Positions 1 through 64,000 of a stretch of 64,000 bases of DNA are shown piece by piece (the first letter of the stretch is position 1; every line of letters begins with the position of its first letter). Both the position numbers and the translations under genes were made by a program. This DNA is from an uncultured Clostridia bacterium (GTDB taxonomy: Bacteria; Bacillota; Clostridia; Christensenellales; CAG-314), in NCBI GenBank assembly GCA_947625725.1, contig CANQPI010000001.1, positions 22,085 to 86,084 of the forward strand, given 5' to 3'. The notes beneath the pieces are model-generated. The model did not search any database. It was given only the letters and a program-made list of their open reading frames with translations, and was not told the origin of the DNA.

Positions 1-108
1 TATGGCGAACACCTCGAGTCCAAGCCCAAGAGTTTCATCGTAGTGTTCTTTAAGTCGTTTGCGGATACGTAACCCGCGGCTCTGCACACTCATATTTTTA
101 CACGCCAT
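1..108 (-). CDS. hypothetical protein, N-terminal part only (runs off left edge)
   Basis: ATG at 106-108 (minus) 6 nt after GGAGAA; frame open to window edge (MACKNMSVQSRGLRIRKRLKEHYDETLG...). Confidence 0.3.
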   Translation of the reverse strand, partial: MACKNMSVQSRGLRIRKRLKEHYDETLGLGLEVFAI

Positions 109-141
109 TTATATTTCTCCATTTTTAATAAATCGTTTTCC

Positions 142-1107
142 CTATGCTCCCTCGACATCGCACTTATGTAAAATATCAAGCAGACATTTCTCTGGACAAT
201 CCTTGAGTGCGCGATAGTACTTGGTGTTAAGGAAAGGATCCATATGACAATCTATAAGCCATGAGAGTAATAGCAACTCGCGAATGTCTTGCTGCGGATG
301 GGGGGTGATGGGTGTCTCGCGAAGCGACCCGAGATTGCTATGTTGAAGCAAGATTGGCGCAAACCCAAGAGAAAGGTAACTTCCGATGTGTTGATGGTTG
401 TAGTAATGCGCTTTGTCGCTAACATCTCCGCGAAAGTTTTCGTAGGTCTTGGTCATAGCCTTCCCCGAATCATGAAGCATAATTGCATGATACAGAACAT
501 TGGTAAATCTGAAGGAGCGAATTGGGTGCGAAAAACAGTAGTTTTGGAAAACGCGCACAACATTTTGAGTATGTTCGCCGACTGTATTTTGGTGATGGGG
601 ATTGTCGTGTTCACACTTCATCCAAGAGTCCCAGTCTTCTCTGGTGTAAAGGTCGGAGGTATGTATGATGTATATATGGTCCCATCCTTCGTCGTAGTAT
701 GGCGGTTGAAATTGTTCGGACATTCTTCTCAATACCGCATCCCCGACGCCCCGCTCGCGCTTTGCATCCCTGTACGCACAAACGCCGTATTTAGCCCAGA
801 CAATGATTGCCGTCTTTTCGCATGACGGCAGTTGCGACAATAAAGCCTTGCGCCTTTTGCGGCTAAGATTGGTAGCGTCATAGACCACGTTTATCCCGCC
901 TTTTAGGGCGGATATGGTGCGATCACGCATCAAATCAAACACTCTTGCGGGATTATCCTGTGCCGCTGCATCACCGTATAATTCCTCGCGAATACCGTCA
1001 GAAGAGAGTATTTTCGGATTGGCTCCAACCACGAGCTTGGCAAGTTGAGGGGCAATGGTGGTTTTGCCGGAAGCGGGCAATCCGACAAGCATTGTGAATT
1101 TAGCCAT
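142..1107 (-). CDS. P-loop kinase (polynucleotide-kinase/AAA_33-like) fused to HD-domain phosphohydrolase
   Basis: Start moved to M32 (GGAGAA + 7 nt). Walker A GLPASGKTT at N-terminus; C-terminal half has H...HD signature (HAIMLHDSGK) plus further His residues. Confidence 0.65.
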   Translation of the reverse strand: MAKFTMLVGLPASGKTTIAPQLAKLVVGANPKILSSDGIREELYGDAAAQDNPARVFDLMRDRTISALKGGINVVYDATNLSRKRRKALLSQLPSCEKTAIIVWAKYGVCAYRDAKRERGVGDAVLRRMSEQFQPPYYDEGWDHIYIIHTSDLYTREDWDSWMKCEHDNPHHQNTVGEHTQNVVRVFQNYCFSHPIRSFRFTNVLYHAIMLHDSGKAMTKTYENFRGDVSDKAHYYNHQHIGSYLSLGFAPILLQHSNLGSLRETPITPHPQQDIRELLLLSWLIDCHMDPFLNTKYYRALKDCPEKCLLDILHKCDVEGA

Positions 1108-1489
1108 AAATAATTTCTCCAAATAGGGCGTATTGGATAATTGCATCGGCATCGGGCGAGTCGATTTGCGTGGTATCAATATGCAATTCTGCAAACTCAT
1201 CTATTTCCATAAATGAGTAATCGGTCGCCTCGCAAACATACTGATATATACCATTTATCAATTTTTCCTTTGTGAGTTCATATTTATCATCATCGTCGTC
1301 TTTCCCCACAAAGATTAACGTCCCTCCAAGAGAGATTTGCTGACGATCCGCACCCAGATATTCTCCCGAAGGTTGTATTTTTGAACACCAAGTGGAGACA
1401 ATATCGTGTGTCAACTCCTTCTCAATGATGTCGTCGATATCCTCATCCGTTACCTTAAGAGAGAGCGTTATTGGAATATAAGTACTCAT
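1100..1489 (-). CDS. hypothetical acidic protein
   Basis: 129-aa ORF, AGGAGG 5 nt upstream of ATG, 3' end overlaps next gene start. Confidence 0.75.
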   Translation of the reverse strand: MSTYIPITLSLKVTDEDIDDIIEKELTHDIVSTWCSKIQPSGEYLGADRQQISLGGTLIFVGKDDDDDKYELTKEKLINGIYQYVCEATDYSFMEIDEFAELHIDTTQIDSPDADAIIQYALFGEIIYG

Positions 1490-1498
1490 AGTTGCCTC

Positions 1499-2071
1499 CT
1501 ATATGAAACGAAGTCTGAGCCCAACTATCTCGTTGCCTTCTTTGCGGGCATAGACGGGGTAGTATCCGTCGCCATAACCGGAAGAAACTGTTACGCCATA
1601 CTTCCCAATATCGCAAGTGTTGTCACCTTCGATTTTGGAAAGGCTTCTCCAAAAGCCATTCCACAGCCTATCTTCTGCGTCATCGAATGATGGCTTGTGA
1701 CTATAGAACCCACATAGTCCTGCATCTACTCCAACGCCCCCGATAATGTCCCAACCATTGATTTTCCGTTTCCCATAAGAAGCGTGTTGAATATACAATG
1801 AAGTAATTCGAATGTCATCCATCCGCTTAATTTCATCGGGATTCAAGGGATCGTCTTCGTCCCTGTACAAAGAAGGAAAATTCTTCATATCTATAAATGC
1901 GTTATAGACACCCGGTTTAACTTTACGCTCCCACATGGCACACCAAGTATCTGTGTCGTAACAAGGATCTGTAACGTCAACATAACCATCCCCAAAGTTA
2001 AAGACTCCGATAAACGTATGATCATGTAATGTTTCGGGTTTAGGTTGTTTGTTTTGCGGTAAAAATTTCAT
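1499..2071 (-). CDS. hypothetical protein (DUF4241-like C-terminal SGYGDGYYPVY)
   Basis: 190-aa ORF, GAGGAG RBS, start overlaps upstream stop. Confidence 0.7.
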   Translation of the reverse strand: MKFLPQNKQPKPETLHDHTFIGVFNFGDGYVDVTDPCYDTDTWCAMWERKVKPGVYNAFIDMKNFPSLYRDEDDPLNPDEIKRMDDIRITSLYIQHASYGKRKINGWDIIGGVGVDAGLCGFYSHKPSFDDAEDRLWNGFWRSLSKIEGDNTCDIGKYGVTVSSGYGDGYYPVYARKEGNEIVGLRLRFI

Positions 2072-2538
2072 TTGTCTTCTCCTCGTTTTTTAAGCCACTC
2101 CTTCGGCGAAAAGAGTGTTAGTGATGGTGAATCAAACCAAGCGGTGAAGTATTCTTTGTACTTCTCCAATACACTGTGGAAAGAACCCCAATATGCGTCC
2201 CAATACGCGTCGTTGTTTTCTAGTTCTTCATCTATTTCTTCGATGAGTTCGTCAAGCATCCGCGCGGGGAATGTTTCATAGAATTGCTCCCACAATTTCG
2301 GAACCCGACAAACATCGTCCACAACTTTGGTTGCGATATCTAGTCTCTTGTACTCTCTGTCGACTTCATCACATACTTTTTGACGAATTTGTTCAATGAA
2401 TGCCACAATAGCGTCTTCAATCTCGTAGTATTCTTCGCCCTTAAAGCGTGATAGCAAAGGGTGGTGTTCCAAAAAGTCCGCGACAGCTTGACGCAAGGAC
2501 CCAGAATTGCATTCGTCCCAAAACTGATTGTTCCTCAT
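2068..2538 (-). CDS. hypothetical protein
   Basis: 156-aa ORF with AAGGAG RBS. Confidence 0.75.
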   Translation of the reverse strand: MRNNQFWDECNSGSLRQAVADFLEHHPLLSRFKGEEYYEIEDAIVAFIEQIRQKVCDEVDREYKRLDIATKVVDDVCRVPKLWEQFYETFPARMLDELIEEIDEELENNDAYWDAYWGSFHSVLEKYKEYFTAWFDSPSLTLFSPKEWLKKRGEDK

Positions 2539-2552
2539 AATGATTTTCTCCT

Positions 2553-3056
2553 TTAATTAGACTCCGTTCCTTCGGGGATGCCATCGAGAATTGTGTCAAA
2601 TGTGATAGGGGCGCCATAGTATCCCTCAGCCCAATCCTCTGTGAATGTTTTTATCTCCGGCACGGGGTCGGTTTCGTCGGGATTATATATTTTCTTGAAA
2701 TATCGCCATTTATGGTCAAGACCAAATACATACATATATTCGCAGTCGCTGTTTTGAAATTCCCAAATGGCGATCTGCGATGGCGGACAATATTCCTCGC
2801 CGCGATCTCTATGATATGCTACACAAACGCCATCCGCAGGTGTATCAAATGTGTGTTTTTGCCCTTTCTTTGGCGCAAGCCGTGGTCCCAACGAAGAGAG
2901 ATCGCCGAGAGCCAAGAGCGCGTCGACGCTTTGCGGGGTATTGTAGTGTTTCACAAGCATTCTTCCGTTGTAGCTGGGATATCCATCCCAATGGCAATAA
3001 ATTCCTGTGTATGTATGGTCTGCTTTTTCTTTACAAATGAAACTATGTGTACTCAT
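2553..3056 (-). CDS. hypothetical protein (HWDGYP motif)
   Basis: 167-aa ORF with GAGGAG RBS. Confidence 0.75.
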   Translation of the reverse strand: MSTHSFICKEKADHTYTGIYCHWDGYPSYNGRMLVKHYNTPQSVDALLALGDLSSLGPRLAPKKGQKHTFDTPADGVCVAYHRDRGEEYCPPSQIAIWEFQNSDCEYMYVFGLDHKWRYFKKIYNPDETDPVPEIKTFTEDWAEGYYGAPITFDTILDGIPEGTESN

Positions 3057-3168
3057 AACAATCTCCTCGTTTCTATTTTAACTGTTTGCAAAACCGCGAA
3101 ACTCTATAAAAGAGATCTTTTATCCAAATTAAAGATGTTTACATATGTGACTCCCAAAGAGTCAGCGC

Positions 3169-3903
3169 TTATTGAAGTTTGGATTTAACCGAAAACCCGA
3201 GCACAGCACGATACTCCTTTTCAACAAGAGAGTAGGCGTAGCCAGTCTCGCTATTGATATAGCAACTATAACTCCCGTAGTTTTTGAAAGGAGAACGCAA
3301 CCACCAACTGAAGCCAAGACTCCGTGCTCGTTGATTGTTAAAAAGTGCATATTGCTCCCCTTCTCCCGGGAACGAGTAGTAATTTCCTCCACAAACCTCT
3401 ATCTCGGATAGCGGGAAAAGTTTGTTGTAAGTGTCAACCAGAGTAGAATTTTGCCCGCTCGTTGCTGTTTTCTTTGCTGTAACCGCAGCATATTCGGAGA
3501 TTTCTTTAGGCAGCATTTTTTCGAACAACGGCAATCTATTGTGCAGTTCACTCGTTTCCCACTTGTTAGACGCCAAACCGAAGTTCCATCCCCCGTCAAT
3601 TCCTATAATGATAAATGTTGCGGGGCTCGTAGCACCGTTCTCGTCGATGTCGTGATTGAAATCTGCAAGAATTACTTTTAACTTCCCCTTAATACCAGCG
3701 CATGACTGGACAATAGCATAATCTCCAACCATAAAGCGCTCATCGGGATATTCTGATGTCGCTATGTATTCAAGCATTTCGCCAAGAGAACAGTCAACCT
3801 GCCTCGGGACGCGGCATTCAACGGATTGGACGCGCATAATACGACAATTCCCGCAGTGAGGCTTCGTTCCTAACAGTTCGCAGTAATTACAGTTTCCTTC
3901 CAT
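3169..3903 (-). CDS. hypothetical protein, DUF6273-like (WWLRSP) with N-terminal Cys cluster
   Basis: 244-aa ORF, TAGGAG RBS; CNYC..CGNC N-terminus; FSWWLRSP near C-terminus. Confidence 0.7.
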   Translation of the reverse strand: MEGNCNYCELLGTKPHCGNCRIMRVQSVECRVPRQVDCSLGEMLEYIATSEYPDERFMVGDYAIVQSCAGIKGKLKVILADFNHDIDENGATSPATFIIIGIDGGWNFGLASNKWETSELHNRLPLFEKMLPKEISEYAAVTAKKTATSGQNSTLVDTYNKLFPLSEIEVCGGNYYSFPGEGEQYALFNNQRARSLGFSWWLRSPFKNYGSYSCYINSETGYAYSLVEKEYRAVLGFSVKSKLQ

Positions 3904-3914
3904 TGTTATTACTC

Positions 3915-4364
3915 CTATCTAATATTCTTCCAATATTTAATTGCGTCCGTCGCCAATTTGTCGCAACGGTTATTATATTTGTTGTCTGCATGTCCTTTGA
4001 CTTTTACGAAACGCACCGAGTGCATTTCTATTAGCTCAATGAGCTGTGTCCATAAATCCTTATTTTGAACGGGCTTTTTACTGCTATTTTTCCAGTTAGA
4101 TTGTCGCCAAGCAGCAATCCAGCCACAATTAAATGCGTTGACCACATATGCCGAATCACTATATATGGTAACAATGCAATTATGTTTCAACGCGGAGAGT
4201 GCCTTTATGACCGCTGTTAGTTCCATTCTGTTGGAAGTGGTATTTGGTTCTGCTCCGTACAATTCTTTTTTGTGAGTGCCGCATATTAGAACAGCACCCC
4301 ATCCGCCAACGCCGGGGTTCCCGGAGCAGGCTCCATCGGTGTAAATGGCGACTTCTTGATGCAT
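3915..4364 (-). CDS. rnhA: ribonuclease HI
   Basis: Start moved to M23 (AAGGAG + 7 nt). IYTDGAC (Asp), NRMELTAV (Glu), YSDSAYV (Asp), GHADNKYNNRCDKLA (His/Asp): canonical RNase HI catalytic set. Confidence 0.9.
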   Translation of the reverse strand: MHQEVAIYTDGACSGNPGVGGWGAVLICGTHKKELYGAEPNTTSNRMELTAVIKALSALKHNCIVTIYSDSAYVVNAFNCGWIAAWRQSNWKNSSKKPVQNKDLWTQLIELIEMHSVRFVKVKGHADNKYNNRCDKLATDAIKYWKNIR

Positions 4365-4871
4365 TTTAATCTCCTTTACGCAATCCTCGCTATTAGCGCT
4401 TGGTCTCATTCTGTGAGCTCTGAATGGCATTTGAGTACGGGGAGTAGTTTCGCGGTGACGAAATGCTATTTGTAATACTCAATGTAGCCAAATTACTAAT
4501 AGTTTGGGTGTGGTGTTGAAGGCATTGGCGACTTTGGGGCTTTTTGGGGGCTACGTGCGGGAATGTCTACAGGTGATCAGTAAGTGCCCATAGCAGCGTC
4601 CGGTTGGCTCCCGCTGTCACTTCGCGTTACCTTGAATTTCATTCGAGGCTCTAATGGAAATTAGAAACAGCGATTGCGAAATTTATTATTGTTGTAAAAT
4701 TAGATGCTCACAAACGCGGAAGGATGTGTATGCGGAAAGCCGACGGCACGGAAGGCTTTCCGCATATGCATCCGACGCGTTTGATTGGGTGGCGTCAAAG
4801 CGCTAATCCTCGTGTAGGAAGATATGTTTAATGTAATCAAACACCTGATGATTCAGTATTCCCATCCAATT
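4365..4871 (-). other. ORF-free spacer between RT and RNase HI; candidate RT-associated non-coding RNA region
   Basis: 507 nt with no RBS-preceded ORF on the transcribed strand in an otherwise gene-dense arm; contains several hairpins. Confidence 0.4.
4714..4780 (-). other. 67-nt extended hairpin (12-bp perfect core ATGCGGAAAGCC/GGCTTTCCGCAT plus two flanking helices)
   Basis: ACGCG-tc-GGATG-cat-ATGCGGAAAGCC-12 nt loop-GGCTTTCCGCAT-aca-CATCC-ttc-CGCGT read directly; only a weak U-tract follows. Confidence 0.7.
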
Positions 4872-6299
4872 TTATATGTTACCTTTGTTTAACAAGCGTC
4901 TAATGTCTATTTGACACTTGGACGTATAGTGAGCAATGTACGAATCTATCGTATCAGGCTCAATAGAATGACAATAGGAAATCTCTCCCGCGAGAGCTTG
5001 TATATCTTTGCTGTCCCAAGTGCGTCCGTTTTTGTAGTCTGTACCCAGTGCGAACAACGCAGTTTTGAGATGCTTTTTACGCTTGTATCCAACCGTGATG
5101 TTATTATCTTGGTTGAGCATCAATCCGAGGTTCCAGTTGCGTCCAGCAGATGAACCATAGCGAATTTTCTTGTTGCTAAACGTGAAAGGAGCACCGGCTT
5201 TTTGCAGGATTTCAAGCAATCCACACAAAACTTTAGTGTGATGTTTATCTTCTTCAATCATTGCGTTTAGAATGTTCCTGAATTTAGGCGCGCTGTCCTT
5301 GGTGATTTGGATTGTTTCCATTGTAACTACGCTGCTAGGATGATTTTCTTTGAAACGCTTGAGCGATGCGGTCGCCGCCTCTTGCTTATCTCGATAAATT
5401 ACGGGCACGTTGTCTACCGAAATTTTGAATATGGGGTAAGGAACGTATCCATTTTCATCGGGATTTTTTACATACTTCAGGCTCTCGACAATCCTTGCGT
5501 GGGACATAATTCGTTGTATTGCGTAATTTTCAAAGTCGAATTGACTCGATAATTGGATGTCGTCTGCGAACCTTGTATAAATCAAGTGCGGCTGGTGATC
5601 TCTTGCAAACTTGGCAATGGAATGGTCGATCGGAATCATGAGAAGATTTGTAAGCATCGGACTTATCGGTGTTCCTTGTGGTAGTCCGCCGTTCAAGAAA
5701 CAAATCGACAAGGCTTTTTGCAACTGTTCGCGCCCCTCTTCTTTTCCCAGAACAAGGTTAAATGGATAGATGAGAGAAAGCATCTTGATTGCAAAATCCA
5801 TCGTTATGCTTCCAAAGAAATCGTGGAAATCAGTTTTGAGAAACCAACGCGAGTTGTTGGCTTGATGTCGCCGTAGCGCATCAATCGGGGAGCGGTTTGG
5901 GATATAAGCAAAAGCAGAAGTGTGGTAGTTTGCAAAGAACGAAGTCTTCAGCAAATATGCCAACGTTCGTTGTGCCTCCATGAGGTCGTCATTTGGCGCA
6001 TCGATTCGTCTCAAGCCGCCGGTCTTTTTGGGTATGGGGAACGAGTGGTAAAAAACTGATTTGTCCTCGGCATCAATAAATTTTTTGAAGTGGCTGTTGA
6101 ACCCCATGAGTTTTCGAATGAGTTCATTGACGTCGACCTTGTTAATTAAGCGTTGCGGAGTTATTTCTCGATATATGGTTCGCGTGTCTCTTGTATCTTT
6201 AGAGGACGTTTCAAAGCAATTTGAATTAACACCTTGTAGCAAATCGTCAAATGAAACTTGCACTTCGCGAGGTTGAATATAATATGTAATATACGGCAT
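4872..6299 (-). CDS. reverse transcriptase, retron/unknown-group (UG/DRT)-like
   Basis: IPKKTGGLRRIDAP, YIPNRSPIDALRRH, FLKTDFHDFFGSI, LPQGTPISPMLTNLL, YTRFADDIQLSS in canonical order; TAGGAG RBS. Confidence 0.9.
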   Translation of the reverse strand: MPYITYYIQPREVQVSFDDLLQGVNSNCFETSSKDTRDTRTIYREITPQRLINKVDVNELIRKLMGFNSHFKKFIDAEDKSVFYHSFPIPKKTGGLRRIDAPNDDLMEAQRTLAYLLKTSFFANYHTSAFAYIPNRSPIDALRRHQANNSRWFLKTDFHDFFGSITMDFAIKMLSLIYPFNLVLGKEEGREQLQKALSICFLNGGLPQGTPISPMLTNLLMIPIDHSIAKFARDHQPHLIYTRFADDIQLSSQFDFENYAIQRIMSHARIVESLKYVKNPDENGYVPYPIFKISVDNVPVIYRDKQEAATASLKRFKENHPSSVVTMETIQITKDSAPKFRNILNAMIEEDKHHTKVLCGLLEILQKAGAPFTFSNKKIRYGSSAGRNWNLGLMLNQDNNITVGYKRKKHLKTALFALGTDYKNGRTWDSKDIQALAGEISYCHSIEPDTIDSYIAHYTSKCQIDIRRLLNKGNI

Positions 6300-6594
6300 T
6301 TTGTATCTCCTAATAAACTACAGTATGGAAAACGGTTTCCCTCAGATCAGACTGCTCCGGAGGAAGCTGGGGTGGGGGCGACGTTCAGTCGTCCGATTTG
6401 CACGTTTTTGCTGAAATCCGCTACGAAAATTGGCTAATTGAATCAGTTTTTGTTGTTGGATAACATCAACGGGTCTTGGAGAGAGCTAAGGAAGACGCCG
6501 CGATGCAGAAGTCTCTTCTTCGGGTCGGATTGTCGCGTTCACAATGCGGTACTTTTAATGTCATTAAAAGCCTTATATAAGAATGCTTTATTAG
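6300..6594 (-). other. ORF-free spacer upstream of RT; candidate ncRNA/leader
   Basis: 295 nt without ORF between E1-like stop and RT start; hairpins at 6552-6570, about 6385-6400 and 6328-6341. Confidence 0.4.
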
Positions 6595-7269
6595 TTAAAA
6601 TGTGTCGATTGCGAATGTAAATGGATTAGCAACGGCTATATGAGTCAGTGCCCCTTGACGAACAAAGTTCATAAAGTTGGTTATTCCAAGCGCGCAAATA
6701 ACGCGTACGGTTGGAGCTACTCCCATTTCAACGTTGCAAGCGGTCACGGGAGTTGTTTCTTTTGCTTCCTCGTGGGTAAAGTCCATGGTACTGATAAATC
6801 CATCTATATCCCTTGGGTTGTTCCAGTCGGCAGCGTAGTGTTGGGCATCTTCTAGTCTCGTTCGGAAGTCAAACATCGCCTTGATCGCGCGATTGAATTT
6901 ATTTTCCGTGGCAATTTGGCGTCGCAAGTCGATGTTGTCTACGCAGAGAAAGACATAACCGTTAAGCCTCACTTTTGGCTCCCAGCCCTGAGAGCAAATT
7001 TCAACGTTGTTTTCGCAGTCGGGATTGATTGCGACTAACATCTTTTTGACTGCCTCGACTTTCGGGGCTCCAATGTCCGAGTTGACAAACATTTGGTTTG
7101 CGATATTATGTGCGACGACTCTATCAAAATCGTAGAGTGTGATTTTCGTAAGACCCAGTCTAACGAGCAGTTCGGCGATGGTAGAGCCTACGGAGCCGCA
7201 ACCAATAATGTGGCAGCGCTCCCTGATTTTTGTTGGGTTGAAGTAGTCTATAGATTTGACAAGATCCAT
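6595..7269 (-). CDS. E1-like (ThiF/MoeB/HesA family) adenylyltransferase, minimal form
   Basis: Start moved to M11 (AAGGAGGTGA upstream; 8-nt gap after JAB stop). IIGCGSVGSTIAELLVRLG Rossmann loop, YDFDRV, CVDNIDLRR, Cys in TACNVE. Confidence 0.8.
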   Translation of the reverse strand: MDLVKSIDYFNPTKIRERCHIIGCGSVGSTIAELLVRLGLTKITLYDFDRVVAHNIANQMFVNSDIGAPKVEAVKKMLVAINPDCENNVEICSQGWEPKVRLNGYVFLCVDNIDLRRQIATENKFNRAIKAMFDFRTRLEDAQHYAADWNNPRDIDGFISTMDFTHEEAKETTPVTACNVEMGVAPTVRVICALGITNFMNFVRQGALTHIAVANPFTFAIDTF

Positions 7270-7277
7270 TGGTAATC

Positions 7278-8138
7278 TCACCTCCTTGGGTATCTCCACT
7301 TATTATAGGGGCTATAATCCCATTCATCGGGTTCTTCGTCGTCGCGCGCAGGAGCATCCATATAGTTCATGCTTGTTTGGGGACTATACTGTTGTGCCTT
7401 TCCTTTCGTCTTCTTTGTGGAGTTCACTCCCAGCGGATAAAGTGGGCGTGGAGTAGGAACAGTCACTTTTTTGCCTGTTTCTTTAATGAAGTTCTCAAGG
7501 GTTTCGCCGTCCTCAAACTCTACGCTTATTGTTATTTCGTTAGTATTGTACAAGGCATTGTATTGAAGATCGTATATTAAACTTGTCACTTCGCCCCTCT
7601 TGTTGACTATCATGAATATGTAGAAAACGTCGTTGTTTTCGTTGGGGGTTTCGAAAAGGTTAAGTATCTTTTTCTGGTAGGCGGTGTCGACTGCCGAGGG
7701 GGTACATCCCATATTGACGTGGCTATGTCCGTGTAGGCGCACTTTATTGAAAATGTCGTCGGGCAAACTGTCGAGCCATTGGTTATACTCGCCTTGGTCA
7801 GATGTGACTGTCGCTTCCGATACCTCGTGGGGAAATGTAAGGATGTCCTCGACAAGAAATTCCCTCTCTGCCGTTCGCGTAACGAGCCCATGCCATTGCA
7901 CTTCTGTATTATAGGTGATTACTAAAGCGTACATTTTTGCATAAGCCTTCGGAGTGAACCGGAGAGTTGCTCGCCGATCATCAAAGCCGTTGTCCCCAAG
8001 AGAAAAAGAGAAGTTGAATTGAGGAATGTCTGTAAGTTGCAGACGCTCTTTTCTCTTTGATTCAAGAAAAGCCTTGAAGTCCCCAAGGAGTTTCTCCGCA
8101 AGTTCGGGAGATGTATCACGTAGAATTTTTTTAGCCAT
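7278..8138 (-). CDS. JAB/JAMM (MPN+) metalloisopeptidase
   Basis: HGHSHVNMGCTPSAVD = HxHx7Sx2D with upstream Glu (FPHEVSE); start overlaps upstream stop (TAATG). Confidence 0.8.
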   Translation of the reverse strand: MAKKILRDTSPELAEKLLGDFKAFLESKRKERLQLTDIPQFNFSFSLGDNGFDDRRATLRFTPKAYAKMYALVITYNTEVQWHGLVTRTAEREFLVEDILTFPHEVSEATVTSDQGEYNQWLDSLPDDIFNKVRLHGHSHVNMGCTPSAVDTAYQKKILNLFETPNENNDVFYIFMIVNKRGEVTSLIYDLQYNALYNTNEITISVEFEDGETLENFIKETGKKVTVPTPRPLYPLGVNSTKKTKGKAQQYSPQTSMNYMDAPARDDEEPDEWDYSPYNKWRYPRR

Positions 8139-9526
8139 TATTCGTTCTCCTCGTCTTGTGATCTTTCGATGTAATTGACGAACTCGTCGGGAGTCATGCG
8201 GCGACCGTCATCAAGAAGAATGCACTTGCGCGAAAAGGCAAAATCTTCGATGTCTTCGATAAAGCGTCCCATAACCGTTGTATCAGAGAAATTTATATTC
8301 TTGGTCGCGGCAACCGCTTGATCGATTGCACTCTGCCAATCTCCCGACATCAGATAGTTGTCTATATATGCTTTATTGCCGCCAAGACACCCATAGTAAC
8401 AGAGGTGCGGGTGAGGCATTGCTTCCGGATCGTTAATGCAATGTCTCTCGCATCTCACTGGGGTTAATGCTGACAACCCTTTGAGTGTAAATTTGCTTTC
8501 CACAACGAACACGCCCTTGTGTCGACGGAATATATAGTCGCATACTTTTTGAGCAAATGGGAAATCCTCGAAATAAGAGGCATTTTCGAGAACGTTGTCA
8601 ATAATATTTTCGTCATAATATTCCAATGTCTCTACAATGCCGAAGTCTATGGCACCCGAACCAGATGCCGTTACTTCGTTAATTCTCAGGTGTCTTCTCG
8701 ATTGGAAGAAATTCACAATTTCGTTTGCTTTGCTTTCCGGAGCTGACTTCCAACAGTATAACTCCTGCCTTATCTTGTCCAAGGTTTGCAAACAGCCGTC
8801 GATGCGTTCCTCATACTCCCTTACGTCGCTAATCAAAGACTCCTCGTTGCCTTCAAGGTTCTTAATGCGATTTTTGATGTAAGTTTTGTTGTAGTCCGTG
8901 AGCAGTTTAATTGTCGCAAGATTCGCGAAATCTATGCCTTGACATGCGTCGTTTATGATGCTTGCGATCAAGTCAAAATCAACCTTGCTCGAGGAACGAT
9001 GAACTGCTCCGAAACTTTTGTATATTTGAAGTTCCTCCCCTTCGGGATTGGTGGGATAAAACCACGGGAAAACACGGAACAGTGTTGAGCACAAAAGGCG
9101 TACCCAGCGCAATGTAATTTTACGAACAAAGATAATGCTCTTTTTAAGTTCGTTGTTGACGTATACTTTTGTTTCTTCCGCCGTTCCCAAATATTGGTTT
9201 ACTGGGTAGGGCTTTGAATCAAGTGCTACCCACCCCTCTGCAAAAATTGTAGGAAGAGCCTCGTCTTGACGTGCCGCCGTTCCTATAAATAAATCGCAAT
9301 CGTTTGTTTGGGATATGAATGGATTCCCATCGGCGCCGCGAACAACTTGTGCATGCGGTTTTATGAGTTGTAGCGTCGATATATCACCATGGTGGTGCTT
9401 GAGAACAATATACCTCAACACCGCTTCGAGCTCGACGCTACCGTCGAACTCGAGAGGTTGTTGGCTAAAATAAGCGTTTGCGCTGGGGCCTGTAAGTATA
9501 GTTGTTAACCTATCCATTGCAGACAC
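8138..9526 (-). CDS. E2-like (UBC-fold candidate) protein with long N-terminal extension
   Basis: C-terminal MPHPHLCYYGCLGGN resembles the E2 HPN-x-Cys active-site signature; sits between the Ubl and JAB genes; TAGGAG RBS. Confidence 0.55.
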   Translation of the reverse strand: MSAMDRLTTILTGPSANAYFSQQPLEFDGSVELEAVLRYIVLKHHHGDISTLQLIKPHAQVVRGADGNPFISQTNDCDLFIGTAARQDEALPTIFAEGWVALDSKPYPVNQYLGTAEETKVYVNNELKKSIIFVRKITLRWVRLLCSTLFRVFPWFYPTNPEGEELQIYKSFGAVHRSSSKVDFDLIASIINDACQGIDFANLATIKLLTDYNKTYIKNRIKNLEGNEESLISDVREYEERIDGCLQTLDKIRQELYCWKSAPESKANEIVNFFQSRRHLRINEVTASGSGAIDFGIVETLEYYDENIIDNVLENASYFEDFPFAQKVCDYIFRRHKGVFVVESKFTLKGLSALTPVRCERHCINDPEAMPHPHLCYYGCLGGNKAYIDNYLMSGDWQSAIDQAVAATKNINFSDTTVMGRFIEDIEDFAFSRKCILLDDGRRMTPDEFVNYIERSQDEENE

Positions 9527-9541
9527 TCCTATGTATTGATG

Positions 9542-9778
9542 TTATCTTGCTCCGTCTGCCTTCACGATGGCGCCAAGGGCAATTTCGTCGCCGGACTTGT
9601 AACCCAAGTTTTCGAGGGTGCTGTTGAGCTCCGTGTTAGTCAGGGTTTTGCCATTGATGTTGACGGAACAGCCGCCGACGTTGGCTCCAACCTGAGCGAA
9701 TATCTCCAAAGGAGTTGTGCTGGGCTGAACAGTGATTTCTCTACGAGTTGTATTAGTTTTTACGCTGACTTTAATCAT
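9542..9778 (-). CDS. ubiquitin-like (ThiS/MoaD beta-grasp-like) small protein
   Basis: 78 aa; ..VNINGKTL..LGYKSGDEIALGAIVKADGAR pattern typical of ThiS/MoaD-type Ubls; AAGGAG RBS; first gene of the coupled cassette. Confidence 0.6.
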   Translation of the reverse strand: MIKVSVKTNTTRREITVQPSTTPLEIFAQVGANVGGCSVNINGKTLTNTELNSTLENLGYKSGDEIALGAIVKADGAR

Positions 9779-9841
9779 GTTTGTTTCTCCTTGTTTATTA
9801 TTTTGTTTTAGAGGGGGCGCGGTTAAGCGCCCCGTTTGTGG

Positions 9842-10276
9842 TTAGCCGCGGCGAGCAGGTGTCTCGGTCACTACGCCCACAACGCTGATTTTGCTGACGA
9901 GGTCAGCCTTTGCGTCACGGATTGCTTTCGCAGCCCGGGGCACGCTTGTTTCGAGCGTCTTAACGTAGCCAATAACGCCGCCAAGTTTCTCAGCCACATA
10001 GTCCTTAGCCTTGTCGTCGCTAAGACCAGTTTCCAAGGTGCCTGTGAATGTAGCAAAGCCTTCTGTGCCGCGAGAAGTTCCGCCAAATACCATTCCGAAT
10101 CCGCTAACCGTGTCTTTGCCTTCTTCATAGGCAATACGGAATACGTCGCGCTCGATATCGCCTTCCTTGGTTGTGATTGCGAGCCCATTGGGATTGTACT
10201 TTTGCAGAAGCTTGATGTCCTCGACTTTAATCGCGGATGTCACCACAAAAGTGTTTGCAACGATTTGAATTTGCAT
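9842..10276 (-). CDS. hypothetical protein ending in ..TPARRG
   Basis: Start moved to M14 (AAGGAG + 8 nt); 144 aa; GC-rich hairpin (9814-9833) separates it from the Ubl gene. Confidence 0.7.
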   Translation of the reverse strand: MQIQIVANTFVVTSAIKVEDIKLLQKYNPNGLAITTKEGDIERDVFRIAYEEGKDTVSGFGMVFGGTSRGTEGFATFTGTLETGLSDDKAKDYVAEKLGGVIGYVKTLETSVPRAAKAIRDAKADLVSKISVVGVVTETPARRG

Positions 10277-10339
10277 AGTTTGTTTCTCCTTTTCATGTAT
10301 TTTTTTTATCATCACTCGAAAGAGTTTGATACAATAAAT

Positions 10340-10496
10340 ATGGAACGGAACGCCTCAATGTATAAGAAGAAAATAAAAACAAAAGAGGTAGTAGAAAGTA
10401 TCCGCGTTTCTCTACTGCGACAAAAAAGAAAGGTCGCTTTATGCTTAAAGAAAGAAGATGGTAGAGGCATCTTGACGAAAAGACGCTCCGTTCCAT
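10340..10496 (-). ncRNA. structured element bracketed by a 13-bp helix, directly 3' of the tRNA-like element
   Basis: AUGGAACGGAGCG (10496-10484) pairs with CGUUCCGUUCCAU (10352-10340). The single non-Watson-Crick pair is G-U only on the minus-strand RNA. Two internal hairpins. Confidence 0.4.
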
Positions 10497-10595
10497 TGGT
10501 GGAGAGTGGTGGAGTCAAACCACCGCGGTAGGACGTATGGCGCCAAGCCTACCAGGGAGTTCGCGTCCCCTGCTTAATCGCTTGCGTAACTCTCC
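10497..10595 (-). ncRNA. tRNA-like element (class-II-like, non-canonical), ends in ACCA
   Basis: 7-bp acceptor stem GGAGAGT/ACTCTCC + ACCA; T-arm-like GGTGG-TTTGACT-CCACC; anticodon-arm-like GGGGA-CGCGAAC-TCCCT; long extra arm. No proper D-arm; G33; C56 absent. Confidence 0.35.
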
Positions 10596-10609
10596 ATAAT
10601 TAACAAAAT

Positions 10610-10948
10610 TTATTTTTCGTTTGGCTCTCGCTCAACGCATTCGCCATCAACAAAGTGGTAATCTCCCGAATAAGCGCAATCAGCGCAGTCATCGGTTTCG
10701 TCGCCGCCGAAGGGACAATCAAAGCCGAAGTCCTCTCTTAACCGTGCGCCACATTCCGGGCAGTAGTTAAGACCAAATTTTTCTTTCAGTCTTTCTTTCA
10801 CCCTCTCTGTTGCTTCTTCAATATTTTCCCCTTGCGCAAATGCAAGGAAATAACCACATACCGAGCATTTCGCTACGACTATTCCTTCGCCTGCTTCCGG
10901 TCTTGGTCTTATTATCGGCTCGTGCAATTCGTTTTCTCTCGTTTCCAT
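10610..10948 (-). CDS. hypothetical zinc-ribbon protein
   Basis: Start at M8 (GGAGG RBS); CSVCGY...YCPECG pairs. Confidence 0.7.
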   Translation of the reverse strand: METRENELHEPIIRPRPEAGEGIVVAKCSVCGYFLAFAQGENIEEATERVKERLKEKFGLNYCPECGARLREDFGFDCPFGGDETDDCADCAYSGDYHFVDGECVEREPNEK

Positions 10949-10965
10949 TATTGTTCCTCCGTTTG

Positions 10966-11271
10966 TCAAACTATTGCTAACTTAATGCTTGTGTGCTGAT
11001 CACTTTCCCAGCCTTGAATAAAGGCGTCGAAGTCTGTATCGGTATCCTTGTCGATGATCAGTGAACCTTCTTCAGGGTTGCCGTCAGCGTCTGTGGATGC
11101 TTGTTCGTCCGCTATCCACGACTCACGCTTTTCGCGTTCGACGAGTTCCTTGAACGCAGTACGGGCTTTGTTCTCATTGGTGAAAGGTGTTACTTCGACA
11201 CCATGGTTGCCATCGTATGCCCACTCAAAAATGAGGCAAAACGTGTGATTTGACGCTTCCTGATTGTTCAT
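10966..11271 (-). CDS. hypothetical protein
   Basis: Start at M20 (AAGGAG RBS). Confidence 0.65.
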   Translation of the reverse strand: MNNQEASNHTFCLIFEWAYDGNHGVEVTPFTNENKARTAFKELVEREKRESWIADEQASTDADGNPEEGSLIIDKDTDTDFDAFIQGWESDQHTSIKLAIV

Positions 11272-11321
11272 AAAAGACTCCTTTGATTGAATTGTGCAGA
11301 GTACTGTATTGCCCCTCTTGT

Positions 11322-11660
11322 TTACCACGACGTGAGAATATTTTGATGTGCAATCTCATCGAGGGGGAACACATATACGTCTGGGCACATCTTTGGGTAT
11401 GGGATATCTATGCCCACCTGATATCCATTAAAGAATTTTCGAATAAGCTCGGAAACCAAATGCTGATTTTCTTGCCAAGATCCATCTCCCGGGTATGAAT
11501 CAAGGAATAGAGTCAAGGTGTTGGCGGCGCCATCCGAAGAATAACAGATTTGGTAAAACCTTACGGGTTCTGCGTTTCCGGTGGTTTTGGATAAGTCAAC
11601 AATATTGTGCTCTTCCAAAAATTCTTTTATTTGATTTAATTGTTCACTTGTGATGTTCAT
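11322..11660 (-). CDS. hypothetical protein
   Basis: Start at M23 (AAGGGG RBS). Confidence 0.65.
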   Translation of the reverse strand: MNITSEQLNQIKEFLEEHNIVDLSKTTGNAEPVRFYQICYSSDGAANTLTLFLDSYPGDGSWQENQHLVSELIRKFFNGYQVGIDIPYPKMCPDVYVFPLDEIAHQNILTSW

Positions 11661-11677
11661 AAAAGCCCCCTTTGTAA

Positions 11678-11875
11678 TCAAAATTCTTGCCAATCGGTGC
11701 ACTTGCCATCGGGAGACACGGCACATATTTGTTTCTCAAGGAGTTCGCCCGGCTCAAGGACAAACTCTCCTTTTCTGTATTTCTCTTGGGCAATTTCCAA
11801 CGCTTCCTCTTCGTTTTTAGCTTCGACAGTAAATCCATCGGTGACTGTTTCTTGTATCCAAACTATAAATTTCAC
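11678..11875 (-). CDS. hypothetical small protein
   Basis: 65-aa ORF, GTG start 8 nt after AAGGAG. Confidence 0.6.
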   Translation of the reverse strand: MKFIVWIQETVTDGFTVEAKNEEEALEIAQEKYRKGEFVLEPGELLEKQICAVSPDGKCTDWQEF

Positions 11876-11951
11876 AATTGATTCTCCTTTAACCCGACCA
11901 GAAAATTATAAGATGTTGCGCGTCTCTTTGGGCACGTATTTGGGCGAGGTG

Positions 11952-12209
11952 TTATAAACTATTCTTCATCACTTTCAGAATGTATGACAACTCCTTACAG
12001 GGAGCCCTGTTTTCGGCAGTCATGTTTCTTAGAAGTTTCTGGGAGAGACTGGGGTAAAGGTCTGCTAACATTCTGAGCGTTTTATCGTGTTCGAGGATCT
12101 CTTTCAACATTTTGAGTTTCGCTTCTTTCTTTGTTGGTGCGATTATAGAACTGCTGTAACCCCCATTGATTGAGAGCGTAACGAAATACGGTTTAAGAGG
12201 CTTAGACAT
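11952..12209 (-). CDS. hypothetical protein
   Basis: 85-aa ORF with AAGGAG RBS. Confidence 0.65.
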   Translation of the reverse strand: MSKPLKPYFVTLSINGGYSSSIIAPTKKEAKLKMLKEILEHDKTLRMLADLYPSLSQKLLRNMTAENRAPCKELSYILKVMKNSL

Positions 12210-12263
12210 ACAAATATCTCCTTTTATTTTTTATTTTCAAAAGTTTCAGATAACTCTTCGAAA

Positions 12264-12992
12264 TTACCTTTCTACGAGAATCGAGTTGTCGCTTACTTTA
12301 TTGTAGATGAATGTGCGGTGATTCGCGCCGTCGATGTATTCCGTGTGTTCTTCGTCGTTAACGAGAGGATACATATTCCTTGCCCATAAAATAATCGCGT
12401 CCCGCAATTCTTCGTTATCTTCGTCGCTTGTATCAAACCCTTGCAGAGCGAGGAGCGGTGCAACCCTTCGGAAAAACACCTCGTCGTACCAATCATCGAA
12501 ATCATCGTACTCGTCTTTTAAGTGCGTGTCATAGGGACCATTCTCCACATCGCATTTCATGTCGTAAAAGACATCCAAAAGTGCGGTGCTACGGATTACT
12601 TCTTCGTCGTTTCCCTCTAAATAAGCGCAACATTCATTAACCCAACTTTTTACCCAAGATTCAAGCGAAACATAGCTCCCGTAGAGTTTCTTGATTCGCT
12701 CAACCATATCGGCTTGTCTTCTCGGGATTTTTCCCTCTGCCATAAAAGGTCCGTACTGGAGATAGAGTTCCCGCATCTCTTCCGATTTTATTTTGCCATA
12801 AGGAAGGCTTGCAATTCGAAGCCAGTATGCTACCGGATCAATTTGCACATTCACGATTTTAGCGTTTGATATTTCGGCGTCAGCACTAGATGCCGCGATA
12901 CAAACGCCACCCCTGCAGTCACTGTGACAAACCAAATTTTTGAAGTTGATATCGTCCGCAACCTCTGCGGAAATCATGATAAGTGTTTTCAT
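12264..12992 (-). CDS. hypothetical protein
   Basis: 242-aa ORF, GGAGGG RBS 5 nt upstream of ATG. Confidence 0.75.
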   Translation of the reverse strand: MKTLIMISAEVADDINFKNLVCHSDCRGGVCIAASSADAEISNAKIVNVQIDPVAYWLRIASLPYGKIKSEEMRELYLQYGPFMAEGKIPRRQADMVERIKKLYGSYVSLESWVKSWVNECCAYLEGNDEEVIRSTALLDVFYDMKCDVENGPYDTHLKDEYDDFDDWYDEVFFRRVAPLLALQGFDTSDEDNEELRDAIILWARNMYPLVNDEEHTEYIDGANHRTFIYNKVSDNSILVER

Positions 12993-13010
12993 CAACGCCC
13001 TCCGTTTTAT

Positions 13011-13073
13011 ATTTTAATAAAAGCCCCAGTTCCACCCACCATCAAATCGCTTGAATTGCGGATGGAAGTGGGG
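13011..13073 (-). terminator. intrinsic terminator candidate closing the 14.4->13.0 kb transcription unit
   Basis: 11-bp stem (CCCCACTTCCA / TGGAACTGGGG, one mismatch) followed by CTTTTATT on the minus strand. Confidence 0.6.
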
Positions 13074-13074
13074 C

Positions 13075-13646
13075 GAAATTTGCTGCGGCAACCAGAGATA
13101 TCACTAGTCGACATTACTCGGACTTCGCTTTCTCACTCGGAAACTTGATACGTAATTGCAAACTAATAATAGTTTTTTTGGCTTCCACTATGGCAGGAAC
13201 TCTCCCGTATTAGTTTCCTTGATTACGAACCAACAACTATCAAATTTATTGTCGCAATGGCACCACGCCGGTTTAATTAAAGTAGCGAAGCTATCGGGTT
13301 ATTACGTTGTAGCCCAAAATAATAATCCGTTCACATCTCGCAGTTCGGAGGAAAGAGCGGCTTGTCATCTGCCCAACAAGCGAGGCAGCCAAATGCATGG
13401 CTTAACGTCTTTGCTTCGTACGGTTTTTATGCAACCTTCCGTCAAATAGTTGGTGTGGTTAGCACCTGACTTTCAATCTGTTGCCTTTGGTGGGTTTGGT
13501 CGGAAATGCTCCGCCATCTTCGGTCGCCCGATGTTTTTCTGCTTAAACTATGAACCCATACAATATTGTCCCCGAGGCGTTGCTGCCCTTCTACCTTTCG
13601 GGGAGGCTGACACTCAGCTAATAGGCAGTTTTTTGCCGTCCTTTTA
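13075..13646 (-). ncRNA. 570-nt ORF-free tail of a strongly promoted transcript; candidate large non-coding RNA
   Basis: No RBS-preceded ORF on the transcribed strand; flanked by a terminator; plus-strand ORFs in the track lack RBSs and look non-coding. Confidence 0.35.
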
Positions 13647-13799
13647 TTACCTCTCTGACATAGCTAGCCTGACATCAGTCAGGGAGGCGACGAGCGCGGC
13701 AAGACACCGCGTCGGCTTCTCTCGCGACGAGACCGATATTATTGTGAAAATTGTCACCCCAAAGCGCGGGGCATTCGCGGGCTGTTCATCGAACTCCAT
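13647..13799 (-). CDS. possible 50-aa ORF
   Basis: ATG 9 nt after AGGAG; MEFDEQPANAPRFGV...; below the track length cutoff. Confidence 0.25.
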   Translation of the reverse strand: MEFDEQPANAPRFGVTIFTIISVSSREKPTRCLAALVASLTDVRLAMSER

Positions 13800-13884
13800 T
13801 TACCACAGCTCCTATTACTCTCAGGCAAGCTTCCCGACGATCCAAGCGTCTTGCTTCTCCTTGTTGCTTCGTGGCACCCATTTT

Positions 13885-14064
13885 TTACGCTTTTGATTTA
13901 CGTTTGCGACGAGCGCGGGGCATTCGCGGTACAATCCATTTTCTCCAATTGCAAGAAAATTTGCTGACGCGGTTTCCCTTGCCGTCGCGCATTGGCTTAT
14001 TCAGGCGGTCAATGCCTGCCGTCTGCATATTGTATCTGGCGATACTTCTTAAAAGTTTTCTCAT
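13885..14064 (-). CDS. possible 59-aa highly basic protein
   Basis: ATG 5 nt after AGGAG; MRKLLRSIARYNMQTAGIDRLNK...PRMPRARRKRKSKA; below the track length cutoff. Confidence 0.35.
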   Translation of the reverse strand: MRKLLRSIARYNMQTAGIDRLNKPMRDGKGNRVSKFSCNWRKWIVPRMPRARRKRKSKA

Positions 14065-14441
14065 AATAACTCCTATTATAGTTTCACAATCCTAACGCGA
14101 CAGAATGTTAATCCAGCGAAGGAAGGAGACGCATTCGAGGTGCTTCTGGCGTGTGAGGAGTTTGTTGGTTTAATGGTTGTTTAATGGTTTTAATCAACAA
14201 TAATTCTGAAAAGTGAATGGGTTTTTATCCTAAGAGAAAGGTTCGAGTATTTAAGAGATGGTCGCGAACGCTCATTCGAACCGCTCAAGGGGCTTAGGGT
14301 TCCGATGAAAGTGACCAGATGGTATCCCTCAGGCGGCTTCCCGCCTTCACTTCTCGATGCCCTGAACGTTGTCCAAGGTTCTACAAGGTAGAAATGCGAT
14401 TGTGAATTGCTTTACAGTCCCCAAACGTGTCGTGTAATTGT

Positions 14442-14470
14442 ATTATATGACACAGATGTGGAGTTGTCAA
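14442..14470 (-). promoter_or_regulatory. sigma-70-type consensus promoter (TTGACA-17-TATAAT) with A-rich upstream tract
   Basis: Minus strand: TTGACA at 14470-14465, exact 17-nt spacer, TATAAT at 14447-14442; AAAAAAACTTTCAAAAAAA just upstream. Confidence 0.7.
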
Positions 14471-14490
14471 GCGTTTTTTTGAAAGTTTTT

Positions 14491-14871
14491 TTAAGAATTT
14501 TCTTTGGCTTTGCGAGCTTTCATTTTCGCGTACCAACGGTGTTGATATTCGGCACGCTTACGCCTTTGCTCCGCCAAGATTTCCTCGGCGGTTGGCGCAG
14601 CCCCCGAAGGAGCGGGGACAAGACGTCTGACGGGTGCCGTCAAAGATGCCGCATTGACGACCTCAATGGATGCGATCTCAGCCGCGAGGGCGGCTTTGCT
14701 TGCAACCAAGGTGAGATATGTTGCATCTTCCTTGTCGCAGGGAATGGTGGCGCCGGTGCAGTTGAGCTTGATGTCGACGTGCCCAACGCGGTCGATTTTT
14801 TTGATAAGTTGCGTTACGTGCTTGAGCGCCTTAGCCTTACGCCCAATAATTTCAGCTGTTCTGTTATCCAT
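14491..14871 (-). CDS. hypothetical protein
   Basis: Start at M9 (AAGGAG + 8 nt). Confidence 0.7.
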   Translation of the reverse strand: MDNRTAEIIGRKAKALKHVTQLIKKIDRVGHVDIKLNCTGATIPCDKEDATYLTLVASKAALAAEIASIEVVNAASLTAPVRRLVPAPSGAAPTAEEILAEQRRKRAEYQHRWYAKMKARKAKENS

Positions 14872-14896
14872 AGTTACTCTCCTTGTTTTTTGCATT

Positions 14897-14920
14897 AAAA
14901 AAGCACCCCGTCAAGGGTAC
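14897..14920 (-). terminator. intrinsic terminator candidate
   Basis: Minus strand GTACCC-TTGACG-GGGTGC followed by TTTTTT. Confidence 0.45.
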
Positions 14921-14985
14921 TTGGTTGTCAAATGTGTTACTTGTGAGGCGGTGTGTAACGCGATGGACACAGAATGATTGCCTCA

Positions 14986-15384
14986 TTATTTGTCTGTGTA
15001 AATGTGGTTCTCCTCTACTTTTTGGTAAGGGTTGTCAATAAAGAACGAGATTAAAAACGACCCATCCTCTAGTCCAGTACCGTTTATGTTAATCGCTTTG
15101 CATTGTGATAATGTAGAAATGAAACTTTTCATGTTATTCTTTTCATCTCCAATTATCAGGTCGTTGGCGAACCGCAGCGCTATCTCAACAAATTCTTCGC
15201 CTTCGCGGACAACGCTATATTCAATAGCGCCCTCATTTTTATCTGCAAGCGTTTGACAGTAATCGAGAACTTGTATCACAACTGACGCTTTTTCTGGGTC
15301 TACAATATAGTTCCCTTCTCTACGTTTGGCGAGATGCTCTAAATACGCCTCGCCTAATAGTTCGTTGAATTCTTCTTCGGTCAT
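14986..15384 (-). CDS. hypothetical protein
   Basis: Start at M16 (AGGAGG + 5 nt). Confidence 0.7.
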   Translation of the reverse strand: MTEEEFNELLGEAYLEHLAKRREGNYIVDPEKASVVIQVLDYCQTLADKNEGAIEYSVVREGEEFVEIALRFANDLIIGDEKNNMKSFISTLSQCKAININGTGLEDGSFLISFFIDNPYQKVEENHIYTDK

Positions 15385-15683
15385 ATGTCCTCCTGACGCA
15401 CAGAGGACAATCGATAGCCCCCTGCGCAAATATAATATTAAACTGCGCAGCGGCTATCAGCCACTCAAATAAGCAAACAACCCGTTAAAAAGGAGCGGGT
15501 GGTGCATATCGCACCACCCCAGTGGAAGCAACTCGTAAAAACGAGTACACAACCAAATGCGCCAAGCCAGCGGCGCAACGCTACGCCCTCAGCCAGATGG
15601 GCGTTACGCATTATAAATATATCACTCCGTTTTGGAAAAGTCAATCAAAAAAACATTATTCCAAGACAGAGGCTTGGGGACTA

Positions 15684-16436
15684 TTATTTTTTCACCCTTC
15701 TGAAGCCGTCAATTCCATATTTGCCGTTTGTAAGCAGGCGATATGCGACATCAACTAGGATGCGAAGCAAGTAGGTGTCATTCGACACGCGAACCGTCAA
15801 GCGCGCCTTGTTGCTCTTTTTACCATATAGGTCATCGAGATACGCGACGTCGTGGGTGTTGCATCTAGTCAAAGCACAACCCTCGGGCAGTATGTCGTCA
15901 AGTATGCCCTGAAGCAGTTTGACTACTTTGGTATTGCTATCGGGCGTCCCGCCCATTTCGATTTTCTGTGCTGCTTCGCGCAAGTAGTATGTTGTTGCAA
16001 TATCCTTCGCGGGTATGCCCAACGATTTAGCGGCACGCAAGCATAGCAATTGGTTAAGTTTGCTTACGGAATGCGCCCATTCCGTATCGATTTTTGCCCT
16101 CTTGCAAAATGCAAGCAGGTTGATTTGACGCTCTTTGTCGACCAATTCGACCGAAATGACCGCATTGGCGTTTGTCTTGTCGTGGGATTCGTGATGCCCA
16201 AATGTCTTGTATGCGTATGCCTTGATAACATCAGGCACGGCATTTTCGGTGCCTATGAACTTGTCATAAAACGCATTGGCAGCCATCTCGCCATACTGCT
16301 TCTCTAAGGCAACAAGGTTGTCCATAGATGTACTGTATGCCGCGCTGTCGACTGGTTTTTTGCCAAGTATAGCGTTGACCTCTTTGACAGCATCACGCAA
16401 TTTCGCCTCGACCGTTTCCATTGTGATTTGTTCCAT
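15684..16436 (-). CDS. hypothetical protein
   Basis: Start at M11 (AAGGAG + 9 nt); 250 aa. Confidence 0.75.
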   Translation of the reverse strand: MEQITMETVEAKLRDAVKEVNAILGKKPVDSAAYSTSMDNLVALEKQYGEMAANAFYDKFIGTENAVPDVIKAYAYKTFGHHESHDKTNANAVISVELVDKERQINLLAFCKRAKIDTEWAHSVSKLNQLLCLRAAKSLGIPAKDIATTYYLREAAQKIEMGGTPDSNTKVVKLLQGILDDILPEGCALTRCNTHDVAYLDDLYGKKSNKARLTVRVSNDTYLLRILVDVAYRLLTNGKYGIDGFRRVKK

Positions 16437-16461
16437 AATAAAACACTCCTTGAATGTATTA

Positions 16462-16542
16462 GGCAATCAGTTGGCTGCTATGCCATCCACGCCCGCCGCT
16501 GGGAGGCTTGCCTGTGGGCGCGAGGCTTGCATATAGCAAGCC
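16462..16542 (-). repeat. two-hairpin leader motif, copy 1
   Basis: GGCTTGC-tatat-GCAAGCC then CGCCC-[acaGGCAAGCCTCCCAGCGGC]-GGGCG, about 25 nt upstream of the RBS of gene 15684-16436. Confidence 0.6.
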
Positions 16543-16556
16543 CAAAGGAGGAAAAA

Positions 16557-16655
16557 ATGAAAAGGCTATGCCCAAGTGGCACAGTATTGACCGTTACGCA
16601 ATATGGTCACTTCATCACCAAACAAATACCATTGCTTGGCGGTAGAGAATTTTGA
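16557..16655 (+). CDS. possible 32-aa ORF antisense to 16566-16712
   Basis: AAAGGAGG 5 nt upstream of ATG; MKRLCPSGTVLTVTQYGHFITKQIPLLGGREF. Confidence 0.2.
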   Translation: MKRLCPSGTVLTVTQYGHFITKQIPLLGGREF

Positions 16656-16712
16656 TGACTTTTTGCCCGTACATTTATTGATGAACAAATACGTCGCTCT
16701 TTGTTTTAACAT
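16566..16712 (-). CDS. possible 48-aa protein
   Basis: Start at M19 (AAGGGG RBS), preceded by motif copy 2 just as gene 15684-16436 is preceded by copy 1. Confidence 0.35.
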   Translation of the reverse strand: MLKQRATYLFINKCTGKKSSKFSTAKQWYLFGDEVTILRNGQYCATWA

Positions 16713-16733
16713 AATCCGATCCCCTTGTTGTAA

Positions 16734-16825
16734 GGCAATCAGTTGACTATAACGCCATCCACCCACGCCACAGGGAGGCTTGCCATTGTGGGCAAGAGCC
16801 GCATATCATAAGCGACACGCGGCTC
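16734..16825 (-). repeat. two-hairpin leader motif, copy 2
   Basis: GAGCCGC-16 nt-GCGGCTC then GCCCAC-[aatGGCAAGCCTCCCTGTGGC]-GTGGGT, then ..TGGATGGC..CAACTGATTGCCT shared with copy 1. Confidence 0.6.
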
Positions 16826-17265
16826 CCAATATACCCGCATTGATGAAATGCGGAAGGAATTGTTTGATTATGTGTTGTTTGAAGTCTATACATATACATT
16901 ATCTAAAACATCAAAATGTACGCAATGCCCCTTGGGCAAGTGCGTAGTTCCCCTGCTGGCAGATTTTGATAACCGCCACGCCATAGCATTGCTTGAATAC
17001 TATGTGTATAACGGCTAAAAGGGTAGATGTTACGCAATGTACTTCTAAGACCGGCAATGTCCGCAAGCCGCGTTTAGGCTATCGCTACCTGTTGCCGTTT
17101 TCACTAACCGACACGCCGCAAGTCTACACCTATGCGGCTGAACCGTCGCCTTATTGCGTTTAAGGTTACGCTATGGTAATTCTATCGCCAACCATAGTTG
17201 GCTATAGCAACTTGCCGAATAGGTATCGTGCTATTAAAATAGTCGAACTTCTGACCTATTCGTTG

Positions 17266-17329
17266 CCCGCCCTACGCCACTGGGAGGCGTTGCTACGCAG
17301 GGCATAAGTCACCGCCGCACTATGCGGCG
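17266..17329 (-). repeat. two-hairpin motif, copy 3 (more divergent)
   Basis: CGCCGC-atagt-GCGGCG then GCCCTGCG-[tagCAACGCCTCCCAGTGG]-CGTAGGGC. Confidence 0.5.
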
Positions 17330-17344
17330 ATGACGCTCGTATGG

Positions 17345-17494
17345 TTACAAAGTTTCGTTGTATGTGCGCTCGAAGTCATCACGCAAGGCTATGCCTTCGG
17401 CATCATCGGGATTGATTGCAAGCAATGCCCGAATGGCACGCCGTGTCATCTCCTTGGTATCCTGCCGCGCCCTAATCTGTTGGGCAATGGTCAT
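17345..17494 (-). CDS. possible 49-aa protein
   Basis: AGGAGG 7 nt upstream of ATG; MTIAQQIRARQDTKEMTRRAIRALLAINPDDAEGIALRDDFERTYNETL; below the track cutoff. Confidence 0.45.
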   Translation of the reverse strand: MTIAQQIRARQDTKEMTRRAIRALLAINPDDAEGIALRDDFERTYNETL

Positions 17495-17528
17495 TCGTTA
17501 TCCTCCTGGAATGTTGGTCAATCGTCAC

Positions 17529-17599
17529 GCCGTTCGGTTGCCGTTGGACGGTTGCCACTATAAGGGACGAGCCGTCAACCCCTTTAGGGGTTAGGTTGC
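17529..17599. repeat. 71-bp dispersed direct repeat, copy a
   Basis: Identical to 17668-17738; contains GGTTGCC x2, CCGTTGGACGG, GACGAGCCGTC and the AACCCCTTTAGGGGTT palindrome. Confidence 0.9.
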
Positions 17600-17667
17600 G
17601 GCACCCCCCCCACACACGCGAGGGGTGTCGGCACAGCCTGCCCACATAGGCGGGCGCCGTCGTGGTT

Positions 17668-17738
17668 GCCGTTCGGTTGCCGTTGGACGGTTGCCACTAT
17701 AAGGGACGAGCCGTCAACCCCTTTAGGGGTTAGGTTGC
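17668..17738. repeat. 71-bp dispersed direct repeat, copy b
   Basis: 71/71 identical to 17529-17599 by direct comparison. Confidence 0.9.
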
Positions 17739-17879
17739 TCGCGGTGGTGGGTGTTCTGGTCGCCCCCTTCCCCTGCACCCTATCCCCCACCGACGTACGC
17801 ACACGCTCGCGGTGGTGGGTGTTCTGGTCGCCCCCTTCCCCTGCACCCTATCCCCCACCGACGTACGCACACGCTCGCG
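17738..17879. repeat. 68-bp tandem repeat, 2.1 copies; C-rich on plus strand, G4-type motif on minus strand
   Basis: Units 17738-17805 and 17806-17873 identical. Minus strand reads GGGGGATAGGGTGCAGGGGAAGGGGG in each unit. Confidence 0.9.
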
Positions 17880-17896
17880 TGTGTATATGTGTGCGT

Positions 17897-17932
17897 AAAA
17901 AAAATCCCGCAGGGATTTTGCACCCTGCGGGA
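17897..17932 (-). terminator. strong intrinsic terminator after the HTH gene
   Basis: Minus strand TCCCGCAGGG-tgcaaaat-CCCTGCGGGA followed by T8, 17 nt after the stop of 17949-18809. Confidence 0.8.
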
Positions 17933-17948
17933 CTGCGTTTCAACCCCT

Positions 17949-18809
17949 TTAGGGGTTGATGCGTGGCAAGTTCGTTTTGTCGGTTCCACCGAGATTTTCA
18001 ATCTCGGTGCGTATCCAAGTGCGTACCTCGCTTGCCATCGCTGATACGCGTTGCTTGCTTATAGCAAGCAATTTGGCGGTTTCAGCCGTTGGCTTTTTGA
18101 GTACTACGTACTCAAAGCACTTCCAGCGTTTGGCGGTAGCGTAGGGGTGCTTGCGTTTGACTTCGTCAAACGCGGCGACGAGCGCGTTGCCCTGCTTTGG
18201 CGTGGAGAAGTATTTCTTTGCCCCTAAAGGGGGCAAAGAGCATTCGTCCTGTTCGGGTTCAACCCCTTCGGGGTTGAGCGAGCAAATTTGCTGAGTGGCG
18301 AACCTAAGGTCACGGTCGCAAACCTCTTCCTTCGGAAGAGTTTTGCGGTCACGGCTCTTGTAGTCGTCACGGCTGTCGATTGCTTTAGCAATCGCCTCGA
18401 ACCCTCGCGTGATTGCGTGCGCGACGTTGCCGTCCCTGACAGCCTCGCACACCGCGAGGACGAAGTCCTCGCGCCATTCTTGCACCTCATTCGTAAGTTC
18501 TACGAACTTACGGGCACTGTCCACGAGGTCGTAGGGCAGGTATGCGTTGCGTGCGAGCGTTGCGTGCTTGCTTGCGACGGCGGCGGCATAGTGCAGGAAG
18601 TCGAGATGCCCGAAGTAACCTACCTCTACGAGGTAGGTTAGGTCGTCGATTGGGTAGCACTCAAGACTAAAAGTCTTGGCGAGTTCAACGAGGCGGCTGA
18701 GTTCGGCTTGCAGGTGGCTCTCACGGACTTCGTCCGTGAGGCTGTCGTCTGCGAGGGTTGCAATGACTTCGTCATTGGCGATTGCGTTTGTTTGTTGGCT
18801 GTGTTTCAT
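17949..18809 (-). CDS. HTH protein with sigma-70 region-4-like C-terminus
   Basis: Start at M31 (AAAGGAG + 5 nt). C-terminal FEYVVLKKPTAETAKLLAISKQRVSAMASEVRTWIR resembles sigma region 4 / LuxR-type HTH. GC-rich codon usage unlike neighbours. Confidence 0.6.
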   Translation of the reverse strand: MKHSQQTNAIANDEVIATLADDSLTDEVRESHLQAELSRLVELAKTFSLECYPIDDLTYLVEVGYFGHLDFLHYAAAVASKHATLARNAYLPYDLVDSARKFVELTNEVQEWREDFVLAVCEAVRDGNVAHAITRGFEAIAKAIDSRDDYKSRDRKTLPKEEVCDRDLRFATQQICSLNPEGVEPEQDECSLPPLGAKKYFSTPKQGNALVAAFDEVKRKHPYATAKRWKCFEYVVLKKPTAETAKLLAISKQRVSAMASEVRTWIRTEIENLGGTDKTNLPRINP

Positions 18810-18908
18810 TTTTGCTCCTTTGCCCCTACGGGGCAACCAACCGTCCGTGGCTTGCGTACCCCTTTGGGGTAGCGGTTGGCTCGGTGGGCTGGCTCCCACC
18901 TTGCCACC

Positions 18909-18917
18909 ATTGTACCA
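18909..18917 (-). promoter_or_regulatory. possible extended -10 (TGGTACAAT) for the HTH gene
   Basis: TGnTAcAAT on minus strand about 100 nt upstream of the ATG; three small hairpins in the leader. Confidence 0.3.
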
Positions 18918-19003
18918 CGCCGACGGCGGAATGGCGCAACGGATTTGCAGAGCAAATCCCGTGACGGGCGCGATAACTCACTTCGCGAGTGCATACGCCT
19001 AGG

Positions 19004-19080
19004 CACGCTAATATCCCACTTCGCGGGCGGGCGGGCGCTTGCACGCTAATAACTAACTCTCGCGCGGGCGCGGGCGGGCG
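19004..19080. repeat. 38-bp imperfect direct repeat x2 with GGGCGGGCGGGCG tracts
   Basis: CACGCTAAT at 19004 and 19042, each followed by a CGCGGGCGGGCGGGCG-like run. Confidence 0.6.
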
Positions 19081-19354
19081 TCTATCCTTGTCGCGCGCAC
19101 ACGTGCGGGCGCGCACTTAAGGTTTATTATTTCTTGGATATTTTGTTTGGGAAGTAACGTGGACGTGGGTTGCCTGTCGCTCTTGGGGGTAGGGGGTTGA
19201 GGGTATTATAAAATACTTAGTGGAAATCAAAGATACAAGAGGGTTTGCCGTCGTGGGGTTGGCGGTGTGGTAGTTGCTTGTTTGCTCTCTGGCGGTGGCA
19301 CTTTGCCACCGAACTCGCGGGGAAATAGTATATATAAAAATAAATAATTCGGGG

Positions 19355-19376
19355 GGCTTGCCTCCCTGCGTGGCGG
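19355..19376 (+). repeat. core of the GCCTCCC..GTGGCG motif in inverted orientation
   Basis: GGCTTGCCTCCCTGCGTGGCGG on the plus strand; other copies carry this core on the minus strand; followed by the 9-bp-stem hairpin 19379-19407. Confidence 0.4.
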
Positions 19377-19704
19377 TTGATATTATCTTTTTAGCGTAGA
19401 TAATATCGCAGGGCAGGGGCTATTTTACACATAAATTTATTATATAAATACACCAAAACAATATGTCAGTTCTCCTTCCATCCCACCAAAAAATCCCCGA
19501 CATTTTTACCCCAATTTTCCTCGAAACTCCGTTCGGAGATCTATCGTACACTAGGGAAAGTTTGCTCTCATGCAAATTGCCCTCGTTATCAAATACCCCG
19601 GGGTACAATTACACAAAAGCCCGCACAGTAGGACAAGTTGTCGAAGACGACAAAAAAAGCCCCTTTTATATAGATATAAGTTATGCTTATTTACGACAGT
19701 AAAA

Positions 19705-19750
19705 CTATCTACTATAGGGGTAAAGTATAAGCTATCTACACAGGGGTAAA
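19705..19750. repeat. direct repeats CTATCTAC-N2-3-AGGGGTAAA x2 (iteron/operator-like)
   Basis: 19705-19724 and 19732-19750 in the AT-rich divergent region. Confidence 0.6.
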
Positions 19751-19780
19751 CTATATATTAGTATATTAGAGTACCCAAGT

Positions 19781-19823
19781 AACAGAGAGTACAAATAATA
19801 GTACACACTAAACAGAGAGTACA
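19781..19823. repeat. direct repeats AACAGAGAGTACAA x2
   Basis: 19781-19794 and 19811-19823; additional AGTACAC words nearby. Confidence 0.6.
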
Positions 19824-20002
19824 ATTAAAATAAAAAAAATAAAAGAAAGATTTACATCAGTAAACATATAGTACACAAGATATGCGTATATAACTAATAG
19901 CTAAATACGCGTACTTATATTATGTTTACTAATAAACTATTTAATATTAGATAAATATTAGAAAAAAAATATAAATTTTTCAAATAAATTATTAAAAAAC
20001 TA

Positions 20003-20031
20003 TTGACAAGTACTCAATTATGTCGTATAAT
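20003..20031 (+). promoter_or_regulatory. sigma-70-type consensus promoter (TTGACA-17-TATAAT) for the rightward arm
   Basis: TTGACA 20003-20008, 17-nt spacer, TATAAT 20026-20031, AT-rich upstream. Confidence 0.7.
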
Positions 20032-20037
20032 ATGTAC

Positions 20038-20320
20038 AGGTAGAATAGAGAATCAAGATATTGGATAGAGAGTATTCGCTATTACCGCCGCCTTACGGGC
20101 GGGTTGCTAACTGCATCCTAAGTACCCTTGTATGCTTCGTACCCACACGGAGTTTGCGAGCGGAGCGAGCACCTAAGTTGTTTGAGCGTAACCTCCTCTC
20201 TATCTAAGTACAAAAAGTACGTTTTAGGATACCTTTCCTTTTTAGGGAAGAAAAAATTTCCCCCTACTATAGGGCGCAAATTTTCAAAAGTGCAACCCCC
20301 CTGGTTGCATTTTTTATTTT
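20038..20320 (+). ncRNA. about 280-nt structured leader or short transcript ending at an intrinsic terminator
   Basis: No ORF. Long-range pairs GATAGAGAG(20064)/CTCTCTATC(20196) and ATCCTAA(20115)/TTAGGAT(20224); internal hairpins. Terminator 25 nt before the first RBS. Confidence 0.45.
20291..20320 (+). terminator. intrinsic terminator
   Basis: TGCAACC-CCCCT-GGTTGCA followed by TTTTTTATTTT. Confidence 0.75.
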
Positions 20321-20344
20321 CTACGGGCTATTTTGGAGGCCAAA

Positions 20345-20734
20345 ATGTCGATTTTTTCTGTTCTGTTTTTAATGATTTTATTCCACGTTATTGATGACTT
20401 TTATCTTCAGGGCGTATTGGCTCAGATGAAGCAGCGCGACTGGTGGAGGAAGCACACTCCGGGCGATATGTATCGGTTTGATTACGTAGCGGCTCTTATC
20501 GTCCACGCCGTCAGCTGGTCTATTATGGTCACTCTTCCTATCTTTTTCGCGACGGCTTTCAATCCCCCATCTTGGATGTACTTGTTCATTCTCGTAAATG
20601 CGGTTATACATGCGGTGGTAGATCACGCGAAAGCGAATCGGCGCGTAATCAACTTGGTTGACGATCAGAGTATACATCTCGTACAAGTTTTATTTGAGTG
20701 GTTTTGCTACGGACTTTGGGTTTTGTTTAATTAG
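20345..20734 (+). CDS. DUF3307-like integral membrane protein
   Basis: Start at M5 (GGAGG RBS); HVIDDFYLQ motif and several hydrophobic segments. Confidence 0.7.
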   Translation: MSIFSVLFLMILFHVIDDFYLQGVLAQMKQRDWWRKHTPGDMYRFDYVAALIVHAVSWSIMVTLPIFFATAFNPPSWMYLFILVNAVIHAVVDHAKANRRVINLVDDQSIHLVQVLFEWFCYGLWVLFN

Positions 20735-20747
20735 AAGGAGTTTATTT

Positions 20748-21002
20748 ATGAATAAAAGTAAGATTGAGATTTCTGACGCTTGTTGTAGTTACCATTGCGA
20801 TAAATTTGATGACTGCGCGCGTGCGTATAAAAACAATGTTGGCTATTGCGTTCTACACGACTATGAGAATACAGCCTCGGCGTTCGCTTATCACGGGGCG
20901 GACGGTTTGCGTGAGGCCTGCGTTAGATACCGTTGCGGCGAGAACGGAAATTACAGGATGTTCACCTCGCGAGAGGAGTCGGGTAGTAATAAGGGGCGGT
21001 AA
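20748..21002 (+). CDS. hypothetical Cys-rich protein
   Basis: Start at M31 (AAGGAG RBS). Confidence 0.65.
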   Translation: MNKSKIEISDACCSYHCDKFDDCARAYKNNVGYCVLHDYENTASAFAYHGADGLREACVRYRCGENGNYRMFTSREESGSNKGR

Positions 21003-21023
21003 TAAGGGTAGTGAGGAGGAAAA

Positions 21024-21485
21024 ATGTTAATTTACAGAAAACGTTGGGTGATCATAAAGGACGACTCGGAAATATTCTGTGGGCTTGCGCGCAACTATCA
21101 ATTCAAGCATTTTGTCTCCATCGGCGATACAGCCATAAAGACTTATCGCAGCGAGAGAACGGCGCGGAGCGGGTTTCTTGCGAGTTGGCGGGATGCGCAA
21201 GAACTTATTGCGGCGGGCAGAATAAAATTCGTTAACATTACAGAGTCAATAGAGATGGATTCGGGGCGCGTGTACGAACCCGCGACTGATGCGACATGGA
21301 ATATCCAGTATATGTTGGGATGTTCAAACGGCGCCTACATCGGAACAGCGTATTGTCCTGCTTGTAATGCGGAACTCGCCCATTACACCGATTGGTATGC
21401 ACCGTCTGTGCCGGTGGAGTTGCTAAAACTGTGTCCTCATCGGTGCCCAAATTGCGGAGAAACACTAAGGAGAGTTAAGGAATGA
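21024..21485 (+). CDS. hypothetical protein with C-terminal zinc ribbon
   Basis: GAGGAGG RBS; CPACN...CPHRCPNCG. Confidence 0.75.
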   Translation: MLIYRKRWVIIKDDSEIFCGLARNYQFKHFVSIGDTAIKTYRSERTARSGFLASWRDAQELIAAGRIKFVNITESIEMDSGRVYEPATDATWNIQYMLGCSNGAYIGTAYCPACNAELAHYTDWYAPSVPVELLKLCPHRCPNCGETLRRVKE

Positions 21486-22102
21486 GTTCAAGGGCAATGC
21501 CAACAAAAGACTGGACGGGCAATGTCAAAAGCATATTCGTGTGCAACGGTGCGAGCAATCATAGCGATAGCGAGCGACAATGCGACGATTACTACGCAAC
21601 TGAGCCCAAGGCGACGCAAAAGTTGTGTGAAGTCGAGAAATTCACCGACACCGTTTGGGAATGTGCATGCGGAGGCGGACATATGGTGCGAGCCTTGCAG
21701 GAGAGCGGCTACAACGTGATTGCCTCCGATATAGTCAATCGGGGAGGAACGGATTCAATGGAAGAGATTGACTTTCTCTCAACGGAACACTCCGATTTCG
21801 ATATAATCACCAACCCACCGTACAAATACGCGAAAGAGTTTGTGGAGCATGCACTAGATATTGTCGATAACGGGCGGAAGGTGGCAATGTTTCTGAAGTT
21901 GACGTTCTTAGAAAGCAAAGCGAGACGGGAGTTGTTTAAGAGATACCCGCCAAAAAGAATTTTGGTCTTCTCAGAAAGAGTACAGTGCGCAAAGAACGGT
22001 GACTTTAAGGCTTATAAACAAGGTGGCAGTAATGCGGTTGCCTACGCTTGGTATATTTGGGAGAAAGGTTATAAAGGAGAACCCACTGTCGGGTGGATAT
22101 AG
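21482..22102 (+). CDS. N6-adenine DNA methyltransferase
   Basis: ITNPPY catalytic motif; ECACGGGH AdoMet-binding-like motif; ATGA start/stop overlap. Confidence 0.85.
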   Translation: MSSRAMPTKDWTGNVKSIFVCNGASNHSDSERQCDDYYATEPKATQKLCEVEKFTDTVWECACGGGHMVRALQESGYNVIASDIVNRGGTDSMEEIDFLSTEHSDFDIITNPPYKYAKEFVEHALDIVDNGRKVAMFLKLTFLESKARRELFKRYPPKRILVFSERVQCAKNGDFKAYKQGGSNAVAYAWYIWEKGYKGEPTVGWI

Positions 22103-22119
22103 AACGGGAGGTTGATGAT

Positions 22120-22287
22120 ATGACTAACAGAGAGTGGCTCGAAAGTTTGAGCGATGAGGAATTGGCCATAGTGATAGGCGGGTGTACTTGTTGTATTTAT
22201 GACGACATAGACAATTGCGCAGACAAGGACAGCACTTGTTGCGATGGACGGTTGAAGTGGCTCCAAGCCGAACACAGGGAGACATAA
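22120..22287 (+). CDS. hypothetical small Cys-rich protein
   Basis: Start at M10; MTNREWLESLSDEELA... Confidence 0.55.
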   Translation: MTNREWLESLSDEELAIVIGGCTCCIYDDIDNCADKDSTCCDGRLKWLQAEHRET

Positions 22288-22288
22288 A

Positions 22289-22483
22289 ATGATTGGAGTA
22301 AAGATTGTATTGGGTATTATTTCAGCACTTTTTGTGTGTTGTGCATTAGTTATGTTTTTTGCTGAAATAGACACTTGGCGCGACACTTCGCAGGAAATAC
22401 CCAAAAGCCTTAGTATTATCATTAGCTTGATATTGTTTGCTATTGGCGTAGGCGGTATAGTGCTTGCTTGCATAAAATGGTAA
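22289..22483 (+). CDS. small membrane protein (2 TM)
   Basis: 64 aa with two hydrophobic helices. Confidence 0.6.
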   Translation: MIGVKIVLGIISALFVCCALVMFFAEIDTWRDTSQEIPKSLSIIISLILFAIGVGGIVLACIKW

Positions 22484-22508
22484 CAATTTGTAAAAATGAG
22501 GTGAAAGT

Positions 22509-22772
22509 ATGAACGATATTGTTAAAGAACTAAACGAGGTTGGGTTAGAATTAAATTGGGGTTCTGTGGATAGAATTGACGGTATGCCAAAAAACGTTGC
22601 TATTGTGCAAAGGGCTATTGCGGAACTTGAAAAGTATAAAAAGGCATTGGCGTTGGCAAGCGAGGTCGCGGCAAGGTGTGATTGTCCAGACCGAGAATGG
22701 AAGTGTGTAGGCAAAGACTGCACCATATGTTGGCAGGAATTCTTTTTGAAACAAGCGGAGGCAGAACGATGA
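22509..22772 (+). CDS. hypothetical protein
   Basis: 87-aa ORF with GAGGTG RBS. Confidence 0.65.
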   Translation: MNDIVKELNEVGLELNWGSVDRIDGMPKNVAIVQRAIAELEKYKKALALASEVAARCDCPDREWKCVGKDCTICWQEFFLKQAEAER

Positions 22773-22882
22773 GCAATAAAGCAGGTACGGTTTGTCCGTT
22801 GTGCAGGTGGTTTGTTTACGACGGAATGGGCGGATATTGCAAGAAACCAGATATGTGCGTTGGTCCTCAATGGAAGAAATGA
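22769..22882 (+). CDS. possible 37-aa Cys-rich protein
   Basis: ATGA overlap with the upstream stop; MSNKAGTVCPLCRWFVYDG... Confidence 0.4.
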   Translation: MSNKAGTVCPLCRWFVYDGMGGYCKKPDMCVGPQWKK

Positions 22883-22938
22883 GAGCCATCATCCCAGGCG
22901 AGACAAATCATAGATTGCGATAATTAAGGAGTTATTTG

Positions 22939-23088
22939 ATGATCAAGGAAACAACAAAAATACTAAAGCAAATGCTTCAAGACATTATGATGCCCAATGG
23001 TTGTGTTATGGAACGCGACATTCAAAATAACGGCGAACTGCTCAGTGCGGTTCTCTATTCACTAGCATCGGCGGGGTACCATAAATGA
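22939..23088 (+). CDS. possible 49-aa protein
   Basis: TAAGGAG 8 nt upstream; stop overlaps the next start (ATGA). Confidence 0.45.
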   Translation: MIKETTKILKQMLQDIMMPNGCVMERDIQNNGELLSAVLYSLASAGYHK

Positions 23089-23279
23089 AAATTATTCAGC
23101 CCGATTGTTCGTTCACGGAGGCAGCGCGCGTTTGCAAGGAACGCATGACAACTAACCTTGCGGTACCCTGTGGAAGTTGCCCCATAGCACCGGTATGTGT
23201 TGCTTGTTTCAAGGTGCCACCTTGCGAGTGGGAGAATACGGCGCGCGTAAATTTTGGCGAGGTGGATGATGGAAGTTAA
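23085..23279 (+). CDS. hypothetical small Cys-rich protein
   Basis: 64-aa ORF coupled to neighbours. Confidence 0.55.
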   Translation: MKIIQPDCSFTEAARVCKERMTTNLAVPCGSCPIAPVCVACFKVPPCEWENTARVNFGEVDDGS

Positions 23280-24591
23280 AGTCTGTGATGCGCTCTGCGG
23301 TGCTGGCAAGACTATGAGTTGCATCAACATGATGAACGCGGATACAGAGAACAAATACATCTTCATCACGCCGTACCTTGACGAGGTGGAGCGCATACGC
23401 AAAGGTTGTTCTGAACGGCATTTCATATCTCCGGAAAGGAAGGCAAGCAATGGTTATTCTAAACTCCGCGATTTGCCGCAGTTGCTCCGTGATGGTGAAA
23501 ATATAGCCAGCACCCACGCGCTGTTCTCCTGCTATAACGAAGAGATAAAAGACCTCATTCGGGGCAGCAATTATATCCTAGTGCTTGACGAAGTGATAGA
23601 TTTGTTCCAACCGGTCGACATTGATATTGGAGATGTGGAGTTTCTGACTCGGAATAAGATCGCCAAGCGTGATGGCGACAACGTTGTGTGGAGTGACGAT
23701 AAATATACGGGAGAAGCGTTCAATGAAGTGATGCGGATATCGCAGTCAAAGAATATGGTCGATTACGACGGTAGTTTCTATTTCTGGTCTTTGCCTATCG
23801 ATGTTTTCAAATGTTTTAAGGAAGTTTACGTTTTAACCTATTTGTTTGAATACCAACTTTTACGATATTTCTTTGACGTTAATCACGTCGAATACAAACT
23901 AATTGGAACGAGGCTCAGCAACGGCCGATATGAGTTTTGTGATATGAGCGAAATGCGTAGGCAACGCGATCTTCGCAATAAAATTCACATTGTTTACAAC
24001 GAAAAATACAACGAAATTGGAAATAAATGCTATTCTTTATCATCGAAATGGTTTATGCGTTCGCAAAAAGAGCCTAACCAACCCAACCTACGAGTTCTCA
24101 AGTCCAATATTTACAATGTGTTCCGACAGATGAAGGCGGGGGCAGATGACAAACTGTGGACTACCCTAAACAAGTACAGGGGATACCTCAAAGGGAAAGG
24201 GTATTCAAATGGGTTCATAACTTTCAACAAGCGGGCGACAAATGATTATTCGGATAAGCACTATTTGGCATATTGCGTCAACGTGTATATGATGCCCTGG
24301 ATGAAAAACTATCTTGTGCGGCTCGGCGCGCCTGACGTTAATCAAGACATGTATGCCCTGTCGGTTCTCATACAATGGCTCTTCCGCTCCGCTGTGCGCA
24401 AAGGGGAGGATGTATGGATTTACATACCGAGCAAACGGATGAGATATTTGCTCCACGAATGGATTCAAAACTTGGCGCGGGGAGAGGATCTGCGCGAAAT
24501 CAAATTTGATGTAAAGAAAGCAACAAAATTAAATGAAGCGGGATACGCCTTAACCAAGGCGAGCAAGACTAAAAAGGAGGGAGCCAAATGA
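23266..24591 (+). CDS. P-loop NTPase, SF2 helicase-like
   Basis: Walker A CGAGKT near the N-terminus, Walker B/DExx-like LVLDEV; immediately upstream of the RNAP-like gene. Confidence 0.55.
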   Translation: MMEVKVCDALCGAGKTMSCINMMNADTENKYIFITPYLDEVERIRKGCSERHFISPERKASNGYSKLRDLPQLLRDGENIASTHALFSCYNEEIKDLIRGSNYILVLDEVIDLFQPVDIDIGDVEFLTRNKIAKRDGDNVVWSDDKYTGEAFNEVMRISQSKNMVDYDGSFYFWSLPIDVFKCFKEVYVLTYLFEYQLLRYFFDVNHVEYKLIGTRLSNGRYEFCDMSEMRRQRDLRNKIHIVYNEKYNEIGNKCYSLSSKWFMRSQKEPNQPNLRVLKSNIYNVFRQMKAGADDKLWTTLNKYRGYLKGKGYSNGFITFNKRATNDYSDKHYLAYCVNVYMMPWMKNYLVRLGAPDVNQDMYALSVLIQWLFRSAVRKGEDVWIYIPSKRMRYLLHEWIQNLARGEDLREIKFDVKKATKLNEAGYALTKASKTKKEGAK

Positions 24592-24758
24592 AAACTTGCA
24601 ATAACTGCCTGTGGTACGACAAATGCGACCACGCGGCGAGATGTGAGTTCTATGACCCCATTGAAGGAGCAGATACGGATGCATTGCATGAATACAACGC
24701 GTATCTGAAACAAATGGCACAGGAAGACGAAGATACAATAAATGACCAAAACTCGTGA
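24588..24758 (+). CDS. possible 56-aa Cys-rich protein
   Basis: AGGAGG 7 nt upstream, ATGA overlap; MKTCNNCLWYDKCDHAARCEFYD... Confidence 0.5.
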   Translation: MKTCNNCLWYDKCDHAARCEFYDPIEGADTDALHEYNAYLKQMAQEDEDTINDQNS

Positions 24759-24769
24759 GGAGATAGTGA

Positions 24770-27553
24770 ATGAGTAACTCAATAAGGTTAATGTCGGTTG
24801 AAGCCAAAGACCTTTACAACGTAATGATACGGGCGGACGATGCGCAGTATAAAATCCGAGACAAGTCGGGTTTGCTTAGGTTATCGCGGTTTACCAACAC
24901 GTATGATTACTCCTTGGATCTCATTAAACTGTTGGAAATATATCGGCGTAAATATCGGAATGATAGGTTCGCTGTACAAATTGGTCGCCATAAGTACACT
25001 CAACAGATTATCAACGTCACGTTCAAGTACAGCGCCAAGATATACAACTTATGTGGCAAAAACACCTATGTCAAACTAGGCTACAATTACAGCGACTGCG
25101 ATTTCCAAGACGGCGTATATATTAAGGACGGCGAGCTGATTGGGATTCAAACCAACGTAGAGGTGGCGGAGCCTGTGGACAGGGCCATACTTGGTAAGTA
25201 CTTCGCGTTCGTCGATGGGCATTACGAGCAGATTGGAAATATACCCGTTGCCATGGACAGAGCAGCACTGCGCTCGTATTTGTATGCCAATGGGTTTGTT
25301 TGCGATGGCATAAGGTATGTACGATACAAACGTTCTGCGGGAGCAAGTCGTGTTGGGAAATGCTTGTTTATCAATGAGGTACTGTACAAAGACATTCACA
25401 AATGGGATTTGTGCGGTCTAGACATTAAAGACAATCAGCAAATTGATCTCGCATCCTTTGAGGCGTATACGGCATTGTCCATGAGCAGCATCATAGACAC
25501 TCTTGAAATTCCCGCAAACAGTATTTTGGTTATTGATGACTATTCAAGCAAGTTCAAAGACGATGTCGTAATGGTGACATCTAAAGATGGCAAGCTCGCA
25601 TCGCAACGAAAGACGGTTGAATTTTCTAACAGCATTTGGGACGGCGAGTCTTTGTTGGATATCAGTATGTTCGGTTCCTATTCTGACAAGGGAATGTTAT
25701 TGCTACGTAATCGCTTCTTCAAAACTTGTGCGTTCAACACCAACATTCAAAAGTGGTTTGAGGACAACGGCATAACCAGCGTAAAGCAATTAAATGGGTT
25801 TACATTGGCGACGGATATTAGCCAAATCAAACTTATAACAACGCCAAATAGCATAAAGTATTTGAAGTTTGGAACAATAGAGCAATGGCTCGAAAACATA
25901 GAGCCGATATTTGGAATAGTAAAGTACGAAAAAGAAACTCACTATTTTGACGGTCGAATGGTTCAATGCCATTATCAACTTCTCAATACATTGCAATTAT
26001 CATATGACGAAGTGGAACGACTGCTACGTCCCTCATTGGAGTATATCGGGCAGGTAAGAAGCGATCCCGATGTGTTGCGCTACCATATCGGATATCCATT
26101 CCGAGCCGAGCAAGAAGATGGCGAACTCAACCCTTTGAAGTCCAAGAACGACATAGTATTCAAGATGCTTGGCATCAACAATGATTTCGCCAAGACGCAA
26201 CTGTACAAGGAATTTCGCAACGACATCGTAAAAGGGTTCATGCGCAACCTAAAACAGGGGCACCTACTTTTGCACGGCAACTATTCGACGTTGTTAGGCA
26301 ATGGCGTAGAAATGTTGCAGCAAGCAATAGGGGAGTTCCGCGGATACGGTGTCATTGAGCCGGGGTGTATTCATAGCACGAAGTTCAACTACGGTGCAAC
26401 AATTTTGGCTTCGCGGAGTCCTCACATCACGATGGGCAATATCTATCTGGCGCGCAATGTGGCGAACGAGCAGATTGACAGATATTTTAACCTAACCAAT
26501 GAGATAGTTTATATCAACGCCATCGACGAGAACATTCAGCAACGCCTCAATGGGTGTGACTACGATAGCGACAGTATCCTGTTGACGGATAATGAAATAC
26601 TCATAGATGCGGCGCAGAAAAACTATCGCTTGTTCAAGGTGCCGACCTGCTTTGTTGAGTCGCAAAAAACTAACAGATATTATAACGACGAGCACAAAGC
26701 AGACCTTGATGTCAAGACGAGTGTCAACAAAATAGGCGAGATAGTCAATCTGTCACAGCAACTTAACAGCTTGTTTTGGGAACATATCAACGAAGGGCAT
26801 ACGTTCGGCGAGTGCGAAGAACTCTACAATGATATATGCAAACTAGCAGTGCTATCTGGTATTGAAATTGACAAGGCTAAGCGTGAATATGTCATTAACA
26901 GTGCCAACGAGATAGAGCGGCTCAAATCTAAGTACAAACTCATCCAAGACGACAAGCAGGTCAAGCCAATGTTTTTCAAGATGATAACCTTGGAAAACGG
27001 ATTCGAACTCAGCGACAAGGTGCATTACAGGTATTTCGCCACTACAATGGATTACTTGCAACAAATCATTGCCAAAACGAATTTCCGCCAGGCCCGCAAG
27101 TATGCCATCAAGCCTGTGCCATTTATGGACATAGTACGCCGCCCTGAGGGCAACTTATCCGGTGGTTCATATAGTTTGCGGCGCGACTTAATCATCGACA
27201 TTGTGCGTACAGCAAAAGAGGATATTAGAATCCTATACGCCGACTACGACACAAAAAGTGATGAGGATAGAATGTTTGTTTGGGCACGAGCTGCCGAGCG
27301 CAAGCAAGATTGCATCGACGCCATCGACAGAATATCCCAAGACGAGTTCCTGATGTACTCAATTCTCAAAGAGTTGGATGCGAAGGAAACCAGAGACGTG
27401 TACAGATTTATGTTTGAGGTGTTGTTCGGTGAACCAAACCAAGCCTTTTTCACAATGATCGAGCGCAGTAAAGAGCCTCTATATCGCCTTGAAGAAAGCA
27501 ATGATGGCGACATAAAATTATACGATTTTAACTTCGGGAAAGTCGCTGCATAG
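24770..27553 (+). CDS. single-subunit two-barrel RNA polymerase, YonO / RdRP-like
   Basis: ILASRSPHITMGNIYL ... LNGCDYDSDSILLT matches the RdRP/YonO pattern (R/K-N/S-P-x-h-H-x-G-D/N ... G-x-D-h-D-G/S-D); upstream basic YKRSAGASRVGKCLF segment; 927 aa. Confidence 0.65.
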   Translation: MSNSIRLMSVEAKDLYNVMIRADDAQYKIRDKSGLLRLSRFTNTYDYSLDLIKLLEIYRRKYRNDRFAVQIGRHKYTQQIINVTFKYSAKIYNLCGKNTYVKLGYNYSDCDFQDGVYIKDGELIGIQTNVEVAEPVDRAILGKYFAFVDGHYEQIGNIPVAMDRAALRSYLYANGFVCDGIRYVRYKRSAGASRVGKCLFINEVLYKDIHKWDLCGLDIKDNQQIDLASFEAYTALSMSSIIDTLEIPANSILVIDDYSSKFKDDVVMVTSKDGKLASQRKTVEFSNSIWDGESLLDISMFGSYSDKGMLLLRNRFFKTCAFNTNIQKWFEDNGITSVKQLNGFTLATDISQIKLITTPNSIKYLKFGTIEQWLENIEPIFGIVKYEKETHYFDGRMVQCHYQLLNTLQLSYDEVERLLRPSLEYIGQVRSDPDVLRYHIGYPFRAEQEDGELNPLKSKNDIVFKMLGINNDFAKTQLYKEFRNDIVKGFMRNLKQGHLLLHGNYSTLLGNGVEMLQQAIGEFRGYGVIEPGCIHSTKFNYGATILASRSPHITMGNIYLARNVANEQIDRYFNLTNEIVYINAIDENIQQRLNGCDYDSDSILLTDNEILIDAAQKNYRLFKVPTCFVESQKTNRYYNDEHKADLDVKTSVNKIGEIVNLSQQLNSLFWEHINEGHTFGECEELYNDICKLAVLSGIEIDKAKREYVINSANEIERLKSKYKLIQDDKQVKPMFFKMITLENGFELSDKVHYRYFATTMDYLQQIIAKTNFRQARKYAIKPVPFMDIVRRPEGNLSGGSYSLRRDLIIDIVRTAKEDIRILYADYDTKSDEDRMFVWARAAERKQDCIDAIDRISQDEFLMYSILKELDAKETRDVYRFMFEVLFGEPNQAFFTMIERSKEPLYRLEESNDGDIKLYDFNFGKVAA

Positions 27554-27861
27554 GTGTAAATTTTCATAACATTTCTATTTCATTTTTCAAAATTTAGATA
27601 AAATATTTCGACCATTTTTTGCAATTTTACCCCAATTTTTGTCCGAAACCCTTAAAAAATTTTTCCAGAAAATTTTGAACCCCCCCCTATAGCAGGGGTG
27701 TTTCAGAGCAAAATGCAACCCTCGCTTAATTGCCGTATATGGAGAGAGACGACCAGGAGGTCGCCGAGAGCGTGATTGCGGCGTGCTCCGACAGCCTTCA
27801 TTTTGCCCGACGGCAGGGTGCGGACGGTTTGAATTTTTATCAAAGGAGACCAACTGATATT

Positions 27862-29103
27862 ATGATACAACTTACAAAGATGCCCAACGAAAGCGAAGAA
27901 CAATTTATTTGGCGACTGGGCAGAGCAAAGGACTGCGGTGAGCTTGACCTTGAATGGGAGGAAATCGCAGATATCATCAACAAGGAGTGTCGCGAAGACG
28001 AAAGTGAGTACCGCAACGAGTCGGCTTATCGGAAGCCGTATCAACAAGCCAAAAGGTTCTATGAAGCGGGCGTCTTTAAGGACCTAACGGCAGAAGCATA
28101 TATCAAAATTATGCAAGAACAAACGCGCAGCCTCAAAATGGAAAAGCAGAAGGTGCGCGACGAAAAGTTAGAACTCAATAGGTGGATGCGCCAGCAAGCG
28201 CGCGACGAACTCATCTGCGAGAAGATATGCGATGAAGTCAAAGCCCTCCCTCCTGTGGAGTTTCCCGCACTGATACCATGCGAGCCGAGAAACACGGAGG
28301 CAGTTTTGTGTTTCGCCGATACCCACTATGGAACGGAGTTCGAGATTAAAGGTCTGTTCGGCAATGTATTGAACCGTTATAGCCCCGAGATATTCGGCGA
28401 AAGAATGTTTAACTTGCTGTGCCAAGCTATACGCATAATCGAGGAAAAGGGGCTAACCAGACTACATGTTTTCTCCCTGGGAGATGAAATCGACGGCATA
28501 CTTCGGGTATCGCAACTCATGAAACTCAGACATGGCGTCGTTGAGTCCACAATCCAATACGCCGAGTACATCAGCAATTGGCTCAATGAATTGACGAAGC
28601 ACGTTCACGTAGATTTCTATTCGGTTTGCGGCAATCACACTGAACTTCGGATGCTTGGTCAACCCAAGGGAACGTTTACAGAGGACAACATGACAATGGT
28701 CATTAACGAGTTCATCAAAACGCGCCTTGCGGACAACGCGAACTTCACATTCCATCACAACGAAACAGGCTTGATTTACAACAACATATGCGGATATAAC
28801 GTTCTCGGAATACATGGTGAGGTCAAAAACCTTGGAATGGCGCTGACCACTTTCACCAACACATACGGAGTTATGATTGACATTCTTGTGGGTGCACACA
28901 AACACCATCTCAGTATGGAAACGGTGGGGCGTGATAAGGAGGTCATCAGTGTTCCATCTGTAATAGGCATAGATGACTATGCAATGTCGCTTGGAAAGAC
29001 CTCAAACCCTGGCGCGCTGATGTTCTTTGTGGAAGAGGGCAAGGGCATAGTGGAACAGAGGAACTTGAAATTGAATGACGGCAACACGCCCGTCGGAAAG
29101 TAG
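27862..29103 (+). CDS. calcineurin-like metallophosphoesterase with N-terminal helical domain
   Basis: FADTHYG, LGDEIDG, CGNHTE, GIHGE, GAHKHH motifs. Start uncertain (27862 chosen; the ORF is open from 27730). Confidence 0.75.
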   Translation: MIQLTKMPNESEEQFIWRLGRAKDCGELDLEWEEIADIINKECREDESEYRNESAYRKPYQQAKRFYEAGVFKDLTAEAYIKIMQEQTRSLKMEKQKVRDEKLELNRWMRQQARDELICEKICDEVKALPPVEFPALIPCEPRNTEAVLCFADTHYGTEFEIKGLFGNVLNRYSPEIFGERMFNLLCQAIRIIEEKGLTRLHVFSLGDEIDGILRVSQLMKLRHGVVESTIQYAEYISNWLNELTKHVHVDFYSVCGNHTELRMLGQPKGTFTEDNMTMVINEFIKTRLADNANFTFHHNETGLIYNNICGYNVLGIHGEVKNLGMALTTFTNTYGVMIDILVGAHKHHLSMETVGRDKEVISVPSVIGIDDYAMSLGKTSNPGALMFFVEEGKGIVEQRNLKLNDGNTPVGK

Positions 29104-29113
29104 GAGGGATAAA

Positions 29114-29395
29114 ATGCTTAACGCAACACAATTTAGCCGTCTGCTTGCAGAAAGCAGAGGCATTACATATCAGCACGCAAAGGAAATTACGGACACAGTA
29201 TTCTCGATGTTGGGGGAAGTTTTATACGAACGGGGTGAAGATGTTAGCATCTATGGCGTCGGTTCGTTCAAGCACAAGATTGCCAAGGAAAAGAATACCA
29301 GACATCCGGCAACGGGAGAAATAATTCGTGTCCCCGAGCGCATTTACATCAAGTTCAACGAGTCGGAAGCGCGGACAATAACTTACGCAGAATAG
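29114..29395 (+). CDS. hup: HU/IHF-family DNA-binding protein
   Basis: GVGSFKHKIAKEKNTRHPATGEIIRVPERIYIKF matches the HU beta-arm pattern; AGGAGGG RBS. Confidence 0.85.
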   Translation: MLNATQFSRLLAESRGITYQHAKEITDTVFSMLGEVLYERGEDVSIYGVGSFKHKIAKEKNTRHPATGEIIRVPERIYIKFNESEARTITYAE

Positions 29396-29404
29396 GTGGG
29401 CGCA

Positions 29405-30397
29405 ATGAAGAAACTTGATGCGATCACAAGTGCCGAATGGGGTGAGGTGTGCGACTTTAACAAACAATTGTTGGAGTCGTTCCTATGTGACTCGGTGGAA
29501 CTTTCGGAAAAGTCCAAACGAGCCTATGAGTCAAATCTTAAAATATGGTTTGTCTGGGTAAAGAACAACCTCGGCAACAAGTCACAAATTGACATTAAAC
29601 CTTTGGATTACAAAAGATTTCAGAATTGGATGGTAAACAGAGGCTGTTCATCAGCCGACGTTAACAACAAAAGAGCCGCAATTTCTTCTCTGAACGGATA
29701 CATCGAGATTTATTTTCACGACACATATCCCATGTTTCGCAACTTTATCAACAAATCTATCAAGCGCCCGCCAACAAAGGTCGTGCGAGAGAAGATACCA
29801 TTAACGAAAGCGGAGTTTCGGCATCTGGTGGATGAGTTGCGAAAGCGGGGCGAATATCAAATGGTGGCATATGTACTATTCACATTTGACACAGGATGCC
29901 GCAGAGAGGAAAGCCGCCAACTCACAAAAGATGTGGTCGCGGCAAACCCAATTATCGCTCGTCGCTCGGTGATAGATGATGAGGGGAACTCCGTCGACAA
30001 GGAAATTCGGCTGTACCACACAAAACCCATCCGATGCAAAGGGGCTAAGATAAGGCGATTGACCTTTGGAGAGGAAGCGATGATTGCTCTCAAAGAGTGG
30101 CTTGACGTCCGCGGAGATGACGATTGCCCCTATATGTTTGTGTCTAAATATGGCGGCGTTACCAAGCAAGTGAGCGAAACCACGTTCAACGCTTGGTTCA
30201 CCAATACGATTTCGCAGATAGTCGGACGCTCCGTTCATCCCCACACCCTCAGAGCGAGCAGGGCCACGCAAGCCGTCGTGGAAGACGGGAAAGATGTAGA
30301 GGCGGTGCGCCAACTACTTGGACACGAAGACCAAAGCACGACGCTTAATTACTATATCGTTAAGGAAGACGATGACGATGTAGGTGATTTGTTTTAG
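29405..30397 (+). CDS. tyrosine recombinase / phage integrase family
   Basis: HPHTLRASRAT and LLGHEDQSTTLNYY (R..HxxR..Y catalytic set). Confidence 0.85.
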   Translation: MKKLDAITSAEWGEVCDFNKQLLESFLCDSVELSEKSKRAYESNLKIWFVWVKNNLGNKSQIDIKPLDYKRFQNWMVNRGCSSADVNNKRAAISSLNGYIEIYFHDTYPMFRNFINKSIKRPPTKVVREKIPLTKAEFRHLVDELRKRGEYQMVAYVLFTFDTGCRREESRQLTKDVVAANPIIARRSVIDDEGNSVDKEIRLYHTKPIRCKGAKIRRLTFGEEAMIALKEWLDVRGDDDCPYMFVSKYGGVTKQVSETTFNAWFTNTISQIVGRSVHPHTLRASRATQAVVEDGKDVEAVRQLLGHEDQSTTLNYYIVKEDDDDVGDLF

Positions 30398-30451
30398 TCG
30401 ATACTGCTATATGTGATGGTATCGGCTTATCAAGGAATAAAAGGAGGGCAT

Positions 30452-31597
30452 ATGAAGCCAAATAATTTCGAGCGAACCGCCCTTCAGGGCGAAAACTTGC
30501 TTGAGCAAACAATAAATTTACGCAAAAGGCCCCAAAGAATAGCCAAAGATTTCTCATATCCCCATATTCAGCAGCAGGAAGTTGACTCTCAGCGCAAGTA
30601 CTATTGTACATGCTGTGGCAAATCTTATACGGCACAACAGGGCAACTTTATTGCTGCCAAGAACTCCATACTTTGGCAGGGCAACAACGGTTATATACCG
30701 GTATGCAAAACTTGCGTTAAGGCTATATACAATTCGTTCGTAGATTTTTTTGAAGGTAATGAGGAACACGCACTCGAAAGAATGTGCCAGATTTTCGATT
30801 TGTTCTACGACGAAGCGGCCTCGGCAATGACATTAAAGGACACTCACCTTGGTCAGCCGCGCATAGCGTTATATCCGTCTAAAGTCAATACAAGGCAGGT
30901 CGCTCAACGGGGACAGACCTACTTAGATACGATACGGGCAGATGTTGCTAACAGGCACGTAATAAGAGACGATGAAGATATGCAGGCTCACGTTGAGTCT
31001 TCAAAAGTAAACGGGGAATCCGGAGAGTTTGTTGTAACCGACGAAATGATTGCTAAATGGGGCTACGGCTATCAACCCAGGGACTACCAATACCTAGAAG
31101 TCGAAGAGGCTGACTGGCGGTCAAGGGTAGAGTGCAAAACAAAACCCCAAGAGCAACTCATACGCTCAATTTGTCTTGCGCAGCTTCAAATCCGCGTGGC
31201 ACAGCTCAGCGGCAAGTCTGCAGATGTAGCAACAGCTCAGAAAACATATGTAGACTTGTTGTCCGCATATAACGTGCTGCCGAAGCAAAATGCAGTTGAT
31301 GACGACAAGAACCAAGTTACACTTGGTACACTTATAAAAAAATGGGAAGAAGAAGAGCCAATTCCTGAGCCCGACGAAGAATGGAAAGACGTAGATGGTA
31401 TTCAGCGGTATGTTGATGTCTACCTCTATGGGCATTTGGCAAATCTTGCGCACTTACCCAATGCGAACGAAGAGGCTTATCGCAAAGAGATGGAGAAGTA
31501 TACTGTAACGCCGCCCTCCTATGAAGGGGACGGAGATAGTATCGATGACACATCCCTCGTTGATAAACTTGCCACCAAAGGGGGCGGCAACAAATGA
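30452..31597 (+). CDS. hypothetical protein; position suggests small terminase or packaging accessory
   Basis: AAGGAGGG RBS; Cys cluster CTCCG...CKTC; stop overlaps the TerL start. Confidence 0.55.
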   Translation: MKPNNFERTALQGENLLEQTINLRKRPQRIAKDFSYPHIQQQEVDSQRKYYCTCCGKSYTAQQGNFIAAKNSILWQGNNGYIPVCKTCVKAIYNSFVDFFEGNEEHALERMCQIFDLFYDEAASAMTLKDTHLGQPRIALYPSKVNTRQVAQRGQTYLDTIRADVANRHVIRDDEDMQAHVESSKVNGESGEFVVTDEMIAKWGYGYQPRDYQYLEVEEADWRSRVECKTKPQEQLIRSICLAQLQIRVAQLSGKSADVATAQKTYVDLLSAYNVLPKQNAVDDDKNQVTLGTLIKKWEEEEPIPEPDEEWKDVDGIQRYVDVYLYGHLANLAHLPNANEEAYRKEMEKYTVTPPSYEGDGDSIDDTSLVDKLATKGGGNK

Positions 31598-33378
31598 GCC
31601 AACCTGAGGCGGTCGCGTCGGCAATGGTACAGACCGATGCCGAGATTATACGAGAAAAGCACCAAAAGACGATGCGTGCGGTAGCCAAGTGGGTTTCCTT
31701 TTATAGGGCAAACCCACATAGGTTCGTTAGGGACTATCTGGGAGTTAAACTTTACCCGTTTCAACAAATAATAATCAAAGAGATGTTCGAGAAGGTGAAC
31801 ACAGTCCTCCTTGCCTGTCGCGGTATAGGCAAGACTTTTTTATTTGGGGTTTTTTGCTCGGGATATTGCATCCTGTACCCCGGAACAACTATTTGCATTG
31901 CCTCAAAAACAAGAGGGCAAGCCGCTGAGGTAATAGATAAGGTGCAGTTGCTCATGGTGGAATCTCCGAACCTTCGCTCTGAGATTGTTGAAATAAAACG
32001 GAACGAGAGAGAAGCCAGCATTACATTCCGTAATGGATCGGTCGTCAAGGTGGTCACTTCATCTGATAACGGGCGTCACAATCGTGCGACCGTATTGATT
32101 ATCGATGAGTTTCGTATGGTTGACAAAAATACGATTGACACCGTGTTGAAAAAGTTTTTGACATCATCGCGTATGCCGGGCTATTTGCGCAAACCGCAAT
32201 ATGCAGACTATCCCAGGGAGAGAACGAAGGAACTTTATGGCAGCAGCTGTTGGTATGAATCGCACTGGTCTTATGAGTTAGTCAAATCTTACATCTCCAA
32301 CATGATGCGCGGCAGGAGTTACTTTTGCTGCTCTCTGCCATATCAGTTGGCGATAAAAGAACATATCTTGGAGCGCGAACGCATCGAGGACGATATGTCT
32401 GAGTCGACGTTCAACTCCATGACATTTACAATGGAAATGGAGTCATTGTTCTGGCGTCAAGGCGAAGGCGGGCTTTATAACTTTGATGATATCAACAAAA
32501 CGCGCGTTCTGGAGTATGCATTTTACCCCAGAGAAGAGGTGATGCACGTCCCAGATAAGAGGGTACACATACCACCAAAACGCCCCGAGGAAATTCGAAT
32601 TCTTTCTGCCGATATTGCATTGATGGCTTCGACCAAAAGCAAAAACGACGCCACATCTATTTTCATCAACCAAATGCAGCCATTGTACAACGGACGGTAT
32701 TCTAAGAATATAGTTTACGCAACTAACAACGAGGGACTCCGAACAGAGGTTCAAGCACTGGTAATTCGTCGCTTGTTTGACGAATTCGATTGTGATTATT
32801 TGGTAATTGACGTCAAGGGCCTGGGTATTGGCGTGGTGGACGCATTGATGGGGGATATATATGATGCAAGTTCTGGCATTACATATCCTGCTCTCAGCTG
32901 TTGTAACGACGATACTATTGCTCAAAGGTGTGCGATAGCGGATGCGCCCAAAAAAATTTGGGCGGTGCAAGGGTCGCCAGAGTTCAACTCACAATGCGCG
33001 CTGGCACTGAGAGAGGAGTTTAAGCAGGGGCGATTGCACTTATTGGATACGGACATTGAGATTGAAAATACCTTAAGGGAACTCAAAGGGTATTCATCGT
33101 TGACACCTGCCGAGCAGGCAACATTACAGCTTCCGTATGTACATACAACCCTTTTGGTCAAGGAATTGGTTGACCTGGAATATGAAACGAGAAACAACGT
33201 CATCCGGGTAAAGGAAAAGCCCGGGCGGCGTAAAGACAGATATAGTAGTTTGAGCTACAACGTTTACGTCTCTAATGCCGTTGAGCGTTCATTGGCTCAA
33301 TCTACAAGACAAAATATTTCGGAGGCGCGAATCCGTTGGCGCGTGCCCCAATTATACAAAAATAAAGGAGGTTATTGA
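31594..33378 (+). CDS. terL: terminase large subunit
   Basis: Walker A-like ACRGIGKT, Walker B VLIIDEF; size and position upstream of the portal gene. Confidence 0.85.
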   Translation: MSQPEAVASAMVQTDAEIIREKHQKTMRAVAKWVSFYRANPHRFVRDYLGVKLYPFQQIIIKEMFEKVNTVLLACRGIGKTFLFGVFCSGYCILYPGTTICIASKTRGQAAEVIDKVQLLMVESPNLRSEIVEIKRNEREASITFRNGSVVKVVTSSDNGRHNRATVLIIDEFRMVDKNTIDTVLKKFLTSSRMPGYLRKPQYADYPRERTKELYGSSCWYESHWSYELVKSYISNMMRGRSYFCCSLPYQLAIKEHILERERIEDDMSESTFNSMTFTMEMESLFWRQGEGGLYNFDDINKTRVLEYAFYPREEVMHVPDKRVHIPPKRPEEIRILSADIALMASTKSKNDATSIFINQMQPLYNGRYSKNIVYATNNEGLRTEVQALVIRRLFDEFDCDYLVIDVKGLGIGVVDALMGDIYDASSGITYPALSCCNDDTIAQRCAIADAPKKIWAVQGSPEFNSQCALALREEFKQGRLHLLDTDIEIENTLRELKGYSSLTPAEQATLQLPYVHTTLLVKELVDLEYETRNNVIRVKEKPGRRKDRYSSLSYNVYVSNAVERSLAQSTRQNISEARIRWRVPQLYKNKGGY

Positions 33379-34874
33379 TGTCCAAAAAAAATAAGCAGAA
33401 AAATCGCGGTGGCACATATGTAGCTCCAAAGGCTCACAATGCGCCCAGCCAGAGCGAATTGCTTCAGCTATTTTCCCGCGAATTGATGCGCATAAAAACA
33501 TATAACCCCAATGTAACTTCTTCAAAAAAAACGTACTCCTATGGTGGATATACAAAGGAAAATGTCCTAAAGTGGTTGCAATCGCCGTCGGCAAGTGAGA
33601 AGAGTTTGCGAGACGCATCAAACTACATGTATATTGCCTCTATGCATTACAACAGGTTGATTCGCTACTACTCGAAACTTTATGTGGGTAGTTATGTGGT
33701 TTTGCCCGTGGGTTTTGATTCTAAATCGATACCCAGTAATTTCGACAAGCAGTATCGCAAGGTTTGTACAATACTCTCTTCAATGAAAATTCCAAGCAAG
33801 ATGTCCACAATTATAGACTACGCATTGCGCGATGGGGTGTTTTATGGGATACGGGTAAGCGATACGAATTCATGCAATATTTTCCGCATCGATCCAGACT
33901 ATTGCAAGATAGTAGCTATATGCGACGACACATTTTTATATGCCGTCGACATGACGAAATTGACCGGCAAATTGGAATTTTATCCTACCGAATTCACCGC
34001 GATGTACCAAGAGTATTTGCGGACTGGCAATAAGTGGCAAGAAGTGCCGTTGGACTGTTCGGTATGCATAAAGAGTGACGAGAGCCTTGTGGATTATGTC
34101 ATTCCGCAGTTTGCCGCCGTGTTGCCCGACTTATATACGATTGCCAACACAAAGGAATTGCAGGAAACTGCTGCAGAAATTCGCAACTATAAAATGTTGG
34201 CGGGGCAAATTCCTTATGACGACAAGGGGAACGTCCTTATCCCCGACCCTATCGTGGACAAATATTACGATCACATTGCTAACGCGCTTGGTGTTCGCGT
34301 TGGGCTTGCTCTGTCCCCATTTAAGTTAGAGGCGCTAACTTTTGACAACAAGGCGGGGATAACGGATATCGATGATGTCGCCAAAGCAGAGGATGCGTTC
34401 TGGTCAACAGCGGGAAGTTCCGGCTTGCTTCACGGCAAAACGAATGATACTGCGGGCGTTACTAAACTCGCCATCAAGAATGATGAAAGTTACGTGTGGG
34501 GGATTGTTCAGCAATTTGAAGCGGTAATCAACCGTTATCTGAAGTCCGGTTTTGGGGGAAAGGCAAAATTTAGGATTTCGATATTGCCCATAACTATTTT
34601 CAACCAAGAGGAGAAAATTCAGCAGTACAAAGAAGCTGCAACTCTCGGGATCGGGAAGATGTATTATGCTGCGGCGCTGGGCATTGACCCATCGGATATT
34701 GCGGGCATGAACTGCATCGAAACCGACATCTTACCATTCGCCGAATTAAAGCCCTTAAAGAGCACCTATACGGAAAGCGCAAGTGGTGATGGCGGGCGTC
34801 CTGCATCGCCAGACACTGATCTCACGCCGTCAGGCGAAAACACCCGAGATAACGACACCAACGCTAACAAGTGA
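33378..34874 (+). CDS. portal protein
   Basis: 498 aa directly after TerL (TGATG overlap); typical size and position. Confidence 0.7.
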   Translation: MSKKNKQKNRGGTYVAPKAHNAPSQSELLQLFSRELMRIKTYNPNVTSSKKTYSYGGYTKENVLKWLQSPSASEKSLRDASNYMYIASMHYNRLIRYYSKLYVGSYVVLPVGFDSKSIPSNFDKQYRKVCTILSSMKIPSKMSTIIDYALRDGVFYGIRVSDTNSCNIFRIDPDYCKIVAICDDTFLYAVDMTKLTGKLEFYPTEFTAMYQEYLRTGNKWQEVPLDCSVCIKSDESLVDYVIPQFAAVLPDLYTIANTKELQETAAEIRNYKMLAGQIPYDDKGNVLIPDPIVDKYYDHIANALGVRVGLALSPFKLEALTFDNKAGITDIDDVAKAEDAFWSTAGSSGLLHGKTNDTAGVTKLAIKNDESYVWGIVQQFEAVINRYLKSGFGGKAKFRISILPITIFNQEEKIQQYKEAATLGIGKMYYAAALGIDPSDIAGMNCIETDILPFAELKPLKSTYTESASGDGGRPASPDTDLTPSGENTRDNDTNANK

Positions 34875-34885
34875 GGTGATATGCT

Positions 34886-35101
34886 ATGTGCACAAAAATG
34901 TTTATCAAATTTATCGATGAAAGTGTCGCAGTCGCGTTGAGTGACCGCGGCTTTTCATATATGCAAGAAAAAATCAACGAAGGTCAGACACTCTATGTAT
35001 TTGAACGCTCCGACGAACTTATGGCTGCCCTGAACGAAGTTCTGTGCGGAGACAAGTATCAGAATGTGATATGTGTGGATGATTCGACGTTGCTTTTTTA
35101 G
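34886..35101 (+). CDS. hypothetical protein
   Basis: 71-aa ORF with GAGGTG RBS. Confidence 0.6.
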   Translation: MCTKMFIKFIDESVAVALSDRGFSYMQEKINEGQTLYVFERSDELMAALNEVLCGDKYQNVICVDDSTLLF

Positions 35102-35110
35102 GAGGACAAA

Positions 35111-36742
35111 ATGAACGAAAAACTTTTTATTCCATTTACAAGTCAAGTTGTCCCCGTGAAACCCATCAACGAACAGATGACACTGTGCAAGTGCTATGTC
35201 TTGGCGCTTGGAAAAAATCGAAAAAAGACAAGTATCTCAAAGGAAGCCGCCGATGATGCGCTATCCTCCCTATACAATATCCCCGTTGTCGGACATCTTT
35301 ATGTCGATAAGGACGGTAAGGTTTGGATGGGCGGACACGACCAAGTCATCGAGAAGGGTGCGGATGGAGTCTACAGATTCCGCACACTTACCGTCCCATA
35401 CGGCGTGGTTCCTCAACAAGACAACGTTCATTACGAAGAAGTTACCGAGTCTGATGGTGTTACGCGCACCTATATGGTTGCAGATGTAATCCTTTGGACG
35501 GGCAAATATCCAGAGTTGATGAAAGCGGTTTACAGCAAAGATATGTACTTTTCTCAAAGCATGGAAATTACACCGACCGCTGCGAAGAGAGAGAATGGAT
35601 ATTTGGTTATCGACAAGTTTCAATTCTCAGCTCTTTGCTTGTTGTGCAAGAGCGACGACGAACATAATGTCGAGCCCTGTTTTGAGTCGGCATGCGTCGA
35701 GCCCTATGACTTTTGCGCTTCTGATGAATGGACGAAACGTTTTGAGGAATTCAAAACTGAGTTGGCGCGGGCATATTCGGTAGCCCACGATGAGGAAGGA
35801 GGAAAACCAGCATTGAACAAAGAACAAATTATTCAAATAATGCTTGAATTCGGTCTGGGGGCAGATTCCAATTTGCCTTTTGAGGTTGCGGACGGAATGA
35901 GCGAGGAAGAATTTAGAGCCAAGTTGCAAGAAACATTTGGGGCGGCAAACCAAGAAGAAACAGCCGCGGTCGTGAGCAATCCAGATGTCCCTGTAATCGA
36001 TAACGGGCAGTTAGTGTCCACCGAAGATACTTCTACAGAGGCGCAAGACACAGCAAATTTTGCGAAACAGGAAACAGAAACAGTAGAAGACGATGCTCCG
36101 GCGAATGAGCCTCTTGCGTATGCCGCAGAGCGTACATATCGCGAAAAGGCTGAGGCTCTCGATGAGGCTCTGAGCAAACTGGGCGTTTCAACTGATGCCA
36201 TCTGTCAGCACTATTACCTCATTGATTTCGATAGTGAGTATGTTTATGCGAACCTTTTTTATTGCAACAGAGATGGTGAGGAGCGCAATGAAACATATCG
36301 CATTCCGTACAGTGTCGACGCAGATGGCGGGTGCACCCTTGATACGACAAATCAAGAACCGGTGCGTCTTGTGTGGTTGACTAAAGCCGACGAAGAGAAG
36401 TTGGCTGCTCAAGAAAATCAACTGCGCGAGTTGACCGAATATAAACAAGCGAAACTCGAAGAAGAGCGCAACAGAGAGTTTGCCGCAGTTCTTGCAGAAT
36501 TTCCCGAGTTGCAAGATCTCGATGAATATCGTGCCGTTGTTAGTAACGTTGCGACATTCGAGAGTCCTGATGCACTTTGTGAGAAAATGTATGCGCTGCG
36601 GGGCAAATACAATTTGTTTGCCAGCAAACCTTCGAGCCAAAGCCCCTCCGACATTCGTATTCCCGTGGGCGTCGAAGCCCATAAGGGTCAAAACGAGATG
36701 GAAGAGTTTATGAACAGATATTGCCCTCGTCGGGCAAATTAA
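35111..36742 (+). CDS. head morphogenesis protein (possible protease/scaffold fusion)
   Basis: 543 aa; acidic low-complexity middle; C-terminal coiled-coil-like KLAAQENQLRELTEYKQAKLEEERNREF; lies between the portal and capsid genes. Confidence 0.45.
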   Translation: MNEKLFIPFTSQVVPVKPINEQMTLCKCYVLALGKNRKKTSISKEAADDALSSLYNIPVVGHLYVDKDGKVWMGGHDQVIEKGADGVYRFRTLTVPYGVVPQQDNVHYEEVTESDGVTRTYMVADVILWTGKYPELMKAVYSKDMYFSQSMEITPTAAKRENGYLVIDKFQFSALCLLCKSDDEHNVEPCFESACVEPYDFCASDEWTKRFEEFKTELARAYSVAHDEEGGKPALNKEQIIQIMLEFGLGADSNLPFEVADGMSEEEFRAKLQETFGAANQEETAAVVSNPDVPVIDNGQLVSTEDTSTEAQDTANFAKQETETVEDDAPANEPLAYAAERTYREKAEALDEALSKLGVSTDAICQHYYLIDFDSEYVYANLFYCNRDGEERNETYRIPYSVDADGGCTLDTTNQEPVRLVWLTKADEEKLAAQENQLRELTEYKQAKLEEERNREFAAVLAEFPELQDLDEYRAVVSNVATFESPDALCEKMYALRGKYNLFASKPSSQSPSDIRIPVGVEAHKGQNEMEEFMNRYCPRRAN

Positions 36743-36791
36743 CATCCTTATGGGTGTAACAAAAAAACAATAATAAGGAGAACTAAACACA

Positions 36792-37280
36792 ATGTATGCA
36801 CGTGTAAGAACTGACAACATGTCGGGCACTCAAGTCGGAAAAGATCTCGTTTCCGCGAAATACTTCGTCGAATCCGATCCTAAGGATATCGAAAACGGCA
36901 GCCTTGTTGCCATCGGTGCTCTTCTCGAAGGAGAGAGAGAAATTCGCAAAGCTACCGCTCCCAAAAAGGACACGGCCATCTTTGACCTCGCCCTTGTCGC
37001 CACCCCTGAAGTAATAAAGGACAAGACTTATTACTCTCTCGGCGACTTTATCAATAAAGCTGGCAATCCCATCCGTTGCTACAGACTCACCCCAGGCAGC
37101 ACCTTTGCTGTAACGAAAGAGGTGCTCGACGGACAACCCACTGTTGATTACTTTGTAGAAGCTGCCGATGACAGCACCAAGTTCAAAGTGGTTGAGTCCA
37201 ACACAGAGGGTAGCACTCTTGTCGGCAAAATTCTTGCCATCGAAGGCGACTACACGGTTATCGAAGTAGCCCGCCAATGA
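36792..37280 (+). CDS. virion morphogenesis protein, function unassigned
   Basis: 162-aa ORF with AAGGAG RBS in the head module. Confidence 0.6.
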   Translation: MYARVRTDNMSGTQVGKDLVSAKYFVESDPKDIENGSLVAIGALLEGEREIRKATAPKKDTAIFDLALVATPEVIKDKTYYSLGDFINKAGNPIRCYRLTPGSTFAVTKEVLDGQPTVDYFVEAADDSTKFKVVESNTEGSTLVGKILAIEGDYTVIEVARQ

Positions 37281-37672
37281 AGAAGGCCCACGTCTCGTCC
37301 AATGCAAAGCCCATAGGCGGTTCTGAAAATCATCTCGGCAAAGAAATAAGCGAGTTGATTAGTCCAGACACCAAAATATTGAGCGATGGCTCGGTTGTGG
37401 GTACGATACATTACGTGACGGACTACGTGGGCTTTAACGAAAGCAATCCGGACGAGCAGGAAGGGTATTTCTTCCCCGTGCGCCTCACAGGTAGTGGAAG
37501 CAAAATGACACTCAAGAAAGATGGTGTAGCCAAAGAGGAAAAGACTGGAATGAAATATGACCCAAACTTAATACTTCGCGTTGACGGACAAAATACCGTT
37601 TGGAGTATTGAGGTCGATGGGAATGAAGTTGTAAAACTCAACTTCACAAAAGCGACATTTGATTCGCATTAA
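37277..37672 (+). CDS. virion morphogenesis protein, function unassigned
   Basis: 131-aa ORF with ATGA coupling. Confidence 0.6.
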   Translation: MKKAHVSSNAKPIGGSENHLGKEISELISPDTKILSDGSVVGTIHYVTDYVGFNESNPDEQEGYFFPVRLTGSGSKMTLKKDGVAKEEKTGMKYDPNLILRVDGQNTVWSIEVDGNEVVKLNFTKATFDSH

Positions 37673-37701
37673 ACATCTATAAACTAAAAGGAGAACTACA
37701 A

Positions 37702-38688
37702 ATGCAAGTTTTGGAAAAAATCATCAACGTAATTAAAGGCGTTGGCGTTGAAAACTACAGCAAGGAAGACAGATCTACCGCCGTCCGTCAAGCCCTCGTT
37801 GAGGTAAACGGCGGCAGCACAAAACTGTCTCGCAAAAATTTCTATCGGGGCACTCAACTGTTTGACCTTGTGCAAGAGTTGATTCCCACACTCATTGACG
37901 AAGGTTTCAAAGACACTGATGAAATCTTCAAGTTGGTAGAGTACCGCAACATCAAGGATGGCGATCAGATCGAATTCGTGGTCGATGGTGATTCCTTGTT
38001 CGTTGTAGCTGATGCCGCTCTGGGTATTCAGGGTGTTAGACGTCAACGCATTGACGATCGTCAAACCATTACTGTTAACACTTCCTTCAAAATCGTGCGT
38101 GTGTACGAGGAACTTTCTCGTTTGCTCACCGGCAAAGTAAACTTCGACACGTTCGTTGAGAATGTGGCTAAGTCTTTCAAGCAAACTATCATGAACGACG
38201 CTTTCGCCGCTCTTGATGCGATCTCTGCGGATACTTTCAATCTTGGCTCTGATTACGTAAAGAGTGGTAGTTTTGACGAGGCTGCGCTCGTAGAACTTGT
38301 TGAACATGTTGAGGCCGCGACGGGCATGAAGGCTCGTATTTACGGAACCAAGTCTGCGCTGCGCAAAATCACAACCGCCGAGGTTTCTGAGGAAGCAAAG
38401 AGCGACAAGTATCATCTCGGTTACTACGGCATGTTCAATGGCACCGAGTTGGTTCAAATGCGTCAAAGCCATAAGCCAGGCACGTCCACGTTCGCTTTGA
38501 ATAACAACAAACTGTACATCATCGCTGCCGGCGATGCTCCTATCAAGGTTGTTAACGAGGGCGAAGGCCTCATCATAGAGAGAGATCCCACGGCGAACAA
38601 CGACCTGACTCAGGAATACATCTATGGTCAAAACGTCGGCGTCGGCGTTATCTGCTCTGCTAAAATGGGTGTTTGGACGCTCGCTTAA
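37702..38688 (+). CDS. major capsid protein
   Basis: 328 aa, strong RBS, position and composition typical of siphovirus major capsid proteins. Confidence 0.7.
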   Translation: MQVLEKIINVIKGVGVENYSKEDRSTAVRQALVEVNGGSTKLSRKNFYRGTQLFDLVQELIPTLIDEGFKDTDEIFKLVEYRNIKDGDQIEFVVDGDSLFVVADAALGIQGVRRQRIDDRQTITVNTSFKIVRVYEELSRLLTGKVNFDTFVENVAKSFKQTIMNDAFAALDAISADTFNLGSDYVKSGSFDEAALVELVEHVEAATGMKARIYGTKSALRKITTAEVSEEAKSDKYHLGYYGMFNGTELVQMRQSHKPGTSTFALNNNKLYIIAAGDAPIKVVNEGEGLIIERDPTANNDLTQEYIYGQNVGVGVICSAKMGVWTLA

Positions 38689-38785
38689 TTAAGGCATCGT
38701 TTTACCGTGGGCAAATAAATTGCCCACGGTGCCCATTGGGTGTCTTGACGTTGTCAAGAAATTTGAATAAAAGGAGAATAAGGAA

Positions 38786-39301
38786 ATGACATCTCAAACT
38801 ACAAACGAGCAAGAAATCAAGAGAAATGTCAAAATCAATGGCAGAACACTCATCAAAGTTCGTAGCAATGTGTATGGCTCGCTTCATTATGTCAACCCGT
38901 ATAACGGATATCGTATTGTGTGGTTGGCAAGTGGCGACATTCAGCTCGTTGAATTTGATGAACTTGTAAGAATGAAGAATACGGCTCCGGCGTTTTTCCA
39001 AAATCAATGGGTATTGATTGTTGGAGTGGGCGATGGTGAAGCGTGCAAGGCTAGCGCCGATGAAATTTGCCACGCTTTGGCGGTAGACCAATATTACAAG
39101 GGATATCTCGAACCCGCGGCAATGACAAATATCTGCGATTGGGATGAGAAAACAATTGCCGAAAGAGTCGCCGTGCTTAGCGATGGGGCAAAGACTAATC
39201 TGGTCGCCACGCTGAACGGATATATTGCGAGCGGCAAACTCGATTCGCTGCGTAAGATTGCGGCATTTGAAAAGGCTCTTGGTTGCGCGTTGACAAAATA
39301 A
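38786..39301 (+). CDS. hypothetical head-module protein
   Basis: 171-aa ORF with AAGGAG RBS. Confidence 0.65.
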   Translation: MTSQTTNEQEIKRNVKINGRTLIKVRSNVYGSLHYVNPYNGYRIVWLASGDIQLVEFDELVRMKNTAPAFFQNQWVLIVGVGDGEACKASADEICHALAVDQYYKGYLEPAAMTNICDWDEKTIAERVAVLSDGAKTNLVATLNGYIASGKLDSLRKIAAFEKALGCALTK

Positions 39302-39312
39302 AGGAGTGACAA

Positions 39313-39747
39313 ATGGCAACCAAGTTTTCAACAATCTATGATAGAGCCGTCTTTAAGTTCAAGGATTATAGTTTTTTGAAAATTATTCCCGATTACAAAG
39401 AGGCTATATTGCAACAGTATTTACTGTCTGCGGTTGCTGATTTCGCATATGTTTGCGATGTGGATTTGGAAGATATTGATTTAGATCAAGAACAATTCAA
39501 CCAGGATCTCAGCAACGAAATCATTGAAATTCTTGCGTTGGGCATTGCGTATCACTGGCTAAGCGGGCAGATTCTAAGCAAAGAACATATGCGCAACCTA
39601 CTCCATAATAAGGATTACACCTCATATTCTCCAGGCAATTTGCTCGGGGAGATGCGTAGCCTTAGGGAGGAGTACGCGCAAGAATATCGCGGCAAGATAA
39701 ATGGGTATTCGGTAAGACACGCTGATATTGCAAACCGTAAGGTTTAG
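39313..39747 (+). CDS. possible head-tail connector/adaptor
   Basis: 144 aa, position after the capsid gene. Confidence 0.4.
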   Translation: MATKFSTIYDRAVFKFKDYSFLKIIPDYKEAILQQYLLSAVADFAYVCDVDLEDIDLDQEQFNQDLSNEIIEILALGIAYHWLSGQILSKEHMRNLLHNKDYTSYSPGNLLGEMRSLREEYAQEYRGKINGYSVRHADIANRKV

Positions 39748-39757
39748 GGAGGTGCAA

Positions 39758-40084
39758 ATGGAAAAACAACTTTTGCATTACCTTGAACATTTGCGCGGTG
39801 ACATCTGGAAGTTGCTCCCGATGAGAGAAGCAGAAATGATGGGAATAGATAACCATCTCGGTGATTATCTCGAAACACTCGTGGCCAACGTGAGTGGCGC
39901 AACTACTACATACCCGATTCTCGCCGACCAAAAACAATTTTTGTATGTGATAAACAACATCCAATACCTTAACAAACAGCCAATCAGGTTTAAGCGATGG
40001 CGACAGATAGTATTGAACTCCACGCAGAGCATAGACAATCTGTATGTGTTGTACGGAGGTGTCAAAGATGTCAAAGGCAAATGA
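39758..40084 (+). CDS. hypothetical head-tail joining protein
   Basis: Start at M11 (GGGAGG RBS). Confidence 0.5.
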   Translation: MEKQLLHYLEHLRGDIWKLLPMREAEMMGIDNHLGDYLETLVANVSGATTTYPILADQKQFLYVINNIQYLNKQPIRFKRWRQIVLNSTQSIDNLYVLYGGVKDVKGK

Positions 40085-41096
40085 TTGGATGAGCGTATAT
40101 CGTTATTGGCTCAACGAAGAACGTAAGGCGAACACTGAGCAAGCCAAGCTCCTTGCGCAAGAAACATTCGAGGAAGACATTAAAAACTCTCCGTCATATC
40201 AAGAAGATGCTTTGCGCAATGGCGAGTCGCAGCCTATGAGTGTAACCAGAGAAAATACCCGCAAGGCTCGTTTCACTGTTGCCCCGGGCGATGATATGCA
40301 TATCGGCGACCTTATAACCGTGTTTGGCGAAAATTGGCTTTGTATTGAGTTATACATCGACGAGTATGGTATGAAATATGGGGAGCTTTGGATGTGTAAC
40401 CACGTTTTCCATTACCAAGACCACGACAAAAATATAATTCACAAAGACGCCATTATCGACGATGGCTCCTACACAAAAGGAACCGACAAGGCTTTACCAA
40501 TTACGGATAACTATTATAGGTGCTACATCTCACTTGACGATGAAAGCAGAGCTCTATTTGTGGACAAGCGTCTTGCGATTGACGAAATTGTCGATGGGCG
40601 CGGACGTGATATATTGGAAGTCGGCAAGATTTCCTGGATAGATACAAGAAGCCACAACTACGGCGAGGGAAGCCATCTAATGGTTTTCGGCCTCATTGAC
40701 GATCCGTACAACGAGGAACACGACAATATTGCCGAGATGATTTGCGATTATGTCGAGCCCCAAAGTGATACCCCCGACATTGGCGGTGACAGCGATGAGC
40801 CAGTCGCGGGACATTTTGAGATAAGCGGAAGGGACGAAATGCGCCTTGGTACAGAGAGAACATACACGGTTAGTGCTTTTGGCGATTCTGAGACCGATGT
40901 GGAGTTACCAGAGGAAATTTCGTGGACGCTCGACACAACAGTCGATGGCGTGACGATAACCCCTCAAGGGGCGTCGTGTCTTTTGGGCGTTTCCAACAAC
41001 GAAGTTCTCGTTGGCGAAGTAATTAGGCTGAAAGCAGAAGACGCGTCCGGGAAAATAGCCTCGGCTACGAAAGAGGTGGTGATTATCTATGGCTAA
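40068..41096 (+). CDS. structural protein with C-terminal Ig-like (Big_2-type) domain
   Basis: Start at M9 (GGAGG RBS); C-terminal ..YTVSAFGDSE..VTITPQGASCLLGV..IRLKAEDASGK. Confidence 0.55.
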   Translation: MSKANDWMSVYRYWLNEERKANTEQAKLLAQETFEEDIKNSPSYQEDALRNGESQPMSVTRENTRKARFTVAPGDDMHIGDLITVFGENWLCIELYIDEYGMKYGELWMCNHVFHYQDHDKNIIHKDAIIDDGSYTKGTDKALPITDNYYRCYISLDDESRALFVDKRLAIDEIVDGRGRDILEVGKISWIDTRSHNYGEGSHLMVFGLIDDPYNEEHDNIAEMICDYVEPQSDTPDIGGDSDEPVAGHFEISGRDEMRLGTERTYTVSAFGDSETDVELPEEISWTLDTTVDGVTITPQGASCLLGVSNNEVLVGEVIRLKAEDASGKIASATKEVVIIYG

Positions 41097-41592
41097 TTCA
41101 TATCTTGACCAACTTGTTACATACCCCGCGGAAATTATTAACAGAATTGCTTCTGACGATACATGCGTGGGGTTACTTGTCAATAAGGCACCATCTACGG
41201 TAGACGACACCGATCGCGATGCCGTGCTCGACGAACATCTCTTTGACTACCAGTACGTAGATTCCACGACGCAAACATCTACCGCATACGTCTGGGTAGA
41301 GGTTGACGTGGGCGACGTGGAGAATAAACACATCAAGGATTTGAGAGTCTACGTGACCATTGCTTGTCACAAATCCTATATGAAACTTGAGACAAAAGTT
41401 TTCAAGGGGATGATGGGCAACAGGCGAGATAACCTTGCTCGGCGTATAGACGTGTTGCTCAACGATTCGGAGTTTCTGGGCATTGGAAGATTGTCTTTGA
41501 AGTCCGTGAATACCTGTGCGCCGATTAACGGGTTTACGGTGAAGGAACTCACATACATAACGCCAGATTTTAATCAGGTGCCACTAAACTGA
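41089..41592 (+). CDS. hypothetical tail/neck protein
   Basis: 167-aa ORF, coupled. Confidence 0.6.
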   Translation: MANSYLDQLVTYPAEIINRIASDDTCVGLLVNKAPSTVDDTDRDAVLDEHLFDYQYVDSTTQTSTAYVWVEVDVGDVENKHIKDLRVYVTIACHKSYMKLETKVFKGMMGNRRDNLARRIDVLLNDSEFLGIGRLSLKSVNTCAPINGFTVKELTYITPDFNQVPLN

Positions 41593-42362
41593 TGAAACTT
41601 CTATATGAAGATTTAATGAGTGGCGACGTCATTCCAGTCGAGGGTGTGGGACATATTCGGTCTCCATACCTAAGGGAATTGATGCCGACCAAGGGAATCG
41701 GCACTTGGCGATACAACATTTATTTGAACGTGCTGGAGTGGGATAAAGAGAGTATCTTGAAAGCAGACTTTTTTTCCCTCGGGAGAAATTCCAAGGCACT
41801 CCAAAACGAAAAACTTAATGCTTTCGACGTTGCCACACTGGTCGAAACAACGAGGGGACTTTTGCTTGAAGCAATGTCTTTTTTTTTAGACCCAAAAGAG
41901 GAAATGGTGTGGAACAAGGAACAGCGACTATTTGAAGTACATCTCAAAGAGGACGGTTCCATTATCGGGCAAATAACCCGTGATAATTTTGACGAAGTTA
42001 GACACTTGATGTTGCAGATGAACTATATAGGGTTGGGAGAAGAGGCAGCCAAACCGACCAAGTTTACATCTCGCAAGGCAAAAGAACTTTGGGAGCAAGC
42101 GCAGAAGCATTTGCAGGCTTCGAAGGCCAAGTCAATCAAAGAGAAAAGAATGGAACTTGGCAACATTGTGTCAAAGCTTTGCGCCGTTCCAAGCGGCTAT
42201 ACTTTGTTGAATATATACGATTTAACCGTATTTCAACTTTATGATCAATTCTTCCAGTACGGATACATTCGCGCGATGGACTTAAGCGAGCGCGCCTATT
42301 CAATACACGGAGGAAAAGACTTTAAGTTTGAAAACTGGTTGGATCCAATTCTAAAAAAATAA
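41592..42362 (+). CDS. hypothetical tail/neck protein
   Basis: 256-aa ORF with TGATG overlap. Confidence 0.6.
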   Translation: MKLLYEDLMSGDVIPVEGVGHIRSPYLRELMPTKGIGTWRYNIYLNVLEWDKESILKADFFSLGRNSKALQNEKLNAFDVATLVETTRGLLLEAMSFFLDPKEEMVWNKEQRLFEVHLKEDGSIIGQITRDNFDEVRHLMLQMNYIGLGEEAAKPTKFTSRKAKELWEQAQKHLQASKAKSIKEKRMELGNIVSKLCAVPSGYTLLNIYDLTVFQLYDQFFQYGYIRAMDLSERAYSIHGGKDFKFENWLDPILKK

Positions 42363-42374
42363 GGAGAAATAAAA

Positions 42375-42941
42375 ATGCCATCTACAAACAAGACGAAACT
42401 TGCCAACAGATATGGCTTGAACTTGTATTTTTACAAGTATGGCGCGGCCGAAAACGATTACACCGACCCTAGCAAAGCGCTTGCCGTTATCGATTTCGCA
42501 AACGAAATTTCCTTTGAGCTGAGCGGCGACTTGGTTTGGGCAACTGGCGGCCGCGGACATAAGCGTCTGATTGGTTTCAGAGATCCCTACGAGGGAACGA
42601 TGACCATTTCTACGCAAATCACCAACGACGTGTTGCTTGACATTCTTACGGGCGGCGACGGTTCTGAAGCCGGTCGTAGCCACGTGTTTAAGAACACCGA
42701 CGACACCAACAACTACTTTGAAATCAGGGGCTACACCGTTTACAAAGGAGAAGGTGGGGAAGTCGTTTACGAGAAACTCATTGCTCACAAAGCAATGGTC
42801 AGCCCGTCTTACAGTATGAGCTACACCGGGGAAGGCGATCCTCAAAGCATCGACATCGAATTTCAACTTGCCGCCGACGACAAAGAGCAGGTTCTTACGC
42901 TTGAGCGCGCAGATGAAACCGAGGAGCCCACTGCGGAATAG
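42375..42941 (+). CDS. major tail protein (positional call)
   Basis: 188 aa, strong RBS, followed by a terminator-like hairpin, upstream of the chaperone and tape-measure genes. Confidence 0.5.
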   Translation: MPSTNKTKLANRYGLNLYFYKYGAAENDYTDPSKALAVIDFANEISFELSGDLVWATGGRGHKRLIGFRDPYEGTMTISTQITNDVLLDILTGGDGSEAGRSHVFKNTDDTNNYFEIRGYTVYKGEGGEVVYEKLIAHKAMVSPSYSMSYTGEGDPQSIDIEFQLAADDKEQVLTLERADETEEPTAE

Positions 42942-42961
42942 TCTGTTGACTACAAAATCTT

Positions 42962-43003
42962 GATATCGCCACGGGGAGACCTGTGGCGGTATCTTCTTTA
43001 TTT
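42962..43003 (+). terminator. intrinsic terminator/attenuator after the major tail gene
   Basis: GATATCGCCAC-10 nt-GTGGCGGTATC (11 bp, one G-U) followed by TTCTTTATTT. Confidence 0.55.
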
Positions 43004-43465
43004 ATGGTACGGAAATCCAAATACAACACAGGAGATATCACTAAACGTACATACAATGGCGTGATCTACGATAGCGCACTTGAAATCAAGTATTTGCGCG
43101 AAGTAATTGAGCCGGGCATGGCGGCAGGTGATATTGCCTACTGGGAACGTCAAAAAAAATACATCTTGCAAGACGGATTTACGTATAGGGGTAAGCGCGT
43201 ATTGCCAATCACTTATGTCGCTGACTTCTATGTAGTATTTGCCGATGGACGCGAACAGGTCGTGGACACCAAAGGGTGTGCAGACCCGAAAGCACTAATC
43301 AAGAGAAAAATGTTTTGGTTTAGATACCCCGATATAGATTATTTGTGGGCAGCTTATTCCCGCATCGACGGGGGATGGATGGATTATGATGCAGTTCAAC
43401 ATAATCGGTCAATACGAAGAAAAGCCAAAAAGGAAAATTCAAAAAAGGAGAACAAGGATTTATGA
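43004..43465 (+). CDS. DUF1064-like PD-(D/E)xK nuclease
   Basis: KSKYNTG..YDSALEIKYL..ITYVADFYV..QVVDTKG pattern; no obvious RBS. Confidence 0.55.
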   Translation: MVRKSKYNTGDITKRTYNGVIYDSALEIKYLREVIEPGMAAGDIAYWERQKKYILQDGFTYRGKRVLPITYVADFYVVFADGREQVVDTKGCADPKALIKRKMFWFRYPDIDYLWAAYSRIDGGWMDYDAVQHNRSIRRKAKKENSKKENKDL

Positions 43466-44073
43466 ACAATCAAGAAACAAACGCGCAAGAATCCGTACAA
43501 CCCATCGCGTTTTTGGTAAAAGAACCCATTCGTGTGCTCTATAAACCTAACGATGAACAAGAGGGAACCTACATTACAATCTATCCGCAAATAGACATCA
43601 AGACGAGAATGCAAGCGGCAGAACGCATAGCGGAAACTGTTTTCCCCCACGATGCGGAAAGCATTGAAGAATATGCGCCGGCGACATTGCAGTTTGAACA
43701 GCGTTACGAAATTGTAAAGGCGTTTACCGATTTTGCATTGCCGGAAAACGTTGAGGACATATGGCCAATTTTAATGTATACGTCTATTTACGATACAGTT
43801 GTGCGCTACGTCGGGGAGTGGCAGGTACTCGAGATATTCAAAGACGCAGATTGTTTGATTGAGGCGCGTAAGGAAAACATTGTACACAAAACGGAAATAA
43901 CGAAATTGCTTACTGCCGCGGCAGATAAGTTTGGAGAGGTAGCATCTCAATTCTCCAAAGACGACATCCAGAAACTATTGGATGTAGTTAAGCAAATGTC
44001 TGATTTTTCGCCGGAAGCGTTGGTGAAAGCGGTGACACAGGCGCAAGGGATGCAAGGAAATAAAACAGAATAA
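43462..44073 (+). CDS. hypothetical protein (possible tail assembly chaperone)
   Basis: 203 aa, acidic, AAGGAG RBS. Confidence 0.45.
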   Translation: MNNQETNAQESVQPIAFLVKEPIRVLYKPNDEQEGTYITIYPQIDIKTRMQAAERIAETVFPHDAESIEEYAPATLQFEQRYEIVKAFTDFALPENVEDIWPILMYTSIYDTVVRYVGEWQVLEIFKDADCLIEARKENIVHKTEITKLLTAAADKFGEVASQFSKDDIQKLLDVVKQMSDFSPEALVKAVTQAQGMQGNKTE

Positions 44074-44120
44074 TCTCAGGACGGCGCTCCCAGAAGCTCG
44101 TTCTGAAAGGGAGCAACAGA

Positions 44121-44438
44121 ATGTTACAAACACTTCAAATAATAAGTCTAATCATTGGTGTAACCAACAGCCTTTTCATCGGATTGGTGGCTTTATGCAA
44201 GCCGTTTCGTAATTGGTTTTTAGAGCGCTATCGCGGTCGCGAGACGGATAAGTGTCTGCTTCGTGACAGGATAACGCACATTTATTACAAATACCACACG
44301 ACACAAAAGATACCCCAATATGATTACGACAACCTTGACAGGCTATATCAACAATACAAAAAACTCGGTGGCAACTCTTTTGTCGATAAGATTTGGGCTG
44401 AGATACAAGACCAGTGGGAAGTCACTAAAAATCAATAA
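44121..44438 (+). CDS. small membrane-anchored protein
   Basis: N-terminal TM segment (IISLIIGVTNSLFIGLVAL). Confidence 0.55.
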   Translation: MLQTLQIISLIIGVTNSLFIGLVALCKPFRNWFLERYRGRETDKCLLRDRITHIYYKYHTTQKIPQYDYDNLDRLYQQYKKLGGNSFVDKIWAEIQDQWEVTKNQ

Positions 44439-44461
44439 TATTTTTCCGGAGGGGGACATGT

Positions 44462-45016
44462 ATGAGCAATATGATTAGTGAGCGGGCAATTATGGAACTC
44501 GTGCAGAAGTATGCCGTGTCCCCCGCAGGAAGAAAAAAGATTCGAGAGAAAACAGGATGGGTTTATAGCGAGCACCCAGAGCGCGACTTGATTGCGTATG
44601 GAGAAAAGATGAAGATTGTTTTGCTAAAACATATTGTGCCGCTAATTCACTCAATAACAGCAGATGATATTATAGTCCAACCGCCGCAGATGATAAATGG
44701 AGTTTGGGGCATTAAACTAGCATTTCGCAAGGGTAGCTTGAGAAGGAAGTCCTTGATATATGATGAACTGAGCCGCGGTATAAACAATATCGTCTTACTT
44801 TTCGCAAAGGGCTATCACGCCAGTATGCAGGTTGAAGGTATGTGGAACGTTGGCTCGGCAGAGAATCCAAACTACATCCACGTTAAGAGTAGGCAAGACA
44901 GACCGGCCAATAGTTTTTTGTTGGATGCTGTCAAGGAATTTAATGCTACGGAAGGTGGCGGCATTGCCACGGCATTGCTCCTTGGAGAATACAAGAAGGC
45001 TTCCGAAACTAACTAA
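44462..45016 (+). CDS. hypothetical protein
   Basis: 184-aa ORF with GGAGGGGG RBS. Confidence 0.6.
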   Translation: MSNMISERAIMELVQKYAVSPAGRKKIREKTGWVYSEHPERDLIAYGEKMKIVLLKHIVPLIHSITADDIIVQPPQMINGVWGIKLAFRKGSLRRKSLIYDELSRGINNIVLLFAKGYHASMQVEGMWNVGSAENPNYIHVKSRQDRPANSFLLDAVKEFNATEGGGIATALLLGEYKKASETN

Positions 45017-45070
45017 GAGTATTCGCTCGCCAGGTGCGAGTTTTAATAAATTTCAAAAGGAGGGCTAATC

Positions 45071-48000
45071 GTGCCACAAACAAGTAATACGCCAAACGAA
45101 GCGATTGGCATAATGTTTAAGGTCTACGGTAATGGAAGTATCGTAGGAAACAGCTCGGGCGCATTGATCAAGCGGCAACTGAAAGAGATAGTCGCACAGA
45201 TAAATGCAAAGCCCTTCGGCATTAAGATACAAGTAGATAAAAGCTATTTCGCCAAACAACTATCGGGCATCAAAAAGGAAATAGAAAAGCAACTTGGGAC
45301 GTTGCCTCTGCAAATTAACCCAACCGCTAATACAAAAAATTCGGGAGGCAACAGCAATGGCGGCAATAGTGCCGGCAGTAAAGCGGCAGATGCCCAGGTT
45401 GAAAAGACACTTGAACGAATATATGCTCTTCGTCTCAAAATATATAAATTACAGAGCAAAGGCGAGGGTGATTCTATTGCCTCGGTGCAAACAAGAAATC
45501 AACTTAAACAACTTGAAGAAAGCGTCCAAAAAGGCTATCAAGGGTTGAGCGATGAGCAAAAGGCATCCCTCGAGAGTTATAATAGCCAGCTGGATATAGC
45601 GCTAAAATCTGAAGAAGAGCGTCTCGGAGTTGCTCGCCAATTGACCGAGGAACTTAAGGCGCAGAAAGCTTTCGCCAATGGGATGGAGCGTGCAAAACTT
45701 AGCGACAGAATGGAGTCGCTTTACACGCAAAACGCTGATGTTCTTGCACGAAGCCCTGAGGCTAAGGGGCTTGTTGACGACTTAAAAAGGGATGTCACGG
45801 CAGCTCTAGGCAAGAGAGATCAGTTACCGAAGGATGAGCTACGCGCATTAAGTCAACGCATTGTTGAAGTTAGTGCTAAGGTTAAAGAATGTGGAACTCA
45901 AACGGACACCCTAGGGAATAAATTCAAAGAAACATTTGCGAGCAAGGCTTTACAGCGTATTGCGAATATCGCACTGATGTTTATTGCTCAAGCACTTCGT
46001 CAAGTATACACTAATGTTAAAGAAATCGACGATGCAATGACGCAGCTTAAAATTGTTACAAGGGATAGCGCGAAGGCGTATCGTGATTTTGCGGATGATA
46101 TTGCGAAGTCTGCGCAAGAAATTGGTGCAAGTATAACTGATCTTATCAATTCCACTACGGTTTATGCGAGGTTGGGCTACTCTCTCAAAGAGGCTGCTAC
46201 GTTAGCAAAGGCTACAACAATTTATAGCAATGTTGCCAGCACGAGCGTGGGGGATGCAACCACAAATATCACCGCCATTATAAAGGCTTTTGGCATCGAG
46301 GCAAGCAGTGTTGAGGATGTATTAGACCAACTTGTATACGTTGGCAATCACTTTGCAATAAGCTCCGCGGAAATTGGCGAGGGCATGAACAATGCTGCGA
46401 GTGCACTTGCCGCCAACGGAAACACATTACAAGAAGCTATTGGTATTTTGACGGCAGCCAACGTAACCGTCCAAAACGTAAGTAAATCTTCTACGGGCGT
46501 GCGCACAATTGCCGCGCGTATTTCTCGAAGCCTTACTGAACTTGACGAATTGGGAGAGGATGTCGGCGATGTATACTCGACTGCTAAGCTCGATAGCGAA
46601 ATGAGGGCACTAGGTGTTGCAATTACGACGGCGAATGGTGAGTTGCGTTCCACATATGATATTTTGGCGGATTTGTCTGAGCGCTGGGAAGAGTACACAG
46701 ATACCGAGCGCGCGGCTATTGCGGAAATGCTAGCGGGAACACGTCAACAAAACGTATTTTACAGCATAATGCAAAACTGGGGAGATGCTACGCGGGTTGT
46801 CAAGGATGCCTCTTTGGCGACGGGGACGCTCCAAAAATCGCAAGAGATATATCTTGACTCCATTGAAGGCAAATCGCAAAGGCTTAAAGCAACCTGGGAG
46901 CAATTTTCTCAGGATTTACTAGATAGTGCCATAGTCAAATTTTTCGTTGACTTACTCGATTGGATTGGGGGCGTTTTGGATGGAATTATTTCACTTGGAG
47001 ATGGCGCAGTTTCGAAAATTGGTTTGATTGCTGCTGCACTTGCAGGACTCATGGCGATGTTAACCAAGTTAACCCCGCGCATAGCGACGCTTATTGAGAA
47101 TTTTAGAGCTATTAGGGACATGGCGACACAACTTGGTGGCAAAGGAGCGGCGCTTAAGGGCTGGATACTAGACATTGGCTTGGCCTTAAAAGATTTCATG
47201 GCGAAAAATGGGCCATTGTTAATTATTACAACAATCATCACTCTAATGACTACCCTCGAGGGAAAAGTGAAAGGCTCTGTCGAGCTAATAGTTGGGTTTA
47301 TTACCTTACTAACGGTCGTAGTCGTTGCCGCAATAAAAACAATAGACGGAGCCATAAAGAACTTTCTGGAAACGAACATAGTAGGATGGGTTTTAGTCGT
47401 CCTAACTGCGGTGGTCGCGATGATAAAGGGAATCGCCGATTTAATCAAGGAGTGCAATCCCTCTTTTGATGAGCTTAAAGACAGAGCAAAAGAAGCAAAA
47501 GAAGCCTGGGAAGAAGCCGGAAAGGCTATCGAGGAAACAAAAGATAAACTTGAGGAAGTAGCAAAGCAGATAGATGAACTCAACGCGAAGGATTCATTGA
47601 CATTTATTGACGAGCAACAACTTGCCGCTCTTAAACAAGAGGAAGCCCAGCTAAAAATGCTTCGAGAAATACAAGAGGCGACGGCAAAGCAGTACCAAAA
47701 GTCAAGTGTGGCGGCAACGCGCGATGCTATGGACGTTCTCAACGGCAAAGTTAAGAATGGTCAAAGGGACAACCCTGGTTGGGCGGCAGTCGTCGGCTTT
47801 TTCACTCTCGGCATAGGCAACGCTATATGGGCGGGGGCTGACGCCGCTAAGGAAACGCTTTCAGAGGCTACGGATCGTATACTCTCAGACTGGGAAAACG
47901 CCACAGACGAAGAGCGTAATCAGGTCTTGGAGTATATGCAGCAACAAGAGGAACTCCTGCAAGGCTATGAATATCAGATGCCTGAAGTGGATGCCGATGG

Positions 48001-50059
48001 TAATATCAAAGAGCTCGAAGACTGGCAGAAGGCAGTTAACCAAATGCTTGATGAGTCATATGGGGCCCAAGAAAAATATGCGGTTGCGACCGGCAATTAT
48101 GCCGCGGCATGGGAAGCGGTCTTTTCAAGACTTCAATACCAGACAGCAATAACCAAATTGACCGATCTCGCTAATTCGTTCAAAAATACGGCGTTAATCA
48201 CCGGAGAGACAATCCAAAACCTCTACGATGAGGACGGGGAAATAAAAGGGTTTTTGGAACACCTTAAGGATGTTGGTCTGTGGGACGGCACCAACATGGA
48301 GCAAATCGCGACGGTCGTAAGGTCGTTGCGAACAGGAATGGAGCAGATTCCCCAGCTATCACTTGCAGACGATATCGAGCAGATGACCGACAAGTTTGAG
48401 GCCTTGAGTAATGCGCTTGAAGAGGTAAATTCCACTGGTGTAATGACGCTCGACACCTTGGCTAAACTGGCAAAAGATTATCCAACGCTGCTTCGCACAT
48501 ATTTTATCAACACAAATGATGGATATATGTTGCGCGATGAGTACAAAAACGTCTCTTCATACGACATTTTAGAAGGAATGGCTGTCGACTCAGTAAAAGA
48601 ATATGCTAAGCAGTTGAAAGAGCAGCAAGATATTTTGGCGGGGTTAAAACCTGAAGACGACGACTATGCCACGGCTTTACGCAATGTAGCCATCGCCCAA
48701 GACAACCTCAACAACAAGACTCTCGAGTGGGCGTCATTACTTCGCGAGGCTAAGATTGCGGAAGAAAAGGAACGCTTAGAGGAAGAAAAAGAACGCCTTG
48801 AGGAACAACTCGACCTTTACAAAAGCCTAGTAGATATACGGAAAGACCTGCTTGAAACATACGAGGAAGAAACCAAGCACCAAAAAGAACTTGCTAAGAA
48901 ACAGATGAATGTGAGCAATCTTCGTACGCAGCTTTCTTTGCTTCGTATGGATAATTCTGCTGAAGGGCAGGCACGCGCCAGAGAATTAGAAGCACAACTC
49001 AAAGAGGCTCAGGAAGAGCTCGACGAATACGTGCTTGAAGATGCCGTCAGCGACATCGTGCAGTCTCTTGACGATCAATACGCCGAGTACGAATCGTTCA
49101 TCAACAGCGAGGTGGATAGAATTTCTGCACAGATTGAGGAACTAGCAAAGACCATACGCGATGTATTACAGGAAGCCTTGAATGGGGATTCTAATGGAGA
49201 AGAATTTACGCTCCCCGGTCAAACAACCAATGCCTCTGCCACGGAGATTAACGATTTGTATCGTGCTTTGCATGATAAGCCTATTAACGCCGACAACCCC
49301 GATGCTGATGGGAATGTTCAAAAGTTTATGAGCGCGGCAGCTGCCGGTAACTCGGTTGAAGCAGACCAATACTACAATGACGCCAAGGAGTTTTTGAACA
49401 ACTACAAAGAGCAAAAGCCCACAGGTAGTGGTGGCGATGGCGTCGATTGGAGTGGTGTTTCGGTTAAGAGAGGCTCAAGTTGGGCCTTAGGACAAAGGGT
49501 GACTATCAACTTTGGCGGGAAGGACTTTTCTGCAAGACTCGCGAGATACGCGACTTCGAAAGAAATACGCAATGGGTTAAGCAACATGCCAGATATGAGC
49601 GCGGGCGTTCACGACGGACGATTGTTTATACACGAGAAGGGCGGCTCAACGGTGGATTATTTCGCAATGGATCCTTCTAACAAAAATCCACAAGATTATG
49701 GGCTGCTTGTAGATTTGCTTAAAACACATGGGCATATATATCATACAGGCGGATTTGTCGGAGACATCACATCTCTACGTAGCAACGAAGAGTTCGCTAA
49801 GCTTCTCAAGGGCGAGCATGTCTCTACTCCCGCTCAAATGGACACTTTTATGCGCAAGACTTTGCCGAAGCTCATCGGCTACACTCCGAATGGGGGCGGG
49901 ACAATTAACAACAACGCTCCCCTCGTTGAAATAAGGTGTGGGGAGGTTTCGCCCGAAACTATGCCGCAATTAAGACGGCTTGTCGATGATGCTGCCGATG
50001 AGGTGTACCGTCGTATGGAAGATGCGCTCGGCAGGACGGGCTACAAGAAAAAATATTAA
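45071..50059 (+). CDS. tail tape measure protein
   Basis: 1662 aa, GTG start after GGAGGG; coiled-coil-rich, hydrophobic central segment; TP901-type core (..AIAEMLAGTRQQNVFYSIMQNW). Confidence 0.9.
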   Translation: MPQTSNTPNEAIGIMFKVYGNGSIVGNSSGALIKRQLKEIVAQINAKPFGIKIQVDKSYFAKQLSGIKKEIEKQLGTLPLQINPTANTKNSGGNSNGGNSAGSKAADAQVEKTLERIYALRLKIYKLQSKGEGDSIASVQTRNQLKQLEESVQKGYQGLSDEQKASLESYNSQLDIALKSEEERLGVARQLTEELKAQKAFANGMERAKLSDRMESLYTQNADVLARSPEAKGLVDDLKRDVTAALGKRDQLPKDELRALSQRIVEVSAKVKECGTQTDTLGNKFKETFASKALQRIANIALMFIAQALRQVYTNVKEIDDAMTQLKIVTRDSAKAYRDFADDIAKSAQEIGASITDLINSTTVYARLGYSLKEAATLAKATTIYSNVASTSVGDATTNITAIIKAFGIEASSVEDVLDQLVYVGNHFAISSAEIGEGMNNAASALAANGNTLQEAIGILTAANVTVQNVSKSSTGVRTIAARISRSLTELDELGEDVGDVYSTAKLDSEMRALGVAITTANGELRSTYDILADLSERWEEYTDTERAAIAEMLAGTRQQNVFYSIMQNWGDATRVVKDASLATGTLQKSQEIYLDSIEGKSQRLKATWEQFSQDLLDSAIVKFFVDLLDWIGGVLDGIISLGDGAVSKIGLIAAALAGLMAMLTKLTPRIATLIENFRAIRDMATQLGGKGAALKGWILDIGLALKDFMAKNGPLLIITTIITLMTTLEGKVKGSVELIVGFITLLTVVVVAAIKTIDGAIKNFLETNIVGWVLVVLTAVVAMIKGIADLIKECNPSFDELKDRAKEAKEAWEEAGKAIEETKDKLEEVAKQIDELNAKDSLTFIDEQQLAALKQEEAQLKMLREIQEATAKQYQKSSVAATRDAMDVLNGKVKNGQRDNPGWAAVVGFFTLGIGNAIWAGADAAKETLSEATDRILSDWENATDEERNQVLEYMQQQEELLQGYEYQMPEVDADGNIKELEDWQKAVNQMLDESYGAQEKYAVATGNYAAAWEAVFSRLQYQTAITKLTDLANSFKNTALITGETIQNLYDEDGEIKGFLEHLKDVGLWDGTNMEQIATVVRSLRTGMEQIPQLSLADDIEQMTDKFEALSNALEEVNSTGVMTLDTLAKLAKDYPTLLRTYFINTNDGYMLRDEYKNVSSYDILEGMAVDSVKEYAKQLKEQQDILAGLKPEDDDYATALRNVAIAQDNLNNKTLEWASLLREAKIAEEKERLEEEKERLEEQLDLYKSLVDIRKDLLETYEEETKHQKELAKKQMNVSNLRTQLSLLRMDNSAEGQARARELEAQLKEAQEELDEYVLEDAVSDIVQSLDDQYAEYESFINSEVDRISAQIEELAKTIRDVLQEALNGDSNGEEFTLPGQTTNASATEINDLYRALHDKPINADNPDADGNVQKFMSAAAAGNSVEADQYYNDAKEFLNNYKEQKPTGSGGDGVDWSGVSVKRGSSWALGQRVTINFGGKDFSARLARYATSKEIRNGLSNMPDMSAGVHDGRLFIHEKGGSTVDYFAMDPSNKNPQDYGLLVDLLKTHGHIYHTGGFVGDITSLRSNEEFAKLLKGEHVSTPAQMDTFMRKTLPKLIGYTPNGGGTINNNAPLVEIRCGEVSPETMPQLRRLVDDAADEVYRRMEDALGRTGYKKKY

Positions 50060-50113
50060 CATGGGGTGGCAAAAACTTGCCACCCTTTGCAATAAACAGG
50101 AGGAACAAGAGGA

Positions 50114-50935
50114 ATGTTACAAGCAACAGAGTTCACATACGATGGCGTTTACTCTGGGTTATACGGATTAAAAATCGCCACGCTTGACGGAAGTTACATG
50201 GACGAAACCGCTTATGCTACTCCGAATATAACTACGGCGAAATCGCCAAACCAAAAACGGTTTTATTACACGGATTCACAATATGAGAGTCCTCCCACTT
50301 TTAATTTTTCAATTATTAGTCCTACTCCGATTCCCGATGGGGTGCAGCGAGAAATAATGGCGTGGCTAGATAATAGACGTGGGTTTCGCCCACTAATATT
50401 TATGCAGCCCGGACTGGATCAGTATACGTACAATTGCGTTATTACTATCGCGGGAATACACTATCACGCGGGAAATGTGATAGGTTACAATCTGTCAATA
50501 CTTTTCGATTCGCCATATCACTTGAAGGCAACGCGTAATGTCATTGTGACCAGCGACGGGGCTGCGCCAAAAGAGGTGCGCTTGCACAACGGGTCGGATA
50601 TAAGAGATGACTACGTGTACCCCGTGGTCACATTCACTTCGAATGGCACATTTACTTCCGACGGTGGAGTGGCGAATTGTAACATAGAAATAATCAACAC
50701 AACTGACGACAAAGAGAGAAGGTTCGTTTTTGCTGGGCTTGATACAGGCGGCGGCGTGACGTTAACCGTGGACAATGAACGCAAACTAATTACCGGCAAC
50801 AAAGGGGATTTTTATCTCGAAAATTTTGTTGACAAGAAGTGGCTTCGCCTCAGACATGGTGTCAATTACGTGACGGTGAGAGTTAATGGGCAGGCAACAT
50901 TCAGTTATCCCGAATATGCCAAAATCAGATTTTAA
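50114..50935 (+). CDS. distal tail protein (Dit)
   Basis: 273 aa directly after the tape measure gene; N-terminus FTYDGVYSGLYGLKIA typical of siphovirus tail family proteins. Confidence 0.7.
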   Translation: MLQATEFTYDGVYSGLYGLKIATLDGSYMDETAYATPNITTAKSPNQKRFYYTDSQYESPPTFNFSIISPTPIPDGVQREIMAWLDNRRGFRPLIFMQPGLDQYTYNCVITIAGIHYHAGNVIGYNLSILFDSPYHLKATRNVIVTSDGAAPKEVRLHNGSDIRDDYVYPVVTFTSNGTFTSDGGVANCNIEIINTTDDKERRFVFAGLDTGGGVTLTVDNERKLITGNKGDFYLENFVDKKWLRLRHGVNYVTVRVNGQATFSYPEYAKIRF

Positions 50936-50952
50936 GTAAGGAGAGAGAAACG

Positions 50953-53900
50953 ATGCAAAGTAACTTTGATTTTTACAAAAAACTTGAGAGCGTGGATATC
51001 TCCTTGTGTAATCCAGATGGCAAACGGTTGTGTATATTAGATGCACTAGACCGAAACCCAACTCTAAGGTTTAACGATATTTCAGAGATATCATTCAGCG
51101 TTCCGCTCCTTGAGGGCAAGGAAAAATACTATAGACTGGTAGAGTCTAAGCGACTGGTTTACGTCGATAATATAGGGTGGTTTCAAATCTCTTCCGCGAC
51201 CGAAAGTGTAAGAGGTGCTGCTCGCACAAAGCAGGTTACTGCCCAGTCATTGCAAGTGGTTTTCAAGAACAAGGGTTTCGTAAGAGAAGATAGGGTGTAC
51301 ATGTTCTACAATCCTAACGATCCCACAGATAGTGAATATCAAAGTTCCAATGTCGGCGCGATGCCCTCGGTTGTTGGACAACTATATCGGCAACTCGGCA
51401 TAAAACTTAGAGTGAGTAACGTCGACAGGGAAATCGTAGATGATTTCGGAGAATGGACTCTGGTTTATATTCCCAAACAATTAACATTTCAGTCGGCGGG
51501 CGGTGGAAACTTGATGTATACACCGCGCGACGGAGCAGTCAATATCTGTCGTAGTTTTACCGATAACGATACAACCTACGGCTATGACTTTATGGTCAAC
51601 GACGTGTCACCAGCCTTTGAAGTTGTCTTTGAGTTTGACTATTTGCATCACGCGATTAAAGTTAAAACGATAGATGAGATTGTCAAGCCAACAGATATTT
51701 ACTTGTCTTTCGAGAATCTACTCAAGGAGTTATCTCTCCAAGAAAAATCGGATGACATTGTAACAGTACTTTCATGCAACGGCAAGGATTTAGATATTCG
51801 CACCGTTAACCCAATGGGCACAAACTATCTTGTCAACTTTGATTATTACGCCAAGGAAGTTAGCGACGACGGCAAGATTGCATATCCGTGGATGTCCCGA
51901 GAACTTATAGAGGCATTAAAGCAGTGGAAGCAAGAGTGGGAGCAGTGGCAACGAGATGACCCTAGCCGCACAGGACACGCTGAATCATATCAAACTTTGG
52001 TAGGTAAACTACAGAAACGCTACCAAGAACTCTCAGAGATCGAGGCCCAGATCACGGCGGGCAATTTGTGGCTCACAGATTTATGTACGGCGCGAGATCA
52101 ATTTATTGATGACAAAGACAAGGACGACAAGGCAGGCGTCGATCTCGATGGCGGAGGCTACATAATGGCGGAAAAGGTGGAGGGCACCGACACCAGAAGT
52201 CTACTGTCGAACTCTCCATATGCGCAGGCACCCTTTAACGGAAGTTCTCGTGTTACAGGCTACAAAAGCGCCCCAACCGTATCAAAGGACGACGATGGTC
52301 GCTATGTGTTCACCTTTGGGGGAGAAAGCAAACAAGGCACCGCATCTGAGATGATAGATGCATATACAGATGACGAGACGGGCGACGACTCGGAACCAGC
52401 CACATACATGTATTTCGGAGACACCGACCCCGCTACAAGCTATTGCAAGATACTGGTAGCGGCAAGGGTGGAAGTGACGAAGGACTCCGATGGTGTAGCA
52501 ACAACGAGCGGAAGTGGTACTGTAACGTTTGATGACGTGGTATTTACAGTAACCTCTCAGGCGAGCACGTTCAAGGTGGGTTGTCCCGATGGGTCTACGA
52601 AGAACCTATCCACATCAAATTCATATTTTATCTACAATGGAATCCGCTATAAGGTTGCGAAAAGTGCGGATAACGTCATCTCTATTCATTGTTACTATGT
52701 CAACGGATTTGAGCGGTACAGCACATATCAGGCGGCGGCAGGTTATGAAGGTTTTGACGGATGGTGCACGCTATGGGAAAAACGCATTGCAAAGCTTAAC
52801 CGCGACAAAGCAGCAAAGCAGACGGAGATAGATACCATCAACGCTCTTTTAGAATACATCAGCGATAGGTGCGAGGTGCGCAAATTTATCTCGCGCCAAA
52901 ATGGAGGAGAGGCTCTTGTCAACGAGCTTGACCATTATTGGATTGAAGGTGACTATGAGAACGATACCCTTGCGGCTCTTGATGACACAACAATGAGCGA
53001 GACAATAGAACTTGCCGAGCAACTTATGAGCGCGGGGACAAAAGAGCTAGAGAAGGTGAGCAAGCCGACTTTTGAAATGTCGGTGGATGCAGTCAACTTT
53101 ATTCGCATACCTGAATTTGCCAAATTTACGCGGCAACTTGAGTTGGGAAGAACAATTACGATAGAAAAGGACGATGAAACACGCTACGAACCTGTGTTGA
53201 TGTCCGTGGAATACAGTTTAGATAATCCCGACACGTTTACTCTTACGTTCTCAACTGCGGGCACAAATTGCGAGGTTGCGAAAACTTTTGGCGATTTAAT
53301 AAAGGAGTCTTCTTCAACGAGCCGCAGTATTTCATCCAACTGGTCGATATTAACGGATTATTCGCGGAGCAAAGAAACTCTTACAACATTAGTGGCAAAA
53401 CCTTTGGAAAGGTCGCTGCGCGCCGTATATGATACAGTGGCAAATCAAGAATTTACAGTTGACGAAACGGGGATATTAGGTAGACGGCGCAACGAAGAAG
53501 GTTCGGAGGAGTTTCTGCCCGAGCAAGTGCGGCTTACCAATAATACAATAATATTTACTCGGAATAATTGGAAAAGCACAGCGACTGCCCTGGGTAAAAT
53601 AATACTTGCCGACGGTACATCGGCGTATGGTCTCGCGGCGGAAGTACTAATAGGAGATCTGATTTTCGGTAGTCAAGTTCATATCAAAAACGATGGTGGA
53701 AATATCACTTTGGATGAGAATGGAATTACCATCAAAGATAGCGATGGCAACGTACATTTTCAAGCCACTCCCGACGGCACTGTTAGTGTTTCGGGTTACG
53801 CAACTGACGCCGCTTTGAACGATGTCAAAACCACTTTCGAGGCAAGCGTCGAGGGTGTCAAAGCCGAGATTACGCAAGCGGTTTCAGATACATATGCGCC

Positions 53901-55428
53901 CAAAGAAGCAAGTTCGAAAACGTTTGGGTACAGTTTGACGGCCGATGGGTTCAAACTCTACGACCAAAGCGGGGAAGATGACCCGGTTTTATATGCCAAT
54001 AGCAACGGAATAGAAGTCCGCGGCAAAATAACATCAGATTCGGGACGAATTGGAGCGTTGTATGTAGAAGAGGTTGAGGGCACAAGAATAGACACCGAAC
54101 AACAAGAATTTTCTTGTATTGTTTCAACTACAATTCCAGCCGGTGCCATAGGAACACTTGATGATAGCAAACCTATGATTTATCAGTATACATACGGTGT
54201 CAGGGATGTTCGTTGGACGCTAGAAGACCTACTAGAGGCGGCGGGTCTTTCTATAGAAGGAGCAACCATTTGTGGGGTAGAGCTTGAAAATAATTCTAAG
54301 CTCCACGAGGGCATAACGTTGCAATCCATTTGTGGTACTTACATAGAGTTGGCTGGGTGGTTAGAAGGGAAGACCTCGACGCTACTTCTTGCTTATAGAT
54401 TGACTGCTACGTGCAAGGTCAAATATTATACCAAAACGACAAAAATAATACGATATCCTGTCGTTAGGACACCAGACAAAACTTTCAACATTTCTTCATA
54501 TGAGGAGCAAGGCTTCGTTGAGGCAAGCGATTTGCAAGTGGGAACAGCCCATGTTCATGAGATGGATTGCGCCAAAATAAACATCGGGGCTCTTTCAATA
54601 AGCGATGACAATGCAGATGATACAGTCATAGGCACGCGAGGGAGTGGCTTCTTTTTCGACGATTACGACGACGGTGCAACCGACCGCTATACTGCGCATT
54701 TAGAGTACTCAGGAAATACTATAATGCTGTTCGTTGATGGAGGGCTTAGTCCGCCGCAACGAGATTGCCGGTTTGGTATTGAATATAAAACAACGACCTC
54801 CGATCTTGTCAAAACAACTTCTTTGACTATTGTAGCGGGGCAAAGAAGTGCCTACATTACTATACCGCTCCTCGGCGAAATTACAATGGCGCAATTTCCC
54901 AACGGGAAAACTACGACCTCATTCCAAATGGAAGATGGAGCATGGGATGAGGCGGCGCCAGGAATTGGCTTGTTTGGCGGCGGCATATATCCGTCTCGTA
55001 ATGGTGAGAGCAATCTCGGAACGGAACAACGCAAATGGAAGATGATATTCGCAAAAGAGATATTCACCGACCAAGATAGCAACACTTCAAGCGACAGGAA
55101 CCTAAAAAAGAATATTTCTTGTTTGGACGAAAGACACGAACGCTTTTTTGATAATTTGGTTCCCGTTAAATACCAACTCAAGGATGACGATAGTGGCAAA
55201 TATCATCTTGGCTTAATCGCTCAGGATGTCAAGTGCGCGATGGATGAAGCCGGTTTAATTCCGCAAGATTATGCAATATATGCAGAATGGGTGAGGGGCA
55301 AGGGCAACATTTCTAGGTCTTTGAAGTATGGGGAATTTATACCATTGACCATTAGAGAGATACAGTTGCTAAAAAAACGCTTAATAGCTTTGGAAAATAG
55401 TTTGTCTACGACAAAGAATGAAAAATAA
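50953..55428 (+). CDS. tail-associated/central fibre protein (Tal) with C-terminal S74 intramolecular chaperone domain
   Basis: 1491 aa after Dit; C-terminal SSDRNLKKNI...HLGLIAQDV... matches the peptidase S74 autoprocessing chaperone pattern. Confidence 0.8.
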   Translation: MQSNFDFYKKLESVDISLCNPDGKRLCILDALDRNPTLRFNDISEISFSVPLLEGKEKYYRLVESKRLVYVDNIGWFQISSATESVRGAARTKQVTAQSLQVVFKNKGFVREDRVYMFYNPNDPTDSEYQSSNVGAMPSVVGQLYRQLGIKLRVSNVDREIVDDFGEWTLVYIPKQLTFQSAGGGNLMYTPRDGAVNICRSFTDNDTTYGYDFMVNDVSPAFEVVFEFDYLHHAIKVKTIDEIVKPTDIYLSFENLLKELSLQEKSDDIVTVLSCNGKDLDIRTVNPMGTNYLVNFDYYAKEVSDDGKIAYPWMSRELIEALKQWKQEWEQWQRDDPSRTGHAESYQTLVGKLQKRYQELSEIEAQITAGNLWLTDLCTARDQFIDDKDKDDKAGVDLDGGGYIMAEKVEGTDTRSLLSNSPYAQAPFNGSSRVTGYKSAPTVSKDDDGRYVFTFGGESKQGTASEMIDAYTDDETGDDSEPATYMYFGDTDPATSYCKILVAARVEVTKDSDGVATTSGSGTVTFDDVVFTVTSQASTFKVGCPDGSTKNLSTSNSYFIYNGIRYKVAKSADNVISIHCYYVNGFERYSTYQAAAGYEGFDGWCTLWEKRIAKLNRDKAAKQTEIDTINALLEYISDRCEVRKFISRQNGGEALVNELDHYWIEGDYENDTLAALDDTTMSETIELAEQLMSAGTKELEKVSKPTFEMSVDAVNFIRIPEFAKFTRQLELGRTITIEKDDETRYEPVLMSVEYSLDNPDTFTLTFSTAGTNCEVAKTFGDLIKESSSTSRSISSNWSILTDYSRSKETLTTLVAKPLERSLRAVYDTVANQEFTVDETGILGRRRNEEGSEEFLPEQVRLTNNTIIFTRNNWKSTATALGKIILADGTSAYGLAAEVLIGDLIFGSQVHIKNDGGNITLDENGITIKDSDGNVHFQATPDGTVSVSGYATDAALNDVKTTFEASVEGVKAEITQAVSDTYAPKEASSKTFGYSLTADGFKLYDQSGEDDPVLYANSNGIEVRGKITSDSGRIGALYVEEVEGTRIDTEQQEFSCIVSTTIPAGAIGTLDDSKPMIYQYTYGVRDVRWTLEDLLEAAGLSIEGATICGVELENNSKLHEGITLQSICGTYIELAGWLEGKTSTLLLAYRLTATCKVKYYTKTTKIIRYPVVRTPDKTFNISSYEEQGFVEASDLQVGTAHVHEMDCAKINIGALSISDDNADDTVIGTRGSGFFFDDYDDGATDRYTAHLEYSGNTIMLFVDGGLSPPQRDCRFGIEYKTTTSDLVKTTSLTIVAGQRSAYITIPLLGEITMAQFPNGKTTTSFQMEDGAWDEAAPGIGLFGGGIYPSRNGESNLGTEQRKWKMIFAKEIFTDQDSNTSSDRNLKKNISCLDERHERFFDNLVPVKYQLKDDDSGKYHLGLIAQDVKCAMDEAGLIPQDYAIYAEWVRGKGNISRSLKYGEFIPLTIREIQLLKKRLIALENSLSTTKNEK

Positions 55429-55897
55429 CTCGATCTGCCAGTCCACGATAGAGGAAAAAATTCCATTCCCACTCCAGAGTGCCGTCTTGTTGCACGGTGG
55501 CAGAACCATAAGTTGTATTGGCGTCAGTGCAATTTATGAATAGCGTTATCTTTGAGCCTGCCAAAACGGTGGATCTTGTGTAGCCTTTTGCCTGAATTTT
55601 ATATGCGTAAGGATAGAATGTGCCACTGAAGGGTTCATCGGGTTTTATCTCATTTTTTGAGCAAAGCGTTACTTTTATGCTTGAAATATGGATGGTGCGC
55701 CCACTTTCTAATTTGTAGTCAAACTCAAAGTTTGGATACACGGGCACTTCGTAACCAACTTCTTTATCGGCGAGGTAGTCGCCGTGAAGTTGTTCGGTCG
55801 TGCATTGGCAACCATTGTTGTCATTGCATCCCACAAGCAATACCCCTAATCCCAGCGTCAATACGGCGCACAAAATTACACAAACAAACTTTTTCAT
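55406..55897 (-). CDS. lipoprotein (reverse-strand moron)
   Basis: Start at M5 (GGAGG RBS). Signal peptide with lipobox LLVGC. Convergent 23-nt overlap with the Tal 3' end. Confidence 0.75.
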   Translation of the reverse strand: MKKFVCVILCAVLTLGLGVLLVGCNDNNGCQCTTEQLHGDYLADKEVGYEVPVYPNFEFDYKLESGRTIHISSIKVTLCSKNEIKPDEPFSGTFYPYAYKIQAKGYTRSTVLAGSKITLFINCTDANTTYGSATVQQDGTLEWEWNFFLYRGLADRVIFHSLS

Positions 55898-55924
55898 AAT
55901 TACCTCCATAGGTGATTTTTTAAT

Positions 55925-55953
55925 ATATTATCATTTTTGGGCGAAGATTGCAA
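55925..55953 (-). promoter_or_regulatory. promoter of the lipoprotein moron (TTGCAA-17-TAATAT) overlapped by an inverted repeat
   Basis: -35 at 55953-55948, -10 at 55930-55925. 9-bp inverted repeat TTGCAACAC (55948-55956) / GTGTTGCAA (55978-55986) covers the -35. Confidence 0.5.
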
Positions 55954-56055
55954 CACCCATTGCGAGAAATTGCAGACGTGTTGCAATTTTCATTCGCCTA
56001 TTCGCGGTGAACGCTTAATAGGCCATTCGAAAATAAGGAATAAAAGGAGATTACA

Positions 56056-56442
56056 ATGAAATTACACAATCTTATCGAAGCGAGAAACACGCTTGCAAAC
56101 CACGCCAACGAGCGGGTATCCGTCAAACTGGCGTATTGGATAATGAAATTCCTAAAGAAGTCGGAGCAAGAGGAAACCTTCTACTACGACAAATACAGAG
56201 AATTGCTCAATGAGTACGCAAAGCGAGATGAGAACGGGGAAATAATGCGCAAACCCGACGACCCGAATCAAATTCTTTTGATTCCCGAACGTGTCGACGA
56301 ATATCGCAATAAATTCACCGAATTGGAAAACACCGAAGTGGATGTTCCCAATATGCATTTCGCCCTTGATGACCTAAGCGAACTCAAATTATCTGCGCAG
56401 GAGGTTTACTCGCTTGACGAACTAATCGTTGAGGAGAAGTAA
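56056..56442 (+). CDS. hypothetical protein
   Basis: 128-aa ORF with AAGGAG RBS. Confidence 0.65.
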   Translation: MKLHNLIEARNTLANHANERVSVKLAYWIMKFLKKSEQEETFYYDKYRELLNEYAKRDENGEIMRKPDDPNQILLIPERVDEYRNKFTELENTEVDVPNMHFALDDLSELKLSAQEVYSLDELIVEEK

Positions 56443-57840
56443 ATGTCTATAGATTTGAAAGGTAAGGCAGTCAAACACTTGCTCTTGCCCACAGTGAGCT
56501 ACGAAAGTAGCACTATAAAAATAATCTCGGCGCAACAAGGTGACTCCCAGTCGCGCTATTTTAGCGTACAACTCTACGATGATGGCGGCACAATTGACGT
56601 AACAGGCTATTCTAATGTTACTCTCAATGCCACGCTGCCGGACGAAACCAAAGAGTTATACGCGGGCGAGATTGATTCCACGAGGAATCGGGCGATTTGT
56701 CCCCTCCCCTCTGACATCTTATGTCAAGAGGGCAGAGTGGCGTGTGATATTTGCTTTTGGACGGGTGAAAACGACGACAAGGTTGTTTTAACGAGTCAAA
56801 CGTTTTACGTTATGGTTCTACCCTCGCAAGCAAGTGAGGATGCAATCATTGCTCAGGATAAATCGGGGTTACTCGCCGATATCGTTGTTAATGAACAAAA
56901 TCGTATTGAAGCCGAAAATGCTCGTCAGGCAGCGGAACAGGAACGCGCCGATACTGAAAGCACTCGTAACTCTAACGAAGAAGCGCGCAAGTCTGACGAA
57001 TCCGATAGGGCTAATGCCGAAACACAAAGAGAGTCGGCAGAAACCAATCGCGAGGCTGCCGAAACGGGTAGATCGAAAGCCGAAGACACTCGTGTTGCCG
57101 CAGAGAACACCAGGGGCACCAATGAGGCTAGCCGCGAAACCGCCGAAGCCAGTCGTGTAAGCGCGGAAGAAAAGCGTGTTGCAGCCGAAAAGGGCAGAGT
57201 AGATGCTGAGTCAAAGCGTGATACAGCCGAGGCTGGCAGAGCGAGCGCCGAAACGGCTCGTGTCTCAGCAGAAAAGACCAGAGATAGCAACGAAACAACT
57301 CGCAAAAACAATGAATCTGCACGAGAGACAGCCGAGAGCAAACGAGCCACGGCAGAAAGCGATCGAGCGACGGCAGAGTCCGCGAGGGCTAGTGCCGAAC
57401 AGACACGAGTATCCGCTGAGAATACTCGCAAAAGCCAAGAAACTGCTCGCCAAAATGCAGAGATAGAGCGTTCCTCTGCGTTTGATACACTGAAATCCAA
57501 TGCGGAAACGGCGACGAAAAATGCAAACGACGCGGCAAAAGCGGCAAATGATGCAACAAAAACGGCAAACGACGCGGCGCAAGCGGCAAGCGATGTAACA
57601 ATAACTTCAGAGGTGATTGAGTATCAACTAACCGACACGGGAACTCTGCCCGAAACTGGATGGGCAACAAACATGCCATCTCCCGTTCAAGGCAAATATT
57701 TTTGGACGAAGGTAACAACTACCTACGGGAATAAAACAACTAAGGTTCGCGTTAGCGTTGCTTATTGCGGAACGGACGGGGAAACCCCCGTGTCCGCATC
57801 TATCAATGATAATGGCGAACTTGTCATTTCGTGGGAATAA
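56443..57840 (+). CDS. baseplate/fibre protein, BppU-like N-terminus plus long AE/R-rich repeat rod
   Basis: N-terminal Ig-like region (..SQSRYFSVQLYDDGG..) then about 200 aa of AExxRxxAExxR-type repeats. Confidence 0.55.
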   Translation: MSIDLKGKAVKHLLLPTVSYESSTIKIISAQQGDSQSRYFSVQLYDDGGTIDVTGYSNVTLNATLPDETKELYAGEIDSTRNRAICPLPSDILCQEGRVACDICFWTGENDDKVVLTSQTFYVMVLPSQASEDAIIAQDKSGLLADIVVNEQNRIEAENARQAAEQERADTESTRNSNEEARKSDESDRANAETQRESAETNREAAETGRSKAEDTRVAAENTRGTNEASRETAEASRVSAEEKRVAAEKGRVDAESKRDTAEAGRASAETARVSAEKTRDSNETTRKNNESARETAESKRATAESDRATAESARASAEQTRVSAENTRKSQETARQNAEIERSSAFDTLKSNAETATKNANDAAKAANDATKTANDAAQAASDVTITSEVIEYQLTDTGTLPETGWATNMPSPVQGKYFWTKVTTTYGNKTTKVRVSVAYCGTDGETPVSASINDNGELVISWE

Positions 57841-57849
57841 GGAGGGAAT

Positions 57850-58263
57850 ATGGTACTAGCAAAATGTTCTTTGAAGACTTTCGCCCCACATAACTCTCCA
57901 ACGGATTCGCAAGGGATAATGTTCCCACGCGGAGACGTGGTTGAAATATATTTTGAACTCGAAGGAATTGAGCGCGAACAGGTTAACAATCTGTATTTTT
58001 CGTGCGAAAAATTGGGACTATTTTACGAACTTCCTTATGAGGAGAGCAAGAATGCATATTACTTGCGGATAAATACCGAGGATTCGTGGAAATTGCTCCC
58101 CGCAATCGCCACATACGACATCACTCTCGAACTTGCAGACACAAATACATTAACTCTCATTGCGAGCGCCCCGTTTGTCGTTCTCAAAAAGCGCAATCCA
58201 ATATATGATGATGAGCCCGACGACGAGTCGGATAACGAGGTGCGAGATGAAGAAAAAGGTTGA
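57850..58263 (+). CDS. hypothetical tail protein
   Basis: 137-aa ORF with AAGGAGGG RBS. Confidence 0.6.
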   Translation: MVLAKCSLKTFAPHNSPTDSQGIMFPRGDVVEIYFELEGIEREQVNNLYFSCEKLGLFYELPYEESKNAYYLRINTEDSWKLLPAIATYDITLELADTNTLTLIASAPFVVLKKRNPIYDDEPDDESDNEVRDEEKG

Positions 58264-58597
58264 TGTTCGCCCGGCGCCAAGACCTAAAATCAAGTTGGGT
58301 GCCTCGGTTTCGTTATTGGCGAGCGATTACGAAAAACTGAAAAATCATCCCAAGATAAATGGTGTCGAACTCATTGGGAACGTGGGCGCAATAGACTTGA
58401 AGTTGTTGCCGCTTAATGCGGAGGAGTACGAGGAACAAAGTATCGGCGACGCTCGGCGTGATGGAGTGTATTTAGTGACCCTGAGTAATGATGGCGCCAA
58501 AAAAGTCAAACTTCCTGTCGAACTTGGTTTCAAGACCGTGGGGGAGATCGACCATGCTTCCGAGGTGGGAGCATATCAGTTTGTGGAGAAAAAATAA
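58247..58597 (+). CDS. hypothetical tail protein
   Basis: Start at M30 (overlaps the upstream 3' end). Confidence 0.5.
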   Translation: MKKKVDVRPAPRPKIKLGASVSLLASDYEKLKNHPKINGVELIGNVGAIDLKLLPLNAEEYEEQSIGDARRDGVYLVTLSNDGAKKVKLPVELGFKTVGEIDHASEVGAYQFVEKK

Positions 58598-58606
58598 GGA
58601 GCAAGT

Positions 58607-59593
58607 ATGGCAACAACAGAGAAGAATTATAAAATTATACAAAAACTTGGGGATGACGAGTTTCTCGTACTTCATCCCGAAACTACGGCGGAAAACGTTG
58701 TCGTAACAAAAGAAGACGGCTCAACGGAATCTGCCAAGCAATCCCTCGATACGCTCAGCACAGAGATTGAACAAATCAAACAAGGTGCCGTTACGGGCGT
58801 CAAAGGCGAAGCCGAAGAGGGAGATTTCAGACATGGCGACGTGACAATAACCAAGGGAAATATCGGACTTGGTAATGTAACAGATGATGCGCAGGTAAAA
58901 CGCTCCGAAATGGGCGAGGCTAACGGTGTCGCGACTCTTGACGGCACAGGAAAGGTTCCCGCCGCGCAATTGCCGGGTTTTGTAGATGATGTCGAGTCAT
59001 ATGTCAATAGAGCGGCTTTCCCCGAGACGGGCGAAGACGGCAAAATCTACATCGACAAGGAAACCAACAAGCAATATAGGTGGGACGGAGAGTCTGATTA
59101 TGTGGAGATTTCTTCCTCGCTTGCACTTGGCGAAACCGAGTCAACTGCCTATTCTGGTGCGAAAGGCAAAAAGAATAGAGAAGATATCGACGCGCTCAAA
59201 ACGCAAGTATCGGCTATCGAGGAGAAAAACACAGTGCAAGATACGAGCATCCAAAAGAACACGGATGACATCGCAGCTATTAAAGATGGCACAACGCCAG
59301 CGGCTAAGGCTAAAACCGCCGAGAACGCCGACAAACTAACGACCCCGCGCAACATTTCCGTTAGCGGCGATGCGACGGGTGGTAATTCGTTCGATGGCTC
59401 GCTTGACGTTGACATAGAAGTGGAACTTTCGCCAACGGGAGTTGAAGCAGGAAGTTATTCCGCGGTAACAGTTGACACAAAAGGAAGGGTAACGGCTGGC
59501 GCCATGGTAATAGAAGTTGGTCAGGCAGGACAGGAAACTCCAAGCGCAAACCTCGCGGTTGGCGGGCTATTCTTCAAAGCGCTGGAAGCGTAA
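58607..59593 (+). CDS. tail fibre protein
   Basis: 328 aa; shares the VTGVKG..NIGLGNVT.DAQVKRSEMG..GVATL..GKVP.AQLP..VDDV module with the next gene. Confidence 0.7.
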   Translation: MATTEKNYKIIQKLGDDEFLVLHPETTAENVVVTKEDGSTESAKQSLDTLSTEIEQIKQGAVTGVKGEAEEGDFRHGDVTITKGNIGLGNVTDDAQVKRSEMGEANGVATLDGTGKVPAAQLPGFVDDVESYVNRAAFPETGEDGKIYIDKETNKQYRWDGESDYVEISSSLALGETESTAYSGAKGKKNREDIDALKTQVSAIEEKNTVQDTSIQKNTDDIAAIKDGTTPAAKAKTAENADKLTTPRNISVSGDATGGNSFDGSLDVDIEVELSPTGVEAGSYSAVTVDTKGRVTAGAMVIEVGQAGQETPSANLAVGGLFFKALEA

Positions 59594-59608
59594 AGAGAGG
59601 GTGCAACT

Positions 59609-61405
59609 ATGGAGTTCCAAATTTACAAAAAGCTTAATGCCAACGGCGAAATTGTTGAGCTATCCGTGGTTGCGGAAAGAACAAAGCACAAACTCCATTT
59701 TGGTACGGCCGTTTACGACGGTTCGGCGGACGCAACGATCCCCGAGGCCACACAATCGGCTTCGGGATTACTTTCTGCCACTGATAAGAAGGTGCTCGAC
59801 TCGCTAAAAAATCTCGCCACATCGTCCGTAACGGGCGTCAAGGGTGGTGCCGAGGAGAGTTATAGAACCGGGCAGGTCGAAATTACCAAGACAAACATTG
59901 GGCTTGGCAACGTCACTAATGACGCGCAAGTCAAACGCTCGGAAATGGGCAAGGCGGGTGGTGTTGCTACGCTGGGAACGGATGGCAAAGTCCCCTCCGC
60001 GCAGTTACCGTCTTATGTAGATGATGTTGAGGAGTATGCCGATAAGACCAAGTTCCCCACGCAAGGCGAGAGTGGCAAGATCTACGTCGCTCAAGATACC
60101 AATGTTACCTACCGTTGGAGTGGCACGGGTTACGTTGAAATCGGTTCGTCCCTGGCATTAGGCGAAACGTCGAGCACCGCATATGCGGGCGACAAAGGAA
60201 AGAAAAATGCCGACAACATTGCTTCGTTGCAGACGAGGATGACGGCGGTGGAAGGCAAAAACACATCGCAAGACACCGCAATAACCAAAGCCCAAGAAAC
60301 AGCCACAGCGGCTCAGACGACGGCGAACAACGCTGTTAGATATAATGCCGCGCAGTCACTGACCGACACGCAGAAGGCGCAAGCGAGAACCAATCTTGGT
60401 CTCGGCGGCTTGGCAACGAAGTCGGCGATTGCTTCGGGCGACATAACCGATGGCACAATCGTCAATGCGGATATCAACGCAAATGCCGCTATCGCGCAAA
60501 GCAAAATTGACGGACTTCCAAAGTCGTTGACCGATTTGGGCGACCGCATAACTAACTTAACATATAACGACCTGAAACGCATTAACGTCAAATCCTATAC
60601 GGGTGGTGGTACTACCTTTTGGTATTATCCCATTGCGACATTACCCGTCGATAATGATGGTAACTACGCAAGCGTTGTCATAACGGGGCGAATCGGCGGA
60701 TGGGTAAAAACTAATATGTCTTACATCAATGCCGTCGTGTCAAACCGAAGCGGCGAGACAGGTTCGTTCGTCGACTTAGGCGACAACACAAGTTCGGCAC
60801 TAGGCATTACGGATATCGTGCTATATCGTCAAACCGACAACAGAACGATAGTCTATCTCAAATGTAACGCTTACTTCGCTTTTGATATTAACGTTCAGGT
60901 GATGCAAGCGACTTACACCTACAATGGTTCTTATACGACAGCACCCACGGGGACACTTAAATGGAGCGCTTCGACGGCAGCCAATAGCCTGTTCGTTAAC
61001 GTCAACGGCGCGTATGTCAAGGATAAAAAATTGGCTACGGAAGAATTCGTGACAGGAAAGGGATACACGACATTGGCACTTGGCGAAACAGCAACAACAG
61101 CCTATGCCGGCAGCAAGGGCAAAGCAAATGCAGATGCCATTGCGGCTTTACAGACAAGAGCGGGAAATATCGAGAGCAAAAATACAACTCAGGATACAGA
61201 TATATCGGAGTTGAAAACTCGTATGGCCGCTGTAGAAACGAAGAACGGCACGCAAGATACCGCGATTACGAACGCGCAAAACGCGGTGACGGCAGCACAG
61301 ACTACTGCAAATAACGCCGTGCGGTACAATTCCGAGCAGAGTTTGACGGCCGATCAAAAAAAAACAGGCGCGAAGCAACATCGGCGCGGGTACGTCCAGT
61401 TTTAG
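59609..61405 (+). CDS. tail fibre protein, 5' segment (frame lost at the A9 tract 61356-61364)
   Basis: 598-aa ORF; the last 14 codons after the A9 run are out-of-frame junk ending in a premature stop. Confidence 0.7.
   Translation: MEFQIYKKLNANGEIVELSVVAERTKHKLHFGTAVYDGSADATIPEATQSASGLLSATDKKVLDSLKNLATSSVTGVKGGAEESYRTGQVEITKTNIGLGNVTNDAQVKRSEMGKAGGVATLGTDGKVPSAQLPSYVDDVEEYADKTKFPTQGESGKIYVAQDTNVTYRWSGTGYVEIGSSLALGETSSTAYAGDKGKKNADNIASLQTRMTAVEGKNTSQDTAITKAQETATAAQTTANNAVRYNAAQSLTDTQKAQARTNLGLGGLATKSAIASGDITDGTIVNADINANAAIAQSKIDGLPKSLTDLGDRITNLTYNDLKRINVKSYTGGGTTFWYYPIATLPVDNDGNYASVVITGRIGGWVKTNMSYINAVVSNRSGETGSFVDLGDNTSSALGITDIVLYRQTDNRTIVYLKCNAYFAFDINVQVMQATYTYNGSYTTAPTGTLKWSASTAANSLFVNVNGAYVKDKKLATEEFVTGKGYTTLALGETATTAYAGSKGKANADAIAALQTRAGNIESKNTTQDTDISELKTRMAAVETKNGTQDTAITNAQNAVTAAQTTANNAVRYNSEQSLTADQKKTGAKQHRRGYVQF
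61356..61364 (+). other. A9 homopolymer at the frameshift junction of the fibre gene
   Basis: gatcAAAAAAAAAcagg. Removing one A restores ..DQKKQARSNIGAGTSSFSGSYNDLTNKPT.., parallel to the upstream paralogous ..TQKAQARTNLGLGG. Confidence 0.85.
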
Positions 61406-62003
61406 CGGGTCGTATAACGACTTAACAAACAAACCAACCATACCAACTATACCTAATATCGGTATCACAAATAGTGGGAGCGGCAATGCGGTGACTTCTA
61501 TAACCGCAAGCGGACACACAATAACCGTCACAAAGGGTGCCACTTATGCTACCAGTGCAGACCTAGCCACAGTCAAAAGCACTGCGGATAGCGCAAGCGC
61601 GACTGCGAGCACGGCGGTACAGTCCGTCTCGGGCTCAAACGGCATCACGACAAGCAAGAGCGGCACGGCAATTACAGTCAAAGGCGTTACGGCGAACACA
61701 AGCACGATAGGTGTTGCGTATTTGCATACCTCTGCTGATTGCACATCCTTTTCGAGCGATAACGGTGGGGCTACCCCTGCGGCGGTCAAAAAAGCGATTA
61801 CAACAGAAGCCACACAACCAAACGGCATTTTTAACGCTACATCAACGCACCGTGGCACAATGTCGAAAGAGGACAAGGCGAAGTTAGACGCGTTCGGAGC
61901 GGCAAGCACATATGCCTTGAAATCCGACTTGACGGGTTTTATCAAAGCATCGGATGTGGCATTTTCAATTAACAGTAATGGCGAATTGGTCGTCACTTAC
62001 TAA
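61365..62003 (+). CDS. tail fibre protein, 3' segment in the +1 frame
   Basis: Frame open from the junction to 62003; the track shows only the part from the internal Met (61491). Confidence 0.6.
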   Translation, partial: QARSNIGAGTSSFSGSYNDLTNKPTIPTIPNIGITNSGSGNAVTSITASGHTITVTKGATYATSADLATVKSTADSASATASTAVQSVSGSNGITTSKSGTAITVKGVTANTSTIGVAYLHTSADCTSFSSDNGGATPAAVKKAITTEATQPNGIFNATSTHRGTMSKEDKAKLDAFGAASTYALKSDLTGFIKASDVAFSINSNGELVVTY

Positions 62004-62020
62004 TATAAGGAGATGAAATA

Positions 62021-62914
62021 ATGGAAACAAACCTTGGACGTGTACGGGGCGCCGGTGTATTTGGATCGACGTCGACAAGCACAACAAGCATTGCAACAAA
62101 CACCGTAAAAGCGAGTGGTGGCATTGTTCCCCTTAAGGGCGATACCATAATTAACGCCAACGGTGATTTGTGTGAAATAACGGCCGTAACAAGTACCGCT
62201 TACACGGTCACAAAATATGGAAGTATAAGAGGTGCTGATGGAGCGTCTGGGCAAGAAGGACAATATGCGGCGACGTATCGCGGCCCCGCACAAGAGTACG
62301 ATGATGTGTCAAACCCAATACCCGAGCAATGGGCACAAGATGATTATCCGGAATATTCCTTGGGCGTGGGTTATGTAGATCCGCGCAACGTGTATTTAGG
62401 TTGTACAATATACGTTCCAGTAAAACTTAAATCGAACGGGCTGGTGTACTGGGCACCGTGTAAAACATTGAATACAGCTGTCGGAACTTTTCTTATTAAG
62501 GTCAAGCAAACTCAACCATTCGACAAATGCGCAGTATTAACGGGGCCCGAGGGTCCTGTTGGCCCAGAACCGACGAGAGTATTAAATACCATTCGTTTGA
62601 GATGTGCTGATAGTAGTACGTATAATTTTGATATTACATTCAGCATTATTTGTAATGAAAAAATAACAGCAGCGACATTCAATGAATTGGGGCAATGGTG
62701 TGTACTAAATGGCTTTTTAACGACGCTACCCGTAAGTGGAGCAGTTGCTAGAGAGGCGGTCACATTGTTGCCAGTCTTTATAACGATTGAGACAAATTTT
62801 ATGAGATTAGTTGCTGCGCAGCCAGGCTCTGATTTGACGTTAGCAAGTGTTTCGATACGCGAGAATATTGGCACGATATTATTAAATATAACGAGTCGAA
62901 CATTAAAAGCATAA
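62021..62914 (+). CDS. hypothetical fibre-associated protein with short collagen-like tracts
   Basis: 297 aa; GADGASGQEGQ and GPEGPVGPEP; AAGGAG RBS. Confidence 0.6.
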   Translation: METNLGRVRGAGVFGSTSTSTTSIATNTVKASGGIVPLKGDTIINANGDLCEITAVTSTAYTVTKYGSIRGADGASGQEGQYAATYRGPAQEYDDVSNPIPEQWAQDDYPEYSLGVGYVDPRNVYLGCTIYVPVKLKSNGLVYWAPCKTLNTAVGTFLIKVKQTQPFDKCAVLTGPEGPVGPEPTRVLNTIRLRCADSSTYNFDITFSIICNEKITAATFNELGQWCVLNGFLTTLPVSGAVAREAVTLLPVFITIETNFMRLVAAQPGSDLTLASVSIRENIGTILLNITSRTLKA

Positions 62915-62954
62915 TATTTTAATTATTTGACTATCGTCTGTGCTAGGAGGTTAT

Positions 62955-63341
62955 ATGAAAGTAATAAAAACCTTTTTGATGGTCTTGTGGCAGTTACCAC
63001 AAGACCTATTGGGGGCGATCATCTGTCTTGTATGCCGCATCAGAAAGCGGACTTGTCATTGTCAGGATGATCGCATTTTTGTCGAGTGGGGGCTTTACAG
63101 TGGATTGTCGTTGGGGCATTTCATTTTTGTACATACTACGGACGCGACTACGACAGTTAAACACGAGTATGGTCACACTCTTCAAAGTCATTATTTGGGG
63201 TGGCTCTATCTTTTGGTTATAGGGCTGCCTTCTATTATATGGGCTGGTTGTTTTGACCGCTATCGCGCAAGAAAAGGCGTATCATACTATTCGTTTTATA
63301 CGGAGCGGTGGGCGGACAAACTCGGCGGAATTACTAGATAA
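62955..63341 (+). CDS. small membrane protein with HExxH motif
   Basis: Start at M6 (TAGGAGG RBS); hydrophobic N-terminus; VKHEYGHTLQSH. Confidence 0.6.
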   Translation: MKVIKTFLMVLWQLPQDLLGAIICLVCRIRKRTCHCQDDRIFVEWGLYSGLSLGHFIFVHTTDATTTVKHEYGHTLQSHYLGWLYLLVIGLPSIIWAGCFDRYRARKGVSYYSFYTERWADKLGGITR

Positions 63342-63362
63342 CGGAAAATAAGGAGAAAAATT

Positions 63363-63761
63363 ATGAATTGGCAACCAATTGTTTTATCGGTGATTGGAAT
63401 TGTTCTGACTGCACTTGTGAGTTGGGCTACCGAACGGCTCATAGCTCTCATCAACTCCAAAATATCCAATACCAAATATGCTAAATACTTGACCGACGCA
63501 GTCGAGGTAGTGACACGCGCCGTAAAGACAACTTATCAGACATACGTAGAAACGCTCAAAAAGGATCCGACCAACGCATTCACAGCAGATGCTCAAAAAG
63601 AGGCTTTGGGAAAAGCCTGCGACTTGGTTAGAGAGCAACTGAGCGGCGACATTCAAGATTACATCGAGAAGAACTTCGGCGGGTTTGAGCAGTGGATGAA
63701 AAACACCATCGAGAGCGTTATCTACGATCTCAAAAATTCGGCGGGAAAGTCAGCCGACTAA
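63363..63761 (+). CDS. holin candidate (LL-H-like: single N-terminal TM plus charged tail)
   Basis: 132 aa; N-terminal TM (IVLSVIGIVLTALVSWA); position at the end of the tail module. Confidence 0.45.
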   Translation: MNWQPIVLSVIGIVLTALVSWATERLIALINSKISNTKYAKYLTDAVEVVTRAVKTTYQTYVETLKKDPTNAFTADAQKEALGKACDLVREQLSGDIQDYIEKNFGGFEQWMKNTIESVIYDLKNSAGKSAD

Positions 63762-63767
63762 ATAAAA

Positions 63768-63815
63768 AAGGCAACTATCGGATAAAATTCCGGCAGTTGC
63801 CTTTAACCTTGATTT
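63768..63815 (+). terminator. terminator candidate after the holin gene
   Basis: AAGGCAACT-18 nt-AGTTGCCTT followed by a T-rich stretch. Confidence 0.45.
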
Positions 63816-63892
63816 TTGTTGTATAATCTATACGCAATACGACCATATTATATAAGGGTAAAATTGCTATGGGAAAACATTGACAAAAACTA

Positions 63893-63921
63893 TTGACATG
63901 GTCAGAAACCAATGCTATAAT
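63893..63921 (+). promoter_or_regulatory. sigma-70-type consensus promoter (TTGACA-17-TATAAT)
   Basis: TTGACA 63893-63898, 17-nt spacer, TATAAT 63916-63921; a second TTGACA lies at 63880. Confidence 0.65.
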
Positions 63922-64000
63922 ATAACCACTAAGGAGCGAATCGCGGCTCCAAATGGCTGTACCACCGCCATAAGTGGTAGTTAAAAAGAAGATGCGGTGC

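Follow-up and report, generated by a model that had tools for sequence, protein, structure and literature searches.

Structured, retron-like RNA units in the spacer between the reverse transcriptase and RNase HI genes of an uncultured tailed phage

The spacer and its genomic setting

The 64-kb window (the whole stretch of DNA analysed, to which all coordinates refer) carries terminase, portal and tape-measure genes and is part of a large tailed phage. Megablast against deposited phages reveals no close DNA relative, and a protein search of deposited phages returns one unannotated fecal phage record; the reverse transcriptase (RT) system of the window is carried by at least 494 metagenome loci and 48 viral contigs. 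The RT and RNase HI genes are separated by an interval of 507 nt (4365-4871), all genes around this spacer lie on the minus strand, and an AAGGAG ribosome-binding site at 4376-4371 precedes the RNase HI ATG at 4364 (Table 1). RNase HI adjoins the RT in many homologous loci, distant ones included. On the other side of the RT lies a trio of genes whose order is identical in every locus with listed gene calls. The ThiF/E1-like adenylyltransferase of this trio matches Cap2 E1 models, and in the 286-aa JAB/MPN metalloprotease the JAMM motif is invariant and the predicted fold matches Rpn11/CSN5 (E = 4e-9). The third, 462-aa protein yields a confident model (pLDDT 88.7) with no structural match in the PDB; an E2 identity, based on an invariant PHPH...C motif, was considered for it and rejected, and no E2 or ubiquitin-like protein is identified among the upstream genes.

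No coding signal is seen in the spacer, in agreement with a first-pass annotation that had described it as free of ORFs; the only ORFs of at least 40 aa inside it are one of 50 aa on the plus strand and one of 46 aa, with a TTG start, on the minus strand. Open-frame enrichment is likewise absent on both strands of 89 homologous units, where the longest stop-free frame (sense 0.65, antisense 0.63) barely exceeds that of shuffled sequence (0.56), and antisense ORFs that gene callers place within units (e.g. 5704-5934 in locus L004) are probably spurious. The same annotation took the arm to be otherwise packed, with gaps of 0-60 nt, a description contradicted by two further long ORF-free gaps at 6300-6594 and 14065-14490, each of which holds a paralogue of the spacer element. 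Rfam returns zero matches at gathering score across the window, the best match in 3500-7500 reaching only E = 6.9 (with E up to 10 allowed), and no tRNAs are found. The spacer is made up of two RNA units of a common plan, B and C, and the long 'empty' gaps of these phage genomes are RNA genes.

Table 1. Genes and RNA features around the spacer (window coordinates; RNA elements are given in the sense of the minus strand).
Feature	Position	Strand	Description
RNase HI	3915-4364	-	149 aa; Pfam RNase_H 1.4e-42; NCBIfam ribonuclease HI, 200 bits against a 160-bit cutoff
Unit C	4379-4678	-	Second retron-like unit, 300 nt; weakly structured body
Unit C a2	4385-4379	-	GAUUGCG; G4386 at its 5' side
Unit C hp2	4649-4629	-
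Unit C hp1	4665-4650	-
Unit C a1	4678-4672	-	CGCAAUC; followed by G4671
Unit B	4695-4874	-	Complete retron-like ncRNA, 180 nt, 5' start on the RT stop codon; order a1, GG, hp1, hp2, two small hairpins, long hairpin, G, a2
Unit B a2	4695-4706	-	CAUCUAAUUUUA; opposing G4707 just before
Unit B long hairpin	4712-4783	-	Imperfect, msd-like stem; 4714-4780 plus three outer pairs added in the full fold
Unit B hp2	4824-4844	-	9 bp, 3-nt loop; GUGUUUGAU-uac-AUUAAACAU
Unit B hp1	4845-4856	-	CUGA-auca-UCAG
Unit B a1	4863-4874	-	UAAAAUUGGAUG; takes in the RT stop codon UAA; then unpaired G4862
RT	4872-6299	-	475 aa; Pfam RVT_1 2e-19
Unit A	6310-6594	-	Paralogue at the site canonical for retrons; follows the ThiF stop and precedes the RT start
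Unit A a2	6317-6310	-	UUUAUUAG; G6318 at its 5' side; overlaps the RT Shine-Dalgarno sequence
Unit A hp2	6571-6551	-
Unit A a1	6594-6587	-	CUAAUAAA; followed by G6586
Upstream trio	6595-9526	-	ThiF 6595-7299; JAB/MPN 7278-8138; 462-aa protein 8138-9526
Unit D	14083-14406	-	Fourth, more diverged unit, 8 kb away from the RT; a1 UUCACAAUC|G, a2 G|GAUUGUGAA

A family of structured RNA units

The minimum free energy fold of unit B (−68.6 kcal/mol, z = −7.0) is closed by a stem of its terminal repeats a1 and a2, which form a 12-nt inverted repeat of 92% complementarity, and contains two extra small hairpins in addition to hp1, hp2 and the long hairpin. The unpaired G4862 that follows a1 is a candidate priming G. 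This architecture recurs in 11 homologous loci, in which RNAalifold recovers a1/a2, hp1 and hp2 with compensatory changes at 15 of the 23 pairs; the four outer pairs of hp1 covary among the B-type units (alignment columns 22-25 with 45-48), and hp2 of unit B is matched by the covariance model R1 (27.5 bits, E = 2.8e-5).

The long hairpin lies at 4714-4780 exactly as the first-pass annotation had placed it, and as RNA it has a folding energy of −36.5 kcal/mol (z = −5.9) that none of 200 shuffled sequences equals. It is directly followed by UUUGUGAG and not by a U-run, and it is not among the terminators listed by a terminator scan. In relatives, the B-type units carry hairpins of 25-36 bp and of unrelated sequence at the same site after the RT stop. 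Such a post-stop hairpin is present in the window and in loci L004, L012, L019, L021, L054 and L070, with body z-scores of −4.9 to −7.7; the body of L010 is strongly stable too (z = −5.3), its stem having been split by the hairpin counter. Within the close subfamily the long-hairpin sequences are unalignable: the structure after the RT stop is kept there and the sequence is not. Thus conservation of the spacer beside RT homologues, which the first-pass annotation had made the measure of its proposal, holds for the structure, with covariation, and fails for the sequence of the long hairpin. The proposal itself, a retron-msd-like RNA tied to the RT in place of a plain terminator, is partly supported: the different-sequence hairpin at the same site, the covarying a1/a2 and two small hairpins and the lack of a U-tract favour it, the spacer holds two units and not one, and use as an RT template is suggested by the architecture. 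Locus L004 has an additional B-type unit after DUF6273, and none is evident in the 112-nt gap that follows DUF6273 in the window.

Unit C (R1 match of 31 bits, E = 2.9e-6) ends 2 nt short of the RNase HI Shine-Dalgarno sequence. A smaller hairpin reported at about 4636-4654 is indeed structured but represents the conserved hp1 and hp2 of this unit, and no conservation is found for another at 4447-4467. Loci L004, L015, L019, L021, L046 and L070 carry a syntenic C unit whose a1 reads ACAAUC|G and whose a2 reads G|GAUUGU. Unit A gives the strongest R1 match (43 bits, E = 1e-9) and ends 10 nt ahead of the RT ATG, an arrangement that is alike in most of 89 loci. Unit D, with a weak R1 match (17.5 bits, E = 0.02), lies behind a perfect TTGACA-17-TATAAT promoter of its own (14470-14442), and a basic ORF of 59 aa (14064-13885) comes after it. 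Unit A, in its canonical position upstream of the RT, and unit D, elsewhere in the genome, were missed by the first-pass annotation. The bodies of A/C-type units are ~200-260 nt long and weakly structured (mean z = −1.4), and these units are commoner than those of the B type. Alignment of 31 of them with MAFFT and RNAalifold recovers hp2 alone, the bodies being unalignable and without a consensus structure; the msd-like long stem is confined to B-type units, and the A/C-type units lack it, also at the site upstream of the RT.

All units share a common plan, namely a terminal repeat a1, an unpaired G, hp1, the 9-bp hp2, a variable body, a G and a2, and this layout recurs, with compensatory changes, in more than 100 homologous phage loci. 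Both hp1 and hp2 are found in every unit and both covary. In 48 instances of hp2, double changes occur at eight of the nine pairs, and the covariation score of 0.665 compares with 0.25 for shuffles and at most 0.16 for slid partners. As the hp2 instances and the a1/a2 helices were located by searching for pairing, the raw percentage paired is inflated, an effect that the shuffle, slid and non-cognate controls address. Pairs of the G-U type are frequent in hp2 (45 of 48 at the closing pair), and hp2 therefore pairs on one strand only; the model matches in homologous loci fall on the RT strand in 92 of 96 cases. Hence hp2 is a structure of the RNA, on the strand of the RT. In the window, R1 has three strong matches, all within ~1.8 kb around the RT, and one weak match, and the motif is absent from the remaining ~50 kb despite the many genes there, which makes it a local and not a genome-wide signal. 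A general phage promoter or operator, such as an N4-like hairpin promoter or a dimer-binding palindrome, was rejected on account of the G-U pairs, the RT-strand bias and the presence of four copies per 64 kb.

The terminal repeats were examined with a contiguous-helix test, since an RNAduplex-style test, which allows large loops, proved too noisy (−21.0 versus −19.1). Cognate 5' and 3' ends pair better than non-cognate ends (21.9 versus 18.2, p = 2e-13, 92 units), and the cognate a1/a2 helix tops all 30 controls in 19 of the 92 units where 3 are expected. Upstream of RT genes the same test, in which hp2 is not used, gives p = 5e-10 (89 loci). A G follows a1 in 64 and precedes a2 in 65 of 89 units, with both present in 62, against a background G content of 20%. 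Independently of hp2, an upstream a1/a2 helix with opposing Gs is found at 62 of 85 RT loci. The structures are linked to the RT loci, and in most of these the distance from the RT-upstream a2 to the ATG is 17-45 nt.

The number of units varies from 3-4 in the window to at least six in L010 and L012, where arrays of 4-5 units have no ORFs between them; in the L010 array, every unit has its own matching a1/a2. Units stay in place ahead of the RT (position A), at its stop codon (B) and in front of RNase HI (C) among phages whose RTs are only 45-55% identical. Within a genome the unit bodies are 55-65% identical, compared with a shuffled baseline of 46% that pools bodies of unequal length. When units A-D are compared with the window by blastn, only self matches, hairpin arms and a C-D similarity appear; a diversity-generating retroelement was rejected, there being no template/variable repeat pair. 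The occurrence of several units per RT, and of units downstream of it, counts against a retron reading.

The reverse transcriptase and the reading of the units

The catalytic aspartates of the RT are intact, in an F-A-D-D box that reads Y-A-D-D in relatives. Its best PADLOC matches are all retron RTs (RT_II-A, 4.6e-42), and the best NCBIfam model is retron St85 RT at 161 bits, under the cutoff of 235 bits; none of the curated retron RT models gives the protein a score that reaches its cutoff. In a sequence search of the PDB, the top nine matches comprise retron RTs (Ec83 at 6.5e-20, Kva2, Ec78/St85, Ec67) and chains whose deposition names no family; a group II intron RT, further down the ranking (9e-8), is the first RT that is not from a retron, and no Abi, DRT or other UG/Abi structure appears. 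Matches to UG/Abi-type models are weak (Drt2, 6e-9 over 58 residues; Drt3a, 1.5e-6). By these sequence comparisons the RT is of the retron lineage, and the comparison with DRT2- and DRT9-type RTs drawn in the first-pass annotation does not fit for this reason. At the position of the VTG motif, the RT of the window and the consensus of its family both have NLG (RHVTGV of Ec83 aligns with RNWNLGL), with the G alone kept, and at the NAXXH position LDNAKIHQ of Ec83 corresponds to IDALRRHQ in the window and IDAVKRHQ in the family consensus, with the H kept and the N and A lost. The NLG and ALRRH motifs, the sub-cutoff scores and the weakly structured A/C bodies, which are unlike known msd regions, also count against a retron reading.

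We favour the view that the spacer probably consists of two retron-type ncRNA genes, co-oriented with the phage-encoded RT of retron lineage. From the architecture we infer that the units would be bound by the RT and serve it as templates, with the hp1-hp2 module in place of the retron msr and the variable body in place of the msd. In such a scheme the RT would recognise the hp1-hp2 module and prime from the 2'-OH of the G after a1; as the module is common to all units, one RT could serve several templates. The body would then be copied, beginning beside a2, and the copied RNA would be removed by the neighbouring RNase HI, leaving a small single-stranded DNA as the product. As part of the same reading, unit B is likely to be an msd-like template, from which a hairpin DNA of some 100 nt would be made. 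For the purpose of such DNAs in the phage, counter-defence decoys, takeover functions and feedback control of downstream genes are candidates.

The units may instead be cis-acting leader or processing elements of phage mRNAs, for example with a2 occluding the ribosome-binding region or with the units acting as nuclease processing sites; they would then not be reverse transcribed, and the link to the RT would be positional, or the RT would bind them to regulate itself and its neighbours. This is unlikely, although it retains an appreciable chance of being correct. Units A, C and D immediately precede the RT, RNase HI and the 59-aa ORF, respectively, and a2 overlaps or abuts the Shine-Dalgarno sequence, at the short distance from the RT ATG described above in most loci, so that a purely cis-regulatory role is conceivable. 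The A/C-type bodies without a long msd-like stem, and unit D with its own promoter at 8 kb from the RT, agree with such a role. However, unit B is followed by another unit and not by a gene, the arrays of L010 and L012 are free of ORFs, and the motif is missing from the other ~50 kb of the window, many genes notwithstanding. Moreover, the a1-G...G-a2 geometry is that of retron priming and has no obvious use in a leader.

Identity with the published phage-borne UG27 system (a UG/Abi class 2 RT, clusters 346 and 337, with a predicted intergenic ncRNA), whose ncRNA the units would then represent in place of a retron-like RNA, is improbable. UG27 RTs are found in predicted tailed phages of the human gut, next to conserved genes of unknown function, and a structured ncRNA lies in the intergenic region beside the RT (PMC9226505); this habitat and general layout resemble those of the present loci. 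However, UG27 was chosen for UG/Abi-profile scores at least ten-fold better than those of retron profiles (PMC9226505), whereas the present RT is matched best by retron models, whose scores surpass those of Drt2 and Drt3a by more than 30 orders of magnitude (as judged with public models and not with the UG27 authors' profiles). The UG27 neighbours are said to be without recognisable domains, whereas an obvious ThiF and a JAB protein are encoded here, and by term counts a 2026 preprint that names UG27 74 times does not mention ThiF, JAB, ubiquitin, E1-like, RNase H or msDNA.

A shade less credible is the notion that the units are small non-autonomous retroelements or repeats (SINE- or MITE-like) that have been spread through the early-gene arm by the RT or by another mechanism and have no function beyond propagation. 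As such elements would, the units occur in several copies per genome, dispersed as well as in tandem, combine a conserved head with a variable body, and differ in number among related phages. Against this, the divergence of the bodies within a genome indicates that the copies are old, the syntenic positions A, B and C are kept between RTs as distant as those compared above, and the structure is preserved through compensatory changes, which imply selection on the RNA and not recent spread.

Least credible of all is that the long hairpin simply terminates transcription of the RT message or stabilises its 3' end, with an ordinary RNase HI 5' UTR making up the remaining spacer, for although the hairpin is very stable, lies ~90 nt past the stop codon and has a weak promoter-like match (9/12) downstream at 4713-4685, it lacks the T-runs that real terminators of this genome carry (e.g. 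17934-17903 and 14922-14901), its stem lies inside the conserved, covarying a1/a2 that starts on the RT stop, with hp1 and hp2 ahead of it, and the same 5' module heads units far from any gene end. The first-pass annotation had named this as the dull alternative, and positionally it was half right, since the a2 of unit C ends just before the Shine-Dalgarno sequence and the unit occupies the place of an RNase HI leader; the part concerning the hairpin, which is enclosed by a1/a2, is improbable.

Extending the preferred reading of retron-type ncRNA genes, we tentatively suggest a phage 'multi-template retron', an idea that is plausible but on balance doubtful. Here a single RT of retron lineage, accompanied by its own RNase HI, would act on an array of 3-7 msr-msd-like RNAs, and the several small single-stranded DNAs made in the course of infection would serve attack or counter-defence and not, as in bacteria, immune sensing, perhaps under the control of the E1-like and JAB enzymes; the carriers of the system would be widespread uncultured tailed phages of the human gut and other metagenomes. 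If true, retron machinery would be used on the side of the virus too, and a single RT could go with a whole family of templates. The retention of a retron-type RT in hundreds of lytic-looking phages, with units repeated in arrays and with RNase HI and ubiquitin-like enzymes adjacent, raises the question of what a phage gains from making msDNA. In practical terms, the units would offer a compact recognition module (hp1-hp2, ~35 nt) joined to very different bodies, and one recognition module on varied bodies is what retron-based genome-editing tools try to engineer.

Comparison with known systems

The E1-like adenylyltransferase and the JAB/MPN protease with an intact JAMM motif are shared with Type II CBASS (Cap2/Cap3) and with bacterial E1-E2-JAB modules. 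[quoted passage not shown]

The ncRNAs of DRT2 (UG2) and DRT9 (UG28) precede the RT gene, and the products templated on them are repetitive or homopolymeric. The dependence of the RT on an adjacent structured ncRNA as template is a likeness that would hold here if the proposed template role is correct. Unlike the present RT, for which such matches are weak and partial, those of DRT2 and DRT9 are of the UG/Abi lineage, and we know of no description of a retron-style a1/a2 closure with opposing Gs for either system.

UG27 (Mestre et al. 2022, PMC9226505) resembles the present system as a phage RT of gut metagenomes with conserved neighbours of unknown function and a predicted structured ncRNA beside the RT. 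It differs in its UG/Abi lineage, which follows from the authors' selection rule, in contrast to the retron lineage of the present RT; in its neighbours, for which ThiF and JAB are not reported, a distinction made here by description (PMC9226505); and in its ncRNA, which is described as three long stem-loops and not as an a1/a2-closed unit (PMC9226505).

Known retrons act in bacterial anti-phage defence and have one ncRNA per RT. To our knowledge, an accessory set of ThiF, JAB and a 462-aa protein matches none of the 13 described retron types. These types (I-XIII) were set out by Mestre et al. 2020 (PMC7736814), where an msr-msd is an ncRNA that adjoins the RT, has inverted repeats at its ends and two opposing Gs, and contains 1-3 short hairpins in the msr and a long stem in the msd (PMC7736814). 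The present system shares with retrons an RT of their lineage, the a1/a2 closure with two opposing Gs at the inner stem end, short hairpins in the 5' part and, in B-type units, a 25-36-bp stem-loop in the 3' part, as well as one unit (A) directly upstream of the RT and conserved accessory genes beside it. Unlike retrons, it resides in large tailed phages and not in a bacterial defence locus, has 3-7 ncRNA units per RT including downstream units and tandem arrays, and carries in most units a long, weakly structured body instead of a long msd stem (10-50 bp). In the RT, VTG is replaced by NLG and NAXXH by ALRRH, and no curated retron cutoff is reached; the RNase HI, which retrons borrow from the host, is encoded alongside the RT.

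The spacer, the reverse transcriptase and its relatives

The minus strand carries all genes of the window's first ~20 kb, and the 507 nt between the reverse transcriptase (RT) and RNase HI genes (4365-4871) hold no convincing ORF. The first-pass annotation had described a long hairpin in this spacer, and it is real: the RNA 4714-4780(-) folds at -36.5 kcal/mol (z = -5.9), gains three pairs in the full fold and is directly followed on its 3' side by UUUGUGAG. A plain terminator is not supported, as the hairpin is not among the matches of a terminator scan and the genuine terminators elsewhere in the window have T-runs. The arm was said to be otherwise tightly packed, which is incorrect, as further ORF-free gaps lie at 6300-6594 and 14065-14490. 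At ~20 kb, gene orientation and GC/AT skew change sign; the minus-strand arm holds the RT module and all four RNA units (A-D) treated here, and the plus-strand arm the terminase, portal, tape-measure and tail genes. Judged by its terminase, portal and tape-measure genes, the window is DNA of a tailed phage and not a bacterial defence island.

All of the best 25 PADLOC matches to the RT are retron RTs (RT_II-A, 4.6e-42), and its best NCBIfam match is the retron St85 RT (161 bits, below the 235-bit cutoff); the UG/Abi-type NCBIfam models Drt2 and Drt3a match no more than a short segment surrounding the catalytic box. In a PDB sequence search the top nine places are taken by retron RTs (Ec83 at 6.5e-20, Kva2, Ec78/St85, Ec67) or by chains whose deposits give no family name, the thumb also aligns, and the first non-retron RT, that of a group II intron, ranks lower (9e-8). 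The catalytic aspartates are intact. The two retron RT signatures, VTG and NAXXH, in which G and H are described as the most conserved residues (PMC7736814), are degenerate (NLG and ALRRH), with G and H alone kept. This RT, like a minority of its relatives (430-500 aa), has a ~100-residue insertion between palm (YADD) and thumb (residues ~257-370) that is absent from most (~380 aa).

RT homologues number thousands in metagenomes, and one deposited phage record alone holds a relative, unannotated. The additional loci comprised 80 metagenomic ones (of at least 494), among them several with a human gut label, and 48 on IMG/VR viral contigs, most of which are 40-140 kb long. Every locus with listed genes has the same order: a ~460-aa protein, a ~260-330-aa protein, a 224-aa ThiF-like protein, a ~300-nt gap, the RT and a second gap of 220-900 nt, after which RNase HI and DUF6273 are frequent. 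In four distant relatives (L080, L085, L102, L125) an RNase HI ORF (…VIYTDGAC…GNPGPGG) begins within ~30-70 nt of the RT stop and no RNA unit intervenes, so the RT-RNase HI link holds even without downstream units. Downstream of the module (142-1200(-)) is a P-loop kinase (AAA_33/KTI12-like), found in relatives near a metallophosphatase (L004:9690-12214), a pairing that recalls polynucleotide kinase-phosphatase RNA repair sets.

A family of structured RNA units

When the window gaps were aligned with those of a phage with a 48% identical RT, the sequence of the long hairpin was not conserved, and a small hairpin followed by GUA was present in both gaps of both phages. This hairpin (hp2; 9-bp stem, 3-nt loop) exhibits changes on both sides at 8 of 9 pairs (n = 48 instances) and a covariation score of 0.665, compared with 0.25 for shuffles and at most 0.16 for slid partners. 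Its frequent G-U pairs, which would turn into C-A mismatches on the opposite strand, indicate that hp2 is a structure of the sense transcript rather than a double-stranded palindrome. A covariance model of the motif gives three strong matches in the 64-kb window, all around the RT (6577-6527, 4850-4800 and 4655-4605), and one weak match (14385-14335); among 129 homologous loci, 92 of 96 matches lie on the RT strand. Such locality and strand bias rule out a general phage promoter, operator or terminator.

Each hp2 copy is preceded by a small covarying hairpin (hp1), upstream of which a short sequence, a1, is complementary to a second, a2, located 115-260 nt downstream. In unit B a 12-nt pairing joins a1 (4874-4863, RT stop codon included) to a2 (4706-4695), and this stem closes the MFE fold of 4874-4695 (z = -7.0). 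The 3' part of a unit forms a stronger best contiguous helix with its own 5' flank than with flanks of other loci (21.9 against 18.2, p = 2e-13; 92 units), and the cognate helix exceeds all 30 controls in 19 units where 3 are expected. RNAalifold, applied to a plain MAFFT alignment of 11 B-type units, independently predicts a1/a2, hp1 and hp2, with 15 of 23 pairs compensated. The nucleotide after a1 is G in 64/89 units and that before a2 in 65/89 (both in 62), against a background of 20% G. In a further test that ignored hp2 and covered only the region upstream of 89 RT genes, an a1-G...G-a2 closure was recovered that extends from ~280-370 nt ahead of the ATG to ~17-45 nt ahead of it (p = 5e-10); both Gs occur in 62 of 85 loci, with RT identities as low as ~35%.

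Features of the RT module and the RNA units (window positions)
Feature	Position	Strand	Description
RNase HI gene	start 4364	-	AAGGAG site in front
Unit C	4678-4379	-	a1 CGCAAUC, G4671, hp1, hp2, ~240-nt body, G4386, a2 4385-4379
Unit C hp1	4665-4650	-	
Unit C hp2	4649-4629	-	
Unit B	4874-4695	-	a1, G4862, hp1, hp2, two small hairpins, long hairpin, G4707, a2
Unit B long hairpin	4783-4712	-	between two small hairpins and G4707
Unit B hp1	4856-4845	-	
Unit B hp2	4844-4824	-	
RT gene	4872-6299	-	475 aa; RVT_1 2e-19
Unit A	6594-6310	-	fills gap upstream of RT; a2 overlaps RT Shine-Dalgarno sequence
Conserved trio upstream of RT	6595-9526	-	462-aa protein, JAB/MPN metalloprotease, ThiF/E1-like adenylyltransferase
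Unit D	14406-14083	-	fourth, diverged unit; precedes 59-aa basic ORF

The RNase HI Shine-Dalgarno sequence follows the a2 of unit C by 2 nt. In unit A, hp1 is weak (CUUAUAUAAG, 6572-6590(-)) and clear in relatives; an alternative pairing, AAAGC...GCUUU, overlaps the start of hp2 (6551-6571(-)). A perfect sigma-70 promoter (TTGACA-17-TATAAT) lies ~36 nt upstream of the unit D a1 (region 14083-14470(-)), and the ORF after this unit (13885-14064(-)) has a very basic predicted product (MRKLLRSIARYNMQ...RRKRKSKA) with no family match.

Two kinds of body are observed. Short bodies with one dominant, long imperfect hairpin (25-36 bp, z -4.9 to -7.7) belong to the units that directly follow the RT stop in the close subfamily (the window, L004, L012, L019, L021, L054 and L070); L013, L015 and L046 fold likewise, and the L010 body is also strongly stable (z = -5.3), its stem being split by the hairpin counter. 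The hairpin sequences are unrelated between loci. The remaining units have weakly structured bodies of 200-260 nt (mean z = -1.4) that do not align beyond head and tail. Copies within one genome are 55-65% identical in their bodies and are, by this divergence, old paralogues. No coding potential was found in the units on either strand; the 61-98-aa antisense ORFs placed there by automatic callers (L004:5704-5934, L017:2643-2939, L018:4420-4635, L010:5548-5733) are probably artefacts, since the units show no enrichment of open frames. A DGR-style template/target pair is ruled out by the lack of any match between a unit and another part of the window.

Probable retron-type RNAs and known systems

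Transcripts of retron msr-msd loci have ends hybridised by inverted repeats, one to three short msr hairpins, a long msd stem-loop and two opposing Gs, and are contiguous with a retron-lineage RT (PMC7736814). Unit B has all of these RNA features and unit A the position, and we therefore consider that the spacer probably carries two retron-type ncRNA genes. The core of the earlier suggestion, a retron-msd-like RNA, is supported, with the single long hairpin giving way to a larger family of retron-like RNA units in the gaps around a phage RT. We have high confidence in the RNA architecture and moderate confidence in reverse transcription of the units, which is suggested by comparison with retrons. 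By the mechanism that we infer from this analogy, the RT would recognise the hp1-hp2 head common to the units, use the G after a1 for priming and copy the body, with the long hairpin as an msd-like template, and the co-encoded RNase HI would process the RNA-DNA hybrid.

The main alternative is that the units, at least those of A/C/D type, are leaders that control the genes following them. Some units could act in this way, although unit B and the tandem ORF-free arrays argue against it as a general explanation. Such arrays, of 4-5 units spaced ~290 nt apart, lie between DUF3850-family and DUF3560-family genes in two related phages (L010:5536-6700, L012:5081-6229), with no ORFs between units and a matching a1/a2 pair in each, those of L010 including UUUUUACAAUC/GAUUGUAAAAA, GACAAAUC/GAUUUGUC and AAAACAGA/UCUGUUUU.

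The retron-like units and their RT adjoin enzymes of ubiquitin-like conjugation types, one E1-like and the other a JAB protease. The JAMM motif of the 286-aa protein (E...HxHx7Sx2D) is invariant, and the model of this protein matches Rpn11/CSN5-type deubiquitinases (E = 4e-9); the 224-aa ThiF/E1-like adenylyltransferase matches Cap2 E1 models. The 462-aa protein, with an invariant PHPH...C motif, gives a confident structure model with no PDB match. No report of a retron-type RT linked to ThiF or JAB genes in phages was found in the searchable literature, and a link of such conjugation-type enzymes to an RT, retron RTs included, seems undescribed.

Among published systems UG27 comes closest: this RT, from predicted gut phages, likewise has conserved neighbours (of unknown function) and a predicted intergenic ncRNA (PMC9226505). 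Identity of the two systems is nonetheless unlikely: by term counts, a 2026 preprint with extensive discussion of UG27 contains no mention of ThiF, JAB, ubiquitin, RNase H or msDNA, and UG27 members were chosen for scoring better with UG/Abi than with retron profiles (PMC9226505), whereas the window RT does the opposite.

Follow-up and report, generated by a model that had tools for sequence, protein, structure and literature searches.

The locus and its phage context

The window (the whole 64-kb stretch of DNA that was analysed) represents a tailed phage that encodes a terminase and a tape-measure protein; the large terminase shares 42% identity with its counterparts in SPbeta-like Bacillus phages. 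SPbeta-like phages are temperate. Relatives of the locus occur in metagenome-assembled genomes (MAGs) of Christensenellaceae, Oscillospiraceae, Lachnospiraceae and other Clostridia, on contigs of up to 467 kb, which suggests that the host element, an SPbeta-like phage or prophage, is probably temperate as well. The locus DNA showed no similarity to any of 50,697 phage records, and a tRNA/tmRNA scan found none.

The features of the locus are presented in Table 1. The open reading frame at 4872-6299, assigned to a reverse transcriptase (RT) in the initial annotation, was borne out, and its strand, which had not been given there, is minus. The 507-nt gap between the RT gene and the RNase HI gene contains two of the units described below, U2 and U3; the likely start of RNase HI is the ATG at 4364, and the mechanical ORF call begins at 4430, inside U3. 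Maturation of msDNA in retrons depends on RNase H1 (PMC8989520). Further neighbours include an AAA_33 kinase and a metallophosphoesterase.

Upstream of the RT lies a conserved operon encoding a putative ubiquitin-like protein (Ubl), a 462-aa protein (p462), a JAMM peptidase (p286) and an E1-like enzyme. Genes for Ubl, JAMM and E1 are found in this position in nearly all loci with enough flank, the loci L102 and L121 being without the operon, and the pairing of operon and RT could be inherited gene order within one phage lineage. Neither p462 nor p286 had significant matches in Pfam or the PDB: p286 gave weak RPN11 matches only, and hhalign of p462 against human E2 found no similarity. PADLOC detected no effector of retron types I-XIII near the RT, the E1-like gene being the sole defence-type effector recognised.

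Table 1 Genes, units and other features of the RT locus (positions refer to the window; RBS, ribosome-binding site)
Feature	Position	Strand	Remarks
RNase HI gene	3915..4364	-	NF001236, 200 bits (cutoff 160); immediately downstream of RT
Unit U3, 300 nt	4379..4678	-	Between RT and RNase HI gene
U3 5' arm CGCAATC	4678-4672	-	Followed by G 4671
U3 hairpin 1 CTAATttccATTAG; hairpin 2 CCTCGAATgaaATTCAAGG		-	
U3 3' arm GATTGCG	4385-4379	-	RNase HI RBS directly after
Unit U2, 178 nt	4696..4873	-	Between RT and RNase HI gene
U2 5' arm AAAATTGGAT	4873-4864	-	Overlaps RT stop codon; followed by G 4863
U2 3' arm ATCTAATTTT	4705-4696	-	Interior of unit: hairpins 1-3 and long msd-like hairpin
Retron-type RT gene	4872..6299	-	475 aa; matches in Pfam, PADLOC, NCBIfam, PDB, Foldseek
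RT insertion, net 96 aa	5229..5516	-	Approximately residues 262-357; follows motif 5 (FADD) and precedes motifs 6/7
Unit U1, 285 nt	6310..6594	-	Directly upstream of RT; fills most of the 295-nt gap
U1 5' arm CTAATAAA	6594-6587	-	Followed by unpaired G 6586, candidate priming G
U1 hairpin 1	6581-6572	-	
U1 hairpin 2	6570-6552	-	
U1 linker TACCGCATTG	6551-6542	-	Variable C-rich region next
U1 3' arm TTTATTAG	6317-6310	-	Preceded by TAG; then RBS GGAG and RT ATG at 6299
Conserved upstream operon	6595..9778	-	Candidate partner/effector; link to RT from synteny
ThiF/E1-like adenylyltransferase	6595-7299	-	Matches Cap2 E1 models
JAMM/MPN+ peptidase (p286), 286 aa	7278-8138	-	Invariant E79, H138, H140, S148, D151
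462-aa protein (p462)	8138-9526	-	Invariant His and Cys
Putative Ubl, 78 aa	9542-9778	-	
Unit U4, 324 nt	14083..14406	-	7.8 kb from RT
U4 5' arm TTCACAATC	14406-14398	-	Followed by G 14397 and two hairpins
U4 3' arm GATTGTGAA	14091-14083	-	Preceded by TAG; then RBS and ATG 14064 of a 59-aa basic ORF
Putative promoter TTGACA-17 nt-TATAAT	14442..14470	-	Perfect consensus, ~35 nt upstream of U4; function inferred

Classification of the reverse transcriptase

The motifs claimed in the initial annotation are all present in the ORF translation and in the claimed order (IPKKTGGLRRIDAP, YIPNRSPIDALRRH, FLKTDFHDFFGSI, LPQGTPISPMLTNLL, YTRFADDIQLSS); C-terminal to these palm motifs, the stretch QFDFENYAIQ...LEILQKAG and then FSNKKIRY and RNWNLGLMLN were likewise confirmed. 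Residues 89-255 correspond to Pfam RVT_1 (E = 2e-19), and the family keeps the catalytic residues D157 and D246-D247 (F-A-D-D) without exception. In PADLOC, the RT matches listed were retron RT models in 25 cases out of 25, with RT_II-A on top (142 bits), followed by RT-TIR_XII and RT_III-A. The top NCBIfam match was retron_St85_RT, at 160.8 bits against a cutoff of 235, and no type-specific retron model in NCBIfam reached its curated cutoff with this protein. Among PDB sequences, the nine top matches were retron RTs, including Ec83, Kva2, Ec78 and Ec67. An AlphaFold model built from a 44-sequence alignment had a mean pLDDT of 87.9, and its 13 top Foldseek matches were again retron RTs (E from 5e-14 to 2e-10), with group II, Eco8, DRT9 and DRT2 enzymes ranked behind them. 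One source labels a member of the family 'retron-type reverse transcriptase'. The RT also has a conserved N-terminal extension of ~55 aa that is absent from classical retron RTs.

Judged by profile, solved-structure sequence and predicted fold, the RT is therefore a retron-clade enzyme outside every existing type model. The initial annotation had held that the enzyme fits no class cleanly; this view stands insofar as the RT passes no type-specific retron model, and gives way at the level of class, since the profiles, the PDB sequences, the fold and, above all, the adjoining canonical retron-style ncRNAs place it among the retrons. Together with its cognate ncRNAs, the RT very probably constitutes a retron, as far as sequence and structural models can indicate.

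Several specific assignments were rejected. Retron type II-A (St85/Sen2) is disfavoured by the score of retron_St85_RT below its cutoff, and no neighbour resembling the N-glycosidase/NDT effector of that type was seen. For the UG/DRT/Abi group, Drt2 reached 35.5 bits (cutoff 390) and Drt3a 27.8 bits (cutoff 200), and the DRT2 and DRT9 fold matches were weak. For a group II intron RT, TIGR04416 gave 59 bits against a cutoff of 300, and Rfam found no intron RNA in the window. Finally, motif 4 reads LPQGTPISP, which is not the signature of diversity-generating retroelements (DGRs), and the DGR fold match was weak (E = 2e-6).

Is the departure from the retron hallmark motifs peculiar to this protein? 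In the classification of retrons, G is the most conserved residue of the VTG triplet (RT7, region Y), and H is the most conserved residue of NAXXH, located between RT2 and RT3 (region X) (PMC7736814). The earlier observation that NLG occupies the VTG position was upheld by the HMMER alignment, in which R-N-W-N-L-G-L of the RT lies opposite N-R-H-V-T-G-V of Ec83. The G of NLG (G392) is invariant in 44 family members, and V and T are replaced family-wide, so that the literal triplet is absent. In the same way, ALRRH lies opposite NAKIH of Ec83 (HMMER); the family consensus is AVKRH and the general form A(L/V)(K/R)RH, with H145 invariant in the 44 members and N and A of NAXXH lost, so that the literal motif is absent here too. 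In the family alignment, the deviation from VTG and NAXXH is thus a trait of the entire family and not a peculiarity of the RT in the window.

The insertion after FADD reported in the initial annotation is real: the stretch from S252 to F372 measures 121 aa here but 25 aa in most family members, which are ~380 aa long, and in the alignment with the Ec83 RT, query residues 262-366 lie opposite chain residues 202-210. A homologue search returned 4480 proteins at E <= 1e-5, and among the best 120 of them, lengths were mostly 376-403 aa, with a few of 433-503 aa; in other longer members, the S252-F372 stretch measures 69, 109, 112 or 123 aa. The suggestion that the insertion is lineage-specific also held, since most members lack it, its net length differs among those that have it (44 to 98 aa), and Foldseek recognised no structural relative in the PDB (best E = 0.4) or BFVD. 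It was modelled confidently both within the full RT and alone (pLDDT 84.8), and its predicted fold is compact alpha/beta, in which a long helix is followed by a beta-hairpin, a second helix, a strand and a third helix. Because the majority of the family does without it, the insertion is presumably dispensable for catalysis; in the models, it would be an accessory surface domain of one sublineage on which the core chemistry does not depend.

Architecture of the ncRNA units

The units share one order of elements: a 5' arm, an unpaired G, hairpin 1, hairpin 2, a linker resembling GTAACAAATTG, a variable region, a G, the 3' arm and then a ribosome-binding site. The variable stretch is 100-250 nt long, C-rich and G-poor. 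Relatives in IMG/VR repeat this layout, with arm sequences that differ yet stay complementary. As read from the aligned sequences, this is the arrangement by which a retron ncRNA is defined. A comparison of the two intergenic regions of the window with relatives by nhmmer revealed almost no sequence conservation, and the ncRNA was therefore located through its structure. At the gathering threshold, Rfam found no retron msr or other relevant RNA family in the whole window, and a search at E values up to 5 over 4300-14600 gave nothing relevant, the retron msr family included.

Another important question is whether the pairing exceeds what chance would produce. In a mini-construct of 28 sequences, in which the 5' domain was joined to the 3'-arm region and the variable middle was excluded, 90.4% of cells in the arms and hairpin 2 could pair, compared with 65.8% for shuffled columns and 32-42% for slid partners, and compensatory changes were present at 17 of 17 pairs, including all 10 arm pairs. 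Within the clade of the window, the corresponding values were 97.7% against 75.9% for shuffled columns, with 12 of 13 pairs compensatory. Both hairpins covary strongly across relatives, and RNAalifold recovers hairpin 2 unaided. Since the arm finder itself selects complementarity, the G was also anchored by a covariance model without arm pairing. With this anchor, 99 of 133 units showed at least eight Watson-Crick pairs joining the bases that flank the G on its 5' side to a site 120-450 nt further downstream, and anchors shifted by -25, -17, +9 or +21 gave arms of at least 8 bp in 0-2 of the 133. The base preceding the 3' arm was G in 108 of 110 units.

The covariance model R1 gave 86 matches in 49 IMG/VR sources and 61 in Clostridia MAG loci, all of them (147/147) on the RT strand, and the control set of 11 proteobacterial retron loci yielded zero matches. 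The variable region is richer in C than in G in 64 of 67 units, against an overall excess of G over C on the same strand of the loci, and G-U pairs are present in the unit helices. This skew and the G-U pairs, together with the likeness of hairpin 2 within loci (see below), argue for a strand-specific function as RNA or cDNA and against a double-stranded DNA repeat.

One reverse transcriptase, several units

The four units of the window came to light in different ways. U1 alone was detected by R1 and R2, two models built from distant relatives, even with filters off. U2 and U3 were found by alignment of close relatives, and their arms covary among 10 of these. U4 was detected by a clade-specific model at 30.2 bits and was not in the seed of that model. 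None of the four is more than 8 kb from the RT, and the structural-gene half of the 64-kb window contains no unit. In folding against shuffled sequences, U2 alone was significant as a whole unit (z = -6.97) and takes the shape of a classical retron, a long msd-like hairpin included; U1 (z = -0.46) and U3 (z = -1.9) folded no better than their shuffles, and in their variable regions the long msd hairpin that characterises classical retrons is missing. A promoter and terminator scan of 4200-6900 returned counts at chance level.

The plurality of units extends to other loci. Relatives have 1-6 matches per locus with model R1, located in front of the RT, directly behind it and sometimes kilobases away, and the clade-specific model gives as many as 7 per 13-kb locus in close relatives. 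The extra copies have their own arms and their own G, and their unit lengths range from ~200 to 370 nt. The genes downstream of units vary and include the RT, RNase HI, a metallophosphoesterase and a small ORF. Identity of hairpin 2 is 0.81 within a locus against 0.47 between loci, a difference reached in none of 2000 permutations, and for the arms the values are 0.57 and 0.53, so that these show no greater likeness within loci. Hairpins that are alike within a genome, combined with arms that are not, are what would be expected of recognition by one protein. The extra units are probably templates of the RT in the same way as the unit next to it.

Interpretation

Taken together, the sequence analyses lead us to propose, with a probability of about 0.6, that the window encodes the retron RT of an SPbeta-like phage or prophage with at least four msr-msd-like RNA partners (U1-U4) and a role in prophage conflict. 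By analogy with retrons, the RT would bind the hairpins of the units, above all hairpin 2, which is common to the units of one genome; the conserved G would supply the 2'-OH primer, and copying of the variable stretch would begin at the base adjoining the 3' arm. The RNase HI encoded by the neighbouring gene could then remove the template, and the outcome would be several different G/T-rich branched msDNAs in the cell, produced by one enzyme. RT-msDNA complexes might control a neighbouring effector, for which the Ubl/JAMM/E1 operon is the leading candidate, and the role might conceivably be a prophage conflict function such as superinfection exclusion or sensing of the abortive-infection type. 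A further, tentative proposal is that the system represents a new retron type in SPbeta-like (pro)phages of Clostridia, in which a single RT serves up to seven tandem or dispersed units with private arms, different C-rich templates and a shared recognition hairpin, generating a repertoire of G/T-rich msDNAs that acts with the Ubl/JAMM/E1 operon.

The same retron machinery could instead work for the phage in counter-defence or replication, with the abundant G/T-rich msDNAs serving as decoys or sponges for host sensors, nucleases and ssDNA-binding defence proteins and with the Ubl/JAMM/E1 genes unrelated to it. The module occupies a conserved position in over 100 phage contigs and MAGs, whose RTs have diverged to ~40% identity, and such conservation resembles a core early function more than patchy defence cargo. 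RNase HI, the AAA_33 kinase and the metallophosphoesterase are typical of phage early or anti-defence regions, and the same reading would accommodate the lack of a classical effector in the PADLOC results and the consensus promoter that U4 has to itself. Decoys made of msDNA are, however, without precedent in the literature searched, and we know of none that has been described; moreover, a prophage-borne defence is equally natural for temperate SPbeta-like phages with contigs of up to 467 kb. We consider counter-defence unlikely, and the choice of biological role, between prophage defence with the Ubl module and counter-defence by decoy msDNAs, is made with low confidence. Less probable still is that the units act in cis as leaders or in RNA processing, or form a family of small repeats with terminal inverted repeats in the intergenic spaces of these phages, with the RT acting on another substrate or on U1 only. 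Several unrelated genes do have a unit immediately in front of their ribosome-binding site, some units are kilobases away from the RT, and the variable regions show little structure; yet the retron layout (arm, unpaired G, two hairpins, G, arm) recurs exactly in every unit, and the units of one genome have similar hairpins 2 but different arms. Matches on the RT strand only, G-U pairs and the C>G skew favour a single-stranded function, and the clustering of the four window units within 8 kb of the RT, with none in the structural-gene half, also speaks against leaders or repeats.

Two other readings appear very improbable. That the RT is a non-retron enzyme, DRT-like, of an unknown group or unclassifiable, with the insertion defining a new kind of enzyme, was the direction taken by the initial annotation; the scores of Drt2 (35 bits) and Drt3a (28 bits) against 161 for the retron model, fold matches to DRT2 and DRT9 that trail the retron RTs by 5-7 orders of magnitude, the lack of the insertion in most family members and the presence of a retron-type ncRNA all count against it. 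What it has on its side is the absence of literal VTG and NAXXH motifs, type-specific models that are all below cutoff and an insertion with no known fold relative. A DGR-like or recombination-donor system, in which cDNAs of the units would rewrite phage target genes, is suggested by a phage-borne RT with several template-like RNAs, and DGRs are common in gut phages (PMC8867640). Nevertheless, segments of U1 and U2 have no repeats elsewhere in the 64-kb window (the contig measures at least 190 kb) beyond chance matches of 12-19 nt, and both motif 4 (QGTPISP) and the weak fold match to DGR RTs (E = 2e-6) point away from this group.

To our knowledge, retrons have been described as combinations of one RT, one ncRNA and one effector. 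Retrons with multiple ncRNAs, phage retron arrays and links between retrons and Ubl are undescribed in the literature searched, subscription-only papers lying outside its coverage. If the proposed reading is true, one RT with many templates alters this one-to-one view, and recognition of the msr and identity of the template can be uncoupled in nature, which would offer a ready scaffold for multiplexed production of ssDNA in vivo. It would also raise a testable question, namely, of what use several G/T-rich msDNAs are to a phage or prophage, and would make a ubiquitin-like conjugation module worth asking about as a possible retron partner. Furthermore, an abundant retron family of gut Clostridia, with thousands of homologues, would so far have gone unrecognised by current RNA and defence-system libraries.

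Comparison with known systems

The closest likeness is to classical retrons (Ec86/Eco1, Ec83, Ec78/Eco7 and Sen2/St85). Profile, sequence and fold all place the RT in their clade, and the ncRNA lies immediately upstream of the RT with inverted repeats of the a1/a2 type, an inner unpaired G, msr-like hairpins and a template region; the long msd hairpin is likewise present in U2. The differences are that several units accompany one RT (four in the window), that the templates are for the most part long and C-rich, with weak structure, that VTG is replaced by NLG and NAXXH by AxxRH, and that no recognised effector of types I-XIII is found.

Location on a temperate phage element is shared with the prophage and satellite retrons Ec67, Ec73 and Ec86 (P2/P4/186-related elements), which have one msr-msd, a classical effector and the character of accessory cargo. 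In contrast, the present module has many units and keeps a conserved position across a lineage of SPbeta-like Clostridia phages; cases borne by prophages and satellites have been summarised (PMC8867640).

With DRT2 and DRT9, the system shares the combination of an RT and a structured ncRNA, and a similarity of the RT fold is detectable. The RT clade is nevertheless different (35 bits to Drt2; fold E of 1e-7 compared with 5e-14 for retron RTs), and the ncRNA is laid out as in retrons and unlike the DRT type, with a candidate priming G flanked by a stem. DRT2 and DRT9 are defence RTs of the UG class with dedicated ncRNA templates and long cDNA products.

The neighbouring operon invites comparison with modules of the Bil type and the CBASS Cap2-Cap3 type, which likewise have a small protein in the Ubl position, a JAMM peptidase and a ThiF/E1 domain; the gene order of Ubl, large protein, JAB and E1 is one that we take to resemble Bil operons. 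The operon departs from these modules in that the searches with p462 revealed neither an E2 fold nor an E2 family, and in that it is carried by a phage and adjoins a retron.

Genes accompanying the RT

The features considered here are collected in the table. In nearly all relatives, i.e., the loci and phage contigs carrying homologues of the retron-type reverse transcriptase (RT), the RT is preceded by the same four-gene operon, in whose 462-aa protein H374 and C380 are invariant, both residues lying within PHPHLCYYGCLGGN. When E2 similarity was looked for in the operon, none was detectable. The RT-operon association is not absolute, because in two Clostridia MAG loci (L102 and L121) the genes for ThiF, JAMM and the 462-aa protein are absent within 6 kb upstream of the RT relative. 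The early region of relatives also encodes a metallophosphoesterase (region 9852-12535 of the relative locus L004), and in other clades a retron unit lies directly upstream of this gene.

Within residues 1-80, the RT has an N-terminal extension that is conserved family-wide, with M1, T5, Q14 and T41 among its invariant positions, and whose predicted structure is a small strand/helix domain. The family is essentially missing from curated phage collections: among deposited phage records, MT835544.1 alone, an unannotated human faecal phage contig, contains a full-length relative, at 40% identity and in two pieces.

Features of the RT neighbourhood (window coordinates)
Feature	Position	Strand
AAA_33 P-loop kinase with a further domain fused to it, and DUF6273 protein (early region)	142-1200 and 3169-3903	minus
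RT residues 1-80 (region of the N-terminal extension)	6060-6299	minus
Operon: 78-aa putative Ubl, 462-aa protein, JAMM peptidase, ThiF/E1	6595-9778	minus
10-mer TTCGCAATCG, two copies	6615-6606 and 4680-4671	
TTGTGA-17-AATAAT	4713-4685	minus
ORF-poor stretch	12996-13884	minus
Strand-switch region	17500-20000	minus to plus

Noncoding and compositional features

The 10-mer occurs at the ThiF gene end, just before the predicted ncRNA unit U1, and again as the 5′ arm of U3, a unit between the RT and RNase HI genes; this repetition could be due to chance. A promoter-like sequence, TTGTGA-17-AATAAT, stops 7 nt short of the U3 arm; overall, the scan gave about as many hits as chance would.

On the gene strand, no ORF of at least 60 aa is present in the 889 nt (GC ~0.5; fold z-score -1.7) that separate a 243-aa ORF from the 59-aa ORF behind the predicted unit U4. 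An Rfam search of this stretch gave no matches, and it may represent another large ncRNA or decayed genes. Farther along, a block of high GC (0.56-0.61), holding a 316-aa ORF with no Pfam match, gives way to 500 nt of AT-rich sequence (GC 0.30), and gene orientation switches at this site; the region probably represents either an acquired gene or a divergent control region.

Comparison with known systems

Relative to the characterised retron Ec83 RT, the extra ~55 aa at the N-terminus belongs to the RT family described here. The four-gene operon resembles bacterial ubiquitin-like conjugation systems, and the early set (AAA_33 kinase, DUF6273 protein and, in relatives, metallophosphoesterase) recalls the genes that phages carry for RNA repair or anti-defence.

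Follow-up and report, generated by a model that had tools for sequence, protein, structure and literature searches.

A tRNA-shaped, putatively tRNA-derived RNA element in a variable intergenic slot upstream of a phage Ubl/RT cassette

The window analyzed here, a stretch of 64,000 nucleotides from a contig assigned to an uncultured Clostridia bacterium, is part of the 190-kb genome of a tailed gut phage and encodes terminase, portal, and tail proteins. The features considered below lie on the minus strand, and their positions are given in window coordinates. The gene for a 112-residue Zn-ribbon protein (10610..10948), whose C-terminus is homologous to L005 3918-4016 and L008 3230-3340 in two related phages, has its stop codon 14 nt before G1 of a 99-nt tRNA-like RNA (10497..10595), referred to here as the element. 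The ACCA end of the element directly abuts a 157-nt domain (10340..10496), and downstream of this RNA module is the proximal leader of a Ubl/RT operon (10277..10339), which comprises a small hairpin, an A-rich run, and the ribosome-binding site AAAGGAGA. The operon, or cassette, contains on the same strand, in order, g144 (10276-9842; 144-residue product), Ubl, whose C-terminal KADG/AR is conserved, p459 (9526-8138; 462 residues, or 459 from the first ATG), p286 (8138-7278; 286 residues, with a JAMM motif), a ThiF-type E1, a non-coding gap, a retron-type RT about 4.2 kb downstream of the element, a second gap, RNase H, and DUF6273.

For comparison, about 45 homologous cassettes were gathered from metagenomes and IMG/VR and mapped. 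A word search with g144 returned no homologue but itself, and the identity of p459 to its matches falls from 100% straight to 37%. The confident AF2 model of p459 (pLDDT 88.7) had no fold match in the PDB, and its sequence matched no solved structure; beyond the JAMM motif, p286 gave just an insignificant match to Elp5 (E = 0.02). A link between the cassette and tRNA biochemistry through p459 or p286 has no support, and nothing specific was found in the literature on a retron/Ubl/ThiF phage cassette.

The element folds as a type II cloverleaf, with a long variable arm. It begins with the acceptor 5' strand GGAGAGT (10595-10589), followed by TA and a 16-nt D region (10586-10571). Alignment to real tRNAs by the covariance model R1, described below, places U8 and A9 together with a D-arm remnant at 10571..10588, consisting of a 2-bp stem (G11:C24 and C12:G23) and the loop AAGCGAUUAA, in which A14, G15, G18, A19, and A21 were assigned by reading. 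The anticodon-arm-like hairpin GGGGA/CGCGAAC/UCCCU (10554..10570) has CGA at positions 34-36, G33, and A37. It is followed by an oversized, 27-nt variable arm, GGTAGG-(15 nt)-CCTACC (10527..10553), in which a 6-bp stem carries a 15-nt loop that holds the 8-nt palindrome UGGCGCCA (10545-10538), and by a GC linker between 10527 and 10524. The remainder (10497..10524) consists of the T arm GGUGG/UUUGACU/CCACC (10524-10508), the 3' acceptor strand ACTCTCC (10507-10501), and ACCA (10500-10497). All 23 stem pairs are standard, with no mismatch and one G-U, and this G-U, in the anticodon-arm-like hairpin, forms on the minus strand only. An earlier sequence-only reading had proposed this minus-strand layout, including the 7-bp acceptor stem, the T arm, the encoded ACCA, the CGA, and the long extra arm, and its layout and pairings are confirmed as written, as is the G that it placed at position 33. 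Its statement that there is no credible D-arm was too strong, as the D remnant aligns to canonical D arms with a 2-bp stem. It had also noted a T loop without C56; U56 is indeed found there, but A19 matches it, so that positions 19 and 56 can pair.

The tRNA-shaped structure is real and far beyond chance. An all-Watson-Crick, 7-bp acceptor stem with an abutting 5-bp/7-nt hairpin and NCCA occurs once on the two strands of the 64-kb window, at the element, and the same acceptor/T/NCCA architecture was found in none of 100 dinucleotide shuffles. The RNAfold z-score was -2.65 for the 99-nt element and -3.9 for a 271-nt unit. Four assemblies of the same phage carry the element with a single base of difference: position 10497 is A in three and C in one, a polymorphism that alters the terminal A of CCA.

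ARAGORN identified 0 tRNA genes in the whole window and, in local runs at default, -ps, and -ps80, did not call the element. At 70% of thresholds (-ps70) the element was called, but the anticodon arm assigned to it was forced and incorrect, and three junk calls came up in the same 600 nt. Rfam gave no RF00005 match to the element at gathering score, nor at E ≤ 10 in searches of 701 nt or 111 nt. For tmRNA, ARAGORN made no call at default and a nonsensical permuted call in a relaxed run, and Rfam returned only a 9.8-bit fragment. The relaxed ARAGORN and Rfam checks proposed with the sequence-only reading, that is, yielded no credible tRNA or tmRNA call. Readings of the element as tmRNA, permuted tmRNA, or tRNA-Sec were rejected, having produced only relaxed-threshold or wrong-strand fragments. 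The tRNA-like domain of tmRNA resembles the element in its acceptor/T minihelix ending in ACCA and its reduced D region; the element, however, has anticodon and variable arms and is without G3:U70 (its 3:70 is A:U), a tag ORF, or pseudoknots. A true tmRNA is encoded in the same region by the related phage L008.

R1, a covariance model built from the element itself, was used as a reciprocal search of real tRNAs. It recovered genuine tRNAs (Tyr, Ser, Leu, and Gln) at 25-39 bits overall, including tRNA-Tyr of phages a15 (39.1 bits) and T6 (37.1 bits), E. coli tRNA-Ser(CGA) (38.1 bits), L033 tRNA-Ser(UGA) (33.4 bits), L008 tRNA-Leu (31.2 bits), and L024 tRNA-Gln (29.8 bits). Non-tRNA sequence in those loci scored at most about 13 bits, with the sole exception of L030 236-365, a tRNA-like RNA, at 28.1 bits. 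The R1 alignment matches the D region UA-CGC-AAGCGAUUAA-GC-A to UA-GCC-AAGCGGUUAA-GGC-A of tRNA-Gln, and by reading, the element keeps the canonical U8, A14, G15, G18, A21, C48, G53:C61, U54, U55, and A58. The tertiary partners U8/A14, G15/C48, G18/U55, and A19/U56 are likewise present by reading, as predicted pairs. According to a paper that sets out the principles of elbow pairing and RNase P recognition, the elbow pair is usually G19:C56 (PMC4810234); in this one sequence, A19 complements the unusual U56, so that the elbow pair would be possible as A:U. Because R1 retrieves genuine tRNAs and the canonical tertiary positions are present, the element is tRNA-derived, which bears out the ancestry part of an earlier suggestion that it is a decayed tRNA; decay itself is a rival explanation and is weighed below.

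The closest resemblances are to tRNAs for Tyr and Ser. Positions 10524-10495, which comprise the 28 nt from the T arm to ACCA and two bases 3' of it, are identical to tRNA-Tyr of phage a15 at 29/30 positions and to that of T6 at 28/30, and the T loop UUUGACU is common to the element and the a15 tRNA. E. coli tRNA-Ser(CGA) shares with the element the acceptor GGAGAG, the CGA anticodon, A37, and the variable-stem ends GUAG..CUAC, and its anticodon arm (loop CUCGAAA) aligns to that of the element. Since tRNA sequence is highly constrained, either match could be convergence, and we therefore claim only type II ancestry; on these alignments, the ancestor is taken to be a type II (Ser/Tyr-like) tRNA.

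The acceptor/T half of the element has the 7-bp stem stacked on a 5-bp T stem, the 7-nt loop (with T54, U55, R57, A58, and G53:C61), the discriminator, and the CCA of a tRNA; its pairs are all Watson-Crick, and U56 is the sole deviation. Where a tRNA has a D stem of 3-4 bp and G18G19, the element has a 2-bp stem, no position 25, and A19 after G18; its anticodon loop CGCGAAC has the standard 7 nt and a purine (A) at position 37, but G rather than U at position 33. The lesions of the element are thus G33, a D stem reduced to 2 bp, and a 27-nt variable arm. Compared with bacterial and phage type II tRNAs such as tRNA-Ser(CGA) and tRNA-Tyr, it has in common the 7-bp acceptor, the 5-bp/7-nt anticodon arm, the long variable arm, the 5-bp/7-nt T arm, A/G73, and CCA. 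It departs from them in G33, in the 2-bp D stem without position 25, in A19:U56, in the 27-nt variable arm with its 15-nt loop, and in the A73 on a Ser-like body, and it falls below the ARAGORN and RF00005 thresholds.

These features make it unlikely that the element is a functional, non-canonical tRNA that is aminoacylated and used in translation, for example one with a Ser(CGA)-like body and A73 that is charged by SerRS or LeuRS and is perhaps resistant to anticodon nucleases. Such a tRNA would account for the acceptor, anticodon, A37, and variable-stem ends shared with E. coli tRNA-Ser(CGA) and for the encoded CCA. Recognition by SerRS and LeuRS is independent of the anticodon, and Leu or Ser identity is switched by A73/G73 (PMC9976931); relatives also have odd tRNAs of their own, for example the L042/L046 variant noted below. 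However, the element has G33 where U33 is almost universal, a 2-bp D stem, and a 27-nt variable arm, and it is without G18G19 and A15:U48, which LeuRS needs (PMC9976931). Nor is UCG unusually frequent in the phage, at 18% of Ser codons, a value that is uninformative on the idea of a UCG decoder.

No homologue of the element was found in any search. The exact patterns GGTGGTTYGACTCCACCACTCTCCA and RGGGACNCGAANTCCCTGGTAG had 0 matches each in 185,579 bacterial and archaeal species genomes, and the absence of either half, as exact patterns, speaks against an attP site or recombination scar and against a recent copy of a host tRNA; no integrase was noted nearby. The sequence-only reading had held that clear homology to a degraded bacterial tRNA gene would mark such a scar; no such gene was found in the two pattern scans of these 185,579 genomes (0 matches). 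Three exact or degenerate DNA patterns identified no homologue in IMG/VR, where one of them gave five chance matches, none of which was tRNA-like by R1. Applied to about 45 related loci, R1 found no homologue of the element, only ordinary tRNAs and the tRNA-like L030 236-365. The lack of homologues leaves the fold known from one sequence and selection on it only putative, which counts against our best explanation, as do the failure of ARAGORN and the Rfam tRNA model to call the element, the near-identity of the four assemblies, and the polymorphism in CCA.

Blastn of the intergenic region against all loci detected similarity at 10342-10284 only, where it matched the operon leaders of the relatives; the 3' part of the leader (about 10277-10335) is conserved in related phages (alignment A5, 12 loci). 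As only 10342-10284 resembles relatives, the 256-nt RNA module is a lineage-specific insert between the Zn-ribbon gene and the cassette leader, and the element and the 157-nt domain are present in 0 of about 45 homologous cassettes. tRNA genes recur in or near these cassettes, with differing identities and positions. In L008, tRNA-Leu(UAA) ends 62 nt before g144, with the tmRNA farther upstream; in L024, the slot is taken by tRNA-Gln and tRNA-Thr, and g144 follows 52 nt after the end of tRNA-Thr; and in the L025/L032-L050 clade, tRNA-Leu(UAA) is located inside the operon, between Ubl and p459, with tRNA-Ser and tRNA-Lys upstream. The slot is without a tRNA in 11 lineages (L005, L006, L009, L013, L015, L016, L018, L021, L029, L030, and L031). 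Taken across the mapped loci, the element occupies a variable intergenic slot in which related phages keep ordinary tRNAs or nothing.

Two further kinds of unusual RNA were observed in the family. L042 and L046 carry an odd tRNA variant with a 9-nt anticodon loop, and L005, L006, L015, and L030 encode tRNA-like RNAs of 120-130 nt, with the anticodon arm replaced, upstream of the same cassette. Like the element, the latter RNAs and YrlA-type mimics are phage-encoded, tRNA-shaped, uncalled by ARAGORN, and upstream of the same cassette. The RNAs of these four loci have canonical acceptor, D, and T arms, with the anticodon arm swapped for 51-58 nt of hairpins; they adjoin a DUF2828/TROVE-like gene and give a sub-threshold YrlA match of 33.9 bits. 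The element, in contrast, keeps the anticodon arm and loses the D stem. It has no YrlA (RF02553) match at E ≤ 10, and tblastn with the L005 DUF2828/TROVE-like protein gave no match in the 64-kb window of the 190-kb genome.

The lineage-restricted distribution also bears on decay. In this explanation, the tRNA slot once carried a working type II tRNA gene, and the element is what remains of it, a decaying pseudo-tRNA that persists as roleless intergenic DNA. We consider this somewhat improbable, and yet, because there is a single sequence, a pseudogene stays a serious rival. All tRNA detectors fail on the element, its lesions are at critical sites (G33, the lost position 25, U56, and the enlarged variable loop), it is confined to one phage lineage, its sole polymorphism strikes the CCA end, and the slot is evolutionarily fluid among relatives. 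Decay would, on the other hand, have left every one of the 23 stem pairs standard and unmismatched, preserved a Watson-Crick pair through a two-sided change at 19:56, and spared U8, A14, G15, C48, G18, U54, U55, A58, and G53:C61, and 256 nt of dead sequence is rarely retained in compact phage genomes. The intact stems and the two-sided 19:56 change, in particular, argue against simple decay.

In the 157-nt domain, 10496-10480 pairs with 10356-10340 to form a 17-bp closing helix that includes three G-U pairs, as identified by RNAfold and as an inverted repeat. Three hairpins (10473-10455, 10437-10417, and 10416-10390) lie inside it, and beyond them is a U-rich tract (~10389-10357). The sequence-only reading had described a helix 3' of ACCA, which exists but is longer than its 13 bp, and two enclosed hairpins, where three and the U-rich tract were found. 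It had also noted a G-U as the only non-Watson-Crick pair in the anticodon-like stem and in its 13-bp helix, both indicating a minus-strand RNA; this strand assignment stands, with 3/3 G-U pairs of the 17-bp closing helix compatible with the minus strand only. The RNAfold z-score of the domain is -4.66 for the minus strand, compared with -3.12 for the plus strand. The domain has no match in Rfam, and blastn with the intergenic sequence detected nothing similar to it in the related loci. The 17-bp inverted repeat was rejected as a MITE or other repeat because it is present in a single copy, with no second one in the window, and a retron msr-msd reading of the domain was rejected because it is missing from homologous operons and a different conserved ncRNA is found at the RT. 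The 157-nt domain is thus real but lineage-specific and unexplained. It probably ends or insulates the transcript before the operon's own leader; against our best explanation, the hairpin that resembles a terminator has just 8 bp, mostly A-U, is weak, and was not called by the scanner.

The fusion of ACCA to the helix also brings up the explanation that the functional product is a helix-closed small RNA, the 157-nt RNA, for which the element serves as a 5' processing handle; its release would be by RNase P with 3' trimming or by RNase III cleavage of the 17-bp helix. Consistent with this, there is no spacer between ACCA and the helix, the minus-strand fold of the domain is much better than that of shuffled sequences, and the three helix G-U pairs fit that strand only. 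But the domain is without a homologue in related loci or an Rfam family, its interior is U-rich and weakly structured, and with its three G-U pairs the 17-bp helix would be no more than a marginal RNase III substrate. We regard this explanation as quite unlikely.

It had been suggested that the element could be an RNA partner of the downstream machinery, either as a CCA-ended RT initiation site or primer, as in the Mauriceville plasmid and retroviruses, or as a Ubl substrate or handle. Its position at the operon head, its encoded ACCA end, and the recurrence of tRNA genes near or inside homologous operons in several lineages are in keeping with such a role, which the following observations nevertheless make very improbable. 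The conservation expected upstream of homologous Ubl cassettes was found in none, the element being missing from all of about 45; the tRNAs that these cassettes have are ordinary and differ in identity (Leu, Thr, and Gln) and position; and the operon's own conserved leader lies downstream of the element. At the distant RT, the ThiF-RT gap opens with a sequence that is conserved across all cassettes and folds as two hairpins, with double-sided compensation in 11/15 pairs, and this ncRNA is the obvious candidate for the RNA of the retron-type RT. With up to 3 mismatches allowed, the rest of the 64-kb window contains no sequence complementary to the 3' 12-16 nt of the element. A role of the element as primer or template of the RT is not supported, since the RT has its own conserved, covarying ncRNA and the window holds no primer-binding complement. 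Like the 3' tRNA-like/CCA initiation site of the Mauriceville retroplasmid and the tRNA primers of retroviruses, the element is a CCA-ended tRNA-like structure in an RT-encoding genome; those systems differ from the present one, in which the RT is of the retron type with its own upstream ncRNA and there is no primer-binding complement in the window, and the element is neither at a transcript 3' end next to the RT nor conserved with it. The locus comparisons indicate that the element is not part of the Ubl/RT cassette and that the link between them is positional only. The place to look for the RNA partner of this cassette, with its Ubl, JAMM, E1, and retron-type RT genes, is the conserved ThiF-RT gap and not the element.

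RNase P-processed tRNA-like modules set the ends of other RNAs, as in MALAT1 mascRNA, the C4 RNA of phages P1/P7, and the stable RNAs of T4 that are co-transcribed with tRNAs. The element is similar to these modules in having an acceptor/T minihelix with an elbow inside a longer transcript, abutting another structured RNA, and it differs from them in that its processing is only predicted and the neighbouring RNA has no homologue. Mimicry of the mascRNA type has been mentioned in this context (PMC4810234).

The explanation that we tentatively favor is that the element is a lineage-specific RNA gene, derived from a type II (Ser/Tyr-like) tRNA in a variable slot outside the Ubl/RT cassette, and that it functions as an RNase P-matured tRNA mimic or handle that does not decode. 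It would be co-transcribed on the minus strand with the upstream genes, as suggested by the interval of only 14 nt between the preceding stop codon and the element. Host tRNA-maturation enzymes would then excise it, with RNase P cutting between 10596 and 10595 and 3' trimming stopping at the encoded CCA; the 12-bp acceptor/T coaxial stack, the U at -1, A73, and CCA point to this cleavage. Maturation of the element by RNase P is thus probable, and the idea of a processing signal, one of the possibilities raised at the outset, is plausible. The L-shaped fold appears to have been kept, with its 23 stem pairs, the partners U8:A14, G15:C48, and G18:U55, and A19:U56 replacing G19:C56. The parts needed for decoding are damaged, and G33, the 2-bp D stem, and the 27-nt variable arm make decoding unlikely, so that the RNA is most likely a tRNA mimic or a processing handle and not a decoder. 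The helix-closed, hairpin-rich, and U-rich 157-nt domain, part of the same insert, probably ends or insulates the transcript before the conserved leader.

A bolder version, which we think unlikely, is that the phage maintains a tRNA-shaped RNA whose anticodon loop is deliberately disabled, keeping the L-fold and the CCA end while U33 is lost and the variable arm enlarged. The RNA would serve either as a decoy or sponge for host immunity that targets tRNA or as an RNase P handle that frees the fused 157-nt RNA. Together with the 120-130-nt tRNA-like RNAs and the variant with the 9-nt anticodon loop, it would belong to a broader and so far undescribed set of engineered tRNA mimics in this family of gut phages.

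Should the RNA be produced and adopt the predicted fold, our preferred explanation would mean that phage genomes contain tRNA-derived RNAs that escape standard tRNA finders. More notable than the element itself are the nearby conserved ncRNA at the RT and the assortment of tRNA mimics in the family. If true, a single intergenic slot would serve the phage family as a cassette site where tRNAs and tRNA mimics can be exchanged, which would bear on how these phages cope with host attacks on tRNA.

The Ubl/RT cassette (window 3169-10276, minus strand) is conserved in phages, with homologs at about 45 related loci (L005-L050, from metagenomes and IMG/VR). Its gene order begins with a 130-144-aa protein, the Ubl, a 460-aa protein, a JAMM-motif protein and a short ThiF E1, and continues through a non-coding RNA (ncRNA), a retron-type RT, an ncRNA gap, an RNase H and a DUF6273 protein. 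The C-terminus of the Ubl reads KADG|AR. PADLOC identified no system matching the cassette as a whole, and no PDB fold match was found for the AF2 model of the 460-aa protein, which is confident (pLDDT 88.7).

Between the ThiF-type E1 and RT genes lies a non-coding gap (window 6300-6594, minus strand; equivalent gaps in L005-L024) that starts with a strongly conserved RNA, consisting of AACTAATAAAG followed by two hairpins, and is variable in its 3' part. When 12 loci were compared, double-sided compensatory changes were identified in 11 of the 15 pairs of this RNA, which is likely the msr/msd-like ncRNA of the RT. The second gap, also non-coding, separates the RT gene from the RNase H gene, spans 440 nt (window 4431-4871, minus strand) and contains a long, near-perfect hairpin, GGATGCATATGCGGAAAGCC...GGCTTTCCGCATACACATCC, at about 4773-4722 on the same strand; relatives have gaps of 450-750 nt in this position.

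The tRNA-like element upstream of the cassette (window 10497-10595, minus strand) could be compared with L003, in which this phage was assembled independently. Across 6,691 nt the two differ by a single base, the last A of ACCA (window 10497; L003 1004), which makes the encoded end ACCC in L003; this reading, at a coverage of about 3.5x, may be an error. In the element's oversized variable arm, the loop of 15 nt includes a perfect 8-nt palindrome, UGGCGCCA (window 10538-10545, minus strand), which could serve as a loop-loop dimerisation element or as a DNA-level protein site.

Other tRNA-like RNAs, of 117-130 nt, were identified in four related phages (L005 5023-5261, L006 5047-5289, L015 1797-2404 and L030 236-365). 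These have canonical acceptor, D and T arms, and in place of the anticodon arm they have hairpins, 51-58 nt in all, in which a ACAGCAAUUUU motif recurs. Most of them were classed as tRNA by Rfam, and ARAGORN made no calls among them. The L005 RNA gave a sub-threshold match to YrlA (33.9 bits), and a DUF2828/DUF7788 (TROVE-like) gene adjoins the tRNA-like RNAs in both L005 and L006.

One clade carries a tRNA-Leu(UAA) inside the operon (L025 2315-2398; L032-L050 about 2476-2560), where it follows the Ubl gene and precedes the start of the 460-aa-protein gene by 27 nt. The same slot is occupied in two loci (L042 525-615; L046 2467-2557) by a variant tRNA that lacks an encoded CCA and whose anticodon loop has 9 nt (CCUAUAGGA), for which the ARAGORN label, tRNA-Tyr(AUA), is a mislabel. 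Upstream of the cassette, a 2-kb gene-free stretch of L008 encodes a tmRNA (6307-6615; Rfam 62 bits; tag ANRNRAAA*), followed by 500 nt of non-coding sequence with no assignment. RAGATH-16 motifs scoring above the Rfam gathering score also lie upstream of the cassette region in two related phages (L008 1-71; L021 200-272). In the window, an ORF-poor stretch (about 12990-20340) includes a sub-threshold match to the Faecalibacterium prausnitzii-type HDV-like ribozyme (RF02682; 17232-17303, minus strand; 29.3 bits against a gathering score of 44; E = 0.028).

Downstream of the cassette is a conserved polynucleotide-kinase/KTI12/AAA_33-type P-loop gene (window 142-1200, minus strand; L005 15684-16580), which in L006 is followed by a metallophosphatase gene. 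Taken with the tRNAs, tmRNA and tRNA mimics, this gene content suggests that the phage family devotes resources to repairing RNA or tRNA.
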